A DNA stretch of 64,000 bases. It comes from Candidatus Latescibacterota bacterium (GTDB lineage Bacteria; Latescibacterota; UBA2968). Under the pieces are notes generated by a model, which saw only the letters and a program-made list of their open reading frames with translations, was not told the origin of the DNA and made no database searches. Shown here one piece after another: positions 1 through 64,000 of the stretch. Positions within the stretch are counted from its first letter, which is position 1. Each line of letters begins with the position of its first letter. Position numbers and translations under genes: made by a program. The stretch covers positions 384,001-448,000 of the forward strand of contig OZ244960.1 of NCBI GenBank assembly GCA_965222605.1, read 5' to 3'.

Positions 1-2818
1 CGTTTCGGACCTGCTGTAAGATTGGCTCGAATTGTTGCGATACAGATTCAGGATCATCCGAGTCAAGGTCCGGTATTGTACGTTTATACAGACCTGAAAC
101 ATTTGGAAAAAGTATCTCAAAGTTGTCCATAGAGTCGCGGCAGGCGTGGACATATTTGCTTTTAATCTCTACAATTGTTCCGTTTTCTATGCCCATAGGA
201 CCATCCCGCAAAACGATCTTCTCATCAACCGTTTTTCCAAGAAGTTGTTGCGCTATCTTATGGCCCGGCTGTACCTCGTTACGGTCAGTTTTCACATCCT
301 CTCTATCCTCTATAACATACCACCTGCGTTTACCAGACTCGTCTTCGACACATATCGCTGTGTCAACATCGGCTTGTGTGGCATTTAACCATTCATCATT
401 ATCTTTTTTGTGCCTGGAAAATGCAGCAAAATATTTTAGATGTGCCTGGCTGTCGTCATAGTGTGTTCTCAGGGTCTCATAGAGTAGCTCAATCGTTTTT
501 CTATCGTGTCCTCGTGCGCTATAGATTTCTGCAAGGCGTAAGATATTTTCTAAATCCAGCTTAGATGTGTCAATATCGCTTTGCAAGTACCTATCCACTT
601 CATCAAGGGCTTGTGTTCTGAAATCGAGGGACGCCTTGCGCAACCGCATCAGTTCATTATCAGGATGTACCGCAAGATATCGTTCACATAGGCGGCGACT
701 TTCCGAAAGATTGCCCAATTCTTCTTGAATCCCTGCTGCCAATTCTATTATTTCTGAAGATGGCTCTTTTTGCTGTAGGATGTTCTGGCAAATCTCAAGA
801 GCCTGTCCTAATTCCCCTGTTTGGTAGTAACAGCACAAGAGTTTTTGGGTAAGTGGAGTATACTGGGTCCGATCAGCTATATTTTCGTACAACGCCATAG
901 CATCACTGTATTGCTCCAATTTCTGAAGTTCTTCTGCCACAGCATCCCGTTCACGAATTGATCCAGTATCGAGCGCATAGTTTCTTGCTTCCTGCAACAA
1001 GGAAAGCGCATCTGGTTTCTGCCCCTTTTCGACGAGAATTTTAGCAGCAACAACAAGGTATAAAATATTTGTTGGGTCCTCGGCCAGCATTTTGTTGACA
1101 AGACCTTCTGCATTGTCCAAATCGCCTTTTTCAAGATAGGTGTAAACGAGCGATCGCTTGACCTCCTCAATGAGATTATGACCAGGATCCTGTTCAATGT
1201 AATCTTTCAATATTTTTATAGCATCATCAGACTGTCCAATTCGGCTGTATATATCAGCTAACGGTATAACCACGCCAGGCTGTTTAGAGCTGATTAATTC
1301 CTCAAATAATACTTTTGCTTTTTGAACGTCACCGGACTCGAGTGCAATAATTGCCCTGAATTTCTTATAGACAGGATTCTCTGGGCACAGTTCTATAGCA
1401 ATATCCAGATCTTTTGCTGCCTGTTCGTATTCCTTTTTCAATCTTAAAATTATACCGCGTTGAGCAACCCAGGCGTGCTTAACAAATTTGAGATCTGTAT
1501 CTTTTACTTTTTCCCACGCTTCTGTGAATAATTCGATAATACGATCAATAATTGATTGGGTGTCTTCATCTATTTGCCCGACAATAAAACCTTCCATACC
1601 ATCTGGCAGCATTTCAACGAGTACAAAACCTAATACTATTTTTATTTCAATAACATCTGCCGATTCCCACTCAATTCCCCGCTCGAGCCACTTCTTTGCT
1701 TCCTTTAACTTTCCGTGATGTGCAGCCATCTTTCCTAATTCAAATGCAACTTCTGGAGAGTTGCGGTGAGCTTTGGGAACACAGTCTAAGACCGTTTCAT
1801 AAGGCTGGTCAATTTTGCTCTGCACAAGCATTGAGTACGCTCTACTACTGGCTGGATTACGCTTAAGAACGGTTCGGACAAACTGTTTAGCTTCTTCTCG
1901 CTGCTCAAGTATTATGTGTCCTAGCGCAGCGTTCAGTAATGCCTTTTCATCTTTACTATTATACTGGAGTGCTTCAATGAGACACTTTGCTCCTCCCTGG
2001 ATATCATCAAGAGCTATATTTGATGTCCCAATATTGGTAAGGAGTCGATAACGAGTATTGCTATCCGCTTTGCTCCAAATCCGATCTCTTAAACGATTGA
2101 GAAATTCGAGTGCTACAAGTGGTTTATACTCGTTTATGAGATCACGAGAATCGTTGAGTTCTGCCTCATATTCAGATTTAAGTGCCCCAGAAATAATCGT
2201 TTCTGTCTGGATCCCCCCGTTTTGCTCAATCCGCTGAACACCCTCCGATATTTTATTTTCAGATTCCTGTTGTGCCGTCAATTTCTCTAATATTTGCTCA
2301 TTCTGAGCATTTATTTGCTCAATCTGGGCATTTCCTACCGTGGTAGCATAAAGGTCTGGGTAATATTTTTTTATTAGTTCAGGATATTCAGCAAATTTGT
2401 TTTTGATATCTTCCCAAAACCACACATGAACAGGAAAAAGTCCTTCCTTTTGATGTTGCTGAGTGATCTCTCTTGCTACCTTTTGTATCTTGGCATCGCG
2501 CAATCCTGTTGTTGCCATCACGTATTCTTTGGTTATGGGAGGAGTAAATTTCTTGGCTTTATCTACTTCATCACGCAACTCCTTCTCCGTAAGTGTTTTC
2601 TCTGCACAATTATCTTTTCCTTTGCACTGCACACCAGCCGATTCGCTTCCCCCATCCGGTTGCCCATATACATCAACCCCTGCTTGAGCTTGCCCCTTTC
2701 GCCCATTTTTCTGTGCGTTAAGATCATTCCACAACAATCGCCATAGGTCGCAACACATATCCTCAAATTCTTCCCATGATGCAGGTGGCGGAATTTGTTT
2801 GTTATGTAAGGAACTCAT
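1..2818 (-). CDS. Restriction-endonuclease-like N-terminal domain + TPR repeats + GreA/GreB C-terminal-like domain; continues past the window edge (probable TPR-GreAB-C-PIN family protein)
   Basis: Hand translation from ATG 2818 (AGAGG upstream): MSSLHNKQIPPPASWEEFEDMCCDLW...NGRKGQAQAGVDVY...GVQCK. TPR-like helices such as ADIYSRIGQSDDAIKILKD. Near the edge: AICVEDESGKRRWYVIE...HKIAQQLLGKTVDEKIVL...IVEIKSKYVH. Frame was open at every position spot-checked; its absence from the ORF track fits a frame with no in-window stop. Confidence 0.85.
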   Translation of the reverse strand, partial: MSSLHNKQIPPPASWEEFEDMCCDLWRLLWNDLNAQKNGRKGQAQAGVDVYGQPDGGSESAGVQCKGKDNCAEKTLTEKELRDEVDKAKKFTPPITKEYVMATTGLRDAKIQKVAREITQQHQKEGLFPVHVWFWEDIKNKFAEYPELIKKYYPDLYATTVGNAQIEQINAQNEQILEKLTAQQESENKISEGVQRIEQNGGIQTETIISGALKSEYEAELNDSRDLINEYKPLVALEFLNRLRDRIWSKADSNTRYRLLTNIGTSNIALDDIQGGAKCLIEALQYNSKDEKALLNAALGHIILEQREEAKQFVRTVLKRNPASSRAYSMLVQSKIDQPYETVLDCVPKAHRNSPEVAFELGKMAAHHGKLKEAKKWLERGIEWESADVIEIKIVLGFVLVEMLPDGMEGFIVGQIDEDTQSIIDRIIELFTEAWEKVKDTDLKFVKHAWVAQRGIILRLKKEYEQAAKDLDIAIELCPENPVYKKFRAIIALESGDVQKAKVLFEELISSKQPGVVIPLADIYSRIGQSDDAIKILKDYIEQDPGHNLIEEVKRSLVYTYLEKGDLDNAEGLVNKMLAEDPTNILYLVVAAKILVEKGQKPDALSLLQEARNYALDTGSIRERDAVAEELQKLEQYSDAMALYENIADRTQYTPLTQKLLCCYYQTGELGQALEICQNILQQKEPSSEIIELAAGIQEELGNLSESRRLCERYLAVHPDNELMRLRKASLDFRTQALDEVDRYLQSDIDTSKLDLENILRLAEIYSARGHDRKTIELLYETLRTHYDDSQAHLKYFAAFSRHKKDNDEWLNATQADVDTAICVEDESGKRRWYVIEDREDVKTDRNEVQPGHKIAQQLLGKTVDEKIVLRDGPMGIENGTIVEIKSKYVHACRDSMDNFEILFPNVSGLYKRTIPDLDSDDPESVSQQFEPILQQVRN

Positions 2819-3050
2819 TGACTATGCCTCTATTTTTGGAATTCGGCACCTCTACATCTGTACACTGCTGTGAATTTAAGCTACAAACTCAATATATAGT
2901 ATTTGAAAAATTCTGACAACCATATATTGCGTTCATGTTATTCCTCTATCTTACACTGTCCCATCATATCCGGCTATTATCAATCCGCTACAAATCAATT
3001 ATAGTCACAAAAATACAAATTGCAATAAACAATTTACCACATCTAAGGCA

Positions 3051-3080
3051 AAGGGCGTAAAAACAATGTTTTACGCCCTT
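3051..3080. terminator. Intrinsic terminator-like hairpin downstream of the VOC gene
   Basis: AAGGGCGTAAAA-ACAATG-TTTTACGCCCTT inverted repeat. Confidence 0.65.
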
Positions 3081-3133
3081 TATATAATCAGATATCAATC
3101 AGGGTTAGCTATACCACTTTCACTTCTCATGCT

Positions 3134-3520
3134 CTAAAGCATCTTCTCTTTGCGATGCACCAGTTGCACGCAAACGCCCCAGGGATCGCGCAGCATCGCC
3201 AGTGTATCGCCTGCATCCGTAGGCGTGGGTTCCTGCACAACTGTTGCACCCGCCGCTTTCAAACGCGCAAAATCGGCATCGATATCCTCGGTCGAATATG
3301 CAAAATGCAGTGCCAGATGGTGCATCGAAGCGTAATCTGGCGTCTCCACTTCGGGCTGATGATAAACCTCGTACATCGTCTCCCCCTCCGAATCCGCCAA
3401 AAACGTCATCTTGATGGGCGGCGGCCCCTGGCGCACCACGCGCATACCCAGATTATCGCAATACCATTTTGCAACCACATCGGGATCATCAACCACAAAA
3501 GCAATGTGTTCAATCTTCAT
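3134..3520 (-). CDS. VOC (glyoxalase/bleomycin resistance) family protein
   Basis: IEHIAFVV...WYCDNLGM...HFAYST...MLRDPWGVCVQL. Confidence 0.9.
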   Translation of the reverse strand: MKIEHIAFVVDDPDVVAKWYCDNLGMRVVRQGPPPIKMTFLADSEGETMYEVYHQPEVETPDYASMHHLALHFAYSTEDIDADFARLKAAGATVVQEPTPTDAGDTLAMLRDPWGVCVQLVHRKEKML

Positions 3521-3542
3521 CTCTTTCTCCTTTACTAATGAT

Positions 3543-3568
3543 GGGCAGATAAACCGGGTCTGCCCCTA
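3543..3568 (-). repeat. GTAG-type REP-like palindrome overlapping the stop codon of the ABC ATPase gene
   Basis: Minus strand TAGGGGCAGACCCGGTTTATCTGCCC; a similar element lies at 28804. Confidence 0.5.
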
Positions 3569-4579
3569 ACCCGCCATGCCTTCCAACTGCAATACATCGC
3601 TCAAATGACAGCGCACCGCCTGCCCTGGCGCGATCTCGCGCAATTCGGGAACTTCCTCCTTACATCGATCCTCAACATAAGGGCAACGCGGATGAAACGC
3701 GCAACCCGAAGGCGTATCGCCGGGATCGGCCACCTCGCCAGACAGCAAAACGCGCTTCTTCTTTTGTTTGGGATCAGGATTGGGCACCGCCGACAAGAGT
3801 GCCTCGGTATAGGGATGCGCAGGACTTTGAAAAAGCTGATCAACCGTAGCCAATTCCACAATCTTACCGACATACATCACCGCCACGCGGTCGGAGATAT
3901 GGCGCACCACACCCAAATCGTGTGCGACAAACAGATAGGTCAACCCAAACATCTCTTGCAATTCCTGAAGCAGATTGAGCACCTGCGCCTGCACAGAGAC
4001 ATCCAGCGCGGAAACGGGTTCATCCGCCACGATCAATTTGGGATGCAATGCCAGTGCCCTCGCAATCCCAATGCGCTGCCTCTGTCCCCCGCTAAAAGCG
4101 TGTGGATACCGCCGCAAAAAATGGGGATTCAACCCCACCTGAGCGAGCAATTCCCGCACGCGCACCTCCCGCTCGCGTCGATCTGCAACCCCATTGACCA
4201 GCAACGGTTCACCAATAATATCGAGCACTGTCATACGCGGATTCAAAGAGGCGTAGGGATCTTGAAAAATCATCTGCATATCTCGGCGCAGCGCCTTGAG
4301 CACATCATGGGGTGCCCGTGCAACATCGATCTCCTGCTCATCCCTGCGGAACCACACCTCGCCAGCCGTGGGAGCTATCGCCCGCAAAATCGTGCGCCCA
4401 ACCGTTGTTTTACCCGATCCGCTTTCGCCAACCAGCCCCAGGCACTCGCCTTCAAACAAATCAAAGCTCACGCCATCTACAGCCTTAACCTGACCGACAA
4501 CCGTATTAAAAAAACCGCGCGTAATGGGAAAATGCTTCTTCAGGTCCCGCACCCGCAACAGGGCGTTCTGCTCACGCAT
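3566..4579 (-). CDS. Peptide/nickel-type ABC transporter ATP-binding subunit (DppF/OppF-like)
   Basis: [23 protein letters not shown]-terminal GCAFHPRC; start trimmed to ATG 4579. Confidence 0.93.
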
Positions 4580-5579
4580 CGCGCACATCCTCCCCATACA
4601 GCACACACGCAACCGCATGCCCATCTCCAACAACGAGCAATTCCGGTCTTTCGCCCGTATTGCACACCCCGTCCTGCGCCACGTCACATCGGGGATGAAA
4701 AGGACATCCCTGCAATTGCGTATAGGGATCGGGCACAGACCCCCTGATCGTTTGCAACCGCGTCTTTCTCGCCTGGCTCATCCCCGGGATAGATTGCATC
4801 AACGCCTGCGTATAGGGGTGTTTGGGATTTTCAAAAATCTCCTCTGTCGCCGCGTGTTCCACAATGCGCCCCATATACATTACCGCAACCTCATCTGCCA
4901 TTTCTGCGACCACACCCAAATCGTGTGTAATCAGCATAATCGACATCTGAAACTCGTCTTGCAAATCGCGCATCAAATCCAATATCTGCGCCTGAATGGT
5001 GACATCTAATGCCGTCGTAGGTTCATCGGCAATCAACAGTGCCGGGCGGCACGAAAGCGCCATGGCAATCATCACGCGCTGTCGCATCCCACCGCTCATC
5101 TCGTGCGGATATTGTGCAAACCGTCGATCCGCATCTGGGATCCCAACCCGATCCAGCATATTTACGGCGTGTGACCGCGCTTTCTCACCCCGCAAATTGA
5201 GATGCAACCGAATCGCCTCCACAATTTGAAACCCCACCGTATGCACCGGACTCAGCGACGTCATCGGCTCCTGAAAAATCATCGCAATCTCATGCCCGCG
5301 AATCGCGCGGATATCCTCGCCCTCATCGTCCAAATCCGTCAAACAAATCTCGCGGTTGGACCGGTGCAAAACAATCTCACCCGCCACAATTCGCCCGGGC
5401 GATGACACCAGGCGCAAAGCCGAAAAAGCCGTCACGCTCTTCCCGCATCCACTCTCACCTACAATACCCACCGTCTTCCCCCGGGGAATATCCATCGTGA
5501 CGCCATCCACAGCGTGAACCGTTCCCTCATCGAGAAAAAAGTACGTCTTCAAATTATTTATGGTCAGCACCTTATCCAA
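4572..5579 (-). CDS. ABC transporter ATP-binding subunit (DppD/OppD-like)
   Basis: [26 protein letters not shown]; likely TTG start at 5579. Confidence 0.92.
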
Positions 5580-5580
5580 A

Positions 5581-6333
5581 TCACACGGCTCCTTTTGCCC
5601 GCGCCATAAACGCCTTCGCACCTTCTTGCAGCCACCCCCCGCTATTTACCAGCATCATCTGCACCCCGGCAGCGGCAAATTTGCCGACATTGTCCGACGA
5701 GGTCATCGTACCCGCTATACGCCCCGACGCGATGATCTTTGCAAGCGCGTAGTCAATCGTCTTTTGTACCACTTTATTTTCCAAATCGCCAATATATCCC
5801 ATCGATGCCCCCAGATCTGAAGGCGCGACAAAAAACACATCGATCTGATCCACAGTCAGAATCTCATCCAAATTCTCCACAGCAATAATATCTTCAATCA
5901 AAATGGTGAGCAACACCTCATCATTGGCCTTTGCAAAATAATCCGCAACCCCATAGCCCTGCCGGCTCGTGAACATACCGCGCTGACCAATGGGCGCAAA
6001 TCGTCCGCCAGCCACGACATTTTCCGCTTCTTCGCGCGTATTCACATGCGGCACCACAATACCCTGCACCCCCCTGTCCAATGTGCGATAAATAAGCGTC
6101 TGATCGTTGCGATTCACGCGCACAATCGACGTCATGCCCCACAAGTCACAGGCGCGTGTGAGATTGCCCAACTCGTCAAAAGTCATCGCACCGTGCTCCC
6201 CCTCAATCCATATCCCATCAAAACCCGCAGGCCCAAATGCGTCGATATCATCTGCGTGCGTAAATCCACCGGCGATATACGCCTGTTCGCCTCGTCGCAA
6301 CTTGCGTTTCGCCCGATTCTGTCGAAGTTCCAT
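5581..6333 (-). CDS. HpcH/HpaI family class II pyruvate aldolase
   Basis: WIEGEHG, IVRV, LDRGVQGIVVPHV, ILIED, FVAPSDL. Confidence 0.9.
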   Translation of the reverse strand: MELRQNRAKRKLRRGEQAYIAGGFTHADDIDAFGPAGFDGIWIEGEHGAMTFDELGNLTRACDLWGMTSIVRVNRNDQTLIYRTLDRGVQGIVVPHVNTREEAENVVAGGRFAPIGQRGMFTSRQGYGVADYFAKANDEVLLTILIEDIIAVENLDEILTVDQIDVFFVAPSDLGASMGYIGDLENKVVQKTIDYALAKIIASGRIAGTMTSSDNVGKFAAAGVQMMLVNSGGWLQEGAKAFMARAKGAV

Positions 6334-6345
6334 AAGTCTAATCCC

Positions 6346-7479
6346 CTAACGTGAATAAGGATCGGCGGCGTCGCGCAGACCGTCGCCGACAAAATTAAAT
6401 GCGAGCACAGTAATAATCACAAAGATCACAGGCGTCAAAAGCCACGGCTGAAAAGCCACAGCCTGAACATTTTGCGCCTCTTTGAGCAACACGCCCCAAC
6501 TCGTCACCGGCGGACGCAGCCCAAGACCGAGAAAACTCAGCGAGGTCTCGCCCAAAATCATACCCGGCACAGCGAGCGTCAAACTCACGATAATATGGCT
6601 CATAAATGAAGGTAGCAAATGCCGCGTCATAATCCGCCAGCGACTCGCGCCGACAATCAGTGCAGCGGTTGCAAAATCCTCTTCTCGCAACGACAAAATT
6701 TTCCCGCGCACCTGCCGCGCCAAACCCGTCCACCCAATAAAGGACAACACAACCGTAATACCCATATAAATCTGCAAGGGCGACCACGACGAAGGCAGAG
6801 CCGCGGCCAGGGCCATCCACAGCGGAATAGACGGAAACGATCTGAGAATCTCGATCCCGCGCTGAATGAGATTGTCGATCCACCCCCCGTAGTATCCAGA
6901 CACCACGCCGATCACCAGACCGAACACAAAACTCAACGTCACCCCCACCAGCCCTATCGTCAGCGAAATGCGCGAACCGTAAATAATCCTCGAAAGCAAA
7001 TCCCGCCCGAGATGATCAGTACCCAAAAGAAAAAGCGTGCCCCCCTCATCAACGCCGAAGAGATGGACATCGGTCTCAAATAATCCCCAGAACCGATAGG
7101 GCGCGCCCCGCACAAACAAACGTATGGCATAGCGCTGTTCTCGATCTATTATGTAGAATTTCCGAAGCGTTTCCGGATGCCGCACGCCTTTAATCCCATA
7201 CACAAACGGCCGGAAATGCATCCCTTCATCCGACACAAAATTCAACCGCTGGGGCGGGGCAAACGCATAGGCAACCTGCATATGATTGAGTGTATAAGGC
7301 GCCAAAAACTCGCAAAATACAGCCACCACATAAAGCGCGACAATAACCAGCCCCGCAGCTATTGCCACGCGGTGCTTGCGAAACTTCCACCACATCAACT
7401 GCCACTGAGACGCGGCATACGCTTCCGTTTCCCCGGTCTGCACATCTCGCTCGACAACTTCTTCCCGTGGCATAGCCAT
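6346..7479 (-). CDS. ABC transporter permease (DppC/OppC-like)
   Basis: LGTDHLGRDLLSR, ETSLSFLGLG, GDGLRDAADP. Confidence 0.93.
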   Translation of the reverse strand: MAMPREEVVERDVQTGETEAYAASQWQLMWWKFRKHRVAIAAGLVIVALYVVAVFCEFLAPYTLNHMQVAYAFAPPQRLNFVSDEGMHFRPFVYGIKGVRHPETLRKFYIIDREQRYAIRLFVRGAPYRFWGLFETDVHLFGVDEGGTLFLLGTDHLGRDLLSRIIYGSRISLTIGLVGVTLSFVFGLVIGVVSGYYGGWIDNLIQRGIEILRSFPSIPLWMALAAALPSSWSPLQIYMGITVVLSFIGWTGLARQVRGKILSLREEDFATAALIVGASRWRIMTRHLLPSFMSHIIVSLTLAVPGMILGETSLSFLGLGLRPPVTSWGVLLKEAQNVQAVAFQPWLLTPVIFVIITVLAFNFVGDGLRDAADPYSR

Positions 7480-8475
7480 CTAATGCTCCCCCTCTTCATA
7501 GCGAATGCGCGGATCGAGCCACAACAACAAAATGTCTGAAATGAGCGTACCGACAAGCGTCAACAGACTCAACATCATCACCATACTGCCAGCCAAATAC
7601 ATATCCTGATTCATAAGCGCGCGCAACAACAGCGGTCCCGTCGTCGGCAAGCCCAACACCACAGACGTAATGGTCGCCCCAGACACAATGCCCGGCAAAA
7701 CCCATCCCACAGTACTGACGAGCGGATTGAGCGCGACGCGCACCGGATACCGCATCAGCAACACCCAGTAGCGCACGCCTTTGGCGCGGGCAGTCATCAC
7801 ATATTGCTTCCGCAATTCATCCAGCAAATTGCCCCGCATCACCCGTATTAATCCCGCCGTTCCAGAAGTACCAATCACAATCACAGGAATCCACAAATGC
7901 CCGAGCAAATCGAGAAATTTGCCAAAAGACCACGCCGCACTCTGATATTCCGGTGAAAATAGACCCCCCGCGCTCACCCCAAATACGGAATACCCAACGT
8001 ACATAAAAACGAGCGCGAGCAAAAAATTGGGCGTCGCAAGCCCGATAAAACCCAGAAACGTAAAACAATAATCCGGCAATGAATACTGCTTTACAGCCGA
8101 ATAAATCCCAACCGGAATCGCCAGCGCCCACGTCACGAGCAGCGTCACAATCGAAATAATAGACGTCAACAAAATGCGTTCGCCAATCAGCTCTGTCACG
8201 GGCCGATTCCACTCAAACGACATCCCCAAATTGCCCTGCGTCATGCCGATCAGCCACCGCCAGTATTGCACCATAAAAGGCTGATCGAGATTGTATCGCG
8301 CCCGCAGTGCCGCAGCCTGCGCCTCATCCACCGTCTCGCCCGTTTCACCCAGCGCAGCAATATACGAGGTGAGATAATCCCCCGGTGGAAGCTGGATAAT
8401 CGAAAACGAAATAAACGAAATAATCACTATTGTGGGAATCATCCACAACAGGCGTTTAATCACCAGAATTAGCAT
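7480..8475 (-). CDS. ABC transporter permease (DppB/OppB-like)
   Basis: LPPGD, GNLGMSF, YVMTARAKG, LDPRIR. Confidence 0.93.
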   Translation of the reverse strand: MLILVIKRLLWMIPTIVIISFISFSIIQLPPGDYLTSYIAALGETGETVDEAQAAALRARYNLDQPFMVQYWRWLIGMTQGNLGMSFEWNRPVTELIGERILLTSIISIVTLLVTWALAIPVGIYSAVKQYSLPDYCFTFLGFIGLATPNFLLALVFMYVGYSVFGVSAGGLFSPEYQSAAWSFGKFLDLLGHLWIPVIVIGTSGTAGLIRVMRGNLLDELRKQYVMTARAKGVRYWVLLMRYPVRVALNPLVSTVGWVLPGIVSGATITSVVLGLPTTGPLLLRALMNQDMYLAGSMVMMLSLLTLVGTLISDILLLWLDPRIRYEEGEH

Positions 8476-8484
8476 CTTTTTTTC

Positions 8485-10581
8485 CTATTCCTCAATCGCG
8501 TAACACTCAACCGCCGTATTCCCGGGCGTGCGAAATGCCCAGCCGGACATCGCAACCTCGGGCACATTGCGAAATGAATTTTTGACCAGATAAAACGAGG
8601 GCAATGCCCCCACCGTACCGATAACCCACAGATTCTTTCGGTTCAAGTCGATAATTTCTCCCATAAGCCTGATCTGTTCGGCTTCATCAATCGTCTTCTC
8701 AATCTCCCAAAACAGCTCAATACATCGCTGAATATCTACAGGAGGTTCTTCGCCGCGTTTTTTCTCCGTGCGATACCACCGCGCATAATCCACTGCATGT
8801 ACAGACTCATCGCTAAATGGAACGAGCCAGCGCGGGTCCAAAACAGCGATCTGCTCATCCGACCCACCCCACACGCCAACATCGTGCAACAAACCCTTTT
8901 TGCGCTCGTAAAACAACTGCCGCGCTTCTTCCTTGACTTCTGATTGCACCCCCACCGCAGTCCAATAACTCGCCACCAGTTCCAAAATGCGATTGTTCAG
9001 AGACGTCGTCTCAATATAGAGCTTAATCGGTTCGCCATCTGCCCGCAATCGCATGCCATCTCTCCCGCGCTTTAGGCCCATCTCGTTGAGCAATTCAGTT
9101 GCGCGTTCGGGATCGTATTCGATATATGCGCGCTCGTAATCCGCGTCGTAAAACGGCGACGATGGCGGCGGACAAACCTGCCTCGGCTTCCCAATCCCAA
9201 AATAATCCGCCTCATTTAATTCATCGCGATTCAGCGCGAGCGACAGGGCTTTTCGAAAGCGGTGATCCCCGATAATTTTCTTCATTTCCGGATCGCGATG
9301 ATTCAAATTCAACGCCAGGATATTTGACCCCGCCGATCCATTAATCCAATGCACAACCCGATAATCGCCCTTCTTTCTCCCCTCCATAAACAGCGGATAA
9401 TTCTGGAACTGAAGATGCCGCCCCTGCATGCCTATTTCTCCGTTGATCGCCTTGAGATTAATGGTCTCAGGACCAAAAATTTCAAAGGTCATGCGGTCGA
9501 TGTACGGCAGTTGATTCCCATCGGGATCGACCTTCCAATAATAGGGATTGCGCTCCAGAACTGCCGGGCGCACAGGCGGTGGCGCAACCACAATCCACGG
9601 CCACAAACGCGGGATATCCGGATTGCGCCAATCGCGCATGTCTTCAAAAAGCTGCTTCCACAAATCAAATCCCGCGGCCTCGCTCATCGCCTCGAGCTTT
9701 TCCAAAGACGTGTACTTCGGATGAAATTGCTTCATATAATGGGCTGGATAGCGCAACATCTCATAACCGCGTCCCGACGCCAACTTCACAATAAACAACC
9801 CATTGGGTTCCAGAAATGTAAACCGCACCGTATAATCATCGACCTTCTCCAATCCCATCACCTGTCCGCCCCGCTTAAAATCGCGCGGCACAACAGGCGT
9901 TATCTCTTCATTTTGCAACACATCCTCATACCAGAAGACCAGATCATCGACCGTAAACGAATGCCCGTCTGACCACCTGACCCCTCGGCGCAAATAAAAT
10001 ATAAAACTACGCCCACCATCGGCAATCTCCCACCACACAGCCAGATTGGGGATCACTTTCTGCGCCATCGCATCCCACCGCACCAGGCCCTCATACGCAA
10101 ACCGGGCTTCGACAATACCCACATCGCGGGGACCCGTGGCAAACCGCGTCCATGTCCCACCATAAGGCCCATGCTGCTGCGGCGGTACAATAACCAGAGG
10201 ATCTTCCGGCAGGCGTTCCGATACAGGCGGCAAATGCCCTTCTCGCACCCGTTGGGCGAGCATAGGCGCTTCGCCAAATTGCTCCCCCGACCACTCGGTC
10301 ACCCGATGCACCGCCCCTGTCGCCTCGGGATGGCGATTGGGAATCTCAACATCCGCCATCGCAGCCTCGAGATCCCGCGTCCCGTCTGCCTGCACCACAG
10401 GCACAACACCATCTTTGGGCGCGCGCACGAGACTGCCCATCATAGCCTCAAATTCCGATGCCTGTCGTATAGCATCCGGATCGCGCGGCGAAAGGTAAAA
10501 CGCGACATATCCCATCCCCTGTACCAGAAGTACAAAACTGGCAAAAACACCTATAAGCGCGATCCACACTTTAATTCCCAT
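8485..10581 (-). CDS. ABC transporter substrate-binding protein, family 5, N-terminally anchored
   Basis: LPPVSERLPEDP, YGGTW, RWSDGHSFTVDD, RNPYYWKVDPDGNQLPYID. Confidence 0.92.
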   Translation of the reverse strand: MGIKVWIALIGVFASFVLLVQGMGYVAFYLSPRDPDAIRQASEFEAMMGSLVRAPKDGVVPVVQADGTRDLEAAMADVEIPNRHPEATGAVHRVTEWSGEQFGEAPMLAQRVREGHLPPVSERLPEDPLVIVPPQQHGPYGGTWTRFATGPRDVGIVEARFAYEGLVRWDAMAQKVIPNLAVWWEIADGGRSFIFYLRRGVRWSDGHSFTVDDLVFWYEDVLQNEEITPVVPRDFKRGGQVMGLEKVDDYTVRFTFLEPNGLFIVKLASGRGYEMLRYPAHYMKQFHPKYTSLEKLEAMSEAAGFDLWKQLFEDMRDWRNPDIPRLWPWIVVAPPPVRPAVLERNPYYWKVDPDGNQLPYIDRMTFEIFGPETINLKAINGEIGMQGRHLQFQNYPLFMEGRKKGDYRVVHWINGSAGSNILALNLNHRDPEMKKIIGDHRFRKALSLALNRDELNEADYFGIGKPRQVCPPPSSPFYDADYERAYIEYDPERATELLNEMGLKRGRDGMRLRADGEPIKLYIETTSLNNRILELVASYWTAVGVQSEVKEEARQLFYERKKGLLHDVGVWGGSDEQIAVLDPRWLVPFSDESVHAVDYARWYRTEKKRGEEPPVDIQRCIELFWEIEKTIDEAEQIRLMGEIIDLNRKNLWVIGTVGALPSFYLVKNSFRNVPEVAMSGWAFRTPGNTAVECYAIEE

Positions 10582-10593
10582 ACTGATAATACC

Positions 10594-11331
10594 TCACCTG
10601 CTATATGCCCCGCTGACAAACTTCTCAATCTCATCTCGCCCCCGCGCAATAGCTTCATCGACAAAACGCGCTTTTATATTCTCATCAAAAAACGCATCTG
10701 CCCGCCCCCTGTTCTCAGCAAGATGCTTTTCCACATCATCAGACAGGGGACGACCAATCATCTTGAGAAATATCTGCTCGTGAACAACGGGGTCTGCACT
10801 CTCTGCCCACCCTCGCGTACGCATCACAAATCGAGATACTGTTTCGCGATCAATAAATCCCACCTCCCCACGCCCTACAAACCGATCCAGCACTTCTGCG
10901 ACACCTGGATACACAATGGGCAATTCATCTACATAAGACCACAACCCGTAAATAATGGGCCGCCAGTCTTCAACACCGTGTACATAAATCGTCACCTCAT
11001 CGCGAAACGCTTCATCCGTCGTCAAATGCGCGATATACCCCATCAACAAAACGCGATCTCGCGGGTCCATATTCTGATAATCCGCCAGATCGGGATGCGC
11101 GTCAAACATACCTGAAACGGACTTGCCCCACGTCTCGCGCCGATCCTCCGCATAAAAATGCGACCCATACTTGCCCATCTTCCCCAGCAAACGCATCGCA
11201 TCCGGCGCCATAGAACCCGCCACAAGCTCCGGCAAATACCGCCCAGTTAGAGCACCCACTTCAGGCAAATCGCGCTCGAGCAGTTCCTGCAGCTCGAGCA
11301 CCAACGCAAAATGACACCGCCCACGAGGCAT
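10594..11331 (-). CDS. Zinc-dependent phospholipase C-like family protein
   Basis: N-terminal His, GSMAPD, SHF, GYIAHLTTD motif pattern. Confidence 0.65.
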   Translation of the reverse strand: MPRGRCHFALVLELQELLERDLPEVGALTGRYLPELVAGSMAPDAMRLLGKMGKYGSHFYAEDRRETWGKSVSGMFDAHPDLADYQNMDPRDRVLLMGYIAHLTTDEAFRDEVTIYVHGVEDWRPIIYGLWSYVDELPIVYPGVAEVLDRFVGRGEVGFIDRETVSRFVMRTRGWAESADPVVHEQIFLKMIGRPLSDDVEKHLAENRGRADAFFDENIKARFVDEAIARGRDEIEKFVSGAYSR

Positions 11332-11344
11332 CCATTTTCCTTTC

Positions 11345-11551
11345 TCAACCAGAATCTACTTGTAATCCTGCTCGTATTTCCGTATAGGGCCGAAAGCCCG
11401 TTGCTGTTTCAACCGCATGATCCAGATCTAAAGCGTCTTCTAAATCCTGAAGCCGTTGCATCAAAGCGCAATAATCTTTGATCGATAGCACGACTGCGGT
11501 CTTCCGTCCCTTTTCATTCACGACATATTTCGGTTTGATCTTGAGCATCAT
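11345..11551 (-). CDS. Small Phd/YefM-like antitoxin-type protein
   Basis: YVVNEKGRKTAVVLSIKDY..LMQRLQDLED; start overlaps the vapC stop. Confidence 0.65.
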   Translation of the reverse strand: MMLKIKPKYVVNEKGRKTAVVLSIKDYCALMQRLQDLEDALDLDHAVETATGFRPYTEIRAGLQVDSG

Positions 11552-11970
11552 CGCTCAACCGTTTTGAGCACAGTTATCCCCATCATCGCAAAATGCTCGT
11601 CAAAAGCATAAGTCTCAGAAATGTTATGCTTCTGACAAACCGCAAAGCTGGTGCAATCTGTAAATGATAACTGTACAGAATCGTATTGACGAAAAAGTTT
11701 CTTTGCTTCTTGAAACAGGATCTTATCAATTTCTGCGACAGTTAAAACGCCTGTCTTTTCAACGCTTTCGATCAAGTCGAGAAACTGCACTGCTACCGAA
11801 TGATTCGCTCTATATTTAAGCCATGTTGCGGTCTCATCGATCACATAATCTGTCGTAAAAAGTCGCGCTTTCTGCTGTTTTAAGCCGCTGTAAATTACAA
11901 CAGCGTCGTCATGATATTGATCCCTCTGATTTAAAAGAGCAATCCAGGCACCGCTATCGACAAAAATCAT
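11548..11970 (-). CDS. vapC: PIN-domain VapC-type toxin
   Basis: IFVDSGAWIAL, VIDET, SFTDCTSF, AFDEHF. Confidence 0.9.
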   Translation of the reverse strand: MIFVDSGAWIALLNQRDQYHDDAVVIYSGLKQQKARLFTTDYVIDETATWLKYRANHSVAVQFLDLIESVEKTGVLTVAEIDKILFQEAKKLFRQYDSVQLSFTDCTSFAVCQKHNISETYAFDEHFAMMGITVLKTVER

Positions 11971-12962
11971 TATTTTGAACGCTCTCCATAGATAACTCCA
12001 TCATGATTGATAGATCCATCGGTTCGGTCAGATTTTGCAAATCCAACCATTTCATCGAGAATCGCGTACCCTTCTTCTACTTTATCTTTTTGTTTTTTTG
12101 CAATCTCCGGCATGTAATCCTTCCAAATATCCTTCACATAGTTAAGAAAACCATCTACTGGCTTGCTTTTGCATATCGATGAAAGTTCCTCACCAATTAT
12201 AGTGAAGTACACATATCCAACTCTGAGCTCATTTTTTTCTTTATTGGGCATCTCCAAACGGATTGATTTGCCGTAATAATCCGCAACAACTTGTTTCGGC
12301 AATCCACTCAACGCGAAATCACTGACTAAGAAACCAGGTTTTTGGAATTGAATAAGTCCAATGCTCTCAAGATGACTCAGGGTATTAAAGTTAATATCGT
12401 GTTTATTATATATTTTTGCCTCAACATCGAACATCAATGGGCCAATAGCATCTCCAATCGTCCATTTAAATTTACAAAGTTTAGAGAACAATTCTGCTTC
12501 AGCCTTGTCCATTTCCAAAAGGAAATTGACTGTCCTCTTTGAGTAGGTACCAGGGGCGTTTGCCTCTCCAGCTAAAACACGCGCCCACAGCGTCTGCATC
12601 TCACCATCAGACACCTTCCGAGATTTATCAAAGAAGTTGACGATCCAGTCATCATCCATAGCATCGGGATTTGCGTTTTCGTTCAAATGAGGCACGGCTT
12701 TAGCGGTAATAACCTCCATGTTCTGCTGATCTCGCGCTATTTCTTCAATCCAACGATGCACGGCTCGGTATTTTAAGTCGTTTATCTGAATATCGGATTG
12801 CGCTTTTATTACCGCCGCCGCGGCCTCTGCCTTGGCGAGCCGCTTGATTTGAAAAGGCTCAAAAAAACCACCGATCCCTTTCGATATCTTCTTGATCAGG
12901 ATATCAGCGGGCTTCGACAAGTCGCCCAGATTTAGCAGTGAATTAGAATTACCCTGTGACAT
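11970..12962 (-). CDS. DUF2806-family protein with an antitoxin-like C-terminal tail
   Basis: QQNMEVI, DDDWIVNFFDKSRKVSDGEMQTLWARVLAGE...PGTYSKRT, LESIGLI. Confidence 0.75.
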   Translation of the reverse strand: MSQGNSNSLLNLGDLSKPADILIKKISKGIGGFFEPFQIKRLAKAEAAAAVIKAQSDIQINDLKYRAVHRWIEEIARDQQNMEVITAKAVPHLNENANPDAMDDDWIVNFFDKSRKVSDGEMQTLWARVLAGEANAPGTYSKRTVNFLLEMDKAEAELFSKLCKFKWTIGDAIGPLMFDVEAKIYNKHDINFNTLSHLESIGLIQFQKPGFLVSDFALSGLPKQVVADYYGKSIRLEMPNKEKNELRVGYVYFTIIGEELSSICKSKPVDGFLNYVKDIWKDYMPEIAKKQKDKVEEGYAILDEMVGFAKSDRTDGSINHDGVIYGERSK

Positions 12963-13018
12963 GGTTGAATCTCCTTCTTTCTGCGTACCAGCGCGCGAAA
13001 TGTGGTTTGCAGATGAAC

Positions 13019-16000
13019 CTACCGAAAAACCTCATCAAGACGCCAAACCAATCTAAGTGCATCCGACCAGCCTGTTTTAGCAAAAATATCCAATAGATTC
13101 AGCAGGTCTTCCAAGCCCTGCCCATCGCGCACTTCTTCCCGGTGGTCAGCGAGAATAATCTCAACGAATTTAACGACTTCCGCAACCGCAAGAGAATCGA
13201 GATTATAACCGAACCGTTCACTTGACCTTGCAACACCCGCGGCTAAATGCAAGACCTCTTTGGGGTTACAACTCAGGCAACTCGTTAGGAGTTCCAGGAA
13301 ATCGTGTGCTGTCGGCGCGAACATAACGCCGTTTTCCCCCTCTGCGAAAGCAATGACCTGTTCCATCAGCGGTTTGATTTCATTGTAAAAACGACAGCGC
13401 AACTCGTCCGTAATTTTTTCTGTTGGTTCCTCAGACCGATCCTTTTCGTAAGCAATTTCAAAGGACAGATATGTGATAACTCCATCAATTACTGTGTAAA
13501 TATCGCGTAATTTCTTTTCTTCCTCCTCGGTGTTTTTGAAGGTCTTAGACAATTCCTGAACCCCATTCGAAGCCACATCAATCGCGCGTTCCAAAAATGT
13601 AATGGCTCGTTGTGTCGTTTCGTATCCTTCAGGCATTTCGAGATTTTTAGGTATGACGTAATCTTTCAAGACCCCAGACACAGCACTATTCAGGGAGTTA
13701 GCAAACCGGATAGGGTCTTTAAAAAAGGTATCCTTGATTTTTTTTAATGCCCAAGAATTTTCACGGCTGATAGCCAACCACATCAACAAATCGATAAACG
13801 GATTTGATGGTTCTAACCCTACTATTGGTTGAGGTATGCGCTTCAGTAGCTTTTCCATAATGCGAACAGTCTTATCTTCATTCTCTTTTTTTCTTGCGAC
13901 AACATGAGCCAACGTATGATAGATGTATTTTTGCACGGTTTGACTTGTTTCATGTGCTGCCCTGTGTTCTACAAAATGCCAAAATTTTTCTGGCATTTTG
14001 AAGTAAACTCGGGACAGTTCCATCGCTGTCACCATGCGAACAGAAGGTACAGGATCACTCGCAAGTGACTCAATGGCATCCAATATTTCTGCATCAAGCT
14101 GGCGGATTGAGAGTCTTAGTAATGCCTGTGCGGCCTCATGCCTTGGATATGGCGAGTAAACTGTGAATTCTTGAGCATCACGTTTAGGGTCTGGCTCGGG
14201 CAGTTTATGCTTTGCACCTTTTAGAGCTAATTGACGGCAAAAAGTGAACTGGTTAGTCTCAAGTTTATCAGCAACTCGACTGAGGATTGCTACACAAGCG
14301 GTCAGCTTAAACCAGAGTGAATCCATTACCTCTTTATCGACTTCCGAATTTCCATCTATGGCAGCGTATGCTTCCTGTAATAGCGGTAAAATCGACTCAG
14401 TGGCTTCCTCAGTTGGTGTGTCATTTAGCCAATCCGATTTAAATTTATCGAGAGGTTCGAAAAAGCGTTGTAATTCTTGATTTTCCGGTGTAGTCGTGTC
14501 AACGCCTTGCTCTTGAAGTCTCTTTTCTTCGGTATAAGGTCCTGACCAGGATGTGAAGCTAACTAAAGGCTTGTTTTCGGGTACCTGATCTATTCGTTCC
14601 ATTTCTTCGCGAATTTTCTTGGTATCATTTGTTTGTAGCAGGTCCTTTGGTATGCTTGCTATGAGTCGATTTCTTCGATATTCGAGAAATTTTCGGTCTT
14701 CCTTGTCTGTTGCTTCTTCAGGAAGTGCCAAAATGATATCTTCAATCTGGCGAAGTTGGGTTGGCGTAAACTCAAATGCAGCATTTTCTAAAAACAAACC
14801 AAGCTCGTGAACGACCTCGTTACCTAGCTGTATCGGTTTCGCAATGCAAAGGTCAAACAGGCGTGGCACGAAAACTTTGGGGAACTGATCTGCTGTCTTC
14901 AAAAGACGCCTCCAGAAAAACGCAACCCACACCTCATCCCGGAAAATATCAAGTAATGAATCGAGACGCGAAAGCGAGTCTTGGGACGAAGCCAATGCGG
15001 CGATGAATTTGAACAACTCATCCGCAATTTGAATTGGTTTATCACGGTAACTTGTTTCATCCCATATGTAACTGTTGTCTTGGACAAAGTGCGTGCGGTT
15101 TCCACGAAACTCGAACGTCTGTATCAAATCTTCAAACTTCACACCTTCTTTGAGGTGTCTAGCGATATGCTTTTTAATGATGAAGAAATTCAGACTTTGA
15201 ATCGCTGCTTGTGTTGCGACTAATGGGGCTGATTGCAAAAAATTGGAGAAATGTTTTATCAACCGATATTGACAACTACTATAGTCTTGTTGGCGAGTGC
15301 TTGTTAATGGTAGAATAGGGCCACTACTTAAGCTTGTCCTCTCATCGCTGATCTCGTCGTGGATAAATACTGCGTGATAAACCAAGGCGACAAAATCAGG
15401 ATCATGAATCCAAATTTTGTCAACATGTTCGGTCAACCATGTCAGAAAGGAAATAGGGAAATTGTCTTCCTGCGTTAGTTCGAGAACCTTTTCGAGAAGT
15501 AACCGAGATTCTTCTACATTTGTACCATATGTTTTAGCAATAAGCGGCACAGCCAGAGTACTACCAAGCCGATTATACCAATCATTGCTATTCGCTTCTC
15601 TCTCTTGCCAGACCCATTTGAATAACCTCCGCCCAATCTCTCCACAAGTGTCTATGATAGCTGTGTTCTCGGGATCTGTTGCTCGCTCAAGAATCTCCGA
15701 AGTGAGAGTTGACAAATCTCCAGCAAAGTCGGCGTGCCAGTGTACCGAAACTTGATAAAAAAAACTGATCCAAAGTGCATCACGCTCGATTTGCAGCGCA
15801 CGGAATGATTGCAGAAGCCGCATTATCGCCTCGGTTGCAACATCTTCTCCGTTCTGTAGTTTCTCTAAAAGCGGTGCCAGTTGTCTGATTTTGCGGGCTT
15901 CATTTGCGATAACACTCGTCGGAATCAAGCGTGCAAATAGACGTAAATGCACAGATTGATCGTTTGGCAAAACGTACCAAAAAGCCTTCCAGAAGGTTTC

Positions 16001-17677
16001 TGGATCATCGTACCAGAGACGGGTAAAAAAGTAAGTGAGACTCGGGCGGAGAAAGAGTGGACGCGAAGGATCTTCAAGCACAAATTCTTCAAGTTTTCGA
16101 GGGTCGTCTTCAATGAGCAAGATGCTGATTGCGTAGTCAAAGAGAATGTTATGAGAAAAAGCAATACTTTGTCCGGAAGATACCTTTGCCAAAATTTCAT
16201 CACTCAGGAGATTATCCCAAGCTATCTTCCTCACTAGTCTATCGAGGTGAAGATTATCATACACATCTTCCTGCCTGACGGTCAATGACCGTTCCTCTAT
16301 CATCAAACGTGCGACTTTTGTAAGAAGGAACTCGCGGTCATCCGCATTGTTTACCCCCTCAATCCGTCGTTGCCAAAACAGACCGAGTAACTGGACTTCA
16401 GAAAGAATCTGACTAAAATCAGGAACATCCTGGGAGGTCGTTAGAATCTTTTCCAAAAGCCAAAGATTGAACGGGTTAGCAAGGAGGGACTTGAAATCTT
16501 GAGAGCCAGATTCATAGATGGATTCCAGATGTGGAATCTGGTCAAATGCCTGTCGAATCTCGTCTTCATTCAAGGATGGAATTGTGAAATGTCGGCACAA
16601 AATTCCTTCGGTATGGTATTGGTCTAAATCGTTGTCATAAGGACTGTCAAACAGGTCTAAGAGTTCTTGCAATTTTCTTGCGTCATAGGTTCGTACTGTA
16701 ACCACGACATTCCATTTATCCAGTTCTTGAATTGCACGTTTAATCAAGCGTAGAAAGCGTTTGCGCGTCCGTTCATTTCGAGCGGCATCAAAGGCGTCAA
16801 AAAGTAAGGTTGCACATTCGTCTGAGATAGGAACGGATTTCAGTTTTTCTATCAGATCATCGCTGTCTGGTAATGCGTTCGACAAATCTTCTTGCGTACC
16901 ATCTCCGAGTTGATCAATTGACAAAAAAAGACGAGGTGTTTCGGTAGATTTTAGGCTTTGGCAAAGTTCTCTTAGCAAATATGTTTTTCCAATGCCTGGG
17001 CTACCAATAATGACCCCGTTTCCTTGTGAAACAAAGTTCTTCAAGTCATTGAGTAGCTTCTCGCGATTAATTTTTATCGTTGATTTTTGATCTGTACTTC
17101 CCTCCATATATTGGTTTGCCTTTTTTAGCCAATCTAATGGATCCCAAATTTTGCTTTCTTCATCACCAAAATGTTGCTCAAGTATAGTTTCTATTTTTCG
17201 TAATTTTTTTAAAGAGAATCCCCTGATTTCATGCACTAAGTCTTGATAATCACGTATGTCGTTTTCTTTGTCAAAACAAAATTTGCCGTCTATTATTTCC
17301 TTAAATCCTCGTCCTTGATATGTTTTTTGTTTTTTAGTCAAAATATAGACAATCAGATGGTCGAATCTTTTGTACAGCTCGTGAGCAACAAATTTTTCTA
17401 AAGTATCCTTAATTTTCTGACTGTTAGATTCTGCTGTGATTTGGTACGCTATTCTTCTCTTTTCATCACCTAAGTCTATTGCGGGAAAATTAGAACCTTC
17501 AGATATGTTTAAATTTTTCAAATCTGAATGCCCATAAATTTCTGAAAATAATGGAATTAATACATCCTCAGATATCTGATTAATATCTGTCATCCCCATT
17601 TTGTTTGAGATATTAACCTCAGTCACAAACCTTGACATCAATTTACAGATTCTATTTTTAGATTCTTGCAAGTTCAT
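13019..17677 (-). CDS. SMEK domain + STAND NTPase + long helical C-terminus (AVAST/Avs-like antiphage protein, possibly Avs2 type)
   Basis: N-terminal DINQISED...NLN...NFPAIDLGD...AYQITA...KIKDTLEKF (SMEK-like); Walker A GSPGIGKT; Walker B LLFDAFD; VVVTVR; NPFNL; C-terminal ILADHR...LLDIFAKTGW. Confidence 0.8.
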   Translation of the reverse strand: MNLQESKNRICKLMSRFVTEVNISNKMGMTDINQISEDVLIPLFSEIYGHSDLKNLNISEGSNFPAIDLGDEKRRIAYQITAESNSQKIKDTLEKFVAHELYKRFDHLIVYILTKKQKTYQGRGFKEIIDGKFCFDKENDIRDYQDLVHEIRGFSLKKLRKIETILEQHFGDEESKIWDPLDWLKKANQYMEGSTDQKSTIKINREKLLNDLKNFVSQGNGVIIGSPGIGKTYLLRELCQSLKSTETPRLFLSIDQLGDGTQEDLSNALPDSDDLIEKLKSVPISDECATLLFDAFDAARNERTRKRFLRLIKRAIQELDKWNVVVTVRTYDARKLQELLDLFDSPYDNDLDQYHTEGILCRHFTIPSLNEDEIRQAFDQIPHLESIYESGSQDFKSLLANPFNLWLLEKILTTSQDVPDFSQILSEVQLLGLFWQRRIEGVNNADDREFLLTKVARLMIEERSLTVRQEDVYDNLHLDRLVRKIAWDNLLSDEILAKVSSGQSIAFSHNILFDYAISILLIEDDPRKLEEFVLEDPSRPLFLRPSLTYFFTRLWYDDPETFWKAFWYVLPNDQSVHLRLFARLIPTSVIANEARKIRQLAPLLEKLQNGEDVATEAIMRLLQSFRALQIERDALWISFFYQVSVHWHADFAGDLSTLTSEILERATDPENTAIIDTCGEIGRRLFKWVWQEREANSNDWYNRLGSTLAVPLIAKTYGTNVEESRLLLEKVLELTQEDNFPISFLTWLTEHVDKIWIHDPDFVALVYHAVFIHDEISDERTSLSSGPILPLTSTRQQDYSSCQYRLIKHFSNFLQSAPLVATQAAIQSLNFFIIKKHIARHLKEGVKFEDLIQTFEFRGNRTHFVQDNSYIWDETSYRDKPIQIADELFKFIAALASSQDSLSRLDSLLDIFRDEVWVAFFWRRLLKTADQFPKVFVPRLFDLCIAKPIQLGNEVVHELGLFLENAAFEFTPTQLRQIEDIILALPEEATDKEDRKFLEYRRNRLIASIPKDLLQTNDTKKIREEMERIDQVPENKPLVSFTSWSGPYTEEKRLQEQGVDTTTPENQELQRFFEPLDKFKSDWLNDTPTEEATESILPLLQEAYAAIDGNSEVDKEVMDSLWFKLTACVAILSRVADKLETNQFTFCRQLALKGAKHKLPEPDPKRDAQEFTVYSPYPRHEAAQALLRLSIRQLDAEILDAIESLASDPVPSVRMVTAMELSRVYFKMPEKFWHFVEHRAAHETSQTVQKYIYHTLAHVVARKKENEDKTVRIMEKLLKRIPQPIVGLEPSNPFIDLLMWLAISRENSWALKKIKDTFFKDPIRFANSLNSAVSGVLKDYVIPKNLEMPEGYETTQRAITFLERAIDVASNGVQELSKTFKNTEEEEKKLRDIYTVIDGVITYLSFEIAYEKDRSEEPTEKITDELRCRFYNEIKPLMEQVIAFAEGENGVMFAPTAHDFLELLTSCLSCNPKEVLHLAAGVARSSERFGYNLDSLAVAEVVKFVEIILADHREEVRDGQGLEDLLNLLDIFAKTGWSDALRLVWRLDEVFR

Positions 17678-17724
17678 TGAATTAAACCCCGAAGGATTTC
17701 TATAAAATTAATGTATAACAAATT

Positions 17725-20700
17725 TCATCTGCGAATCCCCAACTCCGGCAAGCCCTCAACAATCTCCACAGTCTCCAAACTCACCGTAATCACCTTCCTA
17801 ATCAGTTTGACGATATATTCCGGATCATCTTCTCGATTCGGATCACTGATGATACCACTTCGTTTGTCCTCTTTGACGCGGTATTGATCAATGATCCATT
17901 CCAACGCCGAGCGATTCCCAAGCCGATAGGCATAAGCTTTCGGTGGAACCCCGTCGAGCGTCAGGAAATCGTTGTACACAATCTGCATCTTGTCTTTGGA
18001 GAACCTCATCTTTTCCACGCGCCAGTTGAGAGGCATATCCGGTGTTTCGATAAACGTGAGCGGATATTCGGGCATGTCCTTATAGCCGATGTGGATTTCC
18101 GATAACCGTTGCCCCGCTTTGGCAAAACTCCAAAAGTCTGGTGTGAGTGGAAGGCGCGGTAATTCCCGCTTGAGGTTGGCTTGATACCGCTCCCGATATT
18201 CTGGGTGATGGAGCAGACCGTAAACATAATGAAAGATGTCCCATTTGGTGATTGCATCATCCTGGTAATGCCTGCGAAATTGTTCCAACGCCCAATCGGT
18301 GATATTCTCACGACGATTTTCCCCGTCCTCATCGTAGGTGTAGAAAGAGAAGCATTGGGTTGCATCAAGAGATGTTAGGGATAGACTGGGAATTATGTCT
18401 GTGCAAAAACACCAATAATCAGTGCGTCCTCCAACGCTTGGAACAATAATCACTAAATTTTCCGATTCTGACTCAGAGGTAGGGAAGATGGACGGAAAAA
18501 CATACACGCGCTCGTTCATCATTCGGTCAAAGTAAAGGTTTGATTTCGTAAATGGACGATAGAGAGATGTTCTTACCTTTTCCTGTGAAAAATCAGTAGT
18601 TTTACCTCTTTGCAAGTTTCGTTTAAGTGTTTCGCTCCACTTGATTTTCGCATCATCCGACATCACAAAATCATCTACATTTTCATCTCGGTTCTCCCGG
18701 TGTTGCCAAATATTAATCTGCTCGTTGTAAGTTTGGATTGTCCGCCTCATATTCTTAGTGAGCACATCTCGGTTAAAGTTGTAAGCCCACGCATCTCGGG
18801 AGGTTGCAATCCCGCGACTGTAAGTCTTAAAAATCACATCATCCACCTCACCTTTTGCCGATTTTGCTTCTCTGGATCCCATAGGGATAAAAGTCTCAAA
18901 TTCAGCGTGGAGTCCTTCTGTGAGCCAAGTGTATCGCTGGTCAGGCGTTATTGTTTTCCATTCGATATTTTGGTAATGTTCCTTTGAATCGAGATAGCGA
19001 TATTTGTCCTCTTTCCGCCAGAACTCATCAACACGGGCGTAAAAGATTTTCGCATGAGTCTCTGGTTGGCTGCTCTTTTTAACGAAAAAATTGATACTAA
19101 CCCCGACCTGTATCCCAAAGACATTGTGTGTTGTCCCTGAGAGCTTTGGGTTCTTGCGAACATTCCCACTCAGATCCAGGATATAAATCGCGTCGAACTC
19201 GTCTGCGAGATGTTTCCGCATCCCATCAAAGGCTATGCCATCGAGAAATCCGTTGTTCGTCACAAAGGCGACAACACCTCCATCTCCTATCCGGTCCGAT
19301 GCCCACCGAATCGCCTTCACATAAGGGTCAGAGAGTGCGTTTTTATTGGTCGCCTTTGAATCTTGTGAATATGTTTCCCTTACCCGCATATCCATCGTCT
19401 TATATTTTCTATTCTTGTTGTTGTCATTCTCATTGACCTGTCCAACGTTATAAGGTGGATTGCCGATAACCACAAACATCGGTGTTTCCTTTTGCCGTTC
19501 CACCCTTTCCGCATTCTTCTCCGTGAACAACACCATCTGCTGTGGCTCTGCCAACTCAAAAGTATCAACCAAGCATATCCCTTCAAATGGCAAATAATGC
19601 TCTGTCGCCTCGTAAAATTCGTGCTCAATATTCATTGATGCGATGTAGTACGGCAGGAGCATCACCTCATTGCAGTGAAGGTTGGACGTGTACTTGTGCT
19701 CAAGCGAGGTTTTGCGAATCTCCCGCATAATTCGTACGATGAAATTGCCAGTGCCAACATAAGGGTCAATAATATGCACACCACCATCAGAAAGAGAACG
19801 GTCAAATTCGGTCTGCAAAATGTGCTCAACGCTTTTCACCATAAAATCGACGATGGGTTGCGGTGTATAGACGATACCGTGTGTATCGGCAACCTTGACT
19901 GAAAAGCCTTGAAAAAACTGCTCATAGACGGTATTGAGAAAATGTTGCTTTTGGGAGAAGTCGTTGATCGTCGCTGCGGTGCGTTCAATCACCACATAAA
20001 AACGATCAAGACTTTGGAGAAAATCATCCCGGCTAAAAGACTGAGATGTGAGGGCGTTGATTACAGTCTCAATTTCGCGGGCAATCACATTTCGGTTGGT
20101 AAAATCGGAATTGCTAAAGACGGTTCGGAAAATCCGCTCGGTCAAAAGATGTTGAATAAGCATCTCCTCAACCGCAGCTTCAGAGAGGTTTGGGTTGATA
20201 GACAATCGACATTTTTCGAGGAAATCTGCAAAGGCGGAAGTAAACCGGCTATTGGTCTCGCGCTCCTTCTGAATTAACGCCGCCAATCCGCTCCCTATCT
20301 CAGGAACTATGTCTTTGAACTGCGCGACTGCCTCTTCCCATTCGGCGTATTCTTGCGGACGGTGGGCAAAGAAAGTTTGGAGCGTCTCAATGAGTTGCTT
20401 TGGATCGGTCAGATCGGCGTTGAGCACTTGACGATCATTCTGCCAGAGGATCGCCCGTTGTGGCGTTTGGAACAGGATGTTGTCACGCGGATAACCCGAC
20501 TCAAACTTATGCTGAACTTCGGTTGGCAGATCATCGTGTATATCCTTTGCCTCCCAATAGCCTTGGGGCAACCGAAAATCGTCAATCAACGCCCCATCAA
20601 CCACAATCCGTTTATTTCGGTTGAGGATCATCGAATGTTCGGGAACGAGCGTCCAATCAAACTGCTTCCCACACGATTCGAGCAGCGATTGAAATGCCGA

Positions 20701-20805
20701 ACGCACGGCGGTTTCATGCGTGACGCCGAGCCGATCAAATTGGCCGAGCGATTCATAGTATGCTTTGACGGGCTTGTGGGTGGGTTTTAGGTTGAGTGTT
20801 GGCAT
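17725..20805 (-). CDS. Single-chain restriction-modification enzyme (REase + N6-adenine MTase + type ISP-like specificity domain; no helicase)
   Basis: VDGAL...YWEAKD, GIVYTP, IDPYVGTGNF, GNPPY, SLYRPFTK, LGNRSALEWIIDQY. Confidence 0.88.
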   Translation of the reverse strand: MPTLNLKPTHKPVKAYYESLGQFDRLGVTHETAVRSAFQSLLESCGKQFDWTLVPEHSMILNRNKRIVVDGALIDDFRLPQGYWEAKDIHDDLPTEVQHKFESGYPRDNILFQTPQRAILWQNDRQVLNADLTDPKQLIETLQTFFAHRPQEYAEWEEAVAQFKDIVPEIGSGLAALIQKERETNSRFTSAFADFLEKCRLSINPNLSEAAVEEMLIQHLLTERIFRTVFSNSDFTNRNVIAREIETVINALTSQSFSRDDFLQSLDRFYVVIERTAATINDFSQKQHFLNTVYEQFFQGFSVKVADTHGIVYTPQPIVDFMVKSVEHILQTEFDRSLSDGGVHIIDPYVGTGNFIVRIMREIRKTSLEHKYTSNLHCNEVMLLPYYIASMNIEHEFYEATEHYLPFEGICLVDTFELAEPQQMVLFTEKNAERVERQKETPMFVVIGNPPYNVGQVNENDNNKNRKYKTMDMRVRETYSQDSKATNKNALSDPYVKAIRWASDRIGDGGVVAFVTNNGFLDGIAFDGMRKHLADEFDAIYILDLSGNVRKNPKLSGTTHNVFGIQVGVSINFFVKKSSQPETHAKIFYARVDEFWRKEDKYRYLDSKEHYQNIEWKTITPDQRYTWLTEGLHAEFETFIPMGSREAKSAKGEVDDVIFKTYSRGIATSRDAWAYNFNRDVLTKNMRRTIQTYNEQINIWQHRENRDENVDDFVMSDDAKIKWSETLKRNLQRGKTTDFSQEKVRTSLYRPFTKSNLYFDRMMNERVYVFPSIFPTSESESENLVIIVPSVGGRTDYWCFCTDIIPSLSLTSLDATQCFSFYTYDEDGENRRENITDWALEQFRRHYQDDAITKWDIFHYVYGLLHHPEYRERYQANLKRELPRLPLTPDFWSFAKAGQRLSEIHIGYKDMPEYPLTFIETPDMPLNWRVEKMRFSKDKMQIVYNDFLTLDGVPPKAYAYRLGNRSALEWIIDQYRVKEDKRSGIISDPNREDDPEYIVKLIRKVITVSLETVEIVEGLPELGIRR

Positions 20806-20862
20806 TTTGCTTTTTATCCGTCGTAGGTTATGCTTATAAAGTTTGATACTCTATGGGGCACA

Positions 20863-20891
20863 TGTATAGTCACAGAAACCATGTTTGTCAA
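20863..20891 (-). promoter_or_regulatory. Sigma-70-type promoter for the R-M/Avs operon
   Basis: TTGACA-17bp-TATACA on the minus strand. Confidence 0.6.
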
Positions 20892-20913
20892 CTCAATCCC
20901 CTTATCTGACTCT

Positions 20914-21756
20914 CTATCCTACCTCATAAGCACCCGCATCATCTCGTCGCAATCGCCCCCAGGCAATATCTGGATCGTGCGGCCACACCATAACCCAGTT
21001 CTCGGAAACCGCTCTCTCCATAACCTCTTGCTTAACCAGATAGGTCTGCCGCGGATACAGATCGTAAGCCATCACATAAATCGGCTTCAGATGATGAGTC
21101 GTAGGGATCAAATCCCCCACAAAACAGAACATATCCTCGCCCGTATGCACCAGCACAGATTGATGCCTGCGGGTATGCCCTGGCGTAACCATGACCTCAA
21201 TAAAAGAACAAATATCCTCATCCCCCTCCAACAGCGCGAGCACAGGTGACAACGGCCTCATCACCTCGTCGTATCGGTACCCATTCACCGTCTGACCATC
21301 GGCATTTTCAGCATCGTCCCATTCCCCCTTTTGCACATAATAAGTCGCATTTGGAAAAGCGGGCACATATTCACCATCCTCTTGCACCGTACACCCCCCG
21401 GCATGATCTTGATGCAAATGCGTCAACACAACCCGCGTAATCTCCTCGGGCGCAATATGCAACTCGTCCAGAGACGCCAAAAGCCCATCCGACTCATCAA
21501 GCGCGTAAATCTCCCGTAGCTTCTCCGTCACCTTGCCCCCAAACCCGGTCTCAATCAGCGCAACCTCCCCCTGCCCTCTCACAAGCAAACAATTCATCGC
21601 CAACCCAATGCGATTGCGCTCATCGGGCGGGTAACACTTCTCCCAAAGCGGACGGGGCACAACCCCAAACATCGCGCCGCCATCCATCCTCACATACCCG
21701 GCAGATAAAACCCACACATCGCAACCACCACTTTGTTTATAATCTACAATCGCCAT
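20914..21756 (-). CDS. MBL-fold metallo-hydrolase
   Basis: MDGGAMFGVVP, THLHQDH, TPGHT, GDL, PHD; ATG 21756 with GGAGG. Confidence 0.9.
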   Translation of the reverse strand: MAIVDYKQSGGCDVWVLSAGYVRMDGGAMFGVVPRPLWEKCYPPDERNRIGLAMNCLLVRGQGEVALIETGFGGKVTEKLREIYALDESDGLLASLDELHIAPEEITRVVLTHLHQDHAGGCTVQEDGEYVPAFPNATYYVQKGEWDDAENADGQTVNGYRYDEVMRPLSPVLALLEGDEDICSFIEVMVTPGHTRRHQSVLVHTGEDMFCFVGDLIPTTHHLKPIYVMAYDLYPRQTYLVKQEVMERAVSENWVMVWPHDPDIAWGRLRRDDAGAYEVG

Positions 21757-21848
21757 TCTCACACCTCCAACTTTGCACTTCGCACTTACCTTCTTATATC
21801 TTATCTTATCCCCATATAAAATATTCGCAACAAAAAACAGGAGGAACC

Positions 21849-22616
21849 ATGCCAGCAGCACTCGTCACCGGATCCAGCAGAGGCATAGGCAGAGGCATAG
21901 CGTTTTGCCTTGCCGACGCGGGCTACGACATTCTGGTCAACTACGCAGGCAACCAGGCAGCAGCAGAAGAAACCGCAACAGGTATTCGGGAACGCGGGCA
22001 AAAAGTCCATATATGTCAGGGAGACATAACCCGCATAGAAGATGGCAAACGCCTCGTGGATACCACACTCAACGCCTTTGGTCGCCTCGACATGCTCGTC
22101 AACAACGCCGGCATTGCCCCCCGCGTGCGCGCCGACATACTCGAAGCCACGCCAGAAAGCTATGAAGACGTCATGAACACCAACCTCAAAGGCCCCTACT
22201 TTTTGACCCAATACGCGGCGAACCACATGATAGCACTCAAAAAACAGGGAAAAATACAAACACCGCGCATCGTCGTCATCACCTCCATATCGGCCTACAC
22301 CTCTTCAACAGCGCGCGGCGAATACTGCGTCTCAAAAGCTGGCCTGAGCATGATGACGCGCCTATTTGCCGACCGGCTCGCAGAACACGGCATCCCCGTC
22401 AATGAAATCCAGCCGGGCATCATCCAGACCGACATGACAGGACCCGTAAAAGAGAAATACGACCACCTGATAGCCGATGGACTAACACCCATCCGCAGAT
22501 GGGGACAACCCGAAGACATCGGCAAAGCTGTAGCGGCCATTGGACTCGGCTATTTCGACTTCACAACCGGCGCAGCAATCCCGGTTGACGGCGGATTCCA
22601 CATGCACCGGCTTTGA
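21849..22616 (+). CDS. SDR family oxidoreductase
   Basis: TGSSRGIG, NNAG, YCVSK, VDGG. Confidence 0.93.
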   Translation: MPAALVTGSSRGIGRGIAFCLADAGYDILVNYAGNQAAAEETATGIRERGQKVHICQGDITRIEDGKRLVDTTLNAFGRLDMLVNNAGIAPRVRADILEATPESYEDVMNTNLKGPYFLTQYAANHMIALKKQGKIQTPRIVVITSISAYTSSTARGEYCVSKAGLSMMTRLFADRLAEHGIPVNEIQPGIIQTDMTGPVKEKYDHLIADGLTPIRRWGQPEDIGKAVAAIGLGYFDFTTGAAIPVDGGFHMHRL

Positions 22617-22670
22617 TTCAATTTTCAAGCTATATCCCCCAATTTGCCTTTGATTTCCTGGGGTACGAGG

Positions 22671-22699
22671 TTGACATATATTCCCTTATAGCCTACTTT
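22671..22699 (+). promoter_or_regulatory. Sigma-70-type promoter
   Basis: TTGACA-17bp-TACTTT upstream of the 22749 ORF. Confidence 0.55.
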
Positions 22700-22748
22700 A
22701 TAAACAGACACAAAACATCGTATTCGACGCTTTCAAGTGAGGACCCAA

Positions 22749-23528
22749 ATGCTGAAACGCTTTTTTGGTAAAGATGACGAAGGACCAGACAATGGTACAA
22801 CAAAAGAAAGACAAATCCACATCGAAGGGCAAGACGAGCACGTTCAGGAAGCCATGGACCTCCTCGCACAAGAGGATCAAGATGAACTCGACGAAGCCCT
22901 TGACGAAGTTAATGAAACCGTAAGAGAAGCCGCCAGAGCCTCCCTGCGCGACCTGAGACTTATGCAAGAGGGCCACTGTCCATCCTGCGGCCACAAAACA
23001 CTGCGGCAATTTCTCTTTACAACTGTGTGTTCCAGTTGCGGTTGGTTTTCATTCATTTCGCCCGAAGAAGGCAAATCTCACATCCACCTGCAAAGTGGAC
23101 GCACCATCGAATGCGGCACCACATTTGACACCAAAGGCGACTTTGTACTCGGCATCACAAATGGCGTTGTACGCGCCAAAGTCTCAAAAGAAAATGTCGA
23201 ATACATCGAATTTTCCTGGACCGACGAAGAAATCCAGCGCAAACGCGAATCCCGCGCAAAAGAAGAAACGGGAATATGCAGCTGGTGCGAAAAATCGCTC
23301 GCAGATGATAATGATGACAATATCATTGTCTATGCGGCTTTTGGCTCCACCCAGGAGCGCTATGTCTTCTGTTCAAACAAATGCAACGAAGCCTTCCAAA
23401 AACAATATCCCATTCGCATTCACAAAAATTGCTACGAACGCTCCTGCCTCGATTGCGACTTGTGCAACAAACGCTACCTGGGCGAAGACGAGACCTTTCT
23501 CAAATTGCTCGAGCAGGGGAAAGTTTGA
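22749..23528 (+). CDS. Hypothetical multi-zinc-finger protein
   Basis: CPSC...CSSC, CSWC...FCSNKC, CYERSCLDCDLC; GAGGA before ATG 22749. Confidence 0.75.
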   Translation: MLKRFFGKDDEGPDNGTTKERQIHIEGQDEHVQEAMDLLAQEDQDELDEALDEVNETVREAARASLRDLRLMQEGHCPSCGHKTLRQFLFTTVCSSCGWFSFISPEEGKSHIHLQSGRTIECGTTFDTKGDFVLGITNGVVRAKVSKENVEYIEFSWTDEEIQRKRESRAKEETGICSWCEKSLADDNDDNIIVYAAFGSTQERYVFCSNKCNEAFQKQYPIRIHKNCYERSCLDCDLCNKRYLGEDETFLKLLEQGKV

Positions 23529-23551
23529 GAAAGCGGTAAGCAATTAGCCCT

Positions 23552-23597
23552 AAAAAATCCATCCCCCATCGCAATAATGCGCGATGGGGGATTTTTT
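23552..23597. terminator. Bidirectional terminator between convergent genes
   Basis: ATCCCCCATCGC...GCGATGGGGGAT with flanking A and T runs. Confidence 0.75.
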
Positions 23598-23632
23598 CGT
23601 GATCTTACATTCCTATTTGCCACTGAACATCA

Positions 23633-24454
23633 TCACTCCTCTGAGGAAATCACATCCTCTTTGGGAAGGGGGTTCTCAGTGCATATCGACTCTAAGAACG
23701 GATACGATATGTGACTGCGTTTTGCTTCGCGTCTTAAACGAAGTTGATAGAGTTCCCGCACACAACGCGCTTTTGTGGCTTCATCGAGCACAGCGGGAAA
23801 GTGTTGTTGAATATAGTACAGCGCGTAGCCTGTTTCCACCTTAATGGGGCCAATCACCTCACCTATCTTAGCGGCAAATAACAAGGGTGCAACATCATTG
23901 GGTAAGTCACGCCGCCCAAGACGCCCGAGATATCCACTAACAGGGCGCGTGTGTTCATCGAGGGAATATTGACGCGCGAGGGTGTGAAAATCTCGCCCTC
24001 CGTCTCTGATCTGCAGGGCAATCTCTTCGGCAATATCCCGTTCATTGACCAGAATCCAGCATATTTCTCGACGTTCAGACGCCAGTTTCTGGCTTGCAAA
24101 ATGAGCTTGAATTTGCTCAGCGGTGATTTGTGCTTTTAGCCGCTCCTGGAGCATCTGGTATTCAATTTCCCGTGCCATGTCAGTGAAGGTGATATTGCGT
24201 TGTGATAACCAATTTTCCGTATCTTCAACACTTTCCAATCTGTTTTTGTACCGCCACTGGTCTATCCCCTTTTGCAGTTTATCACGAGGAATTTTAATTT
24301 TTTCTTGTTGGGCAATTTGAAAGACCAGACCGCGTTGGGTAAAGAGGTCGTGCAATGTGTCCTTGCCGGTCGCTCGCATTGATTTCACGATATGGGATAA
24401 GCGAATTTGTGTCTCGTTTATTTGAATGATGACGGGATCAATTGAATCAGCCAT
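23633..24454 (-). CDS. PpiC/parvulin-type peptidylprolyl isomerase-like protein
   Basis: WILV...DFHTLARQYSLD...GYLG...GEVIGPIKVETGY. Confidence 0.85.
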   Translation of the reverse strand: MADSIDPVIIQINETQIRLSHIVKSMRATGKDTLHDLFTQRGLVFQIAQQEKIKIPRDKLQKGIDQWRYKNRLESVEDTENWLSQRNITFTDMAREIEYQMLQERLKAQITAEQIQAHFASQKLASERREICWILVNERDIAEEIALQIRDGGRDFHTLARQYSLDEHTRPVSGYLGRLGRRDLPNDVAPLLFAAKIGEVIGPIKVETGYALYYIQQHFPAVLDEATKARCVRELYQLRLRREAKRSHISYPFLESICTENPLPKEDVISSEE

Positions 24455-25774
24455 TTATTCTCTACCCTCTGGCGAAAGCGCAGCCATTTCGCGCAATTGT
24501 CGCAATGGGTTGAGTGCGAGCATCAAAATGGACAGGCGATCTGTTATGATTTCTGCCGTGCCCTTCATGCCGAACATGAACGCTTTTTCCTCGCCGTGTA
24601 CAAGAATGGTCGTTTTCTCCAGATCAATAATTCCTCTAAACACGGTTCCCGAACCCTCATCGCCCATTGCATCAGGTGAAATCTGTCTCAAATAGCCGTG
24701 CTGGATGCCGTAGTCCTGAAATGGAAATGCTTCAAATTTGAGCTTTACCTTTTGTCCGGATGACAGCAGACCCACATCTTTGTTCAAGATCAGGGCTTCG
24801 GCTACAATCGGTGTCGAGGCCGGTGCAATGGTTACCAGTGTCTGGCCTTTATTGACCACTTGACCGGGGGTATTGACCAGAACTTGTGTGACGATTCCCG
24901 ATTCGGGTGCAAGAATCAAATCGATGTCGGCATCAACAGATCGATTAACCGTTTGTTTCGCCTGTTTGAGTCTGATTGCTGCAATGTCATAAGCATTTTG
25001 GAAATTGGCTCGAGTGCGTTCGAGTTCGAGTCGTTCTTCGAGAATTTGGCGTTTTAAGTCTTTTAGGGAAACCTCATAGCGATTGATCTCTGCCATCCGC
25101 GCGGGTAGTTCTGCCAATGCGCTCAGATAGCGAACTTTGGCTTCATTGCGTGCTGCAAGGCTGATGAGTTTTTTGTCGTACAATTTTTGGTTTTGTTCAT
25201 ATTGCTGTTTCAAATGTTCTACTTCTGCGGAGTGTATTTCGATCTCAATGTCGGGGGTCTGGAAAGTTTCTGTGTGATTCTCAAGTGCTTTCCGATAGGT
25301 CTGCATCGCGGTTTGCATGACGCGAACGCGATGCTCAAGCGCGGATATGGTCTCTTTTGCCAAAATTCTTTTTTGTGGCAGGGTTTGTTGCAAATCAAAT
25401 TCCGCTTTTTTGAATGCGATCTCCGCTTGTTCCAATTCGCGGAACTCTTTGAGGGTTTCTTGTGAACGAAGTCTGAATAATGTCTGCCCTTCGGCAATGT
25501 GGTCTCCCGAATGGATGGCGATTTCCTGGATTTCACCAGAACGCGGTGCCTGGATGTTCTGAACTTTTCCCAATGGGACGAGACGAAATGGGGCCGTTGC
25601 GACAATATCGACTTGACCGTACCAGGCCCATGCTATGGCGATGGCAATAAAAAGCAGTAATACATAAATAAGGGCGCGGCTGAAAAAGGGGTGCAATGAC
25701 CCTAAAAACTCGATGGTGCTTTCGGCCAGATCAGTTTCGTGTTCGGGCGGTTTTTCAACCTGGGCTTCAGCCAT
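24455..25774 (-). CDS. HlyD family membrane fusion (adaptor) protein
   Basis: N-terminal TM, IQAPRSG, coiled coil, ILAPESGIV, KLKFEAFPFQDYG, GMKGTAEI. Confidence 0.92.
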   Translation of the reverse strand: MAEAQVEKPPEHETDLAESTIEFLGSLHPFFSRALIYVLLLFIAIAIAWAWYGQVDIVATAPFRLVPLGKVQNIQAPRSGEIQEIAIHSGDHIAEGQTLFRLRSQETLKEFRELEQAEIAFKKAEFDLQQTLPQKRILAKETISALEHRVRVMQTAMQTYRKALENHTETFQTPDIEIEIHSAEVEHLKQQYEQNQKLYDKKLISLAARNEAKVRYLSALAELPARMAEINRYEVSLKDLKRQILEERLELERTRANFQNAYDIAAIRLKQAKQTVNRSVDADIDLILAPESGIVTQVLVNTPGQVVNKGQTLVTIAPASTPIVAEALILNKDVGLLSSGQKVKLKFEAFPFQDYGIQHGYLRQISPDAMGDEGSGTVFRGIIDLEKTTILVHGEEKAFMFGMKGTAEIITDRLSILMLALNPLRQLREMAALSPEGRE

Positions 25775-25785
25775 TGGAATTCCGT

Positions 25786-28761
25786 TTACACAACCTGCAA
25801 TTGTTGTCCCGATAGATTGTAATAAAGTCCTCGTTCTGCGATGAGCGTATCGTGCGTTCCCTGTTCAACGATATTTCCGTCATCCAGTACAAGGATTAAA
25901 TCCGCATCTTTTACCGTGCTCACCCGGTGGGCGATGATAAATGCGGTCTTGCCTTCCAACATAGTGTCTAACCCCTCCTGAATCGCTCGCTCGGACTCTG
26001 TATCCAGAGCATTTGTAGCTTCGTCAAAGATGATAATTTTGGGATCGCCATATAGTGCCCGGGCAATGGACAGGCGTTGCCGCTGACCACCGGAAAGTCC
26101 CACGCCCTGTTCCCGGATTTTGGTTTCATATCCCATTGGCAGGTCTTTGATAAAGTCGTGGGCATACGCGAGTTTGGAAACTTCCATTAAACGGTCCATA
26201 TCGACGTCTTTGACCCCCAGGGCGATATTTTCGGCGATGGTGGCATTGAACATGACGGGTTCTTGCAAAACCATCCCCACCTGACGCCGCAGCCATCCGG
26301 GATCAAATTCGCGCAGGTCTGTGCCATCAAGTGTGACGGATCCCTCTGTTGGATCAAATAGCCGGGGTATGAGTTTTACCAGCGTTGTCTTGCCCGCACC
26401 GCTGCGGCCTACTATGGCTACTTTCTGACCGGGTGATATGTCCAAATTTATATCGCTTAAGACATAAGACTCTGTCGATCCCGATCCATACCGAAAGAAC
26501 ACCTTGTCAAATTTGACGTGTCCCTCTACGTCTGTGAGTTGAACCGAATAGTTGCGATTGCGCGATGACTCGGTTCGCATATCGTAGATGTCGTTTAATC
26601 GGTCCAGTCCCAACTTTGCCAGTTGAATCTCCGGCCACAGGTTAATCAATCCCATAATCGGTCCCAATACCCTGCCACTGAGCATATTGAAAGCGATTAA
26701 TTGACCAACTGATAAGTCGCCCTGAATAACCAGATTCGCGCCATACCAGAGCACGATGGTGCTGCCCAAAGCATTGTTTAACTGTCCAAAAGACCCAAAT
26801 AGCATATTTGTTTTGATTGCGGTAAAACCAATTTTTATTTCCTGGGTCAGGCGTTCTTCCCATAGCCATCGCGTGGATTTTTCGACTGCGAGGGTTTTTA
26901 TGACTTCAATACCGCGCAGGGAATCGATGAGTACGGATGACCATTCCGAGCGGGCGAGAAAAGATCGTTGATTGATGGACTTGAGGATTGGGGTGTAGAT
27001 TAACGTCAGGATAATGCTGAGCGGTATGAACGCCAAAACCCAGAGTGTCAAATGGGTGTGGTAATAGAACATCAGGCCCAGATAGACAAAGATCATGACC
27101 GCATCTAAGACGGCTGAAATAGCCGTTTCTGTCAACAAGCTCCTCAAGTACTGGCTCTCTCGAAATCGCGTCATGATTTCACCGGTTCTGCGGAGGGCGA
27201 AAAATCGCATGGGCAGACGGAGAAGATGATGGTAGATATGCGATAACATCGAGATGCTGATGCGCGCACCCACATATCCAATCAGGTAGTTGCGCAGTGA
27301 TGATGTGGCGATCCGAAATAAGGCGATGATGATCATGCCCATTAGCAGGAGATTGAGCAGGCTGGTATCCTGGTGAACGAGGACTTGATCGAGGATCATC
27401 TGGGTGAACAGGGGTGAGGCAAGGCCAAAGAGATTCAGCACAAGGGAGGCGATCAGGATTTCGGTGAGGATACCGAGATATGGGCGGGCGAGTGGGAAAA
27501 ACCGCCTGAATGATGATTTTCTTCCCCTATATCTCGAGACCTTGTCGGTATATTCGAGTATTAAGGCGAGTTTGGACCATTTGTCTTCGAATTCTTTGCG
27601 GGAAATTTTTCTGCGTCCAAGCGCAGGGTCTGCAATCCATGCGTATTTTGAATTGATCCGGTATAGAACGACAAAGTGATAGCCTTCCCAGTGCGCGATG
27701 AGGGGCAGGTCTCTTTCTCCGATTTCACTGTATCCTATCCGCACGCCGCGCGTTAGAAAGCCCAGGTTTTCAGCGGCTTCGGCAAGTGCAGATAGGGATG
27801 TGCCTTCCCGCGAGACATTGGCCATGTCTCGCAGGCGATTTAATCCGATGGATCGTCCGTAATATTGACAGATCATGCCGAGACAAGCCGCGCCGCAATC
27901 GGTCTCATCGTGTTGCTTGATGTAGGGAAATGTGATGTAGGTTCGCAGTTTTCGAGGGCTTTGATCTGAGATGCTATTTTCAGGCTCGATCTCTATTGTT
28001 TTAATTCGATCATTTTGTGGCACTGTCTCGCGTTGTTCTTCTTGTTCATTCTGATCGGTCTTCTCGAAAACCCGGATGAGTTGGGGTGCGCTTTCAAGCA
28101 CTCTGGCGAGGTCGATGTGCGAAAGGGTGTAGAGCACGACTTCTGTTTCTGTTTCAATAGTGAGTTGATCGGAGTTGCCGCGAAAAAAGTCGCCCGGTTT
28201 TAGTATTTTGAGAGGTTGACCCATCTCTCTCAATTGCAAGGTTCCGCGGCCAATGAGGCAGAGCCTTTTTGCTTCTTCATCTCGCCATACTGTTTTTTCT
28301 TCTGCTACAATAACCTTCCGTTCCAGACATTGGAAAAAGAACTGCATGGCTTCCTGGAGGTTTACGGTGTCCAGTTTCAGAAATTTTGTGAAGTTCCGAT
28401 AGGCGATGTCCCGCACTTGATCAAGCAGGTAAGGGGTCAGTTTCCGATGCTCTGATACGAGGGCGTGAAAGTTGATCTGAGACATTTTCAGCACAGTTGA
28501 GGGTTCAACCGCCCGAACCGTTGCCCTGCGCGGTTTGCCCGTGAGCAATGCGCCTTCTCCGCAATGGTCGCCGGGAAAGAGATAGCTTAGGGTTTGCATC
28601 TGGTCATTGCTGTCTCTCGTTAAAACCCTGAGTTGCCCGGATACGACATAGTAAAAGCAATCCCCCTTGTCGCCTTCATAAAATAAAACCTCTCCGAGAT
28701 TGACCTGCATTTCCTCTGCAGGAGGTCTCAGAGAGGCGTATAGATCGGTTCGTTTTATCAT
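25786..28761 (-). CDS. Peptidase-containing ABC transporter (cNMP-binding domains + C39 peptidase + TMD + NBD)
   Basis: [10 protein letters not shown]...RRATVRA (cNMP); [11 protein letters not shown]...HFVV...IADP (C39 triad intact); GRSGAGKT; LSGGQRQR; FDEAT. Confidence 0.93.
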
Positions 28762-28803
28762 GTTCTCAATAGGGGTTATGTATGAAAGGAATATATGCGA
28801 TTT

Positions 28804-28831
28804 GTAGGGGCGGTGCCCCCGTGCCCGCCCG
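28804..28831 (+). repeat. GTAG-type REP-like palindrome
   Basis: GTAGGGGCGGTGCCCCCGTGCCCGCCCG followed by a T run. Confidence 0.55.
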
Positions 28832-28871
28832 TTCTGATCCTTTTTTTTTGACCCGCTTTGCAGATTGTCTT

Positions 28872-29471
28872 TTACTCAGCTTCAAATAGACCCCACCTTG
28901 AGTCGGGTGAGTCCTTGATTATCGTCTTGTCCGAAAGCAAGACCTGAAATCTGTATCGACTGCCATTAACGGGCATCTGAGCATAGATCGAATAGCAACG
29001 CCGGCAAGCCGTTATCTTGATCTCTGTGTCGCAGGGGACACAGTCCCAAATCCCCATAGGCTTTCTTTTGCATCGCAGGCACTCGATTTGTTCAATCCGG
29101 TTTTTGTTCCGTTCCTGGAATTTCTCCAAATCGCCAGAAGACATGGGGCCTATATACGATACACCTGCAGAGTTGCACACCTTGCAGAACGACATTTCGT
29201 CACCGTCCATCGTTCGCTTTTCGCCCGAAAAGTCATCGTACACCATCAGACAATTCCCACACGCGAAAATGCCCTCCACGTCTGGCTCGCGGTCTTCAAA
29301 ACGTCTGAAGTACGCCAGAATATCAGACTTATCACTATCGGGCAATTGTTCATAAGGCTGCATTTTGGTTCCGCACTCGTGGCAGCAACAGCCAAAGAAA
29401 TTCTTTGCCCATCGGCCACCGATCACCAGGAATACGATAATGAGAATGGTCAAAATAATAAACGCTTCCAC
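28872..29471 (-). CDS. Membrane-anchored protein with six CxxC motifs
   Basis: Hydrophobic N-terminus; CHEC, CGNC, CKVC, CLRC, CVPC, CRRC; GAGGA before GTG start. Confidence 0.75.
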   Translation of the reverse strand: MEAFIILTILIIVFLVIGGRWAKNFFGCCCHECGTKMQPYEQLPDSDKSDILAYFRRFEDREPDVEGIFACGNCLMVYDDFSGEKRTMDGDEMSFCKVCNSAGVSYIGPMSSGDLEKFQERNKNRIEQIECLRCKRKPMGIWDCVPCDTEIKITACRRCYSIYAQMPVNGSRYRFQVLLSDKTIIKDSPDSRWGLFEAE

Positions 29472-29520
29472 AGTCTGTTCCTCATGTCAGTGGTTATTGC
29501 TACGTCCTCTGCCTACGGGT

Positions 29521-29580
29521 TTTATCTTTATCCATCCCTATCCATCTGCGTTCATCTGCGTTCATCTGCGTTCATCTGCG
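29521..29580. repeat. 10-bp tandem repeat (TTCATCTGCG)n
   Basis: Four near-exact units preceded by two degenerate ones. Confidence 0.85.
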
Positions 29581-29583
29581 GAT

Positions 29584-30945
29584 CTATTCAATCAATTCTT
29601 TAGTATCGTGAACGCGAATATCAACTTCAGGCCAGTATTTATTTAGAATATCTATGATGTGATCCTTAGGTCCGACAAAGATCATGATCATATTCTGAGG
29701 TACAAAGAACTTTTCGAGAAAGGTACGCACCTCAGCATCGGTAATCGACTTAGAACCACCTTTGTGAGTTGGAGGATTATAGATGGCTCGATATACCTCA
29801 TTGTCCAGTCTTCGCTGTGGTGTCAACAACTCATGAGCATGAGCATAGACGACATTGCGGCTTTCACGCAATTCTTTTATTTTTTTCCAAAAGCGAGGGT
29901 CGTCGGAAAGTCCTCGGATGAAATCGGATATTTTTGCGATCAGTTCTTCGCTATTCTGTAACTGGGGATCTGCATAAATTTCGAGAAACCTGATATTTTT
30001 TGATGATCGATAATCGCAAGCAGGACTATAGACCAATCCCAACTCTTCTCTAAAATATTTGTAGAGCAAACCTCGAACACCATATCGCCCAAGCGTCATG
30101 GATATCATTGGGGGAATATAATTTGTTTCACCTATACTCCCATAGGGGATCAGCCAATAACAGAAAACATTCTTTAAGTCTGAATAATTCTCAAAGACAA
30201 AAGCCGAAGGACCAAAATAATAATTGGCCTCTGAAGGTGCCAATGAATGCACAAACCCACCTGCCTGTCGCAGCAGTAGGGTCTCCCGTTCTTCTATAAT
30301 TGGACGAAGCATTTTGGCGATCTCGGTGGAATCTCGGTTTGAGATTACCTTGAAAAACACCACTTCTGTTTTCTGAAGCCGCTCATAATATTGCCTGATG
30401 TCCTTTTCAGAAAGGTTTTTCACCGTTTTTAAGGACCTGAGTTTCTTTATGCCTTTTGTTTGTGCAAGTGCAAAATTTCTCATAAGATTAGCGGTATTTC
30501 TCTCCAGATCATTCTGGTAATTAGTCACCTCTCGCTTTTTCACATCTTCCAGATCAGACTCAGCAAACTCGAAGTTGTGTATGAAATCGCGAACTATTTT
30601 TATAGACTCAGCGCAATTCTCGGATAGGGTATAAACGGATACGGTCAGGGATGTTGTGTTGGCAAAGACAGACAAATCAGTCCCTAATACTGCCAGTTGA
30701 TCTATGTACCCTCGCTTGTTTATGCCCTTCCAAATCAACTTTGAGGCTATCTCCGCCAGTCCATTTTGAGAAGGCGGTTCCTGGTTTTTCCCTGCTCCGA
30801 GAAAGACAATATCAATTCTTGTCAATGGCGCGCGTTTGTCCTGGCGATAAAAAATTTGGTGGTTAGAAATCTCTGCATAAGCGGGCAGGATACTACACAG
30901 AGAATACAGCACAAGGCCAAAAGTTACACTCTGGAGTCTATTCAT
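29584..30945 (-). CDS. Exported M16 (insulinase) family protein, non-catalytic partner
   Basis: Signal peptide; no HxxEH; FREELGLVYS; C-terminal IFVGP. Confidence 0.75.
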   Translation of the reverse strand: MNRLQSVTFGLVLYSLCSILPAYAEISNHQIFYRQDKRAPLTRIDIVFLGAGKNQEPPSQNGLAEIASKLIWKGINKRGYIDQLAVLGTDLSVFANTTSLTVSVYTLSENCAESIKIVRDFIHNFEFAESDLEDVKKREVTNYQNDLERNTANLMRNFALAQTKGIKKLRSLKTVKNLSEKDIRQYYERLQKTEVVFFKVISNRDSTEIAKMLRPIIEERETLLLRQAGGFVHSLAPSEANYYFGPSAFVFENYSDLKNVFCYWLIPYGSIGETNYIPPMISMTLGRYGVRGLLYKYFREELGLVYSPACDYRSSKNIRFLEIYADPQLQNSEELIAKISDFIRGLSDDPRFWKKIKELRESRNVVYAHAHELLTPQRRLDNEVYRAIYNPPTHKGGSKSITDAEVRTFLEKFFVPQNMIMIFVGPKDHIIDILNKYWPEVDIRVHDTKELIE

Positions 30946-32401
30946 TTGAGGATAGCCTTTCGGGAGAACTTAATCTTCTTATCCCCCATCCCACCAGCAA
31001 TACAAGACCAGCCAAAACCAATACCATAATCCCATAGTATAACGAGGTTCTCTGAGTTGGTTTTTCCTTTGTTGACACCGTTAGCGAAAGCGTTATGGAA
31101 TTGTCATCTCTCAGGTATTGATCTACCAGGCGCGGGATGTCGTCTCTGCGGGCAGATTTGAGATCTTGTATCAATTTTAGATACAGCAAGGGATCGTTGG
31201 CATGGGCGAATGCCCGCCCGAACTCATAGGCCATGTCTGAGCGGTCGTAAAAGTCGGAATACATTGATTTTAAATGCAAATTTTGGGCCGCAGTAAATTC
31301 ATCCTCTGAGACACCACGCGCCCTGATCTTCTCCAATTCTGTTTGGATAGCGGTCTCGATGGCATCTATGGAAGTGTCGAGCGGCAGGTCTGCCGTGCAA
31401 CTCAGCAAACTAAATCCTTTATAGTGGTTAAGCGATACTCTGAAAACCCTTGCGAGCTTAGAATCAATCACAGAAGACCGCAGGGAATTTGAGGTTTTGG
31501 TCAAAATGCGAGCAAGAATGAACAAGGTCGCATAGTCGCGATGGCCTAAATGGGGGGTGTGCCAACTCTTCCGGAATTTGGCAATAACGAGATCTTTTGA
31601 AGTATCTTTTACTCTTTTTCCGAGTATTTCAGGATTGGGGTATTGCGGAGAAGGCAATTCGCTCGATGATTCGCCTGGTATTTGCTCATTGCCATAAGCT
31701 TCATCCAGTTTGGTCAGGACATGGTCCATATCCACATCGCCAATCACAACGATCAATCTCTTTTGGCGACGCAGGAAATTATCATAGTACGCTTTCAAAT
31801 CATCAGGTTTGAGGTGTTTAATAAAATCTTCAGTGCCAATATATGATGACTGATTTTTACCATGGACTAAACCAAAAAAGCGATTGGTAAATTTTTTGGG
31901 TGGGTTTGCTAAATTACGACTTCTTTCCGTTATTACAATTTTCTTTTGGTTTTCAACGACCGCTTCATTGATTTTTGTATTGTAAAATCTATCGCGGTCT
32001 ATCTCAACTGCGAGATCAAATTTGTCCTTCGGAAATCGCATTCTTAAGCACATATAATGGATAGTTGTAAAGGCATAACTTTGACCTCCATTATCGACGA
32101 TAATCTGGTTGAGTTTTCCTGGCTCATGGCTACCAGTATCTGACATGATATGCTCTAAGAAGTGTATTCTCCCTTGTTCACCTTCTTTTTCGTCTGCCCA
32201 GCCAGCGCAGTACAAGGTATAATATTCAAATGTTGGAATTGTTCTATCTACCACGATAACGGCATCGAGGTTAGGATTGATGGTGTAGTGCTGCGCGATG
32301 AGTTCTTCAGATAATGCGGCTGTGCCAATAAGTTGGTAGGCCGAGCAGGTACTGGACAAGACGCAGGCAAGGAATGAGATGAGAACATAAATTTTTTTCA
32401 T
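30938..32401 (-). CDS. Exported, C-terminally anchored M16 (pitrilysin) zinc peptidase
   Basis: Signal peptide MKKIYVLISFLACVLSSTCSA; HFLEH; IVITER; VVIGDVD; C-terminal TM YYGIMVLVLAGLVLLVGWG. Confidence 0.85.
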   Translation of the reverse strand: MKKIYVLISFLACVLSSTCSAYQLIGTAALSEELIAQHYTINPNLDAVIVVDRTIPTFEYYTLYCAGWADEKEGEQGRIHFLEHIMSDTGSHEPGKLNQIIVDNGGQSYAFTTIHYMCLRMRFPKDKFDLAVEIDRDRFYNTKINEAVVENQKKIVITERSRNLANPPKKFTNRFFGLVHGKNQSSYIGTEDFIKHLKPDDLKAYYDNFLRRQKRLIVVIGDVDMDHVLTKLDEAYGNEQIPGESSSELPSPQYPNPEILGKRVKDTSKDLVIAKFRKSWHTPHLGHRDYATLFILARILTKTSNSLRSSVIDSKLARVFRVSLNHYKGFSLLSCTADLPLDTSIDAIETAIQTELEKIRARGVSEDEFTAAQNLHLKSMYSDFYDRSDMAYEFGRAFAHANDPLLYLKLIQDLKSARRDDIPRLVDQYLRDDNSITLSLTVSTKEKPTQRTSLYYGIMVLVLAGLVLLVGWGIRRLSSPERLSSNE

Positions 32402-32481
32402 ATCTGATACCAGGCAAAGCTGATCGTGGTTGTTTCGTCTATATGTCTGAATACATTCTTGCACTACACAGTATAAAATCT

Positions 32482-32514
32482 GGAGGTTCTTCCAGCAAGC
32501 TTGAAAGAACCTCC
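32482..32514. terminator. Stem-loop just downstream of the cargo gene
   Basis: GGAGGTTCTT...AAGAACCTCC. Confidence 0.6.
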
Positions 32515-32566
32515 TTTTATTTTTGTATTCTTGCGAGCCAGCTTACTCAAAGAGAGGAACCATCAA

Positions 32567-33145
32567 CTATCCATTATCACCTTCCGTACTGTTCTCCTCA
32601 TCGGGCAAACCGCTACCGTCATCATCATCATCATCATTGGCACAATCACCATCACAATTCTCATCATCACAATACTCACAATTCTCATCATCATCTCCAC
32701 AATCCAAAGGGACGGTGCATCCATCTTCCGTGCCGTCATCTGAAAAGTCAAAATCCCAAAAATCCCCCAAATGGTCCTTATCATTGTTTTCACTGTCTGA
32801 CTCTGAGCTACCACCGCCACCACTGCCACCACTGCCACCTAAAATTGGACCAAAATCATTATCGAAAACATAATCAAATTCCTGAGTAAAGGGTTTTCCC
32901 TCAGTATCAAAGGTGCCGCTCTTAGGGTAACAATCAAATGTGTTGCCGCCACATTCTCCAGAGATCTCATCCATACCTGTGGCCCCGTCATCCATCTTGC
33001 CGTCACCCGGCATCGTTATGCTTCCTCCATTCCCTCCTCGAGCCATGTTCATTTCTTGTGGTGAAATGGTCTCAGAGAGAATGGAGAGCGGTTTGCAGGT
33101 AAGTCCCGCGATGGATGTGGTGTGTTCAGAAATATTTTCTGGCAT
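32567..33145 (-). CDS. Acidic Asp/Gly/Cys-rich protein with a double-glycine leader (putative PCAT substrate)
   Basis: AGGAGG RBS; leader ...ISPQEMNMARGG matches L(-12)S(-11)xxE(-8)L(-7)xxI(-4)xGG; eight Cys in the core. Confidence 0.8.
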   Translation of the reverse strand: MPENISEHTTSIAGLTCKPLSILSETISPQEMNMARGGNGGSITMPGDGKMDDGATGMDEISGECGGNTFDCYPKSGTFDTEGKPFTQEFDYVFDNDFGPILGGSGGSGGGGSSESDSENNDKDHLGDFWDFDFSDDGTEDGCTVPLDCGDDDENCEYCDDENCDGDCANDDDDDDGSGLPDEENSTEGDNG

Positions 33146-33260
33146 GATACAACCTCCTGTTAAGGGTTATACCGCTTTTGCGAGCAACAAACGAATGGTG
33201 TACAAATAACTGTTCTCCAAACCAGTTCATTTGCGGTGATTCGATTCGTTCTATATTCAT
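33126..33260 (-). CDS. 44-aa small ORF overlapping the start of the cargo gene
   Basis: GAAAGGAGGT immediately before ATG; MNIERIESPQMNWFGEQLFVHHSFVARKSGITLNRRLYHARKYF*. Confidence 0.35.
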   Translation of the reverse strand: MNIERIESPQMNWFGEQLFVHHSFVARKSGITLNRRLYHARKYF

Positions 33261-33339
33261 ACCTCCTTTCGGGTGTTCTGCGTTATGGGTGAGAGAGGCA
33301 TTCCAAAATCGTCAAAAAACAATCCTCTAAACATTCAAC

Positions 33340-34059
33340 TCAAACATCTTCCGAAAACGACTGAATTTCTCCGCGCATAACTTTTGTGCGGTACTCGGTA
33401 GGAGGTATTCCGTGTATGGTCTTAAAAGCCTCACGCAAACGATTTGACGAAAGAAATCCGCACTCACTTGCAATTTCATAGACGAATATTGAGGGTTTTT
33501 TTATCAAACGCTGTGCCTGTGCAACTCTGATCTCCCGCAATTTTTCCGAGAAAGTCTTGCCCACATGTTTTTTAAACAGCTTGCAACCGTGCGATCTGGA
33601 AAACCCGAAATGGTTCATGAGGTCATCAAAGTTCAGTTCTGGATTGCTGTAATGCTCCTCCAAAAACGACTCCAAACTCCTTTTTATCCAATCTTGTGAA
33701 GGCATGCGTTTCTTAACCTTTGCCAAAAATTTGCCCTTCCTGATCGGTTTATCCAGCACGCCTACAGCACCCAGCTTGAATATTCTTTCCATTAATTCCA
33801 GGCGTCCCATCTCTCCCATGATCAGGACATTTGTTTGAATTTCCTCTACCTTTAGACAAGTCAAAAGAGATATCGCATCGAGGTCTCTTATATCTATGTC
33901 AACCACAGCGAGATCGATCTTCTCGCGTCTCAAAGTTTTAAACCCTGCTACCCCATCTCTCGCCGTGAATACATCGTAAAGTTCATCGCTCAAGTATTCA
34001 CAAAGGGTCGATATAACGCAGCTATCGCGATCTATAATCAGAACTTTCTGCTCATTCAT
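33340..34059 (-). CDS. Response regulator, REC + AraC-type HTH
   Basis: VLIIDRD, DLAVVDID, LDKP; C-terminal IASECGFLSSNRLREAFKTIHGIPPTEYR. Confidence 0.88.
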   Translation of the reverse strand: MNEQKVLIIDRDSCVISTLCEYLSDELYDVFTARDGVAGFKTLRREKIDLAVVDIDIRDLDAISLLTCLKVEEIQTNVLIMGEMGRLELMERIFKLGAVGVLDKPIRKGKFLAKVKKRMPSQDWIKRSLESFLEEHYSNPELNFDDLMNHFGFSRSHGCKLFKKHVGKTFSEKLREIRVAQAQRLIKKPSIFVYEIASECGFLSSNRLREAFKTIHGIPPTEYRTKVMRGEIQSFSEDV

Positions 34060-34105
34060 ATTTTTCCCCATACGCCAAAAAATTTCTACAACCATATCAA
34101 AACAT

Positions 34106-34145
34106 GCACCTTGCATGCCAACAGATATGTGCAACATGTGTGCCA
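34106..34145 (-). promoter_or_regulatory. Sigma-54 -24/-12 promoter(s)
   Basis: TGGCAC-ACATG-TTGC (34131-34145) plus a weaker TGGCAT-GCAAG-GTGC just downstream. Confidence 0.6.
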
Positions 34146-34303
34146 ATTTGAACTTTTTAGAGAATAATATTTGTAAACCATTATTTTTACTTCACATAGA
34201 ATTATTATCTTGCAAAATCCAGGCTGAATATCAAATTAAGAGGTGAAAACATCGTTCACTTTTTCCCAATCAATTTGACACTACTTTTTCCTTTTAATTC
34301 GCA

Positions 34304-34332
34304 TTGACAATCGCGCCTGGGGTCGCTACCTT
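34304..34332 (+). promoter_or_regulatory. Sigma-70-type promoter with no downstream ORF
   Basis: TTGACA-17bp-TACCTT. Confidence 0.55.
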
Positions 34333-34338
34333 AGTTTA

Positions 34339-34416
34339 GTCTTCTCAAGTTACCAGCTTGAGATATTCATCGCCGCTGACAGATGACCTGGTCGAGTCTT
34401 GTCAGCGGCTCTTTTA
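34339..34416 (+). ncRNA. Candidate ~80-nt two-hairpin small RNA
   Basis: Promoter upstream; hairpins TCTCAAG/CTTGAGA and GCCGCTGACA/TGTCAGCGGC followed by a T run. Confidence 0.4.
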
Positions 34417-34517
34417 TTATAATACCGTCACACCTGTAAATTCAACTCAAAAAGTCCCCGCGTATTTGTGATTCTCACCGCGTATTTCTGTTTTTTTGCA
34501 ATTTTGGGATTGGTGCA

Positions 34518-34556
34518 TAAAAAAACTGTGAATGGATTATTTTCCCATTCACAGTT
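34518..34556 (-). terminator. Intrinsic terminator after the ABC exporter pair
   Basis: ACTGTGAATGG/CCATTCACAGT with a T run on the minus strand. Confidence 0.7.
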
Positions 34557-34568
34557 CAGAAACACTGG

Positions 34569-34615
34569 ATCGCGGCATGCCCCTGCAGGGTTTAAGCAGG
34601 GGACCATGCCGCGAT
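34569..34615. repeat. GC-rich nested palindrome (REP/RIME-like)
   Basis: ATCGCGGCATG-CCCCTGC...GCAGGGG-AC-CATGCCGCGAT. Confidence 0.55.
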
Positions 34616-34660
34616 GACGGAGCCTGCTGGCCTGTCCTACGACCTCTTATCTCTCGCCTT

Positions 34661-36640
34661 TCATCTGTGTCCATCTGCGTCCATCTGTGGTTGCTTTTGT
34701 AGTTGCTTCGCGCTCTTTTCAACATCTTCCACCGCCGTCATGATCCCCTCAATAAATTCATCTGCTGCATCGTCCTTCTGCTTTTGCTGCTGTTCGTAGA
34801 GCAAGCGATAGACCTCGCACTCTTCCAGCAAATCGTCGTGAACACCCCAGCCCGCCATACGACCATTGTCCAGCACCAGAATGCGATCTGCCCGCATCGC
34901 CGTAGAAATCCGGTGGGTAATCACAAAAGTCGTGCGGCCCTCCATCAAATGATCCAGCGTCTCTTGTATTTTCGCTTCTGTCTTTGCATCCAGCGCGGAG
35001 GTAGTATCGTCCAAAATCAGAATACTGGGATTGGTGACAACAGCCATCGCAAAAGCCAGACGCTGTTTTTGACCGCCCGACAAGTTGGTGCCGCGCTCTT
35101 CAACCTGGGCCTCGTATTTTTCCGGCAGCGTTACAATAAAATCGTGTAACTCTGCCGCTTTAGCCGCATCCATCACCTGTTCGGGCGTGGTATCGGGCTG
35201 ACCATAGCGAATATTATCGGCAATCGTCCCGGAAAACAAAACGGGTTCCTGGGGCACCATACTGATGTGATGTCGCAGTGAAGAAATTTTGAGATCTTGT
35301 ATATCGTAGTCATCCAGAATAATCTTCCCCTCTGTGGGTTCATAAAGACGCATCAACAAACTAACCAGCGTACTCTTACCCGACCCCGAAGGCCCAACCA
35401 CAGCCACCGAAGTGCCCGGCCGCACGACAAAATTGAGATTTCTTATGACGTAATCGCCCGTCTCTGTATAGCGAAACGACACATTGCGAACCGACACGCG
35501 ACCGCGCACTTTGTCGAGGGTCTTCGCATCTTCCCTATCCTGAATAATCACCTCTTCATCCAGCACCTCAAACACGCGACTGATCACCACCAACATCTGT
35601 TGCAGCGTGGCATTCACATTGGCCAGTGCAACCAGTGGCGAAAAAAGATTCCCCATCGACATACTAAAATAAACCAATTCCCCAACCGTCATCATACCGC
35701 CGCGAACCTGCAATGCGCCAAAATAAAAGATCAGCCCCATTGCAATCCCCCCCACAATCGAACAGACTGCCCCCAGACCAGAACTCAAAACAGACTGTTT
35801 GACGCCCAAACGATACAACCCGATCAGACGCCTGAAAAAATCTCGAAACTCCCGTCTTTCTCGCGCATAAGACAGGATGAGACGAATCCCCTTTGAGCGT
35901 TCTTCCAACAGCGCAGAAACCTCGCCATAATCCTCTCGAAACCGCAGAAAAACATTTGCTATTGGACGCTGAAACACCTTATAGGTCACGACGTACGCGG
36001 GCAGCGCAACAAAGGCCATCAGTGCCAGCTCGACATCAATGGTAAACAGAATCACCGTGCCCATCAAAATACGCGCGACATGCCGCAGCGTTTCTATAAA
36101 TGTCGTCGTAATTTCGCTCTGCAACAACCCCACATCATCCAAAATGCGCGCCATAATCCGCCCGGTTTGCTGGCGATCAAAAAACGTCATCTGCAACTGC
36201 TGTACCTTCTCGTGCAGAGCCAGGCGAATGCGGAAAACAATCCGCTGCCCCACATAGGAGATGTTATACGTATAAAACCAGTTGAGGGTGGCAAAAAACG
36301 ATCTGACGACCAGGTAGAGAATGAAAATCCACCCCAACCATGCCAGTTTTTCAGTGCGCGTCTTGGGCTGCATCAGCCCGCCTTCTTTGCCCAGCCCCGG
36401 AATCGTTGCCTGTGGATCGCGCCTTGGACGTGTCTCCTCCTGAATCAAAGACTGCATGTGTGCCTCTAAAACGACTTCACCGGCGGGCTTGAGTTGCAAG
36501 ACCTCGTCAACTGTAATTTTTGAAATAAACCCGAGCAAAAACGTATAGGACGACGTAATAGTGGCCATCAAAATGACCATCAACATGCGCCCCCAATACG
36601 GTTTAATATATAAAATGACAAATCGCTTTAAGTTTTCCAT
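34661..36640 (-). CDS. ABC exporter ATP-binding/permease subunit (MsbA/Mdl-like)
   Basis: TMD + GPSGSGKS, LSGGQKQR, ILDDTTSALD; start trimmed to ATG 36640. Confidence 0.92.
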   Translation of the reverse strand: MENLKRFVILYIKPYWGRMLMVILMATITSSYTFLLGFISKITVDEVLQLKPAGEVVLEAHMQSLIQEETRPRRDPQATIPGLGKEGGLMQPKTRTEKLAWLGWIFILYLVVRSFFATLNWFYTYNISYVGQRIVFRIRLALHEKVQQLQMTFFDRQQTGRIMARILDDVGLLQSEITTTFIETLRHVARILMGTVILFTIDVELALMAFVALPAYVVTYKVFQRPIANVFLRFREDYGEVSALLEERSKGIRLILSYARERREFRDFFRRLIGLYRLGVKQSVLSSGLGAVCSIVGGIAMGLIFYFGALQVRGGMMTVGELVYFSMSMGNLFSPLVALANVNATLQQMLVVISRVFEVLDEEVIIQDREDAKTLDKVRGRVSVRNVSFRYTETGDYVIRNLNFVVRPGTSVAVVGPSGSGKSTLVSLLMRLYEPTEGKIILDDYDIQDLKISSLRHHISMVPQEPVLFSGTIADNIRYGQPDTTPEQVMDAAKAAELHDFIVTLPEKYEAQVEERGTNLSGGQKQRLAFAMAVVTNPSILILDDTTSALDAKTEAKIQETLDHLMEGRTTFVITHRISTAMRADRILVLDNGRMAGWGVHDDLLEECEVYRLLYEQQQKQKDDAADEFIEGIMTAVEDVEKSAKQLQKQPQMDADGHR

Positions 36641-36644
36641 AATC

Positions 36645-38420
36645 TCAGCTCGCCATCGCCTCCACGGCTTCTTCAATAGAACCCGCGGCCTGCTGCTCGT
36701 AAAGTTGGCGATACTTTCCATCGGGTATTTGCAACAACTCGCTGTGCGTCCCCTGTTCAATAATTTCACCGTGATCCATCACAACAATAATATCCGCATT
36801 GACGATCGTCGATAATCGGTGTGCAATCGCAAAGGACGTGCGTCCTTTTAGTACCATGGTCATCGCTTTTTGTATCAGAGCCTCCGACAGGGAATCGAGT
36901 GACGAAGTCGCTTCGTCGAGAATTAAAACCAACGGATTGGTCAGCACTGCCCTGGCAATGGCGAGACGCTGTTTCTCTCCCACAGACAACTTAATACCAT
37001 CGTTCCCCAACATCGAATCGTAACCCTCGGGTGTACGCATAATAAATTCGTGAATCTCGGCAATGCGCGTCGCTTCGATCAACTCGGCATCTGTGGCATC
37101 TGCGCGACCATATAGCAAATTCTCCCGAATCGTCCCATTAAACATCACCGAATCTTGCAACACTTGGCCGATCTGTGTACGCAAGGTACGCAACTTCACA
37201 TCTCGCAAATCGTGACCATCAATTGTAATACGCCCTTCCTTCACATCGTAAAAGCGCATCAACAAACTCGTCAACGTCGTCTTTCCGCATCCCGTATGCC
37301 CCACCAGCGCCACCATCTGCCCCGGCTGCACCTCCAGATTGATGCCCTTCAAAACAGGCTCACTCTCTTTGTACTCAAAATGTACATCTTCAAATTTAAT
37401 ATGTCCTTTTATCGGCGGTAATTCAACAGCATCTTCCTTGTCCTTAATCTCTATGGGAAAATCTAAAATTTCCAAGACGCGATCCACAGACACCATCACC
37501 GATTGAAGATGCATGGCAATTTGCGTGAGACTGAGAATAGGCTGAAACATCCGGCTCGAATACGCAAAAAAGGCCATCACAGCCCCATAAGTCATTTCAC
37601 CCTCAATCACGTAATAACAGCCCAAACAAAAAATCACAGTATTGCGCAATCCCGACACCCCCCAGGCACCGGCCATATAGCCAGCGCGATTTGTGGCAGT
37701 CTGCATCGCCGCATCCAAACTCTGGTGCGTATCTTCCGCAAATGCGCGGTGTTCTCTGCGCTCTCGTCCATAAGATTTTACCAGTTGCACCCCGGCCAAC
37801 CGCTCTTGTAGGCCAACCGACACCTGATCCATCTTTCTGCGCCAAAGACTTATAGACTGCCGCATTGGCGTGCGCCACCCGTAAAAATTAAAAAAATACA
37901 GGGGTATCAGCAAAAGCAGCAGACACCCCATCTTCCAATTCAAGCTCATACACAGCGCAAGCGCCACCCAGAACGACACAAAATCAACAATAATGCCCAG
38001 CATACGCGACGTCACCATACTGCGCACACTCGCAATATCAGACATAATGCGCGACATAATTTTGCCTGTACCCATCTCGTCGTAAAAGCGCATGGGCAAT
38101 TTCAACATGTGTTCATACGTAAACTTCCGCATACTCGTCGTCAGCCCCCACCCCACATAAGCATTGGTAAATGAGACCCAAACGCGCAGCGCAGCAGACA
38201 TGATAGGCAGACAAATCGAAATAAACAAAAGCACTTCCAGAAAGTGCCAGTTACCCATGGTAATGACATCATCGATGATGAACTTCATCACCAGAGGAGG
38301 CACCATACCCAGTGCTGTCATTGTCGCCGTCAAGCACAACAGCAAGATCAGACGCGATTTGTAAGGGGTGACAAAATGCGCGAACTTGCGCAACTTGTCA
38401 GCATTGCTTTCGTCTGCCAT
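36645..38420 (-). CDS. ABC exporter ATP-binding/permease subunit (heterodimer partner)
   Basis: GHTGCGKT, LSVGEKQR, ILDEATSSLD, AHRLST. Confidence 0.92.
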   Translation of the reverse strand: MADESNADKLRKFAHFVTPYKSRLILLLCLTATMTALGMVPPLVMKFIIDDVITMGNWHFLEVLLFISICLPIMSAALRVWVSFTNAYVGWGLTTSMRKFTYEHMLKLPMRFYDEMGTGKIMSRIMSDIASVRSMVTSRMLGIIVDFVSFWVALALCMSLNWKMGCLLLLLIPLYFFNFYGWRTPMRQSISLWRRKMDQVSVGLQERLAGVQLVKSYGRERREHRAFAEDTHQSLDAAMQTATNRAGYMAGAWGVSGLRNTVIFCLGCYYVIEGEMTYGAVMAFFAYSSRMFQPILSLTQIAMHLQSVMVSVDRVLEILDFPIEIKDKEDAVELPPIKGHIKFEDVHFEYKESEPVLKGINLEVQPGQMVALVGHTGCGKTTLTSLLMRFYDVKEGRITIDGHDLRDVKLRTLRTQIGQVLQDSVMFNGTIRENLLYGRADATDAELIEATRIAEIHEFIMRTPEGYDSMLGNDGIKLSVGEKQRLAIARAVLTNPLVLILDEATSSLDSLSEALIQKAMTMVLKGRTSFAIAHRLSTIVNADIIVVMDHGEIIEQGTHSELLQIPDGKYRQLYEQQAAGSIEEAVEAMAS

Positions 38421-38595
38421 ATTGATCTCATTTTAAAAATAAGTTGCAGATTTTTGGATCTCGACGCTTCTTTATTTGTCCATCTTTGGGCAATCATAAA
38501 TAATATTTAAGAACAGATATAAAAATATAAAGACACCTTTTAATTAAATCAAGCCCATCTCATTCGATGGCGCATCCTCTACCTCTGATTGAGCC

Positions 38596-39879
38596 ATGAA
38601 AAATCTCTCAACCATGACCATTGCACAAATTCGCGCCCACATCAAATCTGTCAATCGCCTTGACGAAGCATACCTCCGCGCACTCGAGCAGGACACCCGT
38701 GCCGGTGTTCGTGCACTCGCAGAACAGATGCGAAAAAAGCGAAAAGCACAGGCGCTTGAAAAAGCGCGCCTCGAACAAATGCTCACCATAGAAAAAAGAC
38801 TCAGAGAACGGGGCATTCAGCACATCGCAGGCGTAGATGAAGCCGGGCGAGGCCCCCTTGCAGGTCCCGTTGTCGCCGCCGCGGTTATCCTCCCGCCAGA
38901 TACACTCATTCCCGGCTTAAACGACTCCAAAGCACTATCAAAAAAACGCCGAGCAGAACTTTTTGAAACCATCCACGACGTAGCTCTCGCCATTGGCGTG
39001 GGCAAAGCGTCTCCACAAGAAATAGACAAATACAACATCCGCAACGCTACCCACCACGCCATGTGCAAGGCACTCGCCGCACTCCGCATCTCGCCCGACC
39101 GCGTGCTCATCGATGGCAATGCCCTCCCGGGCAGTCCATTCCCCGAACAATCGGTCATAGGCGGTGATCGTAAGTCGCTTTCTGTCGCCGCCGCATCTGT
39201 CATCGCCAAAGTAACGCGCGATCGCCTGATGATCGATTACCACGCGCAATATCCCGCTTATGGCTTTGCCCATCACAAGGGATATGGCAGCGCCGATCAC
39301 CTCGCCGCCTTGCAAAAACACGGCCCCTGTCCTATCCACCGCCGATCTTTCCGGGGCGTCTTTGAAGCCAACCGCTCTGAGGACTTTAAAATTTTTGCCG
39401 AAGGTATTCAAACCGCCACAAACCGCGGCCAACTTCAGGCCATCGGAAAAACCATTGCCAGTGCCAGCAAACATATCCCACAAGATGAGGTACACGCTCT
39501 GCGCGCGCTATTTCGCAAACGACGCACCCGCCTGCAACAATCCGGTCCAAAAGGCGAACAATTGGCGGAAAAATTTATAAAACAAAAGGGATACAGAATT
39601 CGCGCGCGCGGATTTCGCGCCCTGGGCGGTGAAATCGACCTCATTGCAGAAAAAAACAACGTCTTGATCTTCGTCGAAGTCAAAACCGCGACCACCCCGC
39701 ATTTTGGACAACCAGAAACCAGAGTAACGCCTGCCAAGCAAGCGCAAATTATCAAAATCGCAAAAGCCTACCTGCAACAACACCCCGACCACGCGGCACC
39801 GCGATTTGACGTCATCGCCGTTGACCTGACACAACAGCACCCGGTCATCCGACACTACGAAAACGCCTTTACAGCTTAG
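38596..39879 (+). CDS. rnhB: Ribonuclease HII fused to a YraN (UPF0102) domain
   Basis: GVDEAGRGPLAGPVVAAA, DSKAL, AASVIAKVTRD; C-terminal GEQLA...GEIDLIA...FVEVK...RFDVI. Confidence 0.92.
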   Translation: MKNLSTMTIAQIRAHIKSVNRLDEAYLRALEQDTRAGVRALAEQMRKKRKAQALEKARLEQMLTIEKRLRERGIQHIAGVDEAGRGPLAGPVVAAAVILPPDTLIPGLNDSKALSKKRRAELFETIHDVALAIGVGKASPQEIDKYNIRNATHHAMCKALAALRISPDRVLIDGNALPGSPFPEQSVIGGDRKSLSVAAASVIAKVTRDRLMIDYHAQYPAYGFAHHKGYGSADHLAALQKHGPCPIHRRSFRGVFEANRSEDFKIFAEGIQTATNRGQLQAIGKTIASASKHIPQDEVHALRALFRKRRTRLQQSGPKGEQLAEKFIKQKGYRIRARGFRALGGEIDLIAEKNNVLIFVEVKTATTPHFGQPETRVTPAKQAQIIKIAKAYLQQHPDHAAPRFDVIAVDLTQQHPVIRHYENAFTA

Positions 39880-39932
39880 GGAGCGGTCAGCTTACCTACC
39901 GGTCCTCACACCCCAAATTCTCCTCTTAAACC

Positions 39933-39961
39933 TTGACAATACCCCCTCTTACCTTTATTTT
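39933..39961 (+). promoter_or_regulatory. Sigma-70-type promoter for hisS-aspS
   Basis: TTGACA-17bp-TATTTT. Confidence 0.5.
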
Positions 39962-40004
39962 TAATTCTTCTTAAAAAAATAATTTGTGACGGATTATAAT
40001 ACCC

Positions 40005-41297
40005 ATGCCACAGTTAATTCCAAAAGTAAAAGGCACCCGCGATTTTTATCCCGAAGACTGGGCCTACCAGAAGTGGCTCTGCGAGAAATTTATCGGCGTT
40101 GGCAATCTCTTTGGTTACAGAGAATACGAAAGTACAATACTCGAATACATGGCCCTCTACCTGGGCAAAAGCAGCGAAGAAATCGTCACACAGCAGACAT
40201 TTACGCTATCTGATCGGGACGACAAACAACTCGTCATGCGCCCAGAACTCACGCCCACACTCGCGCGCATGGTCGCCCAAAAAGAAGGCGAACTCACCTT
40301 CCCCATTCGCTGGCAATCATACGGCAGGTTCTTTCGCTACGAGCGTCCCCAACGCGGGCGCGGGCGTTCCTTTTTTCAATGGAACATAGACGCGCTCGGC
40401 AGCGATAGCTATCTGGCCGATGCCGAAATAATCACCATAGCTTGCACGCTATTCAAACACCTCGGTCTCACTACCGAACACGCCACCATCAGAGTCAACG
40501 ACCGACAGGCCCTCGAAATTTTAATCTCCAAAAAACTGGACTTGTCGCCCGAGAACATCAAACCCGTTTTTGGGGCTATTGACCGCATAGACAAAATGCC
40601 CGAGGAAAAATTCCGCACCTATTTGGCCGATGATCTGGATCTCAGTTCAGGTCAAATCGATACCCTCTACGAAATCCTCCAAACAGCAGACCTGACATTT
40701 TCCCCCTGGCTCCAGCGCATTTTTGAGCAACTCGACAAAAATGATGTTATAGACTTCGTAAAACTCGACTTCAAAATCGTGCGCGGTTTTGACTACTATA
40801 CGCGCACGGTATTTGAAGCATGGGCAAAAACCTCATTGCGCCGCGCCCTCTTTGGAGGTGGTCGTTACGACAATCTCATACGTCAAGTAGGCGGCAAGCG
40901 CCAGGTACCGGGTGTGGGATTTGCAGTCGGCGATATGGCCATCACCGAATTGCTCAAAGAAATAGACATTTATCCCCAACTCGAAACGCCCGGTGCCCGC
41001 GTATTCGTTACGGTATTCTCCGAAGACCTTCTCGTCCAATCGTCTTCTTTTGCCGAAAAACTGCGCCAGGAGGGTATCGCAACAGAACTCCATCTCATTC
41101 CGGGACAGCGTCTCGACAGACAATTCAAATATGCAGATCGTCAAAATATCCCCTTTGCAGCAGTTATTGGACCAGACGAGGCGTCTGCAAATACCATCGT
41201 GCTCAAAGACCTCAAAGCGCGCGCGCAACAAATTTTTTCACAAAACGACCTGTGCGCGATAAAAACAACGCTTAAAAGCGGAATTACCCAAGCGTAG
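40005..41297 (+). CDS. hisS: Histidine--tRNA ligase
   Basis: KGTRDF, RPELT, FRYERPQRGR, RGFDYYT, GGGRYD. Confidence 0.97.
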   Translation: MPQLIPKVKGTRDFYPEDWAYQKWLCEKFIGVGNLFGYREYESTILEYMALYLGKSSEEIVTQQTFTLSDRDDKQLVMRPELTPTLARMVAQKEGELTFPIRWQSYGRFFRYERPQRGRGRSFFQWNIDALGSDSYLADAEIITIACTLFKHLGLTTEHATIRVNDRQALEILISKKLDLSPENIKPVFGAIDRIDKMPEEKFRTYLADDLDLSSGQIDTLYEILQTADLTFSPWLQRIFEQLDKNDVIDFVKLDFKIVRGFDYYTRTVFEAWAKTSLRRALFGGGRYDNLIRQVGGKRQVPGVGFAVGDMAITELLKEIDIYPQLETPGARVFVTVFSEDLLVQSSSFAEKLRQEGIATELHLIPGQRLDRQFKYADRQNIPFAAVIGPDEASANTIVLKDLKARAQQIFSQNDLCAIKTTLKSGITQA

Positions 41298-41306
41298 GAG
41301 ACAGCC

Positions 41307-43082
41307 ATGCCAGAGTCGCTCGGCGACTGGAAACGCACGCACAACTGCGGCGAATTGCGCATCGAAAATGTAGGCGAAGAAGTCTGCCTGATGGGGTGGG
41401 TAGGCAAAAGGCGCGACCATGGAGGCGTCATATTTGTCGATTTGCGCGACCGCTACGGCATCACCCAGGTAGTCTTTCGTCCCGACCTCGAATCAGAGAC
41501 ACACGCCATTGCCGAAAAAATACGCAACGAATTTGTCCTGGCAATAAAAGGCAGAGTTGAACCGCGCCCAGAAGGCATGGCAAACCCCAAATTGCCTACC
41601 GGCGCCATTGACATCGAATGTTCAGACTTGCGCCTTCTCAACGAAGCGGACACACCGCCATTTGCCATAGAACCCGAAATCGATGCCAACGAAGAACTGC
41701 GCCTGCGCTATCGCTACCTCGACCTGCGCCGCCCCGATATGCAACAAGCCGTGTTCCTGAGACATAACGCCGCGCAAGAAACGCGCAAATATCTGATCAG
41801 CCAGGGCTTTCTCGAAATCGAGACCCCTTTCCTCATGAAAAGCACGCCCGAAGGTGCAAGAGATTATCTGGTTCCTTCTCGCGTTCAAAAAGGCAACTTC
41901 TATGCCCTGCCCCAATCGCCTCAAACCTACAAACAGTTGCTCATGATCGCCGGCTATGATCGCTACTTTCAAATTGTGCGCTGCTTCCGCGATGAAGACC
42001 TGCGGGGCGACCGCCAGCCCGAGTTTACCCAAATTGATATTGAAATGGCATTTGTCACAGAAGCCGATGTCATGCAGCTCGCAGAAGGGCTTACGCGGCA
42101 TCTGTTTGCGCACGTCATAGGCTTTGATATCCCCTCTCCCATACCACACATGACCTATCGCGAAGCGATTGATCGCTTTGGAACCGATCGTCCGGACACG
42201 CGCTTTGACCTCGAAATAGTCGATATTTCAAAAGCTGCCCTCGCCTCAGAATTCCGGGTCTTCAGGTCCGTAATCGATTCCGGTGGGCAGGTTCGAGCCA
42301 TTAACGCCAGGGGATGTGCAAACTACTCGCGCAAACAAATCGATGACCTCACAGCTTTTGTTGCAAAACACGGTGCTAAGGGGCTCGCCTGGATCAAAGT
42401 GACCGAACAGGGGCTCGAATCATCAATCGTCAAGTTCTTCCCAGATCAGGCCCAACAAATGCTCAGAGAATCACTTGACGCGCAGATAGGGGACCTGCTT
42501 TTATTTGTTGCTGATCAACCCGCAGTTGTCGCAAACGCACTGGGTAATCTGCGCTTAGAACTCGCGCGGCAACAAGACCTTATGGAGACAGGTGACTTTA
42601 GTTTCTTATGGGTGACGCAGTTTCCCCTTCTCGAATTTGATGACGTTGAAAAACGCTACGTAGCCTGCCACCATCCCTTCACATCCCCCCTGGAAGCAGA
42701 CCTCAATGAACTTGAGACAGCCCCAGGTGATGTTCGCGCCAGAGCTTATGATCTCGTTCTCAATGGCAACGAAATCGCTGGCGGAAGCATACGTATCCAC
42801 CACAGGGAAACCCAGGAACTCGTATTTCGCATGTTGGGGATATCCGAAAGCGAATCACGAGAAAAATTCGGCTTCTTACTCGACGCCTTTCGCTACGGTG
42901 CGCCCCCTCATGGCGGCATCGCGTTTGGATACGACCGCCTGGTCGCCCTCATGGCGGGCAAAGCGTTTATCCGAGACGTCATTCCATTCCCGAAAACCAA
43001 TACAGCGGCATCTCTCATGGATGGGGCGCCATCTGCAGTAGATCTCGCCCAACTCCGCGAACTCGGTTTGCGATTATTGTAA
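41307..43082 (+). CDS. aspS: Aspartate--tRNA ligase
   Basis: RDHGG, STPEGARDY, LPQSPQ, FRDED, PPHGGIAFG, FPKT. Confidence 0.98.
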   Translation: MPESLGDWKRTHNCGELRIENVGEEVCLMGWVGKRRDHGGVIFVDLRDRYGITQVVFRPDLESETHAIAEKIRNEFVLAIKGRVEPRPEGMANPKLPTGAIDIECSDLRLLNEADTPPFAIEPEIDANEELRLRYRYLDLRRPDMQQAVFLRHNAAQETRKYLISQGFLEIETPFLMKSTPEGARDYLVPSRVQKGNFYALPQSPQTYKQLLMIAGYDRYFQIVRCFRDEDLRGDRQPEFTQIDIEMAFVTEADVMQLAEGLTRHLFAHVIGFDIPSPIPHMTYREAIDRFGTDRPDTRFDLEIVDISKAALASEFRVFRSVIDSGGQVRAINARGCANYSRKQIDDLTAFVAKHGAKGLAWIKVTEQGLESSIVKFFPDQAQQMLRESLDAQIGDLLLFVADQPAVVANALGNLRLELARQQDLMETGDFSFLWVTQFPLLEFDDVEKRYVACHHPFTSPLEADLNELETAPGDVRARAYDLVLNGNEIAGGSIRIHHRETQELVFRMLGISESESREKFGFLLDAFRYGAPPHGGIAFGYDRLVALMAGKAFIRDVIPFPKTNTAASLMDGAPSAVDLAQLRELGLRLL

Positions 43083-43239
43083 TCACAGAGAACTATAACG
43101 CATTCAAAACTTTTTCTTGACTTTCTGTATTTTATGTAGTATTTTGTCTAAAAGTTGTGTTATCAGTTTTTTCAATTTTCTCCTAAATTCTTGATAATTT
43201 AAATACTTACGCCAATATCCCTGAGGAGGCAATTGGGTT

Positions 43240-43485
43240 ATGAAAAGACTCAAAAAAGCGGCAGGTTGTGGTCTGTTACTCGTTCTGTTATCTGGATGTT
43301 GCACGCCAATGGCCTCAAGATCGCAACTCCAAATGCTCGAAGAAGCGCGTAAAGCCGCAGAATCGGCTGAAGCCGACCTTGAAGCCTGTAAGCAACACCG
43401 GGCCGAGTTGGAACGCCAATTGGCACAGAAGAAACAAGTTATGGCCGAGTGGCAAAATATCTTAAGTCAGTGCAACAGGTCTTGA
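43240..43485 (+). CDS. Small coiled-coil lipoprotein
   Basis: Lipobox LSGC; GAGGAGG RBS; upstream TTGACT-17bp-TATTTT. Confidence 0.7.
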   Translation: MKRLKKAAGCGLLLVLLSGCCTPMASRSQLQMLEEARKAAESAEADLEACKQHRAELERQLAQKKQVMAEWQNILSQCNRS

Positions 43486-43504
43486 GCCAGTAATTTTCTA
43501 TGGT

Positions 43505-44362
43505 GTGTGGAAAGGAGTTGTTCGGATGACAGGTTTGAAGCTTTTCAAGGTTATTTGTTGTGCAGTTGCCCTTTTTGTTTTCCCTCAAAGGGGAATTGCC
43601 CAGATGGCAGTGACCTATGATGAATACAAGATGAAACTTACAGAACAAGAGCAACGGCTTGCAGAACTCAAAAAGTCTCTGCTTGAATGCCAAACTGCAT
43701 CTAATGACCTTTCTAACCAGATTTCCAGTCTAGATACCCAGATTAGTGAAATCAAACAGCAAGTTTATGGGCTTGTTGAGTCCGATGAAGCAGGGGTCAA
43801 CGAATATATGCAAGAACTCGGCCGCGTTGAAAGTCGCCTCATGGGCTTGCGTGACCTACCAGAAGAAGCCCTTTTTGAAGTTCGAGATGAAATTGACCAA
43901 ATAGAAGTCCGCATCCCAGAGCTTAAAGCGGATAAAAGATCCTGTTTCCCAGCTGCACAGGCAAAATTGGCCAGTATTGATCAATTATTTGAGCAGGTCA
44001 AATCGCGAATGCCTCGCAAGCGCCTGCGGCAATATTCGGTTGTCAGAGGCGATAATCTCTGGAGAATCGCTAAAAAAGACGATATTTACGGAGATCCTTA
44101 TCTCTGGCCTCGTATCTATGTTGAAAACCGGGATAAAATTAAACATCCCGATATAATTTATCCCAAGTGGGTTCTCAACATTCCTTTTGGCGTCGATCTT
44201 AATCAACACCTCGTGATGAGTGGCGAGAACCTCTCGTCCATTGCCGACAAGGTGTACAATGATGTCACCAAATGGAATCGAATCTACCAGGCCAATAAAA
44301 CACAGATCTTTGACCCGAGCATGATTTTCCCAGCTCAAGTATTCGACATTCCAGCAAACTGA
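43505..44362 (+). CDS. Secreted coiled-coil protein with two LysM domains
   Basis: YSVVRGDNLWRIA...WPRIY; VMSGENLSSIA...WNRIYQAN; start may be ATG 43526. Confidence 0.88.
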   Translation: MWKGVVRMTGLKLFKVICCAVALFVFPQRGIAQMAVTYDEYKMKLTEQEQRLAELKKSLLECQTASNDLSNQISSLDTQISEIKQQVYGLVESDEAGVNEYMQELGRVESRLMGLRDLPEEALFEVRDEIDQIEVRIPELKADKRSCFPAAQAKLASIDQLFEQVKSRMPRKRLRQYSVVRGDNLWRIAKKDDIYGDPYLWPRIYVENRDKIKHPDIIYPKWVLNIPFGVDLNQHLVMSGENLSSIADKVYNDVTKWNRIYQANKTQIFDPSMIFPAQVFDIPAN

Positions 44363-44440
44363 CCTCAACCTTTTCGATCCCAGAATTTGGATCTTTCAGA
44401 AATCCAATGGAAGGTTCATCCATCAACCTCTAAAATTGAA

Positions 44441-44473
44441 CTCTCATTCCCGTAGTCTGTTTGGGAATGAGAG
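44441..44473 (+). terminator. Hairpin/terminator
   Basis: CTCTCATTCCC...GGGAATGAGAG followed by T runs. Confidence 0.6.
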
Positions 44474-44497
44474 TTTTCTTTTTCTTATACTCAAAGC

Positions 44498-45481
44498 GTG
44501 GAAAATAGAGAACTCTCCCATAGACTATCTTTGCGCGGTGTTGACCTTCTATCTTTATACGGTCACAACGATGCAAATTTGCTCGCCCTTGAAGACCGCT
44601 ATGGCGTGCGTTTAACCGCCCGAGGGGATCAGCTAAATGTTCAGGGACCACAACACAAAGTTCAACACGTCTCTGGCCTATTAGAAGAAATGATTTCATG
44701 CCTTCGGCGCGGCGATCAGTTTGACCCTCTACACTTGCTTGCGCCACCGCCAGAAAATTCCGAATCTGAAATTGGCGAATACGCAAAGCCTATTCTTTCA
44801 ACGCCCAAAATTCTCATTCGCCCCCGCTCACAGACCCAGGTTGCTTACTCGACAGCTATAGAAAACTACGATATTGTTTTCGGCATTGGACCGGCGGGTA
44901 CGGGCAAAACTTATCTGGCAGTCGCAGCGGCTGTTTCTACACTAAAAAGCAAACACATCTCCAGAATTATTCTGACGCGCCCGGCTGTAGAAGCTGGCGA
45001 AACCCTGGGATTTCTACCGGGAGATATACAGGATAAAGTCGATCCCTATTTGCGTCCTCTCTACGACGCACTGCGCGACATGCTACCCGATACACAATTG
45101 CAACACCTTATGGAAATGCACACACTTGAAATTGCACCGCTTGCATTTATGAGAGGACGCACCCTGAATAACGCTTTTGTCATTCTCGACGAGGCCCAGA
45201 ATACCACCGTCAACCAGATGAAGATGTTTCTTACCCGTCTGGGCAACAATGCCAAGGCCGTGATTACGGGTGATATAACACAAATAGACCTGCCGCCGGG
45301 TATTCAGTCTGGACTTATACACGTCCAACATATCCTGTCTCATATAGAAGCCATCAAATTCGTCAGCTTTTCAGAAAAAGATGTTGTACGACACCCACTG
45401 GTTCAAAAAATTATAACTGCTTATGAGCAAAGCGAACATTCCCATGAACCAGATGGAGAAGAGGCAGTGTTAAAGCCATGA
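44498..45481 (+). CDS. phoH: PhoH family protein
   Basis: GPAGTGKTYLA, RPAVEAGE, FMRGRTL, DEAQN, GDITQ. Confidence 0.95.
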   Translation: MENRELSHRLSLRGVDLLSLYGHNDANLLALEDRYGVRLTARGDQLNVQGPQHKVQHVSGLLEEMISCLRRGDQFDPLHLLAPPPENSESEIGEYAKPILSTPKILIRPRSQTQVAYSTAIENYDIVFGIGPAGTGKTYLAVAAAVSTLKSKHISRIILTRPAVEAGETLGFLPGDIQDKVDPYLRPLYDALRDMLPDTQLQHLMEMHTLEIAPLAFMRGRTLNNAFVILDEAQNTTVNQMKMFLTRLGNNAKAVITGDITQIDLPPGIQSGLIHVQHILSHIEAIKFVSFSEKDVVRHPLVQKIITAYEQSEHSHEPDGEEAVLKP

Positions 45482-47733
45482 TGTTCTTTAGAAAACGTCA
45501 ACGCGATCGCACGCGTCAGACGAGACAACAGTGGAAACAGCGGGGAAAGCAAGCCTTTCGCATTGCGTTGATGCTCGCTCTCTTAGGCGTACTAACCGTC
45601 TTATTTCCCACACAACAGCGGTACGAGTACAGTGCGTTCCGAGAAGGCGCGATTGCGCCGGATGAAGTCATTGCATCCGAATCTTTCACCGTGTATAAAA
45701 GTGAGGAAGAATACCAGGAGGAAGTCGCAGAAGCTCGCCTCCAGATTTTGCCGATTTTGCGCTATGATAGCACGGTGGAGAAAAGTAAACTGGATGCATT
45801 CAAAATATTTCTCAACGACATAAAAAAGCACACAGGCTCCCGGCTAAATGAATCGCTTTTACAGACGCTGCGTCTTTCACACCCGGAAATTGGCCTCCTG
45901 TCGGAATCCACTCTGAGATATCTCATTCCCATATCCCGGAGACGGTCATCCAGCCGCAGTAAATTGACCACCACAGTCGAAAATATTCTTCAAAGCACTT
46001 ATCAGAACGGGATTCTCGACCAGGAAATAAATACCGTCGAAGAGGGGTACGCAGAGGTTATACTACTTAACAATGGCTCAGAACGCCAAATTAGCCTTGA
46101 AGAACTGGTCGATATAGAAAATTTTACTTCGGGACTCCAACAAACCATAGAACAACAATTGCCAAAAGCGAGCCCTATGGAAATGAGAGCGGGTAGTGAA
46201 CTGGTCCTGGCCTATCTATCCCCCAACATTGCCTATGACGCTACCGAAACGCAGAGGCGAAGAGATGAGGCAGCCAGCAATGTCTCACGTGCCAAAGGGG
46301 GGATAGTTCTCAAGGGCGAGCGCATTATTGACAAACACGACCGCGTAACATCTGACGACATAGATAAACTCAGGTCACTGGCCGAACATATCAACCAACG
46401 CCGCCAGCAAGACCCATTCATCGACCTCATTCAACGAGGTGCTGGACTGGCACTTTGCGCGTTGACGCTAATAATATTTTTTGCGTTTCTAAAATTTTAT
46501 CGTCCCGACCTTTATCTTCCGTCCAAAAACATCGTGCTTTTTGGCATCATTATTTTAATCCCTACTGCCGTGGCTGATTACGCTGCCCAAAGCCAGGCCA
46601 TATCCCCATTTCTCATCCCCGTCGCACTATCGGCAATGCTGGCAACCGTGCTCTTTGATGCCGTCGTCGGCATGGTGATCACCCTTGCCGTTACAACGCT
46701 TTGTGCCAGCATCCTCGGCGAACTCCAATACGGGATCATTTTTCTCACCACAGGTATTATTGGTGCTTTTTCGGTACACCAGGTGCGCCATCGCAGAGAT
46801 TTTTACCGCCCTGGTCTGTATCTGATTGCCGCTTATGCCTTGACAATTACCTCCACGGTTGGACTTTTTTTTTCTTATGCCAACACCACCGAGTTTCTCA
46901 CAGAAATACGCGAGGATTTATTCTGGGGCATTGTATCTGCCTGTGGTTCCTTAATCCTCACCATTGGATTACTACCCGTATTCGAAAGTGTTTTCAATGT
47001 CGTAACATCAATGACATTGCTCGAATTGGCGGACTTAAATCGCCCGCTGTTGCGCAATTTGGCCCTTCGCGCTCCTGGCACCTTTAGTCACAGCATAAAC
47101 ATGGCCAATATCTCGGAAGAAGCCGCGGTCGCAATAGGCGCAGACCCCTTGCTCGCACGCGTTGGATGTTATTACCACGATATTGGGAAAATGAGACGCC
47201 CACACTATTTTATAGAAAATCAGCATGGTGTAAATCCTCACGATGAGTTACAACCTCAAATCAGTGCCCTGATTCTCATCTCTCATGTCAGGGACGGTAT
47301 CGAATTGGCAAAAGAAGAAGGACTTCCTTTAGCAATTATTGATCTCATTCCACAGCATCATGGGACTTCAGAAATGACTTCGTTTAAGCATCAGGCACAA
47401 CTCATAGACGAACAGGCGGTCCGCGATGCCGACTTCCACTATCCTGGCCCCAGACCCCAGACTAAAGAAGCGGGTATTATTAACCTCGCAGACGCTGTTG
47501 AGTCTGCGACGCGATCTCTGCCCAACAATGATCCGAATGAAATTAAAAAGCTCGTCCAAACAATTGTCAAAGGTCGTTATGATGCTGGAGAACTGGATGA
47601 ATGCGATCTTACATTGCGCGACCTGACCAGAATCCAGGAAGCCTTTTTACCCGTCTTGCAGGCTTCGCACCACCATCGAGTCCCCTATCCCTGGCAAGTG
47701 CAACAACAAGAACGCCAAAGCGCGAGCGGATGA
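45478..47733 (+). CDS. 7TM-HD phosphohydrolase (PgpH-like cyclic dinucleotide phosphodiesterase)
   Basis: Extracellular domain, TM bundle, APGTFSHS, YHDIGK, HHGT, ADAVES. Confidence 0.92.
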   Translation: MMFFRKRQRDRTRQTRQQWKQRGKQAFRIALMLALLGVLTVLFPTQQRYEYSAFREGAIAPDEVIASESFTVYKSEEEYQEEVAEARLQILPILRYDSTVEKSKLDAFKIFLNDIKKHTGSRLNESLLQTLRLSHPEIGLLSESTLRYLIPISRRRSSSRSKLTTTVENILQSTYQNGILDQEINTVEEGYAEVILLNNGSERQISLEELVDIENFTSGLQQTIEQQLPKASPMEMRAGSELVLAYLSPNIAYDATETQRRRDEAASNVSRAKGGIVLKGERIIDKHDRVTSDDIDKLRSLAEHINQRRQQDPFIDLIQRGAGLALCALTLIIFFAFLKFYRPDLYLPSKNIVLFGIIILIPTAVADYAAQSQAISPFLIPVALSAMLATVLFDAVVGMVITLAVTTLCASILGELQYGIIFLTTGIIGAFSVHQVRHRRDFYRPGLYLIAAYALTITSTVGLFFSYANTTEFLTEIREDLFWGIVSACGSLILTIGLLPVFESVFNVVTSMTLLELADLNRPLLRNLALRAPGTFSHSINMANISEEAAVAIGADPLLARVGCYYHDIGKMRRPHYFIENQHGVNPHDELQPQISALILISHVRDGIELAKEEGLPLAIIDLIPQHHGTSEMTSFKHQAQLIDEQAVRDADFHYPGPRPQTKEAGIINLADAVESATRSLPNNDPNEIKKLVQTIVKGRYDAGELDECDLTLRDLTRIQEAFLPVLQASHHHRVPYPWQVQQQERQSASG

Positions 47734-48155
47734 ATGCACTTGAAATTACGACTTTAGTCGATGTGTGCGATCTGGATATCCCTCGCTTACAAGCTGTAGT
47801 GAAACAACTTCTTTCAGACAACGATGTGCATCTTCCCGTTTCGTGCATTCTAACCCATGATGCCCATGTCCGACAACTTAATAAAAAATATCGAAACATA
47901 GACAAAACGACCGACGTTCTTTCATTTGAGCTTTCCGATGCGATCCATCCAGAGGCGCATTATTGTGGAGAGATATACATTTCAGTAGATCGCGCACGAC
48001 AGCAAGCAAAAGCGCATAACCGATCCCTACAGGCAGAAATAACCCACCTGACAGTGCATGGGACTCTGCATTTGCTGGGATTTGAACACGATACCCCCGA
48101 GGGTTACACGCAAATGCAAAACGAAGAAAAAAAATACCTGACCCTGATAGAATAG
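47730..48155 (+). CDS. ybeY: rRNA maturation RNase YbeY
   Basis: TDVLSF, HGTLHLLGFEH; ATGA overlap with the upstream gene. Confidence 0.95.
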   Translation: MNALEITTLVDVCDLDIPRLQAVVKQLLSDNDVHLPVSCILTHDAHVRQLNKKYRNIDKTTDVLSFELSDAIHPEAHYCGEIYISVDRARQQAKAHNRSLQAEITHLTVHGTLHLLGFEHDTPEGYTQMQNEEKKYLTLIE

Positions 48156-48175
48156 CCCGCGCTTATGTCCTTGCG

Positions 48176-49531
48176 TTGTCCCTTACTGCAAACAATCATT
48201 CCCGCGAAAGGAGCGTGATTTTTTTGGACGATCCTTGGCCAGCAGTTTTTATAACCATCGCTTCTATTGTCCTGACAGCAGCTTTCTCCAGGCTCGGCTC
48301 AATTGGTATTTCGCGCACAACCCTCGAACGCCTGCACGAAGAGAAAATAGCACGCGCAGGACTCTACCTTTGGCTCTATCGCTCCCGCGATTTTGTGTCA
48401 CAAATGGTTTTGCTCGGTCAGACAATCGCCATATCTATAGGAGCTTTGGCACTGCTATCCATTCTTTTTCAGACGTTAAAACCGGGTTTCTGGCTGTATC
48501 CCGGCGCAGCATTGCTCATCGCACTTTATGTATTTATCGCCCTGATCATTCGCAGCATCGTCCCCCCCTACCGAAGAGAAGAGGGATCAGATCGCCCGCT
48601 GCCCTTTTTGCCGATATGTTTTTTCCCCTTTTACTTTATTCTTGTTATTCCAACACTGCTGTTGCAAAAAGCGCAAAATGTTTTCTTGAGCGAAGACGAT
48701 AGCAGAGCCCTAAAAGAAGAAGAATTGCGAAATATCGTTGAATCGGAAACAGAAGAAGGCACAATTGAAGCAGAAGAAAGAGAAATGATTGAGGGCATCT
48801 TTGAATTTGACGAAACAACGGTCAAAGAGGTGATGATCCCGCGTATAGATATGATTTCTGCTGAGATAACGGCCACGCCCAAAGAGCTTCTCAAACTGAT
48901 CCAACAATCCTGGCACTCGCGAATTCCCATCCATGAAGAACGAATCGATAACATCAAAGGCGTCGTTTATGTCAAAGATATTTTGCTCAATCTGGCGACC
49001 AATCAGCCGTGGTCTATTCCAGAGATCATGCGTGCGCCATACTTTGTGCCAGAAAATAAAACACTCGCTGAGCTAATGGCCGAATTTAAGCGCGAAAAAG
49101 TACACATGGCGATTGTCGTTGGAGAATATGGCGGAACGTCTGGGCTCATTACAATGGAAGATATTATCGAAGAAATTGTCGGTGAAATCCAAGACGAATA
49201 CGACGATGAGGAACCGCTTTTTGAATGGCGTGAAGAGGGCAAAATACTCATAGTAGATGCGCGTATTGACATCGAAGACCTCAATATCGTGCTCAACGTC
49301 GAACTGCCACAAGACGGTTACGAAACGCTCGGCGGATTTATATACAACGTGCTTGGACACGTGCCTCAGCCAAATGAAAATTTAGAACACGGAAATCTAT
49401 TTATTGAAATCCTCGCAGTCGTAGGACAGCGCATTACACGGGTAAAAATTACCAAACGCGGAGAGTCTTCACAGGACAAGCCAAAACGCGGTGAAGAGAT
49501 ACAAATGCAAAACGACAAGCCGCAGAAATAA
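48176..49531 (+). CDS. Hemolysin/CorC-type CBS-domain membrane protein
   Basis: EVMIPR, SRIP, EYGGTSGLITMEDIIEEIVGEIQDEYD, ETLGG; start uncertain. Confidence 0.9.
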   Translation: MSLTANNHSRERSVIFLDDPWPAVFITIASIVLTAAFSRLGSIGISRTTLERLHEEKIARAGLYLWLYRSRDFVSQMVLLGQTIAISIGALALLSILFQTLKPGFWLYPGAALLIALYVFIALIIRSIVPPYRREEGSDRPLPFLPICFFPFYFILVIPTLLLQKAQNVFLSEDDSRALKEEELRNIVESETEEGTIEAEEREMIEGIFEFDETTVKEVMIPRIDMISAEITATPKELLKLIQQSWHSRIPIHEERIDNIKGVVYVKDILLNLATNQPWSIPEIMRAPYFVPENKTLAELMAEFKREKVHMAIVVGEYGGTSGLITMEDIIEEIVGEIQDEYDDEEPLFEWREEGKILIVDARIDIEDLNIVLNVELPQDGYETLGGFIYNVLGHVPQPNENLEHGNLFIEILAVVGQRITRVKITKRGESSQDKPKRGEEIQMQNDKPQK

Positions 49532-49586
49532 CTTGACAATAACCCCAAAATCCCGTTCTTTTTTAACACTTATTTGGACATAGGGT

Positions 49587-49641
<55 letters not shown>

Positions 49642-49663
<22 letters not shown>

Positions 49664-50055
49664 AACGTATCGTCTCGCTGAACTTTGGTTCTATCTGCTT
49701 TATTACAATCAAACAAGGCGAGTTGAATCCCATCAGGGGTATAGATCAGGTAGTTAATATGCATTTGTAGGAGATCTTTCCGTTCCTCTGGTGTGGCTTC
49801 ATTATATAATTCCTCAAAGGTCGTGAGTTTTTGCTGCAACTGAGCAACACTTACGGCCTTTTGTTTTACCTCTGCCAGAGCTACTTCATTATCCATCATC
49901 TCCTGCTCTATTTGGCTTTTTTGCTCTTCCAGTTCGGTAATTTTCTGGATGATGGTTCTAATACCAACTTTCCGTCCAGCGATACTTTCCACCAAGACAC
50001 CCAGCTTCTTATCAATATCTTTGAGGTTTCTGTGATAATTTTCCTGTGCATTCAC
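49642..50055 (-). pseudogene. C-terminal remnant of a putative large serine recombinase/integrase, truncated by an IS5 element
   Basis: Coiled coil then ATPEERKDLLQMHINYLIYTPDGIQLAL; stop codon lies inside the tRNA; no catalytic domain visible. Confidence 0.6.
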
Positions 50056-50058
50056 TAA

Positions 50059-50985
50059 GAAGCTGTTTTAAAACTATTGTGAGTGAAGAAAAGGGTTGAA
50101 AAAGCGTATTCATCTGTCCAAATTCAGGTTATGCAAATCACCCTGAAACGAAAGGACAAAGATGAATACGCAAAGAGAATATCCGACAAATGTCACCCAA
50201 GCGCAATGGCAACTGCTTCTCCCCTTGCTGCCCAAACGCAAATGGCGAAAAGGCGGCCCTGGACGCCCTCCTGCCAATTTGCGCCAAGTGTTCAATGGCA
50301 TCCTGTATCTGACGAAGACCGGCAGCCAATGGCGCATGCTACCCCATACCTTCGGCTGCTGGCAGACCGTGTATGGCTATTTCAATCGTTGGCGCGAGCA
50401 AGGCATCTTTGAGCAGGTGCAACAGGCACTCACGCGGCGAGAAAGAAAACGGCAGGGACGAGCGCCTACCGCATCAGCAGGCTGCATTGACAGCCAAAGT
50501 GTCAAGACAGCAACACAAGGAAAATCAAAAGGTTATGATGCTGGAAAAAAGGTCAATGGACGCAAACGCCATCTTCTCGTTGATACCCTCGGACTCGTCA
50601 TCAGCACCTATGTCTCGCCTGCTGATCTCCAAGACCGTGATGGCTTAAAGCAGGTGCTCAATCAGTATTTTGACACGGGAGAGACACGCTTACGCAAGCT
50701 ATGGGTCGATGGCGGCTATCGAGGTGAAGACCTCAAGAAATGGGTCGCTGCTAAGAAGCAGACGCATAAGATTGATCTTGAGGTTGTCACCCCAAAAGGC
50801 AAAGGCTTTCAACTCGTCAAACGCCGGTGGGTCGTCGAGCGCACCTTTGCCTAATTATTTAATTTTCGCCGACTATCAAAGGATTATGAAGACTTGACCG
50901 ACAGTAGTGAAGCCTTTATTCACATCGTTATGATTTACCTCTTAATCAACAGACTCGCTTAAGCGAGGGATTTTAAAACAGCTTC
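50059..50985 (+). mobile_element. IS5 family (IS1031-like) element
   Basis: 15-bp inverted repeats GAAGCTGTTTTAAAA / TTTTAAAACAGCTTC, with TAA on both flanks. Confidence 0.9.
50162..50962 (+). pseudogene. IS5 family transposase with an in-frame TAA at 50852-50854
   Basis: IDSQSVK, GYDAGKKVNGRKRH, VDGGY, RWVVERTFA*LFNFRRLSKDYE. Confidence 0.88.
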
Positions 50986-51445
50986 TAAGCCTTTTTCTCG
51001 ACGTGACTGGCAGCCATTCCAAAAGTGATCCAGGCCATAGGTCTTTTTGCCTGACTTGGGCACAAAGGAGGCATCTAAGACCAGAATACGCCCATGTGCT
51101 TGGTCTTGGTCTCTGCTTTCATTGATGATGGCACGGTTGAAATCCATAAATCGAAAGGGCTTGTCAAACTGACGGGTGTATGTGCGTTCGCAAAGGTGAG
51201 AATACCGTGACAGGTTGCGAAAATTGATTTTACCCCGTGCAATCAGTATGGTCGTAAATAGGGTCATGAGAAACTTTTTTTGGGGCTTGGAAATGTTGAG
51301 CCGATTGAGTATCTTTTCTGCGATTGCCATGGTGCCGTCTCACTCGTTTGGGTTGTCAGTGATCTGGAATATCTTTGACATCCAATCTGCGTGAACGGCA
51401 CTTTTTTGTCTATTCTTTTTTTACTCAAAACTGTCCGAAGTATTG
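50986..51445 (-). mobile_element. Truncated DDE transposase element (IS701/IS4-like), copy 1
   Basis: MAIAEKILNRLNISKPQKKF...LDASFVPKSGKKT; terminus CAATACTTCGGACAGTTTT shared with copy 2. Confidence 0.8.
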
Positions 51446-51518
51446 ATATTAAGTCAATAGACAAAATACGACTCTTGACAATTTCGGCAACAGCATCCAA
51501 AGCGGGGTAACTCCAACA

Positions 51519-53819
51519 TCACTTAACAGGATATCCTAAATCCTTTAAGATAGCCTTAGAAAACTCTGTAACAATATCTGCAGACAGGTAAAACTTCTGC
51601 GTAGGGTTACTATCAAGCCTAGTATCATATTCTCTATTCCAGGTTCCTCTCATAGACATTATATCACGAGGAACACCTAGATGAGTGCCATTACGATGAA
51701 GAGGTATTCCTGAAGCGTCTACCCAATTACCTCTTACAAGATAATTATCACTACTAAGACTAGACTGAGTAGTGATATCTCGATCTCCAATATAAGAATC
51801 TCCTGGCGAGTATCTCCATGATACGTAGAGCATCCAATAGTGATCTGAAGAACGATTAGATCCAGAATAACCGTTAATATAAGAATTAAACACTTCTTTG
51901 CTAGCAGGACCAACAAATATCCTGTCAAAGTATAAATCTTTTGCCTCTATCTTCCAACGGTTCCTACTATGGCCGTCAATAGCAGGCTCATCGCCAGATG
52001 AAGGAAGACTACCTGGATCTAATGGTTTATGTATAGCTATACCATGAGATACTTTATCCTCAGACAAGTATTGAGTATTAGCATCCCAAAGCCCTTTGTG
52101 ATTATCTCCGTAGTAACCTACAATATCCTCAACATAACGGTTCCAAATCGGATGACCATTGTGACCGGTATCACCAATACCTAAAACATGACCTATTTCA
52201 TGTTTGGCTACCCAAAACTGATCAACAAGTGATTTTGATGCAATACTTATTACACCAACAGCGGTTGGTCCACTGTCTCGCCACTCATAACCTAAAGCAG
52301 AACCTCCAACATTTGATTCCATTTCAGAAACGACATATACTAACAAATCGTCAACCTCTCGATCCTCTGGCAAGATAGTTATCGTCTTACCAGAATAACG
52401 TATCTTAGACCTCTGTAAGGTATGACCAGGAACTCCTCTTGAGAAAACCCGCTCCCAGAAGTTGTTTACACGCCCACGTATTAAGGTAGAATCAGGAAAA
52501 TCGGACTTGTCAACAAATACTAACTTTATATCAAAAGTATTATCAAAGTCAGAACCTCCTGGATTGTCAGGAGGAGTAGTATTGGTAGAAGTAACAACTT
52601 TAACAGAACTTCTACCTGTATTGACATCTGATGAACGAGGAGTATTAGAGGAACGAGGAGTATTAGAGGAACGAGGAGTATTAGAAGAACCTCTACCTGA
52701 ATATAAAGAGTTAGGATTTAAAAAACCACAATGCTCACCATAAAAACACAACGTATCACTACTCGCTATCACACCGTAATAACCCTTACCATGTTCCTCT
52801 AACTGACTATCTACTATCTCACGATGAACATAAAATGTACCGTCATAAACATAATTCTCATCCGAATTAGAACGACCGTTAAGTGTACGAATAAATACCG
52901 CATACGGACCCTCACTACCCTTAACACCATATCCCCACTCCGGCTCCTCCGTATCAAAATCATCAAACTCTATCGTGCCACGATAACTACCTCGCGGTAT
53001 CAATACCTTACGAACAGTACCATGATTCGCATTCCTGAAAACTAAACCAATATCCAAATCATGAGTAGCAGGAAACGGAATACTTACCTCAATCTCTGAA
53101 GGGTGAGCAATAGACTCATTAACACTGTCCAACCGACGCAAATTAAAACGAATAGGAAACTCCTCTCCCGGATTATTCTGCAAATGTACCGCCCGCAAAC
53201 TATCTAAACTGTAAAATATACTATCCGCCAATACCGATATATTGTTCCTGTTCAAAAATAGCTTCTTCACACTACTCAACCCACCAAAAGAATAAATATC
53301 TATATGCTCCAAACCATTATCCTCTAAACGCAATACCCGAACACTATCAAATCCAACAAAATCACCCCGACGCAACGAAATTATACCCAAATTACGCAAA
53401 TCTAATGTATCTCGAAAACTATTTAAATCATTTAACGTAACATCACCGCACGCCTTGTCACCACCCAAAATACGCAATACCTCCGTCTCTATCTCCGAAG
53501 TACGACCACAAAAAGAAAAATCTTCCTCATTATCAATATTATCTCCAAAATAATTATACAACATCATAAAATCCTCATTGTCAATCTTACCATCACTATT
53601 CAAATCAAACTTCGCATCATACTTATCGTCACCTTCAGAACTCGGATAAACATTAGAAAAAGCAAAAAAATCCTCTATCCCTACTATACCATTGCCATCA
53701 AAATCAGCCGATTTATTTTCCTCAACCGTTTGCTCATTATCCTGGTCATCCTGACTATGAACAAACACAGAAACCCCTAATACGAAAAGAATACAAAAAG
53801 TAAAAATTCTTGAAAACAT
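51519..53819 (-). CDS. Secreted protein: EF-hand/dockerin-like pair + LRR + S/T/P linker + HExxH zinc metalloprotease
   Basis: AAGGAG RBS; signal peptide; DFDGNGIVG...FDLNSDGKID; LRRs; (SSNTPR)x3; HEIGHVLGIG. Confidence 0.8.
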   Translation of the reverse strand: MFSRIFTFCILFVLGVSVFVHSQDDQDNEQTVEENKSADFDGNGIVGIEDFFAFSNVYPSSEGDDKYDAKFDLNSDGKIDNEDFMMLYNYFGDNIDNEEDFSFCGRTSEIETEVLRILGGDKACGDVTLNDLNSFRDTLDLRNLGIISLRRGDFVGFDSVRVLRLEDNGLEHIDIYSFGGLSSVKKLFLNRNNISVLADSIFYSLDSLRAVHLQNNPGEEFPIRFNLRRLDSVNESIAHPSEIEVSIPFPATHDLDIGLVFRNANHGTVRKVLIPRGSYRGTIEFDDFDTEEPEWGYGVKGSEGPYAVFIRTLNGRSNSDENYVYDGTFYVHREIVDSQLEEHGKGYYGVIASSDTLCFYGEHCGFLNPNSLYSGRGSSNTPRSSNTPRSSNTPRSSDVNTGRSSVKVVTSTNTTPPDNPGGSDFDNTFDIKLVFVDKSDFPDSTLIRGRVNNFWERVFSRGVPGHTLQRSKIRYSGKTITILPEDREVDDLLVYVVSEMESNVGGSALGYEWRDSGPTAVGVISIASKSLVDQFWVAKHEIGHVLGIGDTGHNGHPIWNRYVEDIVGYYGDNHKGLWDANTQYLSEDKVSHGIAIHKPLDPGSLPSSGDEPAIDGHSRNRWKIEAKDLYFDRIFVGPASKEVFNSYINGYSGSNRSSDHYWMLYVSWRYSPGDSYIGDRDITTQSSLSSDNYLVRGNWVDASGIPLHRNGTHLGVPRDIMSMRGTWNREYDTRLDSNPTQKFYLSADIVTEFSKAILKDLGYPVK
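52633..52686. repeat. 18-bp coding tandem repeat, three copies
   Basis: GAACGAGGAGTATTAGAG units encoding SSNTPR on the minus strand. Confidence 0.85.
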
Positions 53820-53868
53820 ATTTAACTCCTTATAAAGTGGGCTTGACCGTTTCATTATCAAACGTTTT

Positions 53869-54766
53869 TAGGGTCGAAAATTCTGTAAAAAGGTAGCCCC
53901 GTGATAGGGGTCAGAGATTTTATTTTAAGTACGTCATGTCCAGATATCGTCTGCCTGATATCCACTCGTCAGACCACTCCATACACAAGGCCCCGATCAG
54001 GCGTTCACATGCTTGCTCGTTAGGGAAGATCTGGACCACATCAGCACGTCTTCGGGGTCCACTCCCTGCGATCCCACTGACGATTAAGACGCCTTCAGAG
54101 ACGACCTGCCCAGCAGATCGGATGTAGAGATAGGTCGCATCAATGATCAGATAAGGGTATGCCTGTTCAAGGGGTCGCTCGCGCCAGGCTTTTATGTCTG
54201 CATCTATTTCTTGACACAAGTCAGAGACCTGAGACTTTGAAAAGGAGGTACCACACAACTGTTCTGTGATCTTGGATACTTTGCGTGTGGAGACACCTTG
54301 CAGATACGCCTCTTGAAGGGCAAGAATGAGTGCTTTTTCACTGCGTTGAAAGCGTGCAAATAACCCACTGTGGAATCGCCCTTCCCGATCTTGAGGGACG
54401 CTCAGTTCGATACGGCCAACGCGCGTTTTGACAATCCGAGGTTTATATCCGTTACGGTATCCTGTACGATCTTCGGTTCTTTGATAGGGTTCTGCTTGTA
54501 AAAATGTGGCGATCTCGGCTTCGAGAAACTGCTGCAGGTAGCGGGTCACGATCTGATTGAGAAAATCAGGATCATTCAAAAGTGCGAAACGATGTACAAC
54601 TGGTCGCAGTCCAGATCAGTTCATTGCTCTGGCGCGGCAATTTTAATATCTTTGGGGTAAGTCATCGTAGCCTCCAAGTTGGGGTTAGAATACGTGTCAC
54701 CCCTATTTTAAGATTTTTCTCGGAGCTACGGTGACTTTTTCAATTTTACAGAAATATATGGACGCT
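53869..54766 (-). mobile_element. IS256 family remnant with internal deletion
   Basis: RNGYKPR..KTRVGRIELSVPQDREG, GVSTRKV, joined directly to C-terminal IFPNEQACERL; imperfect IRs (TTCTGTAAAA / TTTTACAGAA); early stop after the ATG near 54665. Confidence 0.85.
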
Positions 54767-55412
54767 ATCCGCTAAATACTGATCTATTCGGGTTTCATCG
54801 TCTGTTTCGGTGTTCTTATTCGCCTTTGTGACAGTCGTTTTTTGCGCCTTCTTGGTGTCCGCTTTAGGTGCGGTTTGAGCAACGGAGAGGGTAAAACCCG
54901 TGTTTTTGTCCACATCCAAAAGCGCAATTCCCAAGATTTCTAAGCCCTTTTCTCGACGCGACTGGCAGCCATTCCAAAAGTGATCCAGGCCATAGGTCTT
55001 TTTGCCTGACTTGGGCACAAAGGACGCATCTAAGACCAGGATACGTGCAGGTGCTTGGTCTTGGTCTTGGTCTTGGTCTATGCTTTCATTGATGATGGCG
55101 CGGTTGAAATCCATAAATCGAAAGGGCTTGTCAAACTGACGGGTGTATGTGCGTTCGCAAAGGTGGGAATACCGTGACAGGTTACGAAAATTGATTTTAC
55201 CCCGTGCAATCAGTATGGTCGTAAATAGGGTCATGAGAAACTTTTTTTGGGGCTTGGAAATGTTGAGCCGATTGAGTATCTTTTCTGCGATTGCCATTGT
55301 GCCGTCTCACTCGTTTGGGTTGTCAGTGATTTGGAACATCTTTGACATCTAATCTGAGTGAACGGCACTTTTTTGTCAATCCTTTAGATCATAAAAACTG
55401 TCCGAAGTATTG
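54767..55412 (-). mobile_element. Truncated DDE transposase element (IS701/IS4-like), copy 2, cut by IS256
   Basis: Near-identical to 50986-51445; ORF 54746..55297. Confidence 0.8.
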
Positions 55413-55457
55413 ATAATAATAATAAACAAGTCCGGAAGGTGATAAATCCCAAACTAC

Positions 55458-56759
55458 CTACCTGTTACTCACCCTCCAAGCGGCCATTTCTATATGAGCA
55501 TTTCTTGCTACGACGTATTTACCATCTGGACTGAAAGCAACTACATCATTGCGACTACCAAGAGAGTATATCTCATCAGTAACAAACTCAATCGTAAATT
55601 CCTGCTGCCCAATTGGGTTCTTTAACTTCACCATTGCCAATGCCTGGCGATATCCCGGATCTATTGAGAGATAACCTGTCTTAGTAACCCTATCCCAATT
55701 GTTGAAAAGACTACGGGCATCATCTCTATTGATCTCCAGCCTTCTGTTATAACTCTGGCTTTCTCCGTTGAGGGTTACCTCAAAAGTAACGGGGAAGTAT
55801 TCCTCATTGGCATTGTATGTATCCAGTGTCACTGTAATGTCGTTCGTTCGAAAAACTCTGCGATACAATTGCCCGATTTGGGCTTGCTTATCCTTAAATC
55901 CGTAGCGTTCTCGAAGCTCCCGACGAGCCTTTGCCTCTATGGAATCCAATTGGTTTAAACGAGCCGCATATTGTTCATCGGATTCAAACTGATCTTTGGG
56001 GCCGCTAAGTCGGTGATTTTCTCGCTTTTCAGCGATCTCTTGCTCAATCTGTTCAAGTTCAGCCTTAAGGGTTTGTATTTGAGCAACGGTGTCGTCAAAC
56101 GTATTCCCACCTTCAACAGTAACGCGGACCCCTGAGGAACAGTTATTTTGTGTATTGCTCTCTCCACTCACGCTTTCCACACAAGCACCGTAGTAATAGA
56201 AACCAGCAGTATTTGGTGCTTTCAAGCTGATTGACTCAGAACTGGTGTCAGAAGCCGATATACTCCCCACCGCGTCGTCACCTGCTGACGTGTCGTTGAT
56301 CGTAATTGTCGCGTCGGTCGAGCGATAATAGCGCAAGGTCGTAGCCTCAGACTGACCATTGCCCTGGTTGCGGACCGTTGCCCGCAGGGTAAAGGATTGT
56401 CCTGGCGTCAAGGTGTCATCACTTACCGAAGGCGATTCAACAATCAGGTCCGGACTACCACTGCCACCGCCACCACCGCCGCTAGTGGTCGGCACCTCTT
56501 TGCCGAAGTTATCGATAAAGATCAGAAAATCCGGAATCCCAATCACACCATTGCTATCCAGATCATACTTCGCTTGATATGTCCCATCGCCCTGGCTTGA
56601 TCCGAACTGATTTACAAATAACAAAAAGTCGGGAATACCAACCACACCATCCCCATCAAAGTCCGAAGAAGGTGTCACAGAGCCAGGTTGTAATTCGACG
56701 CGAGCAGCCAGCGTCACGGTCTCTAATTGCCCACTCCGGCCAATTACACCACGCACCAA
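55458..56759 (-). pseudogene. EF-hand pair + CARDB-like Ig domain + coiled coil + start of a WD40 repeat; probably decayed
   Basis: DFDGDGVVGIPDF...YDLDSNG; PDLIVESPSVS...NNCS; VAFSPDGK; no clear signal peptide; TAG followed by in-frame VVWDL up to an IS end. Confidence 0.65.
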
Positions 56760-56875
56760 CCAAATCGCTGTGCCTATACGCGGCGCAGTCGTCGGAGATA
56801 GCCATAGCCCCAGTGAAGGTCTTGTACTTCATACCGTTCATCGCCCTAACGGGACTTAGACTTAATTTTATTAAC

Positions 56876-56890
56876 GCAAAAAGCGTGCCA
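56876..56890 (-). promoter_or_regulatory. Sigma-54 -24/-12 promoter
   Basis: TGGCAC-GCTTT-TTGC. Confidence 0.75.
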
Positions 56891-56930
56891 ATGTGAGCGT
56901 TTTTCCAGAAATTTTATTCGTGAAGGGGCG

Positions 56931-57063
56931 TAAAGAGTTGTTTTACATAAAGAAAAAGAGCTAATCTGACTATATTATATCGTCGCAGAATAGTCGGATT
57001 GGCTCTTTTGCAAGACCTTATATGGTCTTAAAAGACGTACTATAGTCTCAATGGTCCCGAGAG
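56931..57063 (-). promoter_or_regulatory. Putative enhancer (UAS) + IHF-like cassette, copy A
   Basis: Inverted near-copy of 60542-60672. Confidence 0.7.
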
Positions 57064-57130
57064 TATAGTACATCCTTAGGTTCTTTCTATGACCAGGCCA
57101 CTTGAGCGCACGGGCAAGGAAAAAAATAAG

Positions 57131-57165
57131 AAAGCCCGTCAATCGATAGTGATCGACGGGCTTTT
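57131..57165. terminator. Bidirectional terminator after the activator gene
   Basis: AAAGCCCGTC...GACGGGCTTT. Confidence 0.75.
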
Positions 57166-57212
57166 ATTTGTACTCGAGGTGAGCAGAGGGGTATAATTAC
57201 GATAGCAGTTTA

Positions 57213-60200
57213 TCAGCGATGGTTTAGTTTGATGCCCAGTCTTTTCATTTTCCCATACAGCGTAGAAGGCGGTACGCTTAGCAGCTTCGCCGCGCCCCTG
57301 GGTCCCTTTATCAGATAGTTCGTGGCTTCGAGCGCGTCGAGGATGTAGCGGCGTTCAAATTCATCCAAAGGCACGAATTCGCGGTCATGAGGAGCCGATA
57401 AGGTCTGCCTCTCAGGACCTGTATCTTTGATTCGAGAACCATACAGTCCCAGATTCCCCTTTCTGATTTGAGAATCAGGACACAAAACCACTGCCCGCTG
57501 TATGGTATGCTCCAATTCCCGCACATTCCCAGGCCAATCGTAGCTTTGCAACACCTCGATAATTTCTGCCGTCAAGGGGGCAATTTGCTTGCCTATATGC
57601 CCTGCCATGCGATCCTTGAAAAACTCGGCCAACTCAAGTATATCCTCCTTGCGCTCGCGCAGGGGCGGCAGATACATCGGAAAGGCATTGAGGCGGTAAT
57701 ACAGATCCTCCCGAAAATCACCTGCACTGACCATCTCCTCAAGGTTGCGATTCGTCGCTGCCACAATCCGCGTCTTTGCCGTCAGCGTCTCACTGCTTCC
57801 AATTCGCTCAAACGTGCCCTCTTCCAGCAAGCGCAACAGCTTGACCTGCGTTTCCACAGCCATATCGCCGATCTCATCTAAAAAGAGCGTACCACCCTCC
57901 GCCAGTTCCACCCTGCCCAGCCTGTGGAAAACTGCGCCGGTAAAAGCCCCTCTCTCGTGACCAAACAGTTCACTATCGATCAACGCTCCGGGCAATGCGC
58001 CGCAACTAACCTCGATAAAAGGCCCATCGCTATAGGCACTCAGCGCGTGTAGTGTCCGAGCAGCCAGGCCCTTACCCACACCTGTCTCGCCTATAATTAG
58101 CACGGTCATATTGGTAGATGCAATTTTTTCAAGATTGATTTGAAATTGGCGCAGAGCCGCGCTGTGACCGATAAACTTCTGGCTTTCTCGACGGTTAATT
58201 ACGTCCGTCAATGCTTCGATACGCGGGTCAGGCGCTACCGAGATTTGCACCTGTGCCATTTCCGAATAATTGAGGTCGCGATCTATCGCCTTGACCTGAA
58301 AGGTGTATTCTCCCGGCAACAAGTCCCGGTAAAAGGCCCGCATCCTTCGGGTTGCAGGCTGCCAATCGGCATCATAGCCATTCAGGCGATAGATGTAGAG
58401 CATGTCGCTGGGATGGGTGGAAAAACTCAGGCCCTTGTACTCGAAAATCACCTGCTGTCCTGCCGTAGCTACGATGGCTTCCTCCGGATTCTCATATTCT
58501 TGATCAGCGATCACCTGAAGCAGGCGAATCCGGGGTGGGATCTTTTGTTGCCGATAGCGCACCAGAGAATTTTGGACTGTACCAAACCAGAAGGCTCCAT
58601 CACGATCTTCGAGTATCCGACAAACCGGTCCTATATGCGATGAGTTGATGGTCTGGAAAACCTGACTATCGTAGTGAGCCAGGCCCCCGTCTGTGCCAAT
58701 CCAGAGGTGCCCTTGCCGATCTTCGAGCAAGCAACGGATGCGACTGCTCGGCAAACCGTCTTCCGTCGTGAAGGTCTGGAAGGTACTGCCATCAAAGCAA
58801 CAAAGACCACTCAGAGTAGCGATCCACAGGTTTCCATGGCGGTCTTCTATAAGATCTGTGACCCTGTCGTCGATCAGCCCGTCTTCAATCCCATAAAATT
58901 GGAGCCCATCTTCGGGATGCCAGCGCGCGAAGCCCTTGTAGGTGTAAGATGCCTTATGGTAGGCCAGATGGAACCATACCTCGCCGTTGCGCCCAACAAT
59001 CACAGTGCTAATGCGGTTGAAAGGCTCTTTCTCCTCCTGCTCCACAAAAATGGTTTGGAACGCCTCGCCATGCTGGTAAATGAGTTTTAATGGACTGGCA
59101 AAAAGGTCTCTTCTTTTTTTTATGCCATTTTCCCAATATCCCAAAACGAATCGCCCTTGTGAGTCCTGGGTGATTGCACAAACTCCCCCTTCGCTTAAAT
59201 CCGCGACTGATTCTATTTTTTTTAGCTTCTTCCCATCGTAGCAGAATAAGCCATTGCCGCCGCCGAACCACAGATGCTCGTCCTGGTCCTCGTAGATAGA
59301 AAAACAGTTGTTGATATCCAGGTTATCCTCTGTGCCTACAAAGGCAAATTCCTCGCCATTGAAGCGAAAAAGGCTGTACGTCAGATGGTTGAGAAAAGGA
59401 TCGGCATACCCGACCCATATATCACCTCGCCGGTCTTGCACGATCTGCGAGATATCCCGCATTTTTGATAACTCCCCATTGGGCCCCTTGATTTCGAAAA
59501 CACTGGTACTATGTGCATCGTAAAGACCGACGCCACCCCAGGTGGCGAACCAATACTGATGATTGCGATCTTGGAACACGGCTTTGATTGCGAGATGGGG
59601 CAGGCCATCTGCCTGGGTAAACCTGCTGAATCCATCACCATCCTGATAGAGCACTTCCATTGAAGTGCTAAACCACATCCGACCTTCTCGATCACACTGA
59701 ATTTTGCGCAATGGACCACCAAAATCTATCTGAACAGCCTGGAAGTTGCCGTCGGTATAGCACCAGAGTTTGCTCTCTTGTCTGCGCTGACCAAACCACA
59801 CCTTGCCGGTATGGTCCCGACCAACAGCATAGCTCGTCGAGCGTGGAGGAAAACCCTCTTTCTCATCATATCGGTGAAAGGATACGCCATCAAAGCGGAT
59901 GAGATAGTCAAAACCAAACCACAGGTGACCTTCAGGATCCTGAGTAATGCCCCGACACTGGTTGGGCCAGGAAGGAGAAGGAGGCTCCTCGTAGTGCTGA
60001 AGATAGAGTGGGATCAGGTCGTGGAACACAATGCCGTCGTAATATCCCAGAGTGCGGTGACCACCACACCATATACGCCCTTCACGGTCTTCGTAAATGA
60101 ACTGCACTGCGCGGCCTGCGATCCCCTCGTCCTCCAAATGGTGGAAATCTGTCCCATCATACCAGCAGACACCATCTAATGTACCGAACCACAACCGATT

Positions 60201-60425
60201 TTGACTGTCCTGAAAAACAAAATAAACGCGGTCACTAACAAGACCATCCCGTCGCGTAAAATTCTGGAACTCGTCCCCATCAAAGCGGCTGACCCCATTG
60301 TCCCATATGGCGAACCAGAGATAACCCTCGTTATCCTCGGCAATGTGTTCAATGCGCACCCCGGCCAGGCCGTCGGCCATAGAATAAGTCCGCCAGGTGC
60401 CCGTGCGGTCAAGCGATTTGATCAT
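57213..60425 (-). CDS. Sigma-54 enhancer-binding protein with N-terminal two-component-regulator propeller repeats and Y_Y_Y domain
   Basis: Repeated DGL...I.ED..G.LW.GT; YIYRLNGYD..W...LPGEYTFQVKA; GETGVGKG, GAFTGA, LFLDEIG, FREDLYYRL, WPGNVRELE; C-terminal HTH. Confidence 0.92.
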   Translation of the reverse strand: MIKSLDRTGTWRTYSMADGLAGVRIEHIAEDNEGYLWFAIWDNGVSRFDGDEFQNFTRRDGLVSDRVYFVFQDSQNRLWFGTLDGVCWYDGTDFHHLEDEGIAGRAVQFIYEDREGRIWCGGHRTLGYYDGIVFHDLIPLYLQHYEEPPSPSWPNQCRGITQDPEGHLWFGFDYLIRFDGVSFHRYDEKEGFPPRSTSYAVGRDHTGKVWFGQRRQESKLWCYTDGNFQAVQIDFGGPLRKIQCDREGRMWFSTSMEVLYQDGDGFSRFTQADGLPHLAIKAVFQDRNHQYWFATWGGVGLYDAHSTSVFEIKGPNGELSKMRDISQIVQDRRGDIWVGYADPFLNHLTYSLFRFNGEEFAFVGTEDNLDINNCFSIYEDQDEHLWFGGGNGLFCYDGKKLKKIESVADLSEGGVCAITQDSQGRFVLGYWENGIKKRRDLFASPLKLIYQHGEAFQTIFVEQEEKEPFNRISTVIVGRNGEVWFHLAYHKASYTYKGFARWHPEDGLQFYGIEDGLIDDRVTDLIEDRHGNLWIATLSGLCCFDGSTFQTFTTEDGLPSSRIRCLLEDRQGHLWIGTDGGLAHYDSQVFQTINSSHIGPVCRILEDRDGAFWFGTVQNSLVRYRQQKIPPRIRLLQVIADQEYENPEEAIVATAGQQVIFEYKGLSFSTHPSDMLYIYRLNGYDADWQPATRRMRAFYRDLLPGEYTFQVKAIDRDLNYSEMAQVQISVAPDPRIEALTDVINRRESQKFIGHSAALRQFQINLEKIASTNMTVLIIGETGVGKGLAARTLHALSAYSDGPFIEVSCGALPGALIDSELFGHERGAFTGAVFHRLGRVELAEGGTLFLDEIGDMAVETQVKLLRLLEEGTFERIGSSETLTAKTRIVAATNRNLEEMVSAGDFREDLYYRLNAFPMYLPPLRERKEDILELAEFFKDRMAGHIGKQIAPLTAEIIEVLQSYDWPGNVRELEHTIQRAVVLCPDSQIRKGNLGLYGSRIKDTGPERQTLSAPHDREFVPLDEFERRYILDALEATNYLIKGPRGAAKLLSVPPSTLYGKMKRLGIKLNHR

Positions 60426-60541
60426 AGAAAGAACCTTGTGATATGGGTAAAAAGTGGATTCAAAAATTGAATCTCACACTTGCAAAAGAAACATAATATT
60501 GTATCTCACGCGTGCAAAGAAAAATATGAAGGGTGTAATAA

Positions 60542-60672
60542 TCTCGGGACTATTGAGACCATAATACGTCTTTTAAGACTTTATAAAGTCTTGTGTAAGA
60601 GCCAATCCGACTATTCTGCGACGATATGATATAGTCAGATTGGCTATTTTTCTTTTTAAAAACAACCCTTTA
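60542..60672 (+). promoter_or_regulatory. Putative enhancer (UAS) + IHF-like cassette, copy B
   Basis: Inverted near-copy of 56931-57063; GAC...GTC palindromes. Confidence 0.7.
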
Positions 60673-60703
60673 TAGATATAATGGCCTGGAACAACGATCA
60701 CAT

Positions 60704-60718
60704 TGGCACACTTTTTGC
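60704..60718 (+). promoter_or_regulatory. Sigma-54 -24/-12 promoter
   Basis: TGGCAC-ACTTT-TTGC. Confidence 0.78.
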
Positions 60719-60784
60719 ATGTAAACTAATGTTCAAGTCTCGTCAGATGGAATTGACCAATTTTGGGTAACATTTATTGAAGGA

Positions 60785-62932
60785 GTGTGGAATATAAAAA
60801 AAACCTGGGTGTTTATGAATGTTATCGCTCTTGCGGCACTGGTATGTGTGGGGTATGTCTCTGCTAATACGACACCTTCTGCGGACTTTGATGGAGATGG
60901 TATCGTAGGTATTCCTGACTTTTTGGAGTTTGTGGAGAAGTTCGGATCCCGTCAAGGCGATGGGACATATCAAGCCAAGTATGATCTGGACGGCAATGGT
61001 GTGATTGGGATACCAGACTTTTTGATATTTGTCGATTCGTTTGGCAAAGAAGTGCCGTCACAGACAGTGAGGTTGTCGGTGTGTGACCGTACGGGTGCCG
61101 TGCGCGACTCGATTGTGGCATTAGTGCCTGTAAGCACTTGCGGCGATGTGACAGCGGCGCATCTGTCTGTAATAGATTCTCTCAGTCTTGCTGGCGCAAG
61201 GCTCACAGCACTGAAGGCTGGGGATTTATCTGGTCTGACAGGTCTGACAAAGCTCAGCCTGCAAGAGAATCGACTCAGTAGCTTGCCCGATGGTCTCTTT
61301 GATGACCTGACCGCGCTTAGCAGGCTCTATCTGGAAGAGAATCGACTGACGTCAATCCCTTCCGAATTGTTCAGCCTTTCTAATCTCACTTACCTGAACC
61401 TCGGTGACAATCGGTTGAGTGGTGAGATTCCAAAAGAATTGGGCAACCTATCTAACCTTACGCTACTGGCTCTTCACAGTAATCAGTTGGGTGGTGAGAT
61501 TCCAAAAGAATTGGGCAACCTGTCTAATCTTACAGTACTGAGGCTTTATAGTAATCAGTTGGGTGGTGAGATTCCAAAAGAATTGGGCAATCTGTCCAAG
61601 CTCACTGAACTGGACCTCGGCGACAATCAGTTGAGTGGTGAGATTCCAAAAGAATTGGGCAATCTGTCTAACCTTACAGTACTGGGTCTTAACCTTAGTC
61701 AGTTGAGTGGTGAGATTCCAGGAGAATTGGGTAAACTCTCTAACCTTACAATACTGGCTCTTCACAGCAATCAGTTGAGTGGTAGGATTCCAGCAGAATT
61801 AGGTAAACTCTCTAATCTTGAGATTCTGAGGCTCGAGGATAACGCATCCTTGACAGGTGCGCTTCCCCAAAGCCTGACCGGGCTGACAAAGCTGACGCAA
61901 TTTTACTTTAATAACACAGGGTTATGCGCGCCGCTTGATGCTGCCTTTCAGATGTGGCTTCAGGGCATTGCAGAAACCAATGGCTCGAATTGTACAGTAG
62001 GGTTGTCGGTATGTGACCGCACGGGTGCTGTGCGCGACGGGATTGTAGCATTAGTACCTGTAAGTGCTTGCGGCGATGTGACAGCGGAGCATTTGGCTGC
62101 GATAAATTCTCTCAATTTGGCTGGCGCAAGCCTCACAGAATTGAAGGCTGGGGATTTTTCTGGTCTGACTGGTCTGGCAACGCTCAGTCTGCAAGGGAAT
62201 CAACTTAGTAGCCTGCCCGATGGTCTCTTTGATGATCTGGCCTCACTCGGTTGGCTCTATCTGGGCGGTAATCAACTGACTGCAATTCCCTCCGAATTGT
62301 TCACTCTTCCCAATCTTACACTACTGCATCTTTGGGGCAATCAGTTGGGTGGTGAAATTCCAACAGAATTGGACAATCTGTCCAATCTCACGGTCCTGGA
62401 TCTCGGCGATAATCAGTTGAGTGGTGAGATACCAACAGAATTGGGCAACCTATCTAACCTTACACTACTGAGTCTTCGCAGCAATCAGTTGAGTGGTGCG
62501 ATTCCAACAGAATTGGGCAACCTATCTAACCTTACACTACTGAGTCTTCACAACAATCAGTTGAGTGGTGCGATTCCAACAGAATTGGGCAATCTTTCTA
62601 ACCTTACGCAACTGTATCTTGGCATCAATCAGTTGAGTGGTGCGATTCCAACAGAATTGGGCAATCTTTCTAACCTTACGCAACTGTATCTTGGCATCAA
62701 TCAGTTGGAAGGTCAGATTCCAACAGCATTGGGCAACTTGTCCAATCTTGAGGTTCTGTGGCTCCAGGATAACACATCCTTGATGGGGGCGTTACCTCAA
62801 AGCCTGAGTGGGCTGACGAAGCTGACGCAATTTTACTTTAATAACACAGGGCTATGTGCGCCGCTTGATGCTGCCTTTCAGGCGTGGCTTCAGGGCATTA
62901 CAGATGCCAGTGGCTCGAATTGCTCGGGATAG
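60785..62932 (+). CDS. Secreted EF-hand-tagged leucine-rich repeat protein with two tandem plant-type LRR modules
   Basis: Signal peptide; DFDGDGIVGIPDF; 24-aa LxxLxLxxNQLSGEIPxELGN repeats; duplicated caps SVCDRTGAVRD and LCAPLDAAFQxWL. Confidence 0.92.
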   Translation: MWNIKKTWVFMNVIALAALVCVGYVSANTTPSADFDGDGIVGIPDFLEFVEKFGSRQGDGTYQAKYDLDGNGVIGIPDFLIFVDSFGKEVPSQTVRLSVCDRTGAVRDSIVALVPVSTCGDVTAAHLSVIDSLSLAGARLTALKAGDLSGLTGLTKLSLQENRLSSLPDGLFDDLTALSRLYLEENRLTSIPSELFSLSNLTYLNLGDNRLSGEIPKELGNLSNLTLLALHSNQLGGEIPKELGNLSNLTVLRLYSNQLGGEIPKELGNLSKLTELDLGDNQLSGEIPKELGNLSNLTVLGLNLSQLSGEIPGELGKLSNLTILALHSNQLSGRIPAELGKLSNLEILRLEDNASLTGALPQSLTGLTKLTQFYFNNTGLCAPLDAAFQMWLQGIAETNGSNCTVGLSVCDRTGAVRDGIVALVPVSACGDVTAEHLAAINSLNLAGASLTELKAGDFSGLTGLATLSLQGNQLSSLPDGLFDDLASLGWLYLGGNQLTAIPSELFTLPNLTLLHLWGNQLGGEIPTELDNLSNLTVLDLGDNQLSGEIPTELGNLSNLTLLSLRSNQLSGAIPTELGNLSNLTLLSLHNNQLSGAIPTELGNLSNLTQLYLGINQLSGAIPTELGNLSNLTQLYLGINQLEGQIPTALGNLSNLEVLWLQDNTSLMGALPQSLSGLTKLTQFYFNNTGLCAPLDAAFQAWLQGITDASGSNCSG

Positions 62933-63035
62933 GACGCGCGAACGGATGACAAACCGTCGGAAGGAAAATTCTAAGATGATATAAGCCCCAACCCACTCTC
63001 CCAAGCAGGTATTATCAGGTATAGGGTTGGGACAA

Positions 63036-63092
63036 GACGGGCGCCAGCAGGAGAATGAGTGACCCGGCGCCCGTCGCTGTTCTTTATTTTTT
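63036..63092 (+). terminator. Terminator after the LRR gene
   Basis: GACGGGCGCC...GGCGCCCGTC followed by a T-rich tract. Confidence 0.6.
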
Positions 63093-63098
63093 GATAAC

Positions 63099-63340
63099 TG
63101 GAGTTACCCCGCTTTAGTGTATAGTGTAGAAGGTTCCACCGAAGCATCTTATGTCAACTGTGGACTTGACCCGCTTTGGTGGAGTATTTAGAGCTTGGGT
63201 TTCAAGCCTGTGATTGATGCAGCTTGCCGTATAGAATCATTACGGCACATGCTTCGTAAGCTATCGGCGCATGATAGGCGATGGAAGAATGCCTGCGATG
63301 CGGATTATACCATCCTTCAATGTAGAAGAAGATGGCCAAC
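63099..63340 (-). mobile_element. IS3 family remnant: two IR-like ends plus a transposase C-terminal fragment
   Basis: TGGAGTTACCCCGCTTT (63099) and TGGACTTGACCCGCTTT (63161); AIFFYIEGWYNPHRRHSSIAY. Confidence 0.75.
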
Positions 63341-63425
63341 GGTGCTTCCTTGTGTGTATGGAAATAGCAACCATTCGTAGGCATTGTGCTTATCGGTGGT
63401 TGCTTTTAATGAAAGGTGAGACGTC

Positions 63426-64000
63426 ATGCATGGAGTGATCAGGAGTTTTGTTATAATCCTGTTGGGGTTCTTCACGGTTGCATCCGCCCAACTACCACCG
63501 GAGACTCTGGCGGACAAATATCTGATTCAGGCAGAACAGCTACTTGAAAAAAAAGACTATGTGGCTGCGCTCAACATGATGGACAAGATCATCGCGCTTC
63601 AAAAAGAGCACAATATCACATTACTGGACGAGTTCCACTTCAAGTATGCCCAGGTTGCCTTTTCAACAGGCTCGATGCAGACCGCGCTTGAGGCGGTGAG
63701 CAAGTATCTGTCAGTAGGGAGGGAAGGCGAGTTTTACAAGGAGGCACTGGCGTTGTTGATCAAGATTGAGGAGGCACTTGAGGGGCTTAAGGTCACTCCT
63801 GAGAATACATGTGATGGAAAGCCTGTAGGCTCGAGTTGTTGGATGGCGTTGACCAACCAGCCTGAATGCTATGTCTGGAATTCCCATCTTATGAATCACG
63901 AGACCCGGACTTACGATCCCCTGAAGGACGAGACCGTGACCTGGTCTGGCGAGTGTTCTGGTGGCTTTGCCCAGGGTAAGGGAACACTCATCTGGAATTA
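63426..64000 (+). CDS. Secreted protein with a TPR-like N-terminal domain, a Cys-containing module and a MORN-like start; runs off the window
   Basis: Hand translation MHGVIRSFVIILLGFFTVASAQLPPETLADKYLIQAEQ...FHFKYAQ...TVTWSGECSGGFAQGKGTLIWN; not in the ORF track. Confidence 0.8.
   Translation, partial: MHGVIRSFVIILLGFFTVASAQLPPETLADKYLIQAEQLLEKKDYVAALNMMDKIIALQKEHNITLLDEFHFKYAQVAFSTGSMQTALEAVSKYLSVGREGEFYKEALALLIKIEEALEGLKVTPENTCDGKPVGSSCWMALTNQPECYVWNSHLMNHETRTYDPLKDETVTWSGECSGGFAQGKGTLIWN

Follow-up and report, generated by a model that had tools for sequence, protein, structure and literature searches.

A double-glycine export locus in an uncultured Latescibacterota genus joins a polymorphic, predicted-disordered polyanion to an apparently older M16 peptidase module

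The window, by which we mean the whole stretch of 64,000 nucleotides analysed here (contig OZ244960.1 of assembly GCA_965222605.1, positions 384,001 to 448,000), contains a minus-strand unit that combines a double-glycine export system with a pair of M16 peptidase genes. Its features, from 5′ to 3′, are as follows.

34105..34145, minus strand: two sigma-54-type −24/−12 boxes 5′ of the REC-AraC gene (from sequence and a recurring 16-mer)
34130-34145, minus strand: the perfect box, TGGCACACATGTTGCA (TGGCAC-N5-TTGCA)
34105-34120, minus strand: the second box, TGGCATGCAAGGTGCA, with one mismatch
33340..34059, minus strand: REC-AraC regulator, a response-regulator receiver plus AraC-type HTH, 239 aa (Pfam; start from homologues and sequence)
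32567-33145, minus strand: cargo ORF, 192 aa, without a Pfam or NCBIfam family
33032..33145, minus strand: cargo leader, residues 1-38, ending in an invariant G37-G38 (alignment)
32567..33031, minus strand: cargo core, 154 aa with 47 acidic and 4 basic residues and 8 Cys, predicted disordered (ORF; AlphaFold2)
32472..32514, minus strand: RNA hairpin of 13 bp followed by AGAUUUUAUA, terminator- or attenuator-like, between cargo and M16A (20-copy alignment)
30938..32401, minus strand: M16A, active-type M16 subunit with HFLEH, a predicted N-terminal export signal and a predicted C-terminal membrane anchor (Pfam; 3amj_C)
29584..30945, minus strand: M16B, inactive-type M16 subunit with a predicted export signal, overlapping M16A by 8 nt (Pfam; 3amj_B)
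28872..29471, minus strand: 6xCxxC protein with an N-terminal helix, membrane-tethered, with three putative zinc ribbons (alignment; model)
25786..28761, minus strand: PCAT, a cNMP-binding, C39 peptidase and ABC exporter protein (Pfam; LahT150)
24455..25774, minus strand: HlyD-type type I secretion adaptor (TIGR01843, 213.4 bits, cut-off 208.65)
23633..24454, minus strand: PpiC-type rotamase-domain protein without an export signal (Rotamase, 7.7e-13)
23561..23592, minus strand: strong intrinsic terminator-like hairpin at the operon end, with 13 pairs, 8 of them G-C, and a T-run

ORF, Pfam and NCBIfam analyses bear out the gene order of the initial annotation: all nine of its elements (sigma-54 box, REC-AraC, cargo, M16A, M16B, 6xCxxC, cNMP-C39-ABC, HlyD and PpiC-like) are present and co-oriented. 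Spacing within the operon is tight, and its single terminator stands at the end. The regulator matches Response_reg (1e-15) and HTH_18 (1.8e-16) and most likely starts at the ATG at 34059, the position from which its homologues align and which lies downstream of both boxes. The four sigma-54 boxes found in the whole window are not above chance (2.7 expected); a 16-mer identical to the perfect box precedes REC-AraC in three related modules (L019, twice, and L020). PADLOC anti-phage models recognised no system among the locus proteins; the PCAT alone was matched, by generic ATPase and cNMP-domain models. The stretch is present in 20 runs from 9 studies, none of those listed being recorded as RNA. 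Contigs that skip over the whole locus (23597>34697, side 30; 28769>34660, side 21) are too weakly anchored for use.

The exporter matches cNMP_binding (5.5e-28), Peptidase_C39 (1.5e-40), ABC_membrane (3.3e-57) and ABC_tran (4.4e-34), and thus has the N-terminal C39 peptidase and the single-chain ABC transmembrane and ATPase parts that define a PCAT/AMS protein, although it scores below the equivalog cut-offs of TIGR01193, TIGR03796 and TIGR01846. Aligned with LahT150 (6mpz; E 1.2e-21), its C39 domain keeps the catalytic Cys, His and Asp, as it also does against PCAT1. Type I secretion calls for a HlyD-family adaptor, which the locus encodes, and an outer-membrane channel, which is unlinked: there are seven TolC-like OEP genes elsewhere in the genome and none in the locus. 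The PpiC-type protein resembles TIGR04500, a putative peptide maturation protein, over residues 9-240 (68.6 bits, below the cut-off of 180), and its homologue search returned proteins of the same genus only, none of them from the cyanobacteria for which the initial annotation cites cNMP-PCAT/HlyD/PpiC triads.

The conserved C39 triad and the invariant G37-G38 of the cargo leader agree with the earlier proposal that the PCAT and HlyD export a Gly-Gly-leader substrate, for which cleavage after G38 is predicted. In the leader alignment, conservation runs up to G37-G38 and collapses beyond, and 69 of 70 family members have [RQ]GG at position 38 or 42. The AlphaFold2 model of the cargo has a mean pLDDT of 47, with a leader helix (29-35) as its sole secondary structure. 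The core of the window copy, of about 16 kDa, carries a net charge of −43. Across the family, which comprises at least 70 distinct proteins (90%-identity clusters) and is confined to one uncultured Latescibacterota genus, the cores are mosaic and predicted disordered, with a median length of 142 aa over the 70 members (range about 100-180) and a median net charge of −38. The description of the cargo as an unusual polyanion, unlike a cationic bacteriocin, therefore holds for copy and family alike. Its description as Cys-rich is a trait of the window copy (9 Cys) and not of the family, since core Cys across the 70 members have a median of 3 and range from 0 to 8.

Contigs from other strains keep the leader and diverge from the window precisely where leader meets core (joints 32521>33026, 32763>33033 and 32760>33027, with sides of 68-73). 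Pfam and NCBIfam recognised no toxin family in the cargo, and inspection of the mosaic cores by eye showed no conserved motif for internal cleavage. The leader alignment matched none of the JGI metagenome contigs scanned, and 147 other genomes of the phylum contained no credible cargo.

Could the cargo be a precursor of the RiPP type, tailored by enzymes encoded at other sites in the genome that install, for instance, the kind of Cys to Asp/Glu cross-links present in QhpC? The nearest language-model neighbours of the cargo in the Protein Atlas are QhpC gamma-subunit clusters, but their score of 0.80 is at chance level, a third of shuffled proteins reaching it. Paralogous loci do have glycosyltransferase genes upstream of their Gly-Gly peptides. 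Against this, as the initial annotation had reported for the locus, radical SAM, LanM, YcaO and ATP-grasp domains are absent, and they are absent also from the 26 flanking ORFs scanned; core Cys number varies from none to eight, and cores of 100-180 residues far exceed those usual for RiPPs. We consider a RiPP precursor very improbable.

M16A matches Peptidase_M16 (5e-11) and M16_C (1.1e-17), and most likely starts at 32401, giving 487 aa; M16B matches the same two families (M16 2.7e-07, M16_C 2.5e-11) and is without HxxEH. The best solved relative of M16A is 3amj_C, a 'zinc peptidase active subunit' (E 7.4e-18), and M16B matches 3amj_B, the 'zinc peptidase inactive subunit' (E 4.2e-4). HFLEH is present in 27/27 M16A copies and HxxEH in 0/28 M16B copies. 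The two subunits co-vary strongly (Mantel r 0.79, p 0.0002), and together they have the make-up, at the level of sequence, of a heterodimeric M16B peptidase with one HxxEH and one inactive subunit, their pairing being predicted. Our reading of the N-terminal hydrophobic segments with AxA-type sites, and of the C-terminal anchor of M16A, places the pair outside the cytoplasm. Cargo-linked M16B proteins are no more basic than orphan copies (pI of at least 8 in 9/11 and 12/17, respectively).

Cargo genes are separated from the M16 pair by the conserved hairpin, which also stands 5′ of M16A where cargo is absent. In an alignment of 20 copies, 97.3% of 260 cells are paired, and 3 of the 13 pairs show compensatory changes. 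The palindrome is less likely to be a protein-binding DNA site, since it is the sense strand that retains U-G pairs.

The membrane protein encoded 3′ of the M16 pair has six CxxC pairs that are conserved in a 21-sequence alignment, and belongs to no Pfam or NCBIfam family. Its domain is probably cytoplasmic, judging from the basic residues that follow the helix. The model is confident (pLDDT 88.8, pTM 0.80), yet fold searches gave no PDB match beyond generic zinc ribbons (best Foldseek E 0.64, best VIA-align Z 2.6), and its nearest Protein Atlas neighbours are unnamed clusters at a chance-level 0.85. Scanning the genome collection with a 6-row CxxC alignment recovered 15 loci, 14 of them from the same genus; homologues outside the genus (L025, L026, L045) have neither M16 nor PCAT nearby. 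Complex prediction of the domain (27-199) with the cargo leader gave a score of 0.01 (mark 0.32), which speaks neither for nor against an interaction.

The cargo-M16 link recurs in related loci. Each of the 14 cargo genes examined has an M16 pair, or what remains of one, downstream of it; in 11 cases M16A follows directly, and the other three genes lie in the same modules. The two partners nevertheless differ in distribution: the M16A family is present in 21/21 genomes of the genus, at 1 to 5 M16 pairs per genome, while the leader family is patchy (8/21), so that 13/21 genomes keep M16 without a leader-family gene. M16A-M16B-CxxC trios without cargo or type-1 exporter occur in G004, G014, L036, L037, L040 and L041. 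The window trio is orthologous to a syntenic, cargo-less ABC-ABC-M16A-M16B-CxxC-zn263 arrangement in G004, G014, G017, G007 and G011, around which REC-AraC plus cargo, and PCAT-HlyD-PpiC, are indels. Between the window and the cargo-less G004, dN/dS is 0.21 for M16A, 0.22 for M16B and 0.05 for the CxxC gene (flanks 0.11), indicating purifying selection; dS is only 0.24, so the loss of cargo in G004 may be recent. A sister genus has one M16 pair of the same family with a MatE gene, and lacks cargo, CxxC and PCAT, which suggests a cargo-independent ancestral job for the pair.

By these gene-content comparisons, the M16 pair and the Zn-ribbon protein are an older and wider unit than the cargo. 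Neither M16A (Mantel r 0.04, p 0.34) nor M16B (r −0.05, p 0.60) tracks the similarity of the adjacent cargo core, in a comparison of 11 pairs with low power, and the window cargo type adjoins a clade-I M16 in the window and a clade-II M16 in G020. The trio is older and wider, is under purifying selection without cargo and shows no correspondence to cargo type. We therefore conclude that the system is not one dedicated to maturation; the earlier inference of a dedicated processing system is not supported, and the metal-binding or signalling function suggested with it is neither favoured nor contradicted by these comparisons.

A looser role in maturation could still apply. Once the cargo had lost its leader and been exported, the M16 heterodimer would trim or cut this acidic pro-protein to an active signal, matrix component or metal-binding peptide, the cargo-less trios being leftovers of lost cassettes or serving cargo made elsewhere. 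That every examined cargo gene sits in a module ending in an M16 pair or remnant would be expected of this, as would the arrangement in L051: there, a further Gly-Gly cargo and a paralogous cNMP-PCAT flank a distant M16 pair (24% and 21% identity). Heteromeric M16 proteins, PttP1/PttP2, remove class III lanthipeptide leaders (PMC10885120, in the part available to us), and the CAAX protease of one Gly-Gly peptide locus acts in processing (PMC9298176, likewise in part). The missing co-variation of M16 and cargo would agree with recognition of some generic feature by the protease. Cargo remnants lie 5′ of intact M16 pairs in L029 and L030, which makes some orphan pairs secondary. But the retention of M16 in genomes without leader-family genes, the selection acting on the cargo-less G004 trio and the cargo-free pair of the sister genus all speak against maturation, as do the lack of an evident cleavage motif and the route of export, since type I passage in a single step would not expose the cargo to a protease in the periplasm. 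We regard this explanation as possible but on the unlikely side.

Alternatively, the neighbourhood may carry no functional meaning: cassettes and exporter would insert beside a housekeeping M16 pair at a recombination-prone hairpin region, and M16 would not cut the cargo. The syntenic cargo-less orthologues, the indel behaviour of the cargo and exporter parts, the hairpin that precedes M16A even without cargo and the missing co-variation are all in keeping with this. It is, however, hard to place 14 of 14 cargo genes beside M16 by chance at 1 to 5 pairs per genome; the order cargo, M16 pair, PCAT recurs in L051 with a distant M16, and the operon is tightly spaced with one terminator at its end. 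We judge coincidence of this kind improbable.

The explanation that we favour, though tentatively and somewhat short of an even chance, is that the cargo is a bacteriocin-like polymorphic effector secreted by type I export, and that the periplasmic M16 heterodimer degrades stray or incoming cargo. The sigma-54 promoter would drive the REC-AraC regulator, which would set expression, and a leaky hairpin 3′ of the cargo would keep mRNA abundant for the cargo and scarce for the machinery, a pattern shared with bacteriocin operons. The locus would make and export a single member of a polymorphic, recombining family of disordered secreted polyanions. Once C39 had cut behind G38, the 154-residue core would leave in one step through the exporter, HlyD and a TolC-like channel encoded outside the locus. 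Cargo cassettes would have been grafted onto an older housekeeping-type M16 module, whose heterodimer, in the periplasm and tethered to the inner membrane, would most likely degrade disordered polyanion leaking into or entering that compartment—a protease-based self-protection kept also by non-producers—with the Zn-ribbon membrane protein as an accessory. The whole locus would act like a bacteriocin-like inter-strain competition system.

Competition is suggested by the mosaic cores of the 70 clusters, the joints at the leader/core border and the patchy presence within the genus, and by decay of a matching type: exporters are shortened or broken in G020, G016 and G010, cargo remnants persist, and the second locus of the window's own genome has an IS insertion and a split CxxC gene. 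Against it, no toxin domain is recognised, and a disordered polyanion is not a known kind of bacteriocin. For a protective M16 we would cite the cargo-less trios and their purifying selection, the presence of M16A throughout the genus, the gene position directly after the cargo, and the predicted export of the pair, whereas leader cleavage is cytoplasmic. The M16 slot of paralogous cNMP-PCAT loci is filled by CAAX/Rce1-type peptidases (L054, L055) or a DUF3267 zincin (L052), as well as by the distant M16 pair of L051, and some CAAX proteases are reported to act in bacteriocin immunity; this parallel is two-edged, in that SilX works in peptide processing and not immunity (PMC9298176, as far as that source was available). 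Immunity is also usually specific, yet M16 is unrelated to the adjacent core and one cargo type occurs with two M16 clades; the sister genus keeps its pair without cargo, CxxC or PCAT, and the cargo loss in G004 may be recent.

Double-glycine export is textbook, and the substrates known for it are short peptides, with a few small proteins besides. The locus shares with PCAT1, LahT and ComA the C39 Cys/His/Asp, the ABC domains and a Gly-Gly-leader substrate, and differs by its N-terminal cNMP domain, its 38-residue leader and its polyanionic disordered cores of 100-180 residues in place of short cationic or hydrophobic peptides. Class II microcin and colicin V export (CvaAB-TolC) employs a Gram-negative PCAT, a HlyD-type adaptor and an unlinked outer-membrane channel, the structural gene being followed by one or more protective genes; our locus is alike in these components and in gene order. 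Microcins, however, stay below about 10 kDa, and each is accompanied by a small immunity protein of its own. With a strongly acidic core of about 16 kDa, no small immunity-type gene, and an M16 pair and Zn-ribbon protein 3′, the locus departs from the pattern of class II microcins and unmodified bacteriocins.

EbfG1-4 and PteB of Synechococcus elongatus, secreted Gly-Gly-motif proteins of non-antibiotic function and the peptidase-transporter involved with them in biofilm formation, are alike by description in cargo and transporter and show that cargo of this kind can have roles other than antibiosis, but belong to another phylum, and M16 or Zn-ribbon genes are not reported in the part of that account available (PMC4997328). 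The heterodimeric M16B enzymes of Sphingomonas (PDB 3AMJ) and PttP1/PttP2 have in common with our pair an HxxEH and an inactive subunit, overlapping genes and subunit co-variation; PttP1/PttP2 cut a RiPP leader, whereas the leader here has its own C39 peptidase and the M16 proteins are apparently exported, M16A being anchored (PMC10885120, in part). Abi/CAAX proteins (CPBP, PF02517) place a metallopeptidase gene between Gly-Gly peptide and exporter, as here, and the same genus has CAAX in that slot, but they are intramembrane and unrelated to M16, and depending on the system they act in immunity or in the processing of peptides (PMC9298176, in part). Polymorphic toxin systems share a conserved N-terminal trafficking part, a recombining C-terminal part, patchiness and orphan downstream modules; the locus lacks a known toxin domain or co-varying immunity gene (11 pairs, low power), and the available part of PMC3482391 mentions neither M16, insulinase nor double-glycine.

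A search of a limited literature collection found no account of an exported M16 pair or an acidic cargo in a Gly-Gly/PCAT locus. That the locus represents an undescribed effector class, with mosaic disordered polyanions leaving through a cyclic-nucleotide-gated PCAT, an M16 protection or processing module and a new three-zinc-ribbon accessory, we hold to be a reasonable possibility, still short of likely. In that case the class would offer a novel way for strains to compete with one another or to cope with a host, for instance through sequestration of cations or cationic peptides.

To our knowledge, Latescibacterota have no cultured members and the substrates of bacterial M16 enzymes are mostly unknown. 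Were the M16 pair to act on the cargo, it would give a periplasmic M16B enzyme of bacteria a defined natural substrate, and would be a first example of a PCAT system in which M16 enzymes give protection or process cargo outside the cytoplasm. In this genus double-glycine export goes together with a large family of extreme polyanions that recombine fast; the Zn-ribbon protein combines a confident predicted fold with no solved relative, and the 38-residue leader, with its invariant motifs, is a search handle for more members.

The window, G000:C1:384001-448000, comes from a genome (G000) that forms a single contig of 6.34 Mb. The locus is a compact unit on its minus strand, running from 34145 to 23561. 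ORF calls, together with Pfam and NCBIfam domain calls, give the following order of features.

34557-34523 (−): terminator-like hairpin, 3' of the upstream MsbA-like ABC genes
5' end of the unit (−): two sigma-54-type boxes, upstream of the REC-AraC gene
34130-34145 (−): perfect sigma-54 box TGGCACACATGTTGCA, from sequence match
after the boxes (−): REC-AraC regulator, from domain calls
after REC-AraC (−): cargo, an ORF of 192 aa, no family matched
after the cargo (−): M16A peptidase, HFLEH motif
overlapping M16A by 8 nt (−): M16B, an M16 protein in which the zinc motif is absent
after M16B (−): CxxC protein, 199 aa, N-terminal hydrophobic helix and six CxxC pairs
after the CxxC gene (−): cNMP-binding/C39/ABC exporter (PCAT), 991 aa, from domain calls
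11 nt past PCAT (−): HlyD, from domain calls
abutting HlyD (−): PpiC-type protein, from domain calls
23592-23561 (−): strong terminator-like hairpin, 3' of PpiC

By itself, the perfect sigma-54 box does not occur in the window above chance; a 16-mer identical to it precedes the REC-AraC genes of three related modules. A domain scan of the locus and of 26 flanking ORFs revealed no tailoring-enzyme domain, bearing out the initial annotation, which had described a locus without such an enzyme.

Judged by its sequence, the cargo is one member of a polymorphic family. In a search of 61 related genomes, its residues 1-42 are conserved (67-90%) in paralogues whose remainder differs, and these paralogues are confined to the genus of the window. 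Alignment of 14 copies from nine genomes defines a leader of 38 residues in which L15-T16-C17-K18-P19-L20 and G37-G38 do not vary; immediately past G37-G38, conservation stops. A profile of this leader strongly matches 8 of the 21 genus genomes; in 147 other genomes of the phylum it gives just two matches, both marginal (E 0.003 and 0.009). Within a collection of 5.8 billion proteins, 70 distinct clusters of 126-219 aa carry the leader, none with a Pfam domain, and in 69 of these it ends in [RQ]GG at position 38 or 42. The cores of the family (medians: 142 aa, 41 acidic and 4 basic residues, net charge −38, with 3 Cys, range 0-8) are mosaics, in which recurring N-terminal, middle and C-terminal tail types are differently combined. 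Contigs of other public runs match the window through the leader, diverge at 33026-33033, which is the leader/core border, and rejoin later. A model built from a shallow alignment predicts the core of the window's cargo to be disordered (pLDDT 47), the sole helix being leader residues 29-35. The C39 domain of PCAT aligns best with LahT150 and retains Cys, His and Asp. Taken together, leader pattern, family data and C39 residues make the predicted cleavage after G38 and ABC export, as the initial annotation had envisaged for a Gly-Gly-leader cargo with a C39 exporter, the well-supported part of our account, and we consider export of a leader-cleaved polyanion very probable.

In 20-kb stretches of related genomes, REC-AraC, cargo, M16A, M16B and CxxC recur in this order as a module, with up to three modules in tandem followed by one PCAT-HlyD-PpiC set. 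Between species, the exporter genes are 92-94% identical, M16A 57-90%, M16B 57-89% and CxxC 65-98%. The anticipated recurrence of a cargo-M16 cassette was found: M16A lies directly downstream of 11 of the 14 cargo genes, with two others in a tandem cargo array ahead of M16A and one ahead of a degraded pair. Cargo and M16A are separated by a 13-bp hairpin followed by a U-run; across 20 copies, 97.3% of the hairpin's cells are paired, and compensatory changes occur in 3 of the 13 pairs. The hairpin retains U-G pairs on the sense strand, which suggests that it acts as RNA, in the simplest case as a leaky terminator. The genome's second copy of the whole system (L017, G000:C1:746747-758249) has a different cargo core, and its PCAT, HlyD and PpiC are 93, 93 and 89% identical to those of the window; a DDE transposase interrupts the stretch from hairpin to M16A and CxxC is broken into two pieces, so that L017 is a locus in decay.

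HFLEH is present in 27/27 M16A and 0/28 M16B copies, the similarity matrices of the two subunits are concordant (r 0.79, p 0.0002), and among solved structures they come closest to a heterodimeric M16B enzyme from a bacterium, with its active and inactive subunits. AlbE/AlbF of subtilosin is a further case of an M16 heterodimer. That the pair matures the cargo is possible, if doubtful; M16 heterodimers have a known part in removing RiPP leaders (PMC10885120).

The initial annotation had proposed a dedicated system, a view that does not survive for the M16 pair and the zinc-ribbon protein. The M16A family occurs in 21/21 genus genomes, at 1-5 copies apiece, against leader genes in 8/21; CxxC occurs in 18/20. 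The exporter type of the window (at least 80% identity) is full-length in six genomes (G000, with two copies, G001, G002, G008, G011 and G015), and aligns over no more than residues 1-912 of 991 in G019; the copies of G020, G016 and G010 are cut or broken. At the same site in G004, a trio orthologous to that of the window (M16A, M16B and CxxC 90, 89 and 98% identical) has the two MsbA-like ABC genes on one side and a conserved 263-aa zinc-ribbon gene on the other; cargo, regulator and exporter are all missing there. Similar trios occur twice in G014 and at four further loci. A comparison of the window with G004 gives dN/dS values of 0.21 and 0.22 (M16 genes), 0.05 (CxxC) and 0.11 (flanks); the trio is therefore maintained without a cargo of its own, although dS is only 0.24. 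Remnants of cargo C-termini lie upstream of two orphan M16 pairs, a mark of secondary loss. The M16A tree has two well-supported clades, with 2 of 9 members cargo-linked in clade I (window included) and 9 of 18 in clade II. The same order includes a sister genus with one M16 pair of this family (43-51% identity); a MatE gene comes next, and the other parts of the locus are missing. The CxxC model is confident (pLDDT 88.8), structure searches found no solved relative of it, and few proteins belong to its family: at E up to 0.001, 1.84 billion sequences contain 100 representatives.

The similarity of M16 proteins is unrelated to that of the adjacent cores (r 0.04 for M16A, −0.05 for M16B, from only 11 cargo-M16 pairs). 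That the adjacency is a non-functional neighbourhood seems improbable to us. We lean, with less than even confidence, towards the M16 pair degrading periplasmic cargo, a protection that non-producers would also retain. Such protection is supported by the maintenance of orphan pairs, by the position of the genes and by the predicted export of their products; the lack of specificity counts against it, as does the fact that no toxic principle was recognised.

The 263-aa gene, encoding an acidic N-terminus and several CxxC pairs, is convergent with the operon in the window (22737-23528, +); since it is kept (94-96%) right after CxxC in G004, G014, G017, G007 and G011, it marks the ancestral edge of the trio. 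Some genomes have REC-AraC beside the syntenic trio (L037 and L038, at 10-16 kb; the L038 copy is 89% identical to that of the window); next come an HlyD-like gene of another kind and an ABC exporter of 571 aa that lacks the C39 domain. REC-AraC may originally belong with the site and not with the cargo.

Every genome of the genus has one or more further cNMP-PCAT/HlyD/PpiC triads, ∼57% identical to that of the window; genes for glycosyltransferases and for further peptides of the Gly-Gly type lie upstream of them. The interval from peptide to exporter is either empty or holds a CAAX/Rce1-type peptidase (two loci), a TPR protein with a distantly CxxC-like protein (hhalign probability 91%, 63 columns) and a DUF3267 zincin, or a distantly related M16 pair. 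Because the CAAX/Rce1 peptidase, the zincin and the distant M16 pair all lie there, the slot that separates cargo from exporter is repeatedly one for a metallopeptidase. CAAX proteases are reported to be linked to bacteriocin immunity in some systems and to signal-peptide processing in another (PMC9298176). One such triad (G000:C1:4904573-4913384, about 57/50/40% identity), of a type present in 21/21 genus genomes, has two glycosyltransferase genes and a pair of small acidic ORFs ahead of it; one of these ORFs reads '...ANTSGG' and then a 35-residue acidic core. This triad lacks an M16 pair. In L051 (G007:C1:2394000-2413999, at 7326-13729), a basic 136-aa Gly-Gly-type cargo (pI 9.7) is followed by a distantly related M16 pair and then a cNMP-PCAT of the paralogous type 2. 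The order of cargo, M16 pair and PCAT has here arisen or been kept with quite different cargo chemistry.

The export core of the locus belongs with PCAT/type I systems. No described system found in a limited literature search includes the cargo class, the M16 heterodimer with its predicted export or the zinc-ribbon accessory.

The flanks hold a type ISP restriction enzyme, a STAND NTPase, an Opp importer, tRNA synthetases, LRR proteins and transposases. A defence-type cluster at 11548-20805 (−) comprises the type ISP restriction-modification enzyme, a 1552-aa SMEK/NACHT STAND NTPase, a DUF2806 protein and a PIN-domain protein. The patch at 50162-55297 is rich in mobile elements, with three transposase genes or fragments (IS4/5-type, Mutator-type and DDE_5) around a 780-aa LRR and dockerin protein. 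A second perfect sigma-54 box, at 60704-60719 (+), lies upstream of the gene for a 715-aa leucine-rich-repeat protein, from which a sigma-54 activator with Reg_prop/Y_Y_Y sensor repeats (57213-60425) is divergent (57213-62932 region).

Follow-up and report, generated by a model that had tools for sequence, protein, structure and literature searches.

Background

Gene clusters of the layout described here have been catalogued in cyanobacteria since 2011. In the group II 'bacteriocin' clusters a cNMP-PCAT and HlyD are combined with SurA and an M16 peptidase, for which a role in a second maturation step was assumed (Wang et al. 2011, PMC3140520; Micallef et al. 2015, PMC4558948). PCATs require hydrophobic residues at the leader positions -4, -7 and -12 (PMC10885120). 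In the blp locus an intact exporter was present in 23.5 % of the genomes and CAAX genes in 98 % (PMC4860687); within bacteriocin loci, such proteases can also perform signal processing instead of immunity (PMC9298176). An S41 protease confers nisin resistance (PMC4698656), and the M16 proteases HrrP and SapA degrade antimicrobial peptides, including NCR peptides (PMC8175422).

The cluster reported here lies in a stretch of 64,000 nucleotides of a Candidatus Latescibacterota genome, called the window. The cluster type is known; the leader and the cargo family are undescribed as far as the literature searches reach. These left subscription journals mostly uncovered and found no description of either, and Tables S2 and S3 of Wang et al. 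2011 may list similar acidic precursors.

Gene cluster and exporter

The genes follow each other on one strand in the order receiver-AraC regulator, cargo, hairpin, M16a, M16b, 199-aa CxxC membrane protein, cNMP-C39-ABC transporter, HlyD and rotamase (Table 1). A long PCAT (CAP_ED) together with HlyD, SurA and M16 is the gene content of the cyanobacterial group II. In the exporter encoded 4.3 kb downstream of the cargo, the C39 triad (C289/H362/D378 by alignment to LahT, 6mpz) and the ATPase motifs are intact, as is expected of a PCAT linked to its substrate. Fourteen above-cutoff matches to TolC-family domains were found in the genome at about seven loci. The same genome carries the complete cluster once more at C1:746735-758249, there with another core.

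Table 1. Features of the cluster; positions refer to the window, residues to the cargo protein
Feature	Position	Strand	Basis or remark
Response regulator, receiver and AraC HTH	33340..34146	-	Pfam; likely activator
Ribosome-binding site AGGAGG	33153..33158	-	conserved upstream of homologs
Cargo ORF	32567..33145	-	192 aa (ORF translation)
Double-glycine leader, 38 aa, residues 1-38	33032..33145	-	invariant C(-22), L(-19), E(-8), M(-7), GG
Acidic mosaic core, 154 aa, predicted disordered	32567..33031	-	sequence modules and AlphaFold
Core, N-module, residues 39-102		-	
Core, Gly/Ser linker, residues 103-113		-	
Core, W/F-acidic motif, residues 125-135		-	
Core, CTVPxDC module, residues 143-149		-	
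Core, CEYCDDENC module, residues 156-168		-	
Core, tail, residues 177-192		-	
Stem-loop between cargo and M16a	32482..32514	-	13 pairs; z -5.37
M16B active subunit (M16a), signal peptide, H80-F-L-E-H84 and E159, C-terminal membrane anchor	30938..32401	-	Pfam, alignment
M16B partner (M16b), no HxxEH, signal-peptide-like N-terminus	29584..30945	-	Pfam, alignment
199-aa protein, N-terminal membrane helix and conserved CxxC motifs, no family	28872..29471	-	travels with M16 pair
Long-type PCAT: cNMP-binding domain, C39 peptidase, ABC membrane and ATPase domains	25786..28761	-	profiles, 6mpz alignment
HlyD adaptor	24455..25774	-	TIGR01843 above cutoff
PpiC/SurA-type rotamase without hydrophobic signal stretch	23633..24454	-	Pfam

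A Pfam scan revealed no sensor kinase within the cluster. Among the 20 proteins scanned around the locus was no TonB-dependent transporter, the partner expected for an import of the Fus/PqqL type; the loci of relatives were inspected by ORF listing. Units of regulator, cargo, M16a and M16b are repeated in G018 and G019, several cassettes of relatives are without a regulator, and the regulator evolves fast (dN/dS 0.46). The 199-aa protein is under purifying selection (dN/dS 0.24) and is kept alongside orphan M16 pairs; its AlphaFold model had a pLDDT of 39.3, its Atlas matches below 0.9 are leads only, and BLAST did not connect it with a sister cluster's 192-aa Cys protein (E 0.17). An ORF of 130-140 aa without family replaces or accompanies this gene between M16b and the PCAT at L018:10770-11171, L015:11585-12007 and L017:9502-9924. 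The conserved downstream flank of the insertion site carries on the plus strand a 263-aa Cys-rich protein with several CxxC motifs and a weak match to DUF7576 (window 22737-23528).

The exporter is frequently decayed in relatives: we observed two PCAT::HlyD deletion fusions, two split PCATs and one absence, and a further locus lacking HlyD beside a cargo remnant. The fusions (L016:2417-6160 in G019, L019:9783-13223 in G020) join a truncated PCAT to a truncated HlyD by two different in-frame deletions and are independent losses of the exporter. Cargo and exporter were both intact in merely 5 of the 11 genomes having cargo or a close exporter.

Cargo gene and its product

The translation of the ORF confirmed the double-glycine leader and the Asp-rich core with few basic residues that the original prediction had proposed: 34 Asp and 13 Glu (47 acidic residues) are accompanied by 4 Lys, no Arg and 8 Cys, presenting a net charge of about -43, and the core contains both the aromatic/acidic stretches and the poly-Asp run. 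The leader ends in I(-12)S(-11)PQE(-8)M(-7)NMA(-4)RGG and thus has at -12, -7 and -4 the hydrophobic pattern of double-glycine PCAT substrates. This pattern and the intact C39 triad downstream support the proposed reading as a putative exported cargo with a cleavable leader. The gene is not an assembly artefact, since a contig of a separate run from a different study (X3, study P2) spans 32300-33390 with no substitutions and three gaps. AGGAGG or a one-base variant was located upstream of 15 of 16 cargo genes compared.

Other parts of the prediction stood in part. The four Cys pairs have the spacings C65-x6-C72, C143-x5-C149, C156xxC159 and C164xxxC168 as described, but this state is specific to the allele (1 of 85 homologs) and recombinant, because the two Cys modules, CTVPxDC in 27 and CEYCDDENC in 10 of the 85 homologs, co-occur in this protein only. 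The Gly/Ser linker exists, but the two subdomains it was thought to split are unsupported: the AlphaFold model (pLDDT 46.7, pTM 0.13, 20-sequence alignment) is unstructured save a leader helix at residues 29-35. The hairpin is real, with none of 200 shuffles folding as well as 32514-32482. It was taken for a sign of high expression, but it also precedes 6 of 26 M16a entries without upstream cargo (strict pattern) and therefore is, on its own, no such sign. A search of sequencing runs listed none identified as RNA, X20 being at most a candidate.

Pfam and NCBIfam profiles assigned the cargo to no family, and the class II bacteriocin HMMs (PF10439 and others) gave no match. The short membrane helix of class II bacteriocins and microcins is missing, the maximal 17-residue hydropathy of the 154-aa core being 0.16. 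Nor does the core have the folded toxin domain of a polymorphic toxin, as judged by the pLDDT and zero HMM matches. The leader is conserved (pN/pS 0.24) versus a core with pN/pS of about 1.0, the latter measured over 115 codons against the closest sequenced allele.

A family of shuffled cores

Eighty-nine matches among 364 candidates were obtained in a protein search with the cargo, two of them labelled Gemmatimonadota by their depositors. Eighty-five homologs were analysed; three lacked a leader (P0011, P0012, P0069) and one was missed by the pattern (P0045). C(-22), L(-19), E(-8), M(-7) and GG were invariant in all 85, and position -4 was Ala, Val or Thr. The cargo was present in 8 of 41 genomes searched, all of one Latescibacterota genus (8 of 21 genomes), and missing from 13 of the 21 congeners; G001 had a 5'-truncated remnant. 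A complete cargo-M16 cassette, 59-79 % like this one, was noticed on an 11 kb contig of an alphaproteobacterial MAG (L054, recorded as Curvivirga sp.); it is probably mis-binned rather than transferred.

The homolog cores, 88-181 aa in length, are composed of at least 10 N-module types, several middle modules and 8 tail types, which are freely crossed; two N-types, for example, are each paired with both of two tails. The allele described here has exact DNA blocks in common with three differently built alleles. Composition varies less than sequence: the cores contain on average 29 % D+E and 3 % K+R, the C-terminal half is 39 % acidic, and a Trp in acidic context occurs in 82 of 85. The number of Cys per core ranges from 0 to 8 (65 even, 13 odd, 7 none), and no core of the 85 has a hydrophobic helix of membrane-spanning type (17-residue hydropathy > 1.5). 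The cargo gene is one allele of a module-shuffled acidic family with a near-invariant leader; a constant N-terminus with recombining variable cassettes is a feature of polymorphic toxins.

Shuffling was also visible in metagenomic reads. In contigs of run X4 the M16 pair matched the one described here with 0-1 differences over about 1.9 kb, and the cores were exchanged at 33026-33033, the boundary of the leader, and at 32763 and 32684, borders of modules; in run X3 one joint skips the entire 11-kb cluster. The joints were read at 90 % likeness in metagenomes of mixed samples, where core and M16 allele are not tied to one and the same cell, and the module breakpoints rest on four runs. A scan of metagenome contigs for the cargo pattern gave 28 matches, none of them confirmed.

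The M16 protease pair

M16a and M16b have the composition of an M16B heterodimer, with adjacent genes for a subunit carrying HxxEH and a distal Glu and for an HxxEH-less partner; the match to 3amj_C had an E value of 7e-18. The pair is predicted from its sequence to face the periplasm. M16a was detected in 21 of 21 genus genomes with one to five matches each, the cargo in 8 of 21. Tandem divergent pairs are common in relatives. In G004, G007 and G014 the unit of M16a, M16b and the 199-aa gene is situated between the same two flanking genes, without cargo and exporter and with up to 90 % identity. In genus g6, 10 of 13 genomes have a single-copy ortholog of M16a, thus a housekeeping origin of the pair is possible.

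The motif HxxEH was intact in 34 of 34 full-length M16a proteins. Three of 37 M16a and three of 36 M16b entries were left out as short, and the PCAT fusions were excluded from the dN/dS analysis. M16a had a dN/dS of 0.27 in cargo-less genomes versus 0.25 beside cargo. Values of 0.26-0.27 for the M16 genes compare with 0.10-0.11 for PCAT and HlyD; the former are approximate because dS is near 0.85. In nine of ten locus pairs the M16 alleles differed with a dS of 0.56-0.97 versus 0.25-0.36 for the adjacent PCATs and are, by this measure, older than these. Variation within the M16 proteins peaks at two places, the strand that follows HxxEH (top 6 % of windows) and the helix behind the zinc Glu (top 1 %); both segments were picked post hoc. 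The pN/pS of these segments, chosen after the entropy plot, was 0.63-0.70 and below 1.

Core similarity was not correlated with M16 similarity in a Mantel test of low power (n=14, with one pair common to three cargos; rho -0.06 to 0.08, p 0.23-0.71). Such a co-variation would be expected of the cognate immunity gene in a polymorphic toxin system. Cargo-adjacent and other M16a interleave in the tree, with 11 changes versus a shuffled mean of 10.8. The net charge of M16a ranges from -6 to +15 and is not markedly basic, thus a chamber for acidic substrates is unsupported. In G008 the cargo is present, its own downstream M16 pair is IS-broken and an upstream pair is intact; in G010 the sole M16a match is split. 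All 21 genus genomes have precursors with a sister leader, therefore 'orphan' M16 pairs may serve these in trans.

Leader superfamily and sister clusters

The original prediction had suggested a profile search of the leader for paralogues. The 38-position profile recovered 117 representatives, about 105 of them short precursors, and was positive in 41 of 132 genomes of the class, belonging to two families only. The leader motif of the superfamily is CxxL-x10-EM-x4-G[G/L/Q], and its precursors precede more distant cNMP-PCATs in the order. In this genome the leader pattern occurs at 7 places, 4 of which are precursors beside PCATs. A hydrophobic helix was found in 29 of 69 sister cores, and these resemble class II bacteriocins. 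Sister cores scored 17-23 bits versus PF10439 with a cutoff of 27.1; for 77 superfamily proteins Pfam yielded DUF6861 (2 proteins) and PF10439 below cutoff, and nothing else. The slot between precursor and exporter is occupied in sister clusters by CAAX/Rce1, a DUF3267 zincin, S41 or an unrelated, 25 % identical M16 pair. The unnamed leader is a handle on about 100 unannotated peptide clusters of a lineage without cultured members; many of the clusters resemble genuine class II bacteriocins.

Gly-zipper precursors resembling class II bacteriocins and microcins (L079:1303-1587, L094:2185-3040, L085:5111-5497, L090:668-1087), several with CAAX proteases downstream, are likely genuine bacteriocins. 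A third PCAT-HlyD-rotamase cluster of this genome, 57 % identical, lies at G000:C1:4904573-4913411 (L055). Besides two glycosyltransferase genes it has two precursors with sister leaders, whose cores are anionic and amphipathic; its products are possibly glycosylated bacteriocin-like peptides.

Further loci in the window and genome

A RiPP-like system of sigma-54 activator, 53-70-aa peptide and RRE-rSAM-SPASM enzyme was noticed at G000:C1:3979730-3981631 (L040), C1:1583042-1584487 and L027-L041. The peptide contains a single Cys and a Pro-rich stretch and has a tail of Asp/Trp; the enzyme is SCIFF/QhpD/PapB-like and below all NCBIfam cutoffs. Copies about 90 % identical, mostly two to three per genome, are present in 16 of 21 genus genomes. 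At G000:C1:2338065-2343090 (L056) a related response regulator is followed by an HlyD-like protein, an ABC transporter, two small membrane/zinc-finger-like ORFs and a 149-aa acidic protein; this is another peptide export locus, without C39. Within the window, a Type ISP restriction-modification enzyme, a 1552-aa ATPase-like protein and a 330-aa ORF (13019-20805) look like a defence island. Genes of secreted proteins lie among IS elements at 51519-62932; the proteins have dockerin/EF-hand-like repeats at the N-terminus as well as leucine-rich repeats and are, by inspection, eukaryote-like repeat proteins.

Proposed function and alternatives

We tentatively propose that the cargo is a polymorphic secreted antagonist of strain versus strain, with a broad proteolytic protection by the M16 pair in the manner of blp; we place this reading somewhat below an even chance. 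The AraC-type regulator would activate the genes of cargo, M16 pair and exporter, with read-through lowered by the hairpin. C39 would cut off the leader after Gly-Gly, and HlyD with a TolC-family channel encoded elsewhere would take the core outside in one step. The variable N-module may set the target range, with the Trp-in-acidic motif and the acidic tail as common business end. Incoming cores would be degraded by the membrane-tethered M16 heterodimer with a broad, overlapping specificity, and strains would therefore gain by collecting divergent pairs and dropping production. The sequences themselves show the anatomy of the cluster, the mosaic cores, the patchy presence, the decay of exporters and the retention of the protease pair; leader cleavage, one-step export, periplasmic location of the M16 pair, antagonism and degradative protection are steps that we infer.

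The constant leader with a variable core, the patchy cargo, the decaying exporters and the M16 pairs kept intact without cargo argue for an antagonist with a proteolytic shield, as do the greater age of M16 alleles relative to adjacent PCATs, their variation beside the active site, and the sister clusters with the same leader, bacteriocin-like cores and other proteases in the slot. Shielding by proteolysis has precedents in the S41 protease of nisin resistance and in M16 HrrP/SapA. Against an antagonist speak the lack of any known toxic activity or domain in the core, the 0 of 85 cores with a helix of membrane-spanning type, and the size and acidity of the core, which greatly exceed those of class II bacteriocins. 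In a strict toxin-immunity system core and M16 would be paired one to one, which was not found (n=14, low power). Further points against the shield are the possible service of orphan M16 pairs to sister precursors, the broken pair in G008, the split M16a in G010 and an M16 dN/dS below 1. A wider proposal, which we regard as rather unlikely, is a new type of conflict system. The disordered anionic modular exoprotein would be a weapon or a peptide trap, and periplasmic M16B arrays, which vary at the active site and accumulate as orphans, would form a broad degradative immunity repertoire. The whole would be a branch of an order-wide Cys-leader superfamily in which four protease families filled the protease slot independently. 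If the reading as antagonist with shield is right, M16B would join CAAX and S41 as shields of bacteriocin type, and acidic disordered proteins would join the list of antagonists or decoys.

The same composition could protect against cationic antimicrobial peptides. As an anionic, Trp-bearing sponge in the manner of streptococcal SIC, the exported core would trap peptides of hosts or competitors, the M16 pair would degrade those arriving in the periplasm in the way of HrrP and SapA, and the secreted part would be a public good dropped by cheaters. Streptococcal SIC is an acidic, Trp-rich and hypervariable protein. It binds and inactivates LL-37 and defensins (PMC11279074), and M16 proteases known to degrade NCR peptides would supply the second half of such a defence (PMC8175422). 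A sponge accounts for the conservation of composition and not of sequence (the acidity, the Trp in acidic context, the missing hydrophobic helix, the disorder), for the absent core-M16 pairing and for the retention of the M16 pair alone. The leader superfamily, however, carries mostly bacteriocin-like cores, and the structured-looking, Cys-paired variable N-modules exceed the needs of a charge sponge. We consider this explanation improbable.

Clearly improbable, too, is a signal of strain identity, in which the response regulator of the cluster would mediate the sensing of the core, or of a piece of it, as a pheromone, and the M16 pair would trim or erase this signal in the periplasm. The repetition of the fast-evolving regulator gene with each cassette would fit, and pheromones with GG leaders (PMC10885120) and a signal-processing CAAX protease (PMC9298176) are known, but the cluster has no sensor kinase, several cassettes have no regulator, and cores of 88-181 aa are far longer than known pheromones.

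To a two-step maturation, with leader removal by the PCAT followed by M16 cleavage of the core, the products being small acidic or disulfide peptides, we give an equally small chance. It was part of the original prediction, as a polyprotein cut by the M16 pair, and Wang et al. 2011 interpret the group II M16 in this way (PMC3140520, available sections). M16B heterodimers are known to mature class III lanthipeptides and subtilosin, and the modular core with Gly/Ser linkers and the dominance of even Cys counts would suit such a processing. Type I export systems bypass the periplasm, and we assume the same for PCAT-HlyD here. The proposal is weakened because the M16 pair, with its signal peptides and membrane anchor, is predicted to be periplasmic while the export would bypass this compartment. 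Moreover, M16 did not co-vary with the core type (n=14), by inspection no cut motif is common to the modules, and the pair is retained under selection where cargo is absent.

A Ca2+/metal chelator or mineral nucleator, the other role originally predicted and possibly re-imported and degraded by M16 to release metal like FusC with ferredoxin, is very improbable as main function. The 47 acidic of 154 residues, the 8 Cys and the family-wide acidity speak for it, and periplasmic M16 proteases process imported acidic metalloproteins (PMC12731061; PMC6793856), yet the Cys count varies from 0 to 8, the four-pair state is unique to this allele and no TonB-dependent receptor was among the cluster genes. 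Patchy presence, with 13 of 21 congeners missing the gene, repeated loss and module shuffling argue further against it. Searched with the motif definitions of EF-hand, RTX and TSP3, the core showed no RTX, no TSP3 and merely two loose DxDxDG matches within Asp runs. An incidental Ca binding by the core is plausible at its net charge.

Finally, the cargo is hardly a RiPP precursor with Cys-to-Asp/Glu thioethers cross-linked in trans by the QhpD/PapB-like radical SAM enzyme: G011 and G015 have an RRE-rSAM-SPASM gene directly ahead of the cargo, the genome described here has two copies, and the nearest Atlas clusters of the cargo were QhpC at 0.80 (below 0.9, leads only), but no such gene is in this cluster, 7 of 85 cores are without Cys, and the enzyme is treated as a separate system, because it has its own 53-70-aa upstream peptide, is missing at E 1e-40 from two of the eight cargo genomes (G008, G018), and the acceptors at Cys+4 are unenriched (D/E 0.35 versus a local background of 0.36, highest 0.46 at +8), where ranthipeptides and QhpC-type proteins have Cys-x3-Asp or a fixed Cys-acceptor spacing.

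Comparison with known systems

With LahT/LahA and PCAT1/CtA the locus has in common the C39 triad, the leader helix with -4/-7/-12 and conserved leaders with diverse cores (PMC10885120; PDB 6mpz, 6v9z; available sections). Unlike these, it has an additional invariant Cys(-22)/Leu(-19) segment in the leader, a cNMP domain and a rotamase partner, and no tailoring enzyme. A subunit with HxxEH-x75-E and an HxxEH-less partner are common to the M16B heterodimers SPH2681/2682 (3amj), PttP1/P2 and AlbE/F, the degraders HrrP/SapA and FusC/PqqL. In contrast to those, both subunits here have signal-type N-termini and one is membrane-anchored, the pairs are multi-copy and diversified around the active site, and there is no TonB receptor partner. 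Polymorphic toxin systems (PMC3482391) resemble the locus in a constant N-terminus for trafficking, a variable part that recombines, cassettes in tandem and downstream genes left as orphans, whereas a recognisable toxin domain and a one-to-one cognate immunity protein are missing here.

The pneumococcal blp locus is similar in that a GG-leader cargo recombines without allelic fidelity between cargo and immunity, the exporter is often broken and the protease-type immunity is kept (PMC4860687, available sections). It differs from the cluster here, which has a diderm type I export, M16B and not CAAX, a large acidic disordered cargo and not a small hydrophobic pore former, and no kinase or pheromone gene.

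In the cyanobacterial group II clusters, as here, a long C39 transporter with cyclic-nucleotide-binding domain is accompanied by HlyD, a SurA-type rotamase and an M16 peptidase, and GG-leader precursors and frequent transposase damage are common to both. The host here is a member of the Latescibacterota and not a cyanobacterium. Group II leaders are of HetP (KIxDLxYLEx10GG), NHLP or N11P type; these are absent from the cargo leader, which had no Pfam or NCBIfam match and follows CxxL-x10-EM-x4-GG, and the mosaic acidic cores of 88-181 aa are a further difference. The M16 pair is, in contrast to group II, a secreted, membrane-anchored heterodimer, repeated per cassette and kept without cargo. 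The retention of the protease pair after loss of cargo and exporter in these populations points against maturation, and thus argues against the extra-cleavage role assumed for the group II M16 in the available sections of PMC3140520 and PMC4558948.

Follow-up and report, generated by a model that had tools for sequence, protein, structure and literature searches.

The two inverted near-copies in this window, a 64,000-nt stretch of a Candidatus Latescibacterota genome, are best explained as cassettes of a sigma-54 activator family, one of them in an apparently functional unit and the other a leftover. We give a probability of roughly 70% to this reading as a whole, namely that a family activator has its own cassette and its own recognition code, that the right unit is functional, and that the left module has decayed. 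The anatomy of the cassettes, their family-wide linkage to activator genes, the covariation between sites and helix-turn-helix (HTH), and the decay of the left target are all observed directly. The functional unit in the window appears to consist of the activator, the right divergent cassette and the LRR gene (Table 1).

The two cassettes point outward, with the activator gene between them. Positions 56942-57066 and 60538-60662 are inverted near-copies with 87% identity, and 56876-56908 and 60686-60718 are 91% identical. Aligning both copies over their full length, a check proposed in the first-pass annotation, gives 152 of 180 aligned bases identical with a single 11-nt indel, and the GAC...GTC palindromes, IHF-like box and outward -24/-12 box described there are all confirmed in place. 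The IHF consensus is WATCAA-N4-TTR, which the IHF-like box of the right cassette resembles. Such a box is found in 37 of 41 family cassettes, 27-31 nt (35 cassettes) or 40 nt (2 cassettes) before the -24 box. Moreover, a -24/-12 box with an upstream IHF-like box occurs 10 times in this genome versus 0, 1 and 0 times in three block-shuffled genomes, thus the cassette architecture is more than a chance arrangement; matches to sigma-70 promoters are at chance level (6 versus 5.1).

Table 1. Features of the activator locus, ordered by position in the window.
Feature	Position	Strand	Details	Basis
Left cargo remnant	55458..56828	-	cohesin-like domain tail, tag, CARDB, coiled coil	Pfam
Left -24/-12 promoter	56876..56890	-	TGGCAC-N5-TTGC; predicted TSS near 56864	
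Left IHF-like box	56931..56943	-	40 nt before -24 box, roughly one more helical turn than right	
Left inverted arms	56956..57007	-	56990-57007 / 56956-56973	
Left candidate activator sites	57014..57058	-	half-site 57051-57058; GAC-N8-GTC 57034-57047, 57014-57027	
Decayed 39-nt stub of activator 5' end	57078..57116	+	85% to 60398-60436	
Intrinsic-terminator-like hairpin 3' of activator	57131..57164	-	insulates left cassette	
Soluble bEBP (activator)	57213..60425	-	1070 aa	Pfam, motifs, hydropathy, AF2, Foldseek
Right candidate activator sites	60546..60590	+	half-site 60546-60553; GAC-N8-GTC 60557-60570, 60577-60590	family alignment, covariation
Right conserved long-spaced inverted arms	60597..60648	+	60597-60614 / 60631-60648	
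Right IHF-like box	60660..60672	+	-24 box 31 nt beyond	
Right -24/-12 promoter	60704..60718	+	TGGCAC-N5-TTGC; predicted TSS near 60730	
Right cargo	60785..62932	+	signal peptide, dockerin/EF-hand-like tag, two blocks of 24-aa plant-type LRRs	

The outer inverted arms are the most conserved part of the cassette, and across the family 45 distinct arm pairs occur among 68 cassettes, with a spacing of 24 or 33-39 nt. One may argue that the arms form an RNA hairpin, as a terminator or leader, rather than protein sites. In nearly all cassettes a run of Ts comes after the right arm, and arm mismatches are weakly biased toward the G-U type on the top strand (50 versus 33 of the A-C type), but there are 34 other mismatches and the primary sequence is kept across paralogues. 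In addition, the arms persist in divergent cassettes, where there is no read-through to stop, and they have no Rfam match, the search of positions 49000-64000 returning tRNA only. We consider an RNA role unlikely, and the rest of the model would stand either way.

The first-pass annotation had recognized the gene between the cassettes as a soluble propeller-sensor sigma-54 activator, in agreement with Pfam domains and hydropathy. Pfam finds Reg_prop, Y_Y_Y, Sigma54_activat and HTH_8, and the protein is laid out as two beta-propellers (~1-625), Y_Y_Y (~626-733), an AAA+ domain with GAFTGA (~750-992) and a C-terminal Fis-type HTH (~1020-1066; HTH_8 E 1.4e-6, above the Pfam cut-off). The AAA+ catalytic motifs are complete, including Walker A/B, the GAFTGA loop, the R-finger and sensor II; GAFTSA stands in place of GAFTGA in 93 of 120 homologues. 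By hydropathy scan, the maximal 19-residue value is 1.15 (at most 1.52 in 36 full-length family members), thus no transmembrane helix is predicted, and a Pfam search detects no HisKA, HATPase, receiver or AraC domain. An alignment-based AF2 model (pLDDT 84.8), which replaced a single-sequence AlphaFold model of pLDDT 34.8, has its best Foldseek matches in the sensor domains of BT4663 and BT3049, followed by FleQ/NtrC1.

The sensor is therefore likened to the glycan-sensing domains of Bacteroides HTCS regulators (BT4663, BT3049, BT4673; 4a2l/4a2m, 3v9f, 3ott/3va6), with which it shares the tandem propeller and Y_Y_Y fold (Foldseek E 1e-41, target TM 0.62-0.68, 18-19% identity; sequence matches too). 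In contrast to these regulators, the activator has no signal peptide, transmembrane helix, kinase, receiver or AraC domain, its output is sigma-54, and it is predicted to be cytoplasmic. From fold likeness at this low level of identity, the ligand would be a small molecule, most likely an imported oligosaccharide. BguR of marine Bacteroidota (bioRxiv 10.64898/2026.01.10.698779) likewise couples a double propeller and Y_Y_Y to a DNA-binding output without phosphorelay, with a conserved site upstream of its target; however, it spans the membrane, having a signal peptide, a transmembrane helix and an HTH of the GerE type, and ATP independence is reported for it, whereas the activator here is soluble and of the AAA+ sigma-54 type. 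Classical one-component bEBPs (NifA, NorR, NtrC/LuxO family; PMC7057263) share the layout: a cis-acting regulatory domain at the N terminus, a GAFTGA-bearing AAA+ domain and a Fis-type HTH at the C terminus, and on the DNA palindromic sites upstream, a bend site of the IHF type and a -24/-12 box. The differences lie in the sensor, here a 730-aa double propeller with Y_Y_Y, in the many paralogues with their own cassettes, and in the exchangeable cargo.

Four paralogous one-component sigma-54 activators are encoded in this genome, this one included; the family is expanded in one Latescibacterota genus (at least 6 paralogues in some genomes), each member being linked to its own cassette. A cassette lies beside 35 of 41 loci in a first set and 28 of 31 held-out loci of the same genus, and is recognisable at only 2 of 23 loci in other genera (~700-900 nt of flank searched); the metagenome contigs searched yielded no confirmed relative. 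The cargo in relatives includes LRR and WD40 proteins, TonB receptors, a PL8 lyase and a GH5 enzyme, and the modules occupy different chromosomal sites. The unit appears to be a genus-wide shuffled module of activator, cognate cassette and exchangeable exported cargo. The first-pass annotation had proposed a bEBP driving exported proteins from cognate enhancer/IHF/-24/-12 cassettes, and this core gains from the linkage, from the rpoN and four HU/IHF-family genes encoded in the genome, and from site-HTH covariation, while three further elements are not supported: a tag-defined regulon, a two-target unit and a role in host interaction, the cargo in relatives being as varied as listed above.

The two-target unit fails on its left side. 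Compared with an 843-aa homologue at L009:12101-14629, a 5' deletion in the left cargo gene removed the signal peptide, and the WD40 tail is gone, with an IS directly behind the lost tail. The duplication spans the left cassette together with a stub of the activator's own 5' end, and a similar stub is found at L024. Contigs from three studies span the left junction, so it is not an assembly artefact. Across the family, just 6 of 97 loci have two outward-facing cassettes. The left cassette is probably the leftover of a second module, its activator deleted to a stub and its cargo decayed. Both the activator-start stub and the broken left gene had been missed in the first-pass annotation. On the right side, the cargo gene has ATA (60794-60796) where relatives have their ATG, and no in-frame ATG follows until 60815; some weakening of the right unit is therefore possible too.

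The tag-defined regulon was the other half of that proposal: a self-contained sense-and-display system in which one activator controls a pair of tagged eukaryote-like proteins and the tag identifies the members. Both cassette-downstream frames do carry the DFDGDG.VGIPDF...KYDLD tag, and the suggested genome-wide motif scan finds cassettes enriched before tagged genes (3/12 versus 2.5% at random in this genome); across the family, the first gene is tagged in 14 of 41 cassettes, and double flanks recur at L007, L009, L024, L033 and L101. However, for 105 of the 108 tagged ORFs of this genome a cassette is absent from the nearest 3 kb, the tag is missing from many cargo genes, and the double flank does not occur at 91 of 97 loci, while here the left gene is truncated and its cassette carries the stub. 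A regulon marked by the tag is thus largely refuted, and we regard it as quite unlikely.

The recognition code in our preferred reading comes from residue 1058, the only position that varies in a recognition helix almost invariant elsewhere. This residue tracks base 4 of the palindrome: Gly and Asn go with C, Ser and Thr with G. In the first set, which was inspected by eye to choose both the residue and the site caller, the counts are 38C/2G for Asn, 17G/3C for Ser and 15G/1C for Thr, with Gly ambiguous at 30C/18G; three -24/-12 matches without a cassette (upstream at L030 and L039, the second at L036) had been dropped by eye before counting. Held-out loci, fetched after a written prediction, give 24C/6G for Gly, 5C/1G for Asn, 15G/1C for Ser and 5G/1C for Thr. 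Residue 1058 ranks first among 1046 columns, with an excess mutual information of 0.70 (next 0.33). An independent-pair test on FastTree or quick trees, with ties and loci without a called site dropped (38 loci left), yields 8 pairs, 7.6 the same way and 0 opposite (median p 0.008). We propose 1058 as a candidate specificity residue that sets the preferred base 4 and would partly separate paralogous circuits. In LuxO of Vibrio cholerae, R427 is required for binding and an alanine variant fails to bind DNA (PMC11407668). The helix register is the same (V420-L429 versus V1051-M1060), with R427 aligned to residue 1058, the difference being that position 1058 varies between Gly, Asn, Ser and Thr here and tracks one site base.

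One may argue that the sigma-54 promoters are real but that the covariation reflects hitch-hiking of linked DNA, the sites or arms being read by another factor. Tandem cassettes adjoin the HTH codon at ~200 bp and can therefore be co-inherited, the family proteins look recombinant, the arms are conserved in all residue classes, the genome has 18 AAA+ activator hits, and the pair test on an AAA-only tree is not significant (5 pairs, p ~0.06). However, divergent cassettes 3.3 kb away from the 1058 codon obey the same rule (Gly 29/29 C, Asn 6/6 C, Ser 7/7 G). Moreover, L109, a Ser activator 86% identical to this one over the last 330 aa, has this very cassette, changed from C to G at three bases, precisely those of the half-sites that the code predicts, and no other protein column comes close to 1058. 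Hitch-hiking is improbable in light of these loci.

Least credible is that the inverted copies bound a mobile or invertible element (MITE, IS or flip switch) and that their promoter motifs are incidental: the region is an IS-rich island behind tRNA-Met, modules sit at differing sites in relatives and the activator is flipped at the same chromosomal site in L011, but L011 has only one cassette, most loci have a single cassette of fixed polarity that ends in -24/-12 and is aimed at genes, the stretch between the copies encodes no transposase or recombinase, and, with the two promoters directed away from each other, an inversion would make little difference. Nor are the contexts random, as the first-pass annotation had asked of a MITE or IS end: 7 of the 12 genome-wide cassette hits lie beside family genes or remnants (5 flank the four paralogues, 2 flank activator remnants), with fixed polarity. 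No strand-changing joint occurs among the matches listed of contigs covering the region, which is not evidence against inversion. Targeting of the module to tRNA genes was rejected, as tRNA proximity is not enriched (5/41 versus 8% at random). The terminator-like hairpin recurs at two further genomic positions, each time immediately after a tRNA gene.

Binding, looping, ligand and expression are what we infer for the activator and its cassette; the public runs listed include no RNA data set with this sequence, which does not bear on expression either way. The cytoplasmic sensor would bind its ligand, which, by analogy with bEBP biology, would free the AAA+ domain. HTH dimers would sit on the 14-bp GAC-x-N6-x-GTC sites ~145-165 bp upstream of the start, as the covariation suggests, with residue 1058 fixing base 4, and a bend made by an IHF-family protein would loop them to sigma-54 polymerase at TGGCAC-N5-TTGC, which would then transcribe the exported cargo genes. 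The core transcription mechanism is textbook. If true, the model shows how an uncultured lineage switches on eukaryote-like exported proteins, and a glycan-sensor fold otherwise known from Bacteroides regulators in the membrane is here cytoplasmic and coupled to sigma-54. The residue-base covariation is reported as new here and gives a directly testable recognition code; the open-access full texts searched contained no description of the activator family or the code. If true, it is a rare natural one-residue/one-base bEBP code that bears on paralogue cross-talk and orthogonal sigma-54 switches, and since promoter, sites and activator are named, the circuit can be rebuilt in E. coli. More tentatively, at well below even odds, the family may be a lineage-expanded toolkit of cytoplasmic glycan-sensing activators, in which propeller loops diversify ligand specificity, one residue and one base pair switch DNA specificity, and cassettes are recombined before exchangeable exported proteins. 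In this way each strain could change the pairing of host- or diet-derived signals with the surface proteins displayed in response, using a natural, nearly orthogonal set of switches.

The tag itself resembles a dockerin about as well as an EF-hand in Pfam: for Dockerin_1 (cut-off 22.9), the left copy scores above at 24.9 and the right below at 20.7, and the right tag passes EF-hand_1. The main text of PMC12993501 makes no mention of sigma, dockerin, cohesin or propeller. Like type I dockerins and EF-hand pair modules, the tag has two Ca-loop-like motifs, and cohesin-like domains are also encoded in this genome (8 hits, of which 4 exceed the cut-off). It differs in its spread over 108 ORFs, in its varied N-terminal, internal or C-terminal positions, and in often standing beside a cohesin-like domain in the same protein.

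The two inverted cassettes lie where the first-pass annotation placed them, and so do the GAC-N8-GTC sites, the IHF-like boxes and the -24/-12 boxes within them; the copies are identical at 152 of 180 aligned bases. The perfect palindrome it quoted, at 60577-60590, is a derived variant, the family consensus bases at 60580-60581 being present in another sample. The genome contains 10 -24/-12 boxes with an IHF-like box upstream, both assigned by consensus pattern, versus 0, 1 and 0 in shuffled genomes. Across the first set (37 relatives and four own loci, three stray -24/-12 matches left out), 35 of 41 loci have an adjacent -24/-12 cassette, mostly single and either tandem downstream or divergent upstream of the activator. 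For 56 additional, held-out activators (8 duplicates removed), a cassette hidden Markov model (HMM) was run on short flanks and matched 28 of 31 same-genus loci but only 2 of 23 loci of other genera. Outward-facing pairs, as in the window, are found at only 6 of 97 loci. An HMM trained solely on relatives detects 12 copies in the source genome (E < 1e-7), of which five flank the four activator paralogues and two flank activator remnants. The outer arms are kept across all residue-1058 classes; the 68 cassettes contain 45 distinct arm pairs, spaced by 24 or 33-39 nt. Their mismatches (50 G-U on the top strand, 33 A-C, 34 other) do not clearly favour a putative RNA hairpin; our guess is that a second DNA-binding factor reads them.

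The recognition helix of the activator, VPPSTLYxKM, is nearly invariant save x, residue 1058, which is Gly in 56, Ser in 31, Asn in 25 and Thr in 7 of 120 homologues (one unmatched). This residue aligns with LuxO R427, required for DNA binding according to PMC11407668. Sites were called by a procedure that ignores positions 4 and 11. In the first set, on which both residue and caller were picked, the base at site position 4 was 38C/2G for Asn, 17G/3C for Ser, 15G/1C for Thr and 30C/18G for Gly, which is permissive. The residue-base prediction was written down before the held-out counts were made, which gave 5C/1G, 15G/1C, 5G/1C and 24C/6G, respectively. Among 1046 protein columns, residue 1058 ranks top as predictor of this base. 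Eight independent pairs, from 38 loci with a majority base call (ties and uncalled loci dropped), gave 7.6 in agreement and 0 opposed (p about 0.008), and an AAA-only tree gave five pairs (p about 0.06); the trees were made with fast methods, and the activator proteins look recombinant. In the 22 divergent cassettes, which are separated from the codon by 3.3 kb, the base in forward half-sites is C in 29/29 cases for Gly and 6/6 for Asn, and G in 7/7 for Ser, where one cassette yielded no forward half-site and the three informative loci may represent only two events. The clearest case is a relative's locus, L109, whose activator has Ser at 1058 and 86% identity to the window activator over the last 330 residues, and whose cassette is the window cassette with three C-to-G changes. 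One activator remnant in the source genome keeps a Ser helix next to G-type sites. No published description of this code or of the activator architecture was found in the main text of open-access papers.

The window activator has the sequence features of a bEBP, and on motif inspection its Walker A/B, GAFTGA, R-finger and sensor II are all intact; GAFTSA replaces the canonical GAFTGA in 93 of 120 homologues (family alignment A1). A hydropathy scan found neither a signal peptide nor a hydrophobic helix. An AlphaFold model built from 136 sequences (pLDDT 84.8) matches the periplasmic Bacteroides HTCS sensors BT4663, whose ligand in the PDB title is heparin/heparan sulfate, and BT3049, followed by FleQ/NtrC1; the window activator itself is not an HTCS. 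Variation across 116 family rows clusters in short propeller stretches, which may reflect diversification of predicted ligand sites. In 20 more distant relatives, hand-picked for a domain scan, the sensor is fused to sigma-54 domains (11), kinases (7) or SpoIIE phosphatases (2). Judged by sequence, the system would work like classical enhancer-dependent sigma-54 activation (PMC7057263). BguR (bioRxiv 10.64898/2026.01.10.698779) has the same kind of sensor as the window activator but, unlike it, is membrane-bound with a GerE output.

The closest named relatives of the activator come from Latescibacterota MAGs at 36 of 37 loci, the remaining one being titled Rhodothermaceae. Of 168 genomes from the phylum, 42 match the sensor at E <= 1e-100; 15 of the 20 same-genus genomes are among them. 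The source genome has 18 AAA+ activator hits, among them the four paralogues (one with an internal stop), and encodes rpoN and four HU/IHF-family genes. Sponge-associated Latescibacterota with LRR/WD40 proteins are reported in PMC12993501. At five loci (L015, L023, L025, L036 and L041) activators stand in tandem, and the cassette behind one points at the second, which suggests regulatory cascades.

The EF-hand tag, proposed earlier as a regulon marker, did not hold up as one: only 3 of the 108 tagged ORFs in the source genome lie within 3 kb of a cassette. Dockerin and EF-hand scores of the tag are about equal, and cohesin-like domains are often N-terminal to it within the same protein. Tagged genes are nevertheless enriched behind cassettes (3/12 vs 2.5% at random; tagged first gene behind 14 of 41 family cassettes), which is consistent with a broader bias towards exported cargo. 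The 25 cargo proteins scanned include LRR, WD40, fn3/cadherin, FGE-sulfatase, TonB-receptor plugs, a PL8 lyase, a GH5 enzyme and one response regulator. Both cargo and chromosomal site have been exchanged among relatives.

The left cassette includes a 39-nt decayed copy of an activator 5' end, without its promoter region, and L024 has a comparable stub. L011, which occupies the equivalent chromosomal position, has one divergent cassette oriented like the left one, with the activator reversed. Most simply, the locus would have arisen by fusion of two single-cassette modules, with loss of one activator. Only the middle part of the left gene is left: compared with the intact 843-aa version in L009, it lacks the signal peptide, about 130 residues and the WD40 tail; its 5' junction is spanned by contigs of three studies. 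The right gene product is a predicted secreted plant-type LRR protein, and its ancestral ATG, seen in L008, L009 and L024, is ATA in the window.

Features of the window and source genome (C1, contig coordinates, in which the window spans G000:C1:384001-448000; others, window coordinates)
Feature	Position	Strand	Remarks
Activator, 1070 aa	57213-60425	-	Pfam: Reg_prop repeats, Y_Y_Y, Sigma54_activat, HTH_8
Third tagged gene, LRR/peptidase-like	51519-53861		without cassette
Coiled-coil ORF directly behind tRNA	49642-50055	-	Pfam: weak coiled-coil hits only
Island	49587-55412		begins behind tRNA-Met
Short repeated elements	63096-63350		before gene at 63426
Recurring stretch	62962-63080
Orphan cassettes by fragments of deleted activators	G000:C1:2506300-2506550, 2696730-2697017
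Cassette upstream of Ser-type paralogue	G000:C1:1284238-1284390		no -24/-12
Related -24/-12 promoters	G000:C1:418130-418237, 2343162-2343269		IHF-like boxes, different upstream sites

Besides the third tagged gene, the island contains several fragments of transposases (IS4/5, DDE_5 twice, Mutator); its coiled-coil ORF resembles the tail of a serine recombinase. The repeated elements, with about 19 more matches in the genome, are possibly a leader RNA or a MITE. The recurring stretch is found again directly downstream of the L033 divergent cassette and may be a portable leader. Upstream of the Ser-type paralogue the cassette consists of sites, arms and an IHF-like box but has no -24/-12 box, much as at L075, which may point to autoregulation or decay. 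The related promoters each precede a receiver-like gene, and HlyD/ABC exporter and peptidase genes (RiPP-like) also lie downstream of the second.
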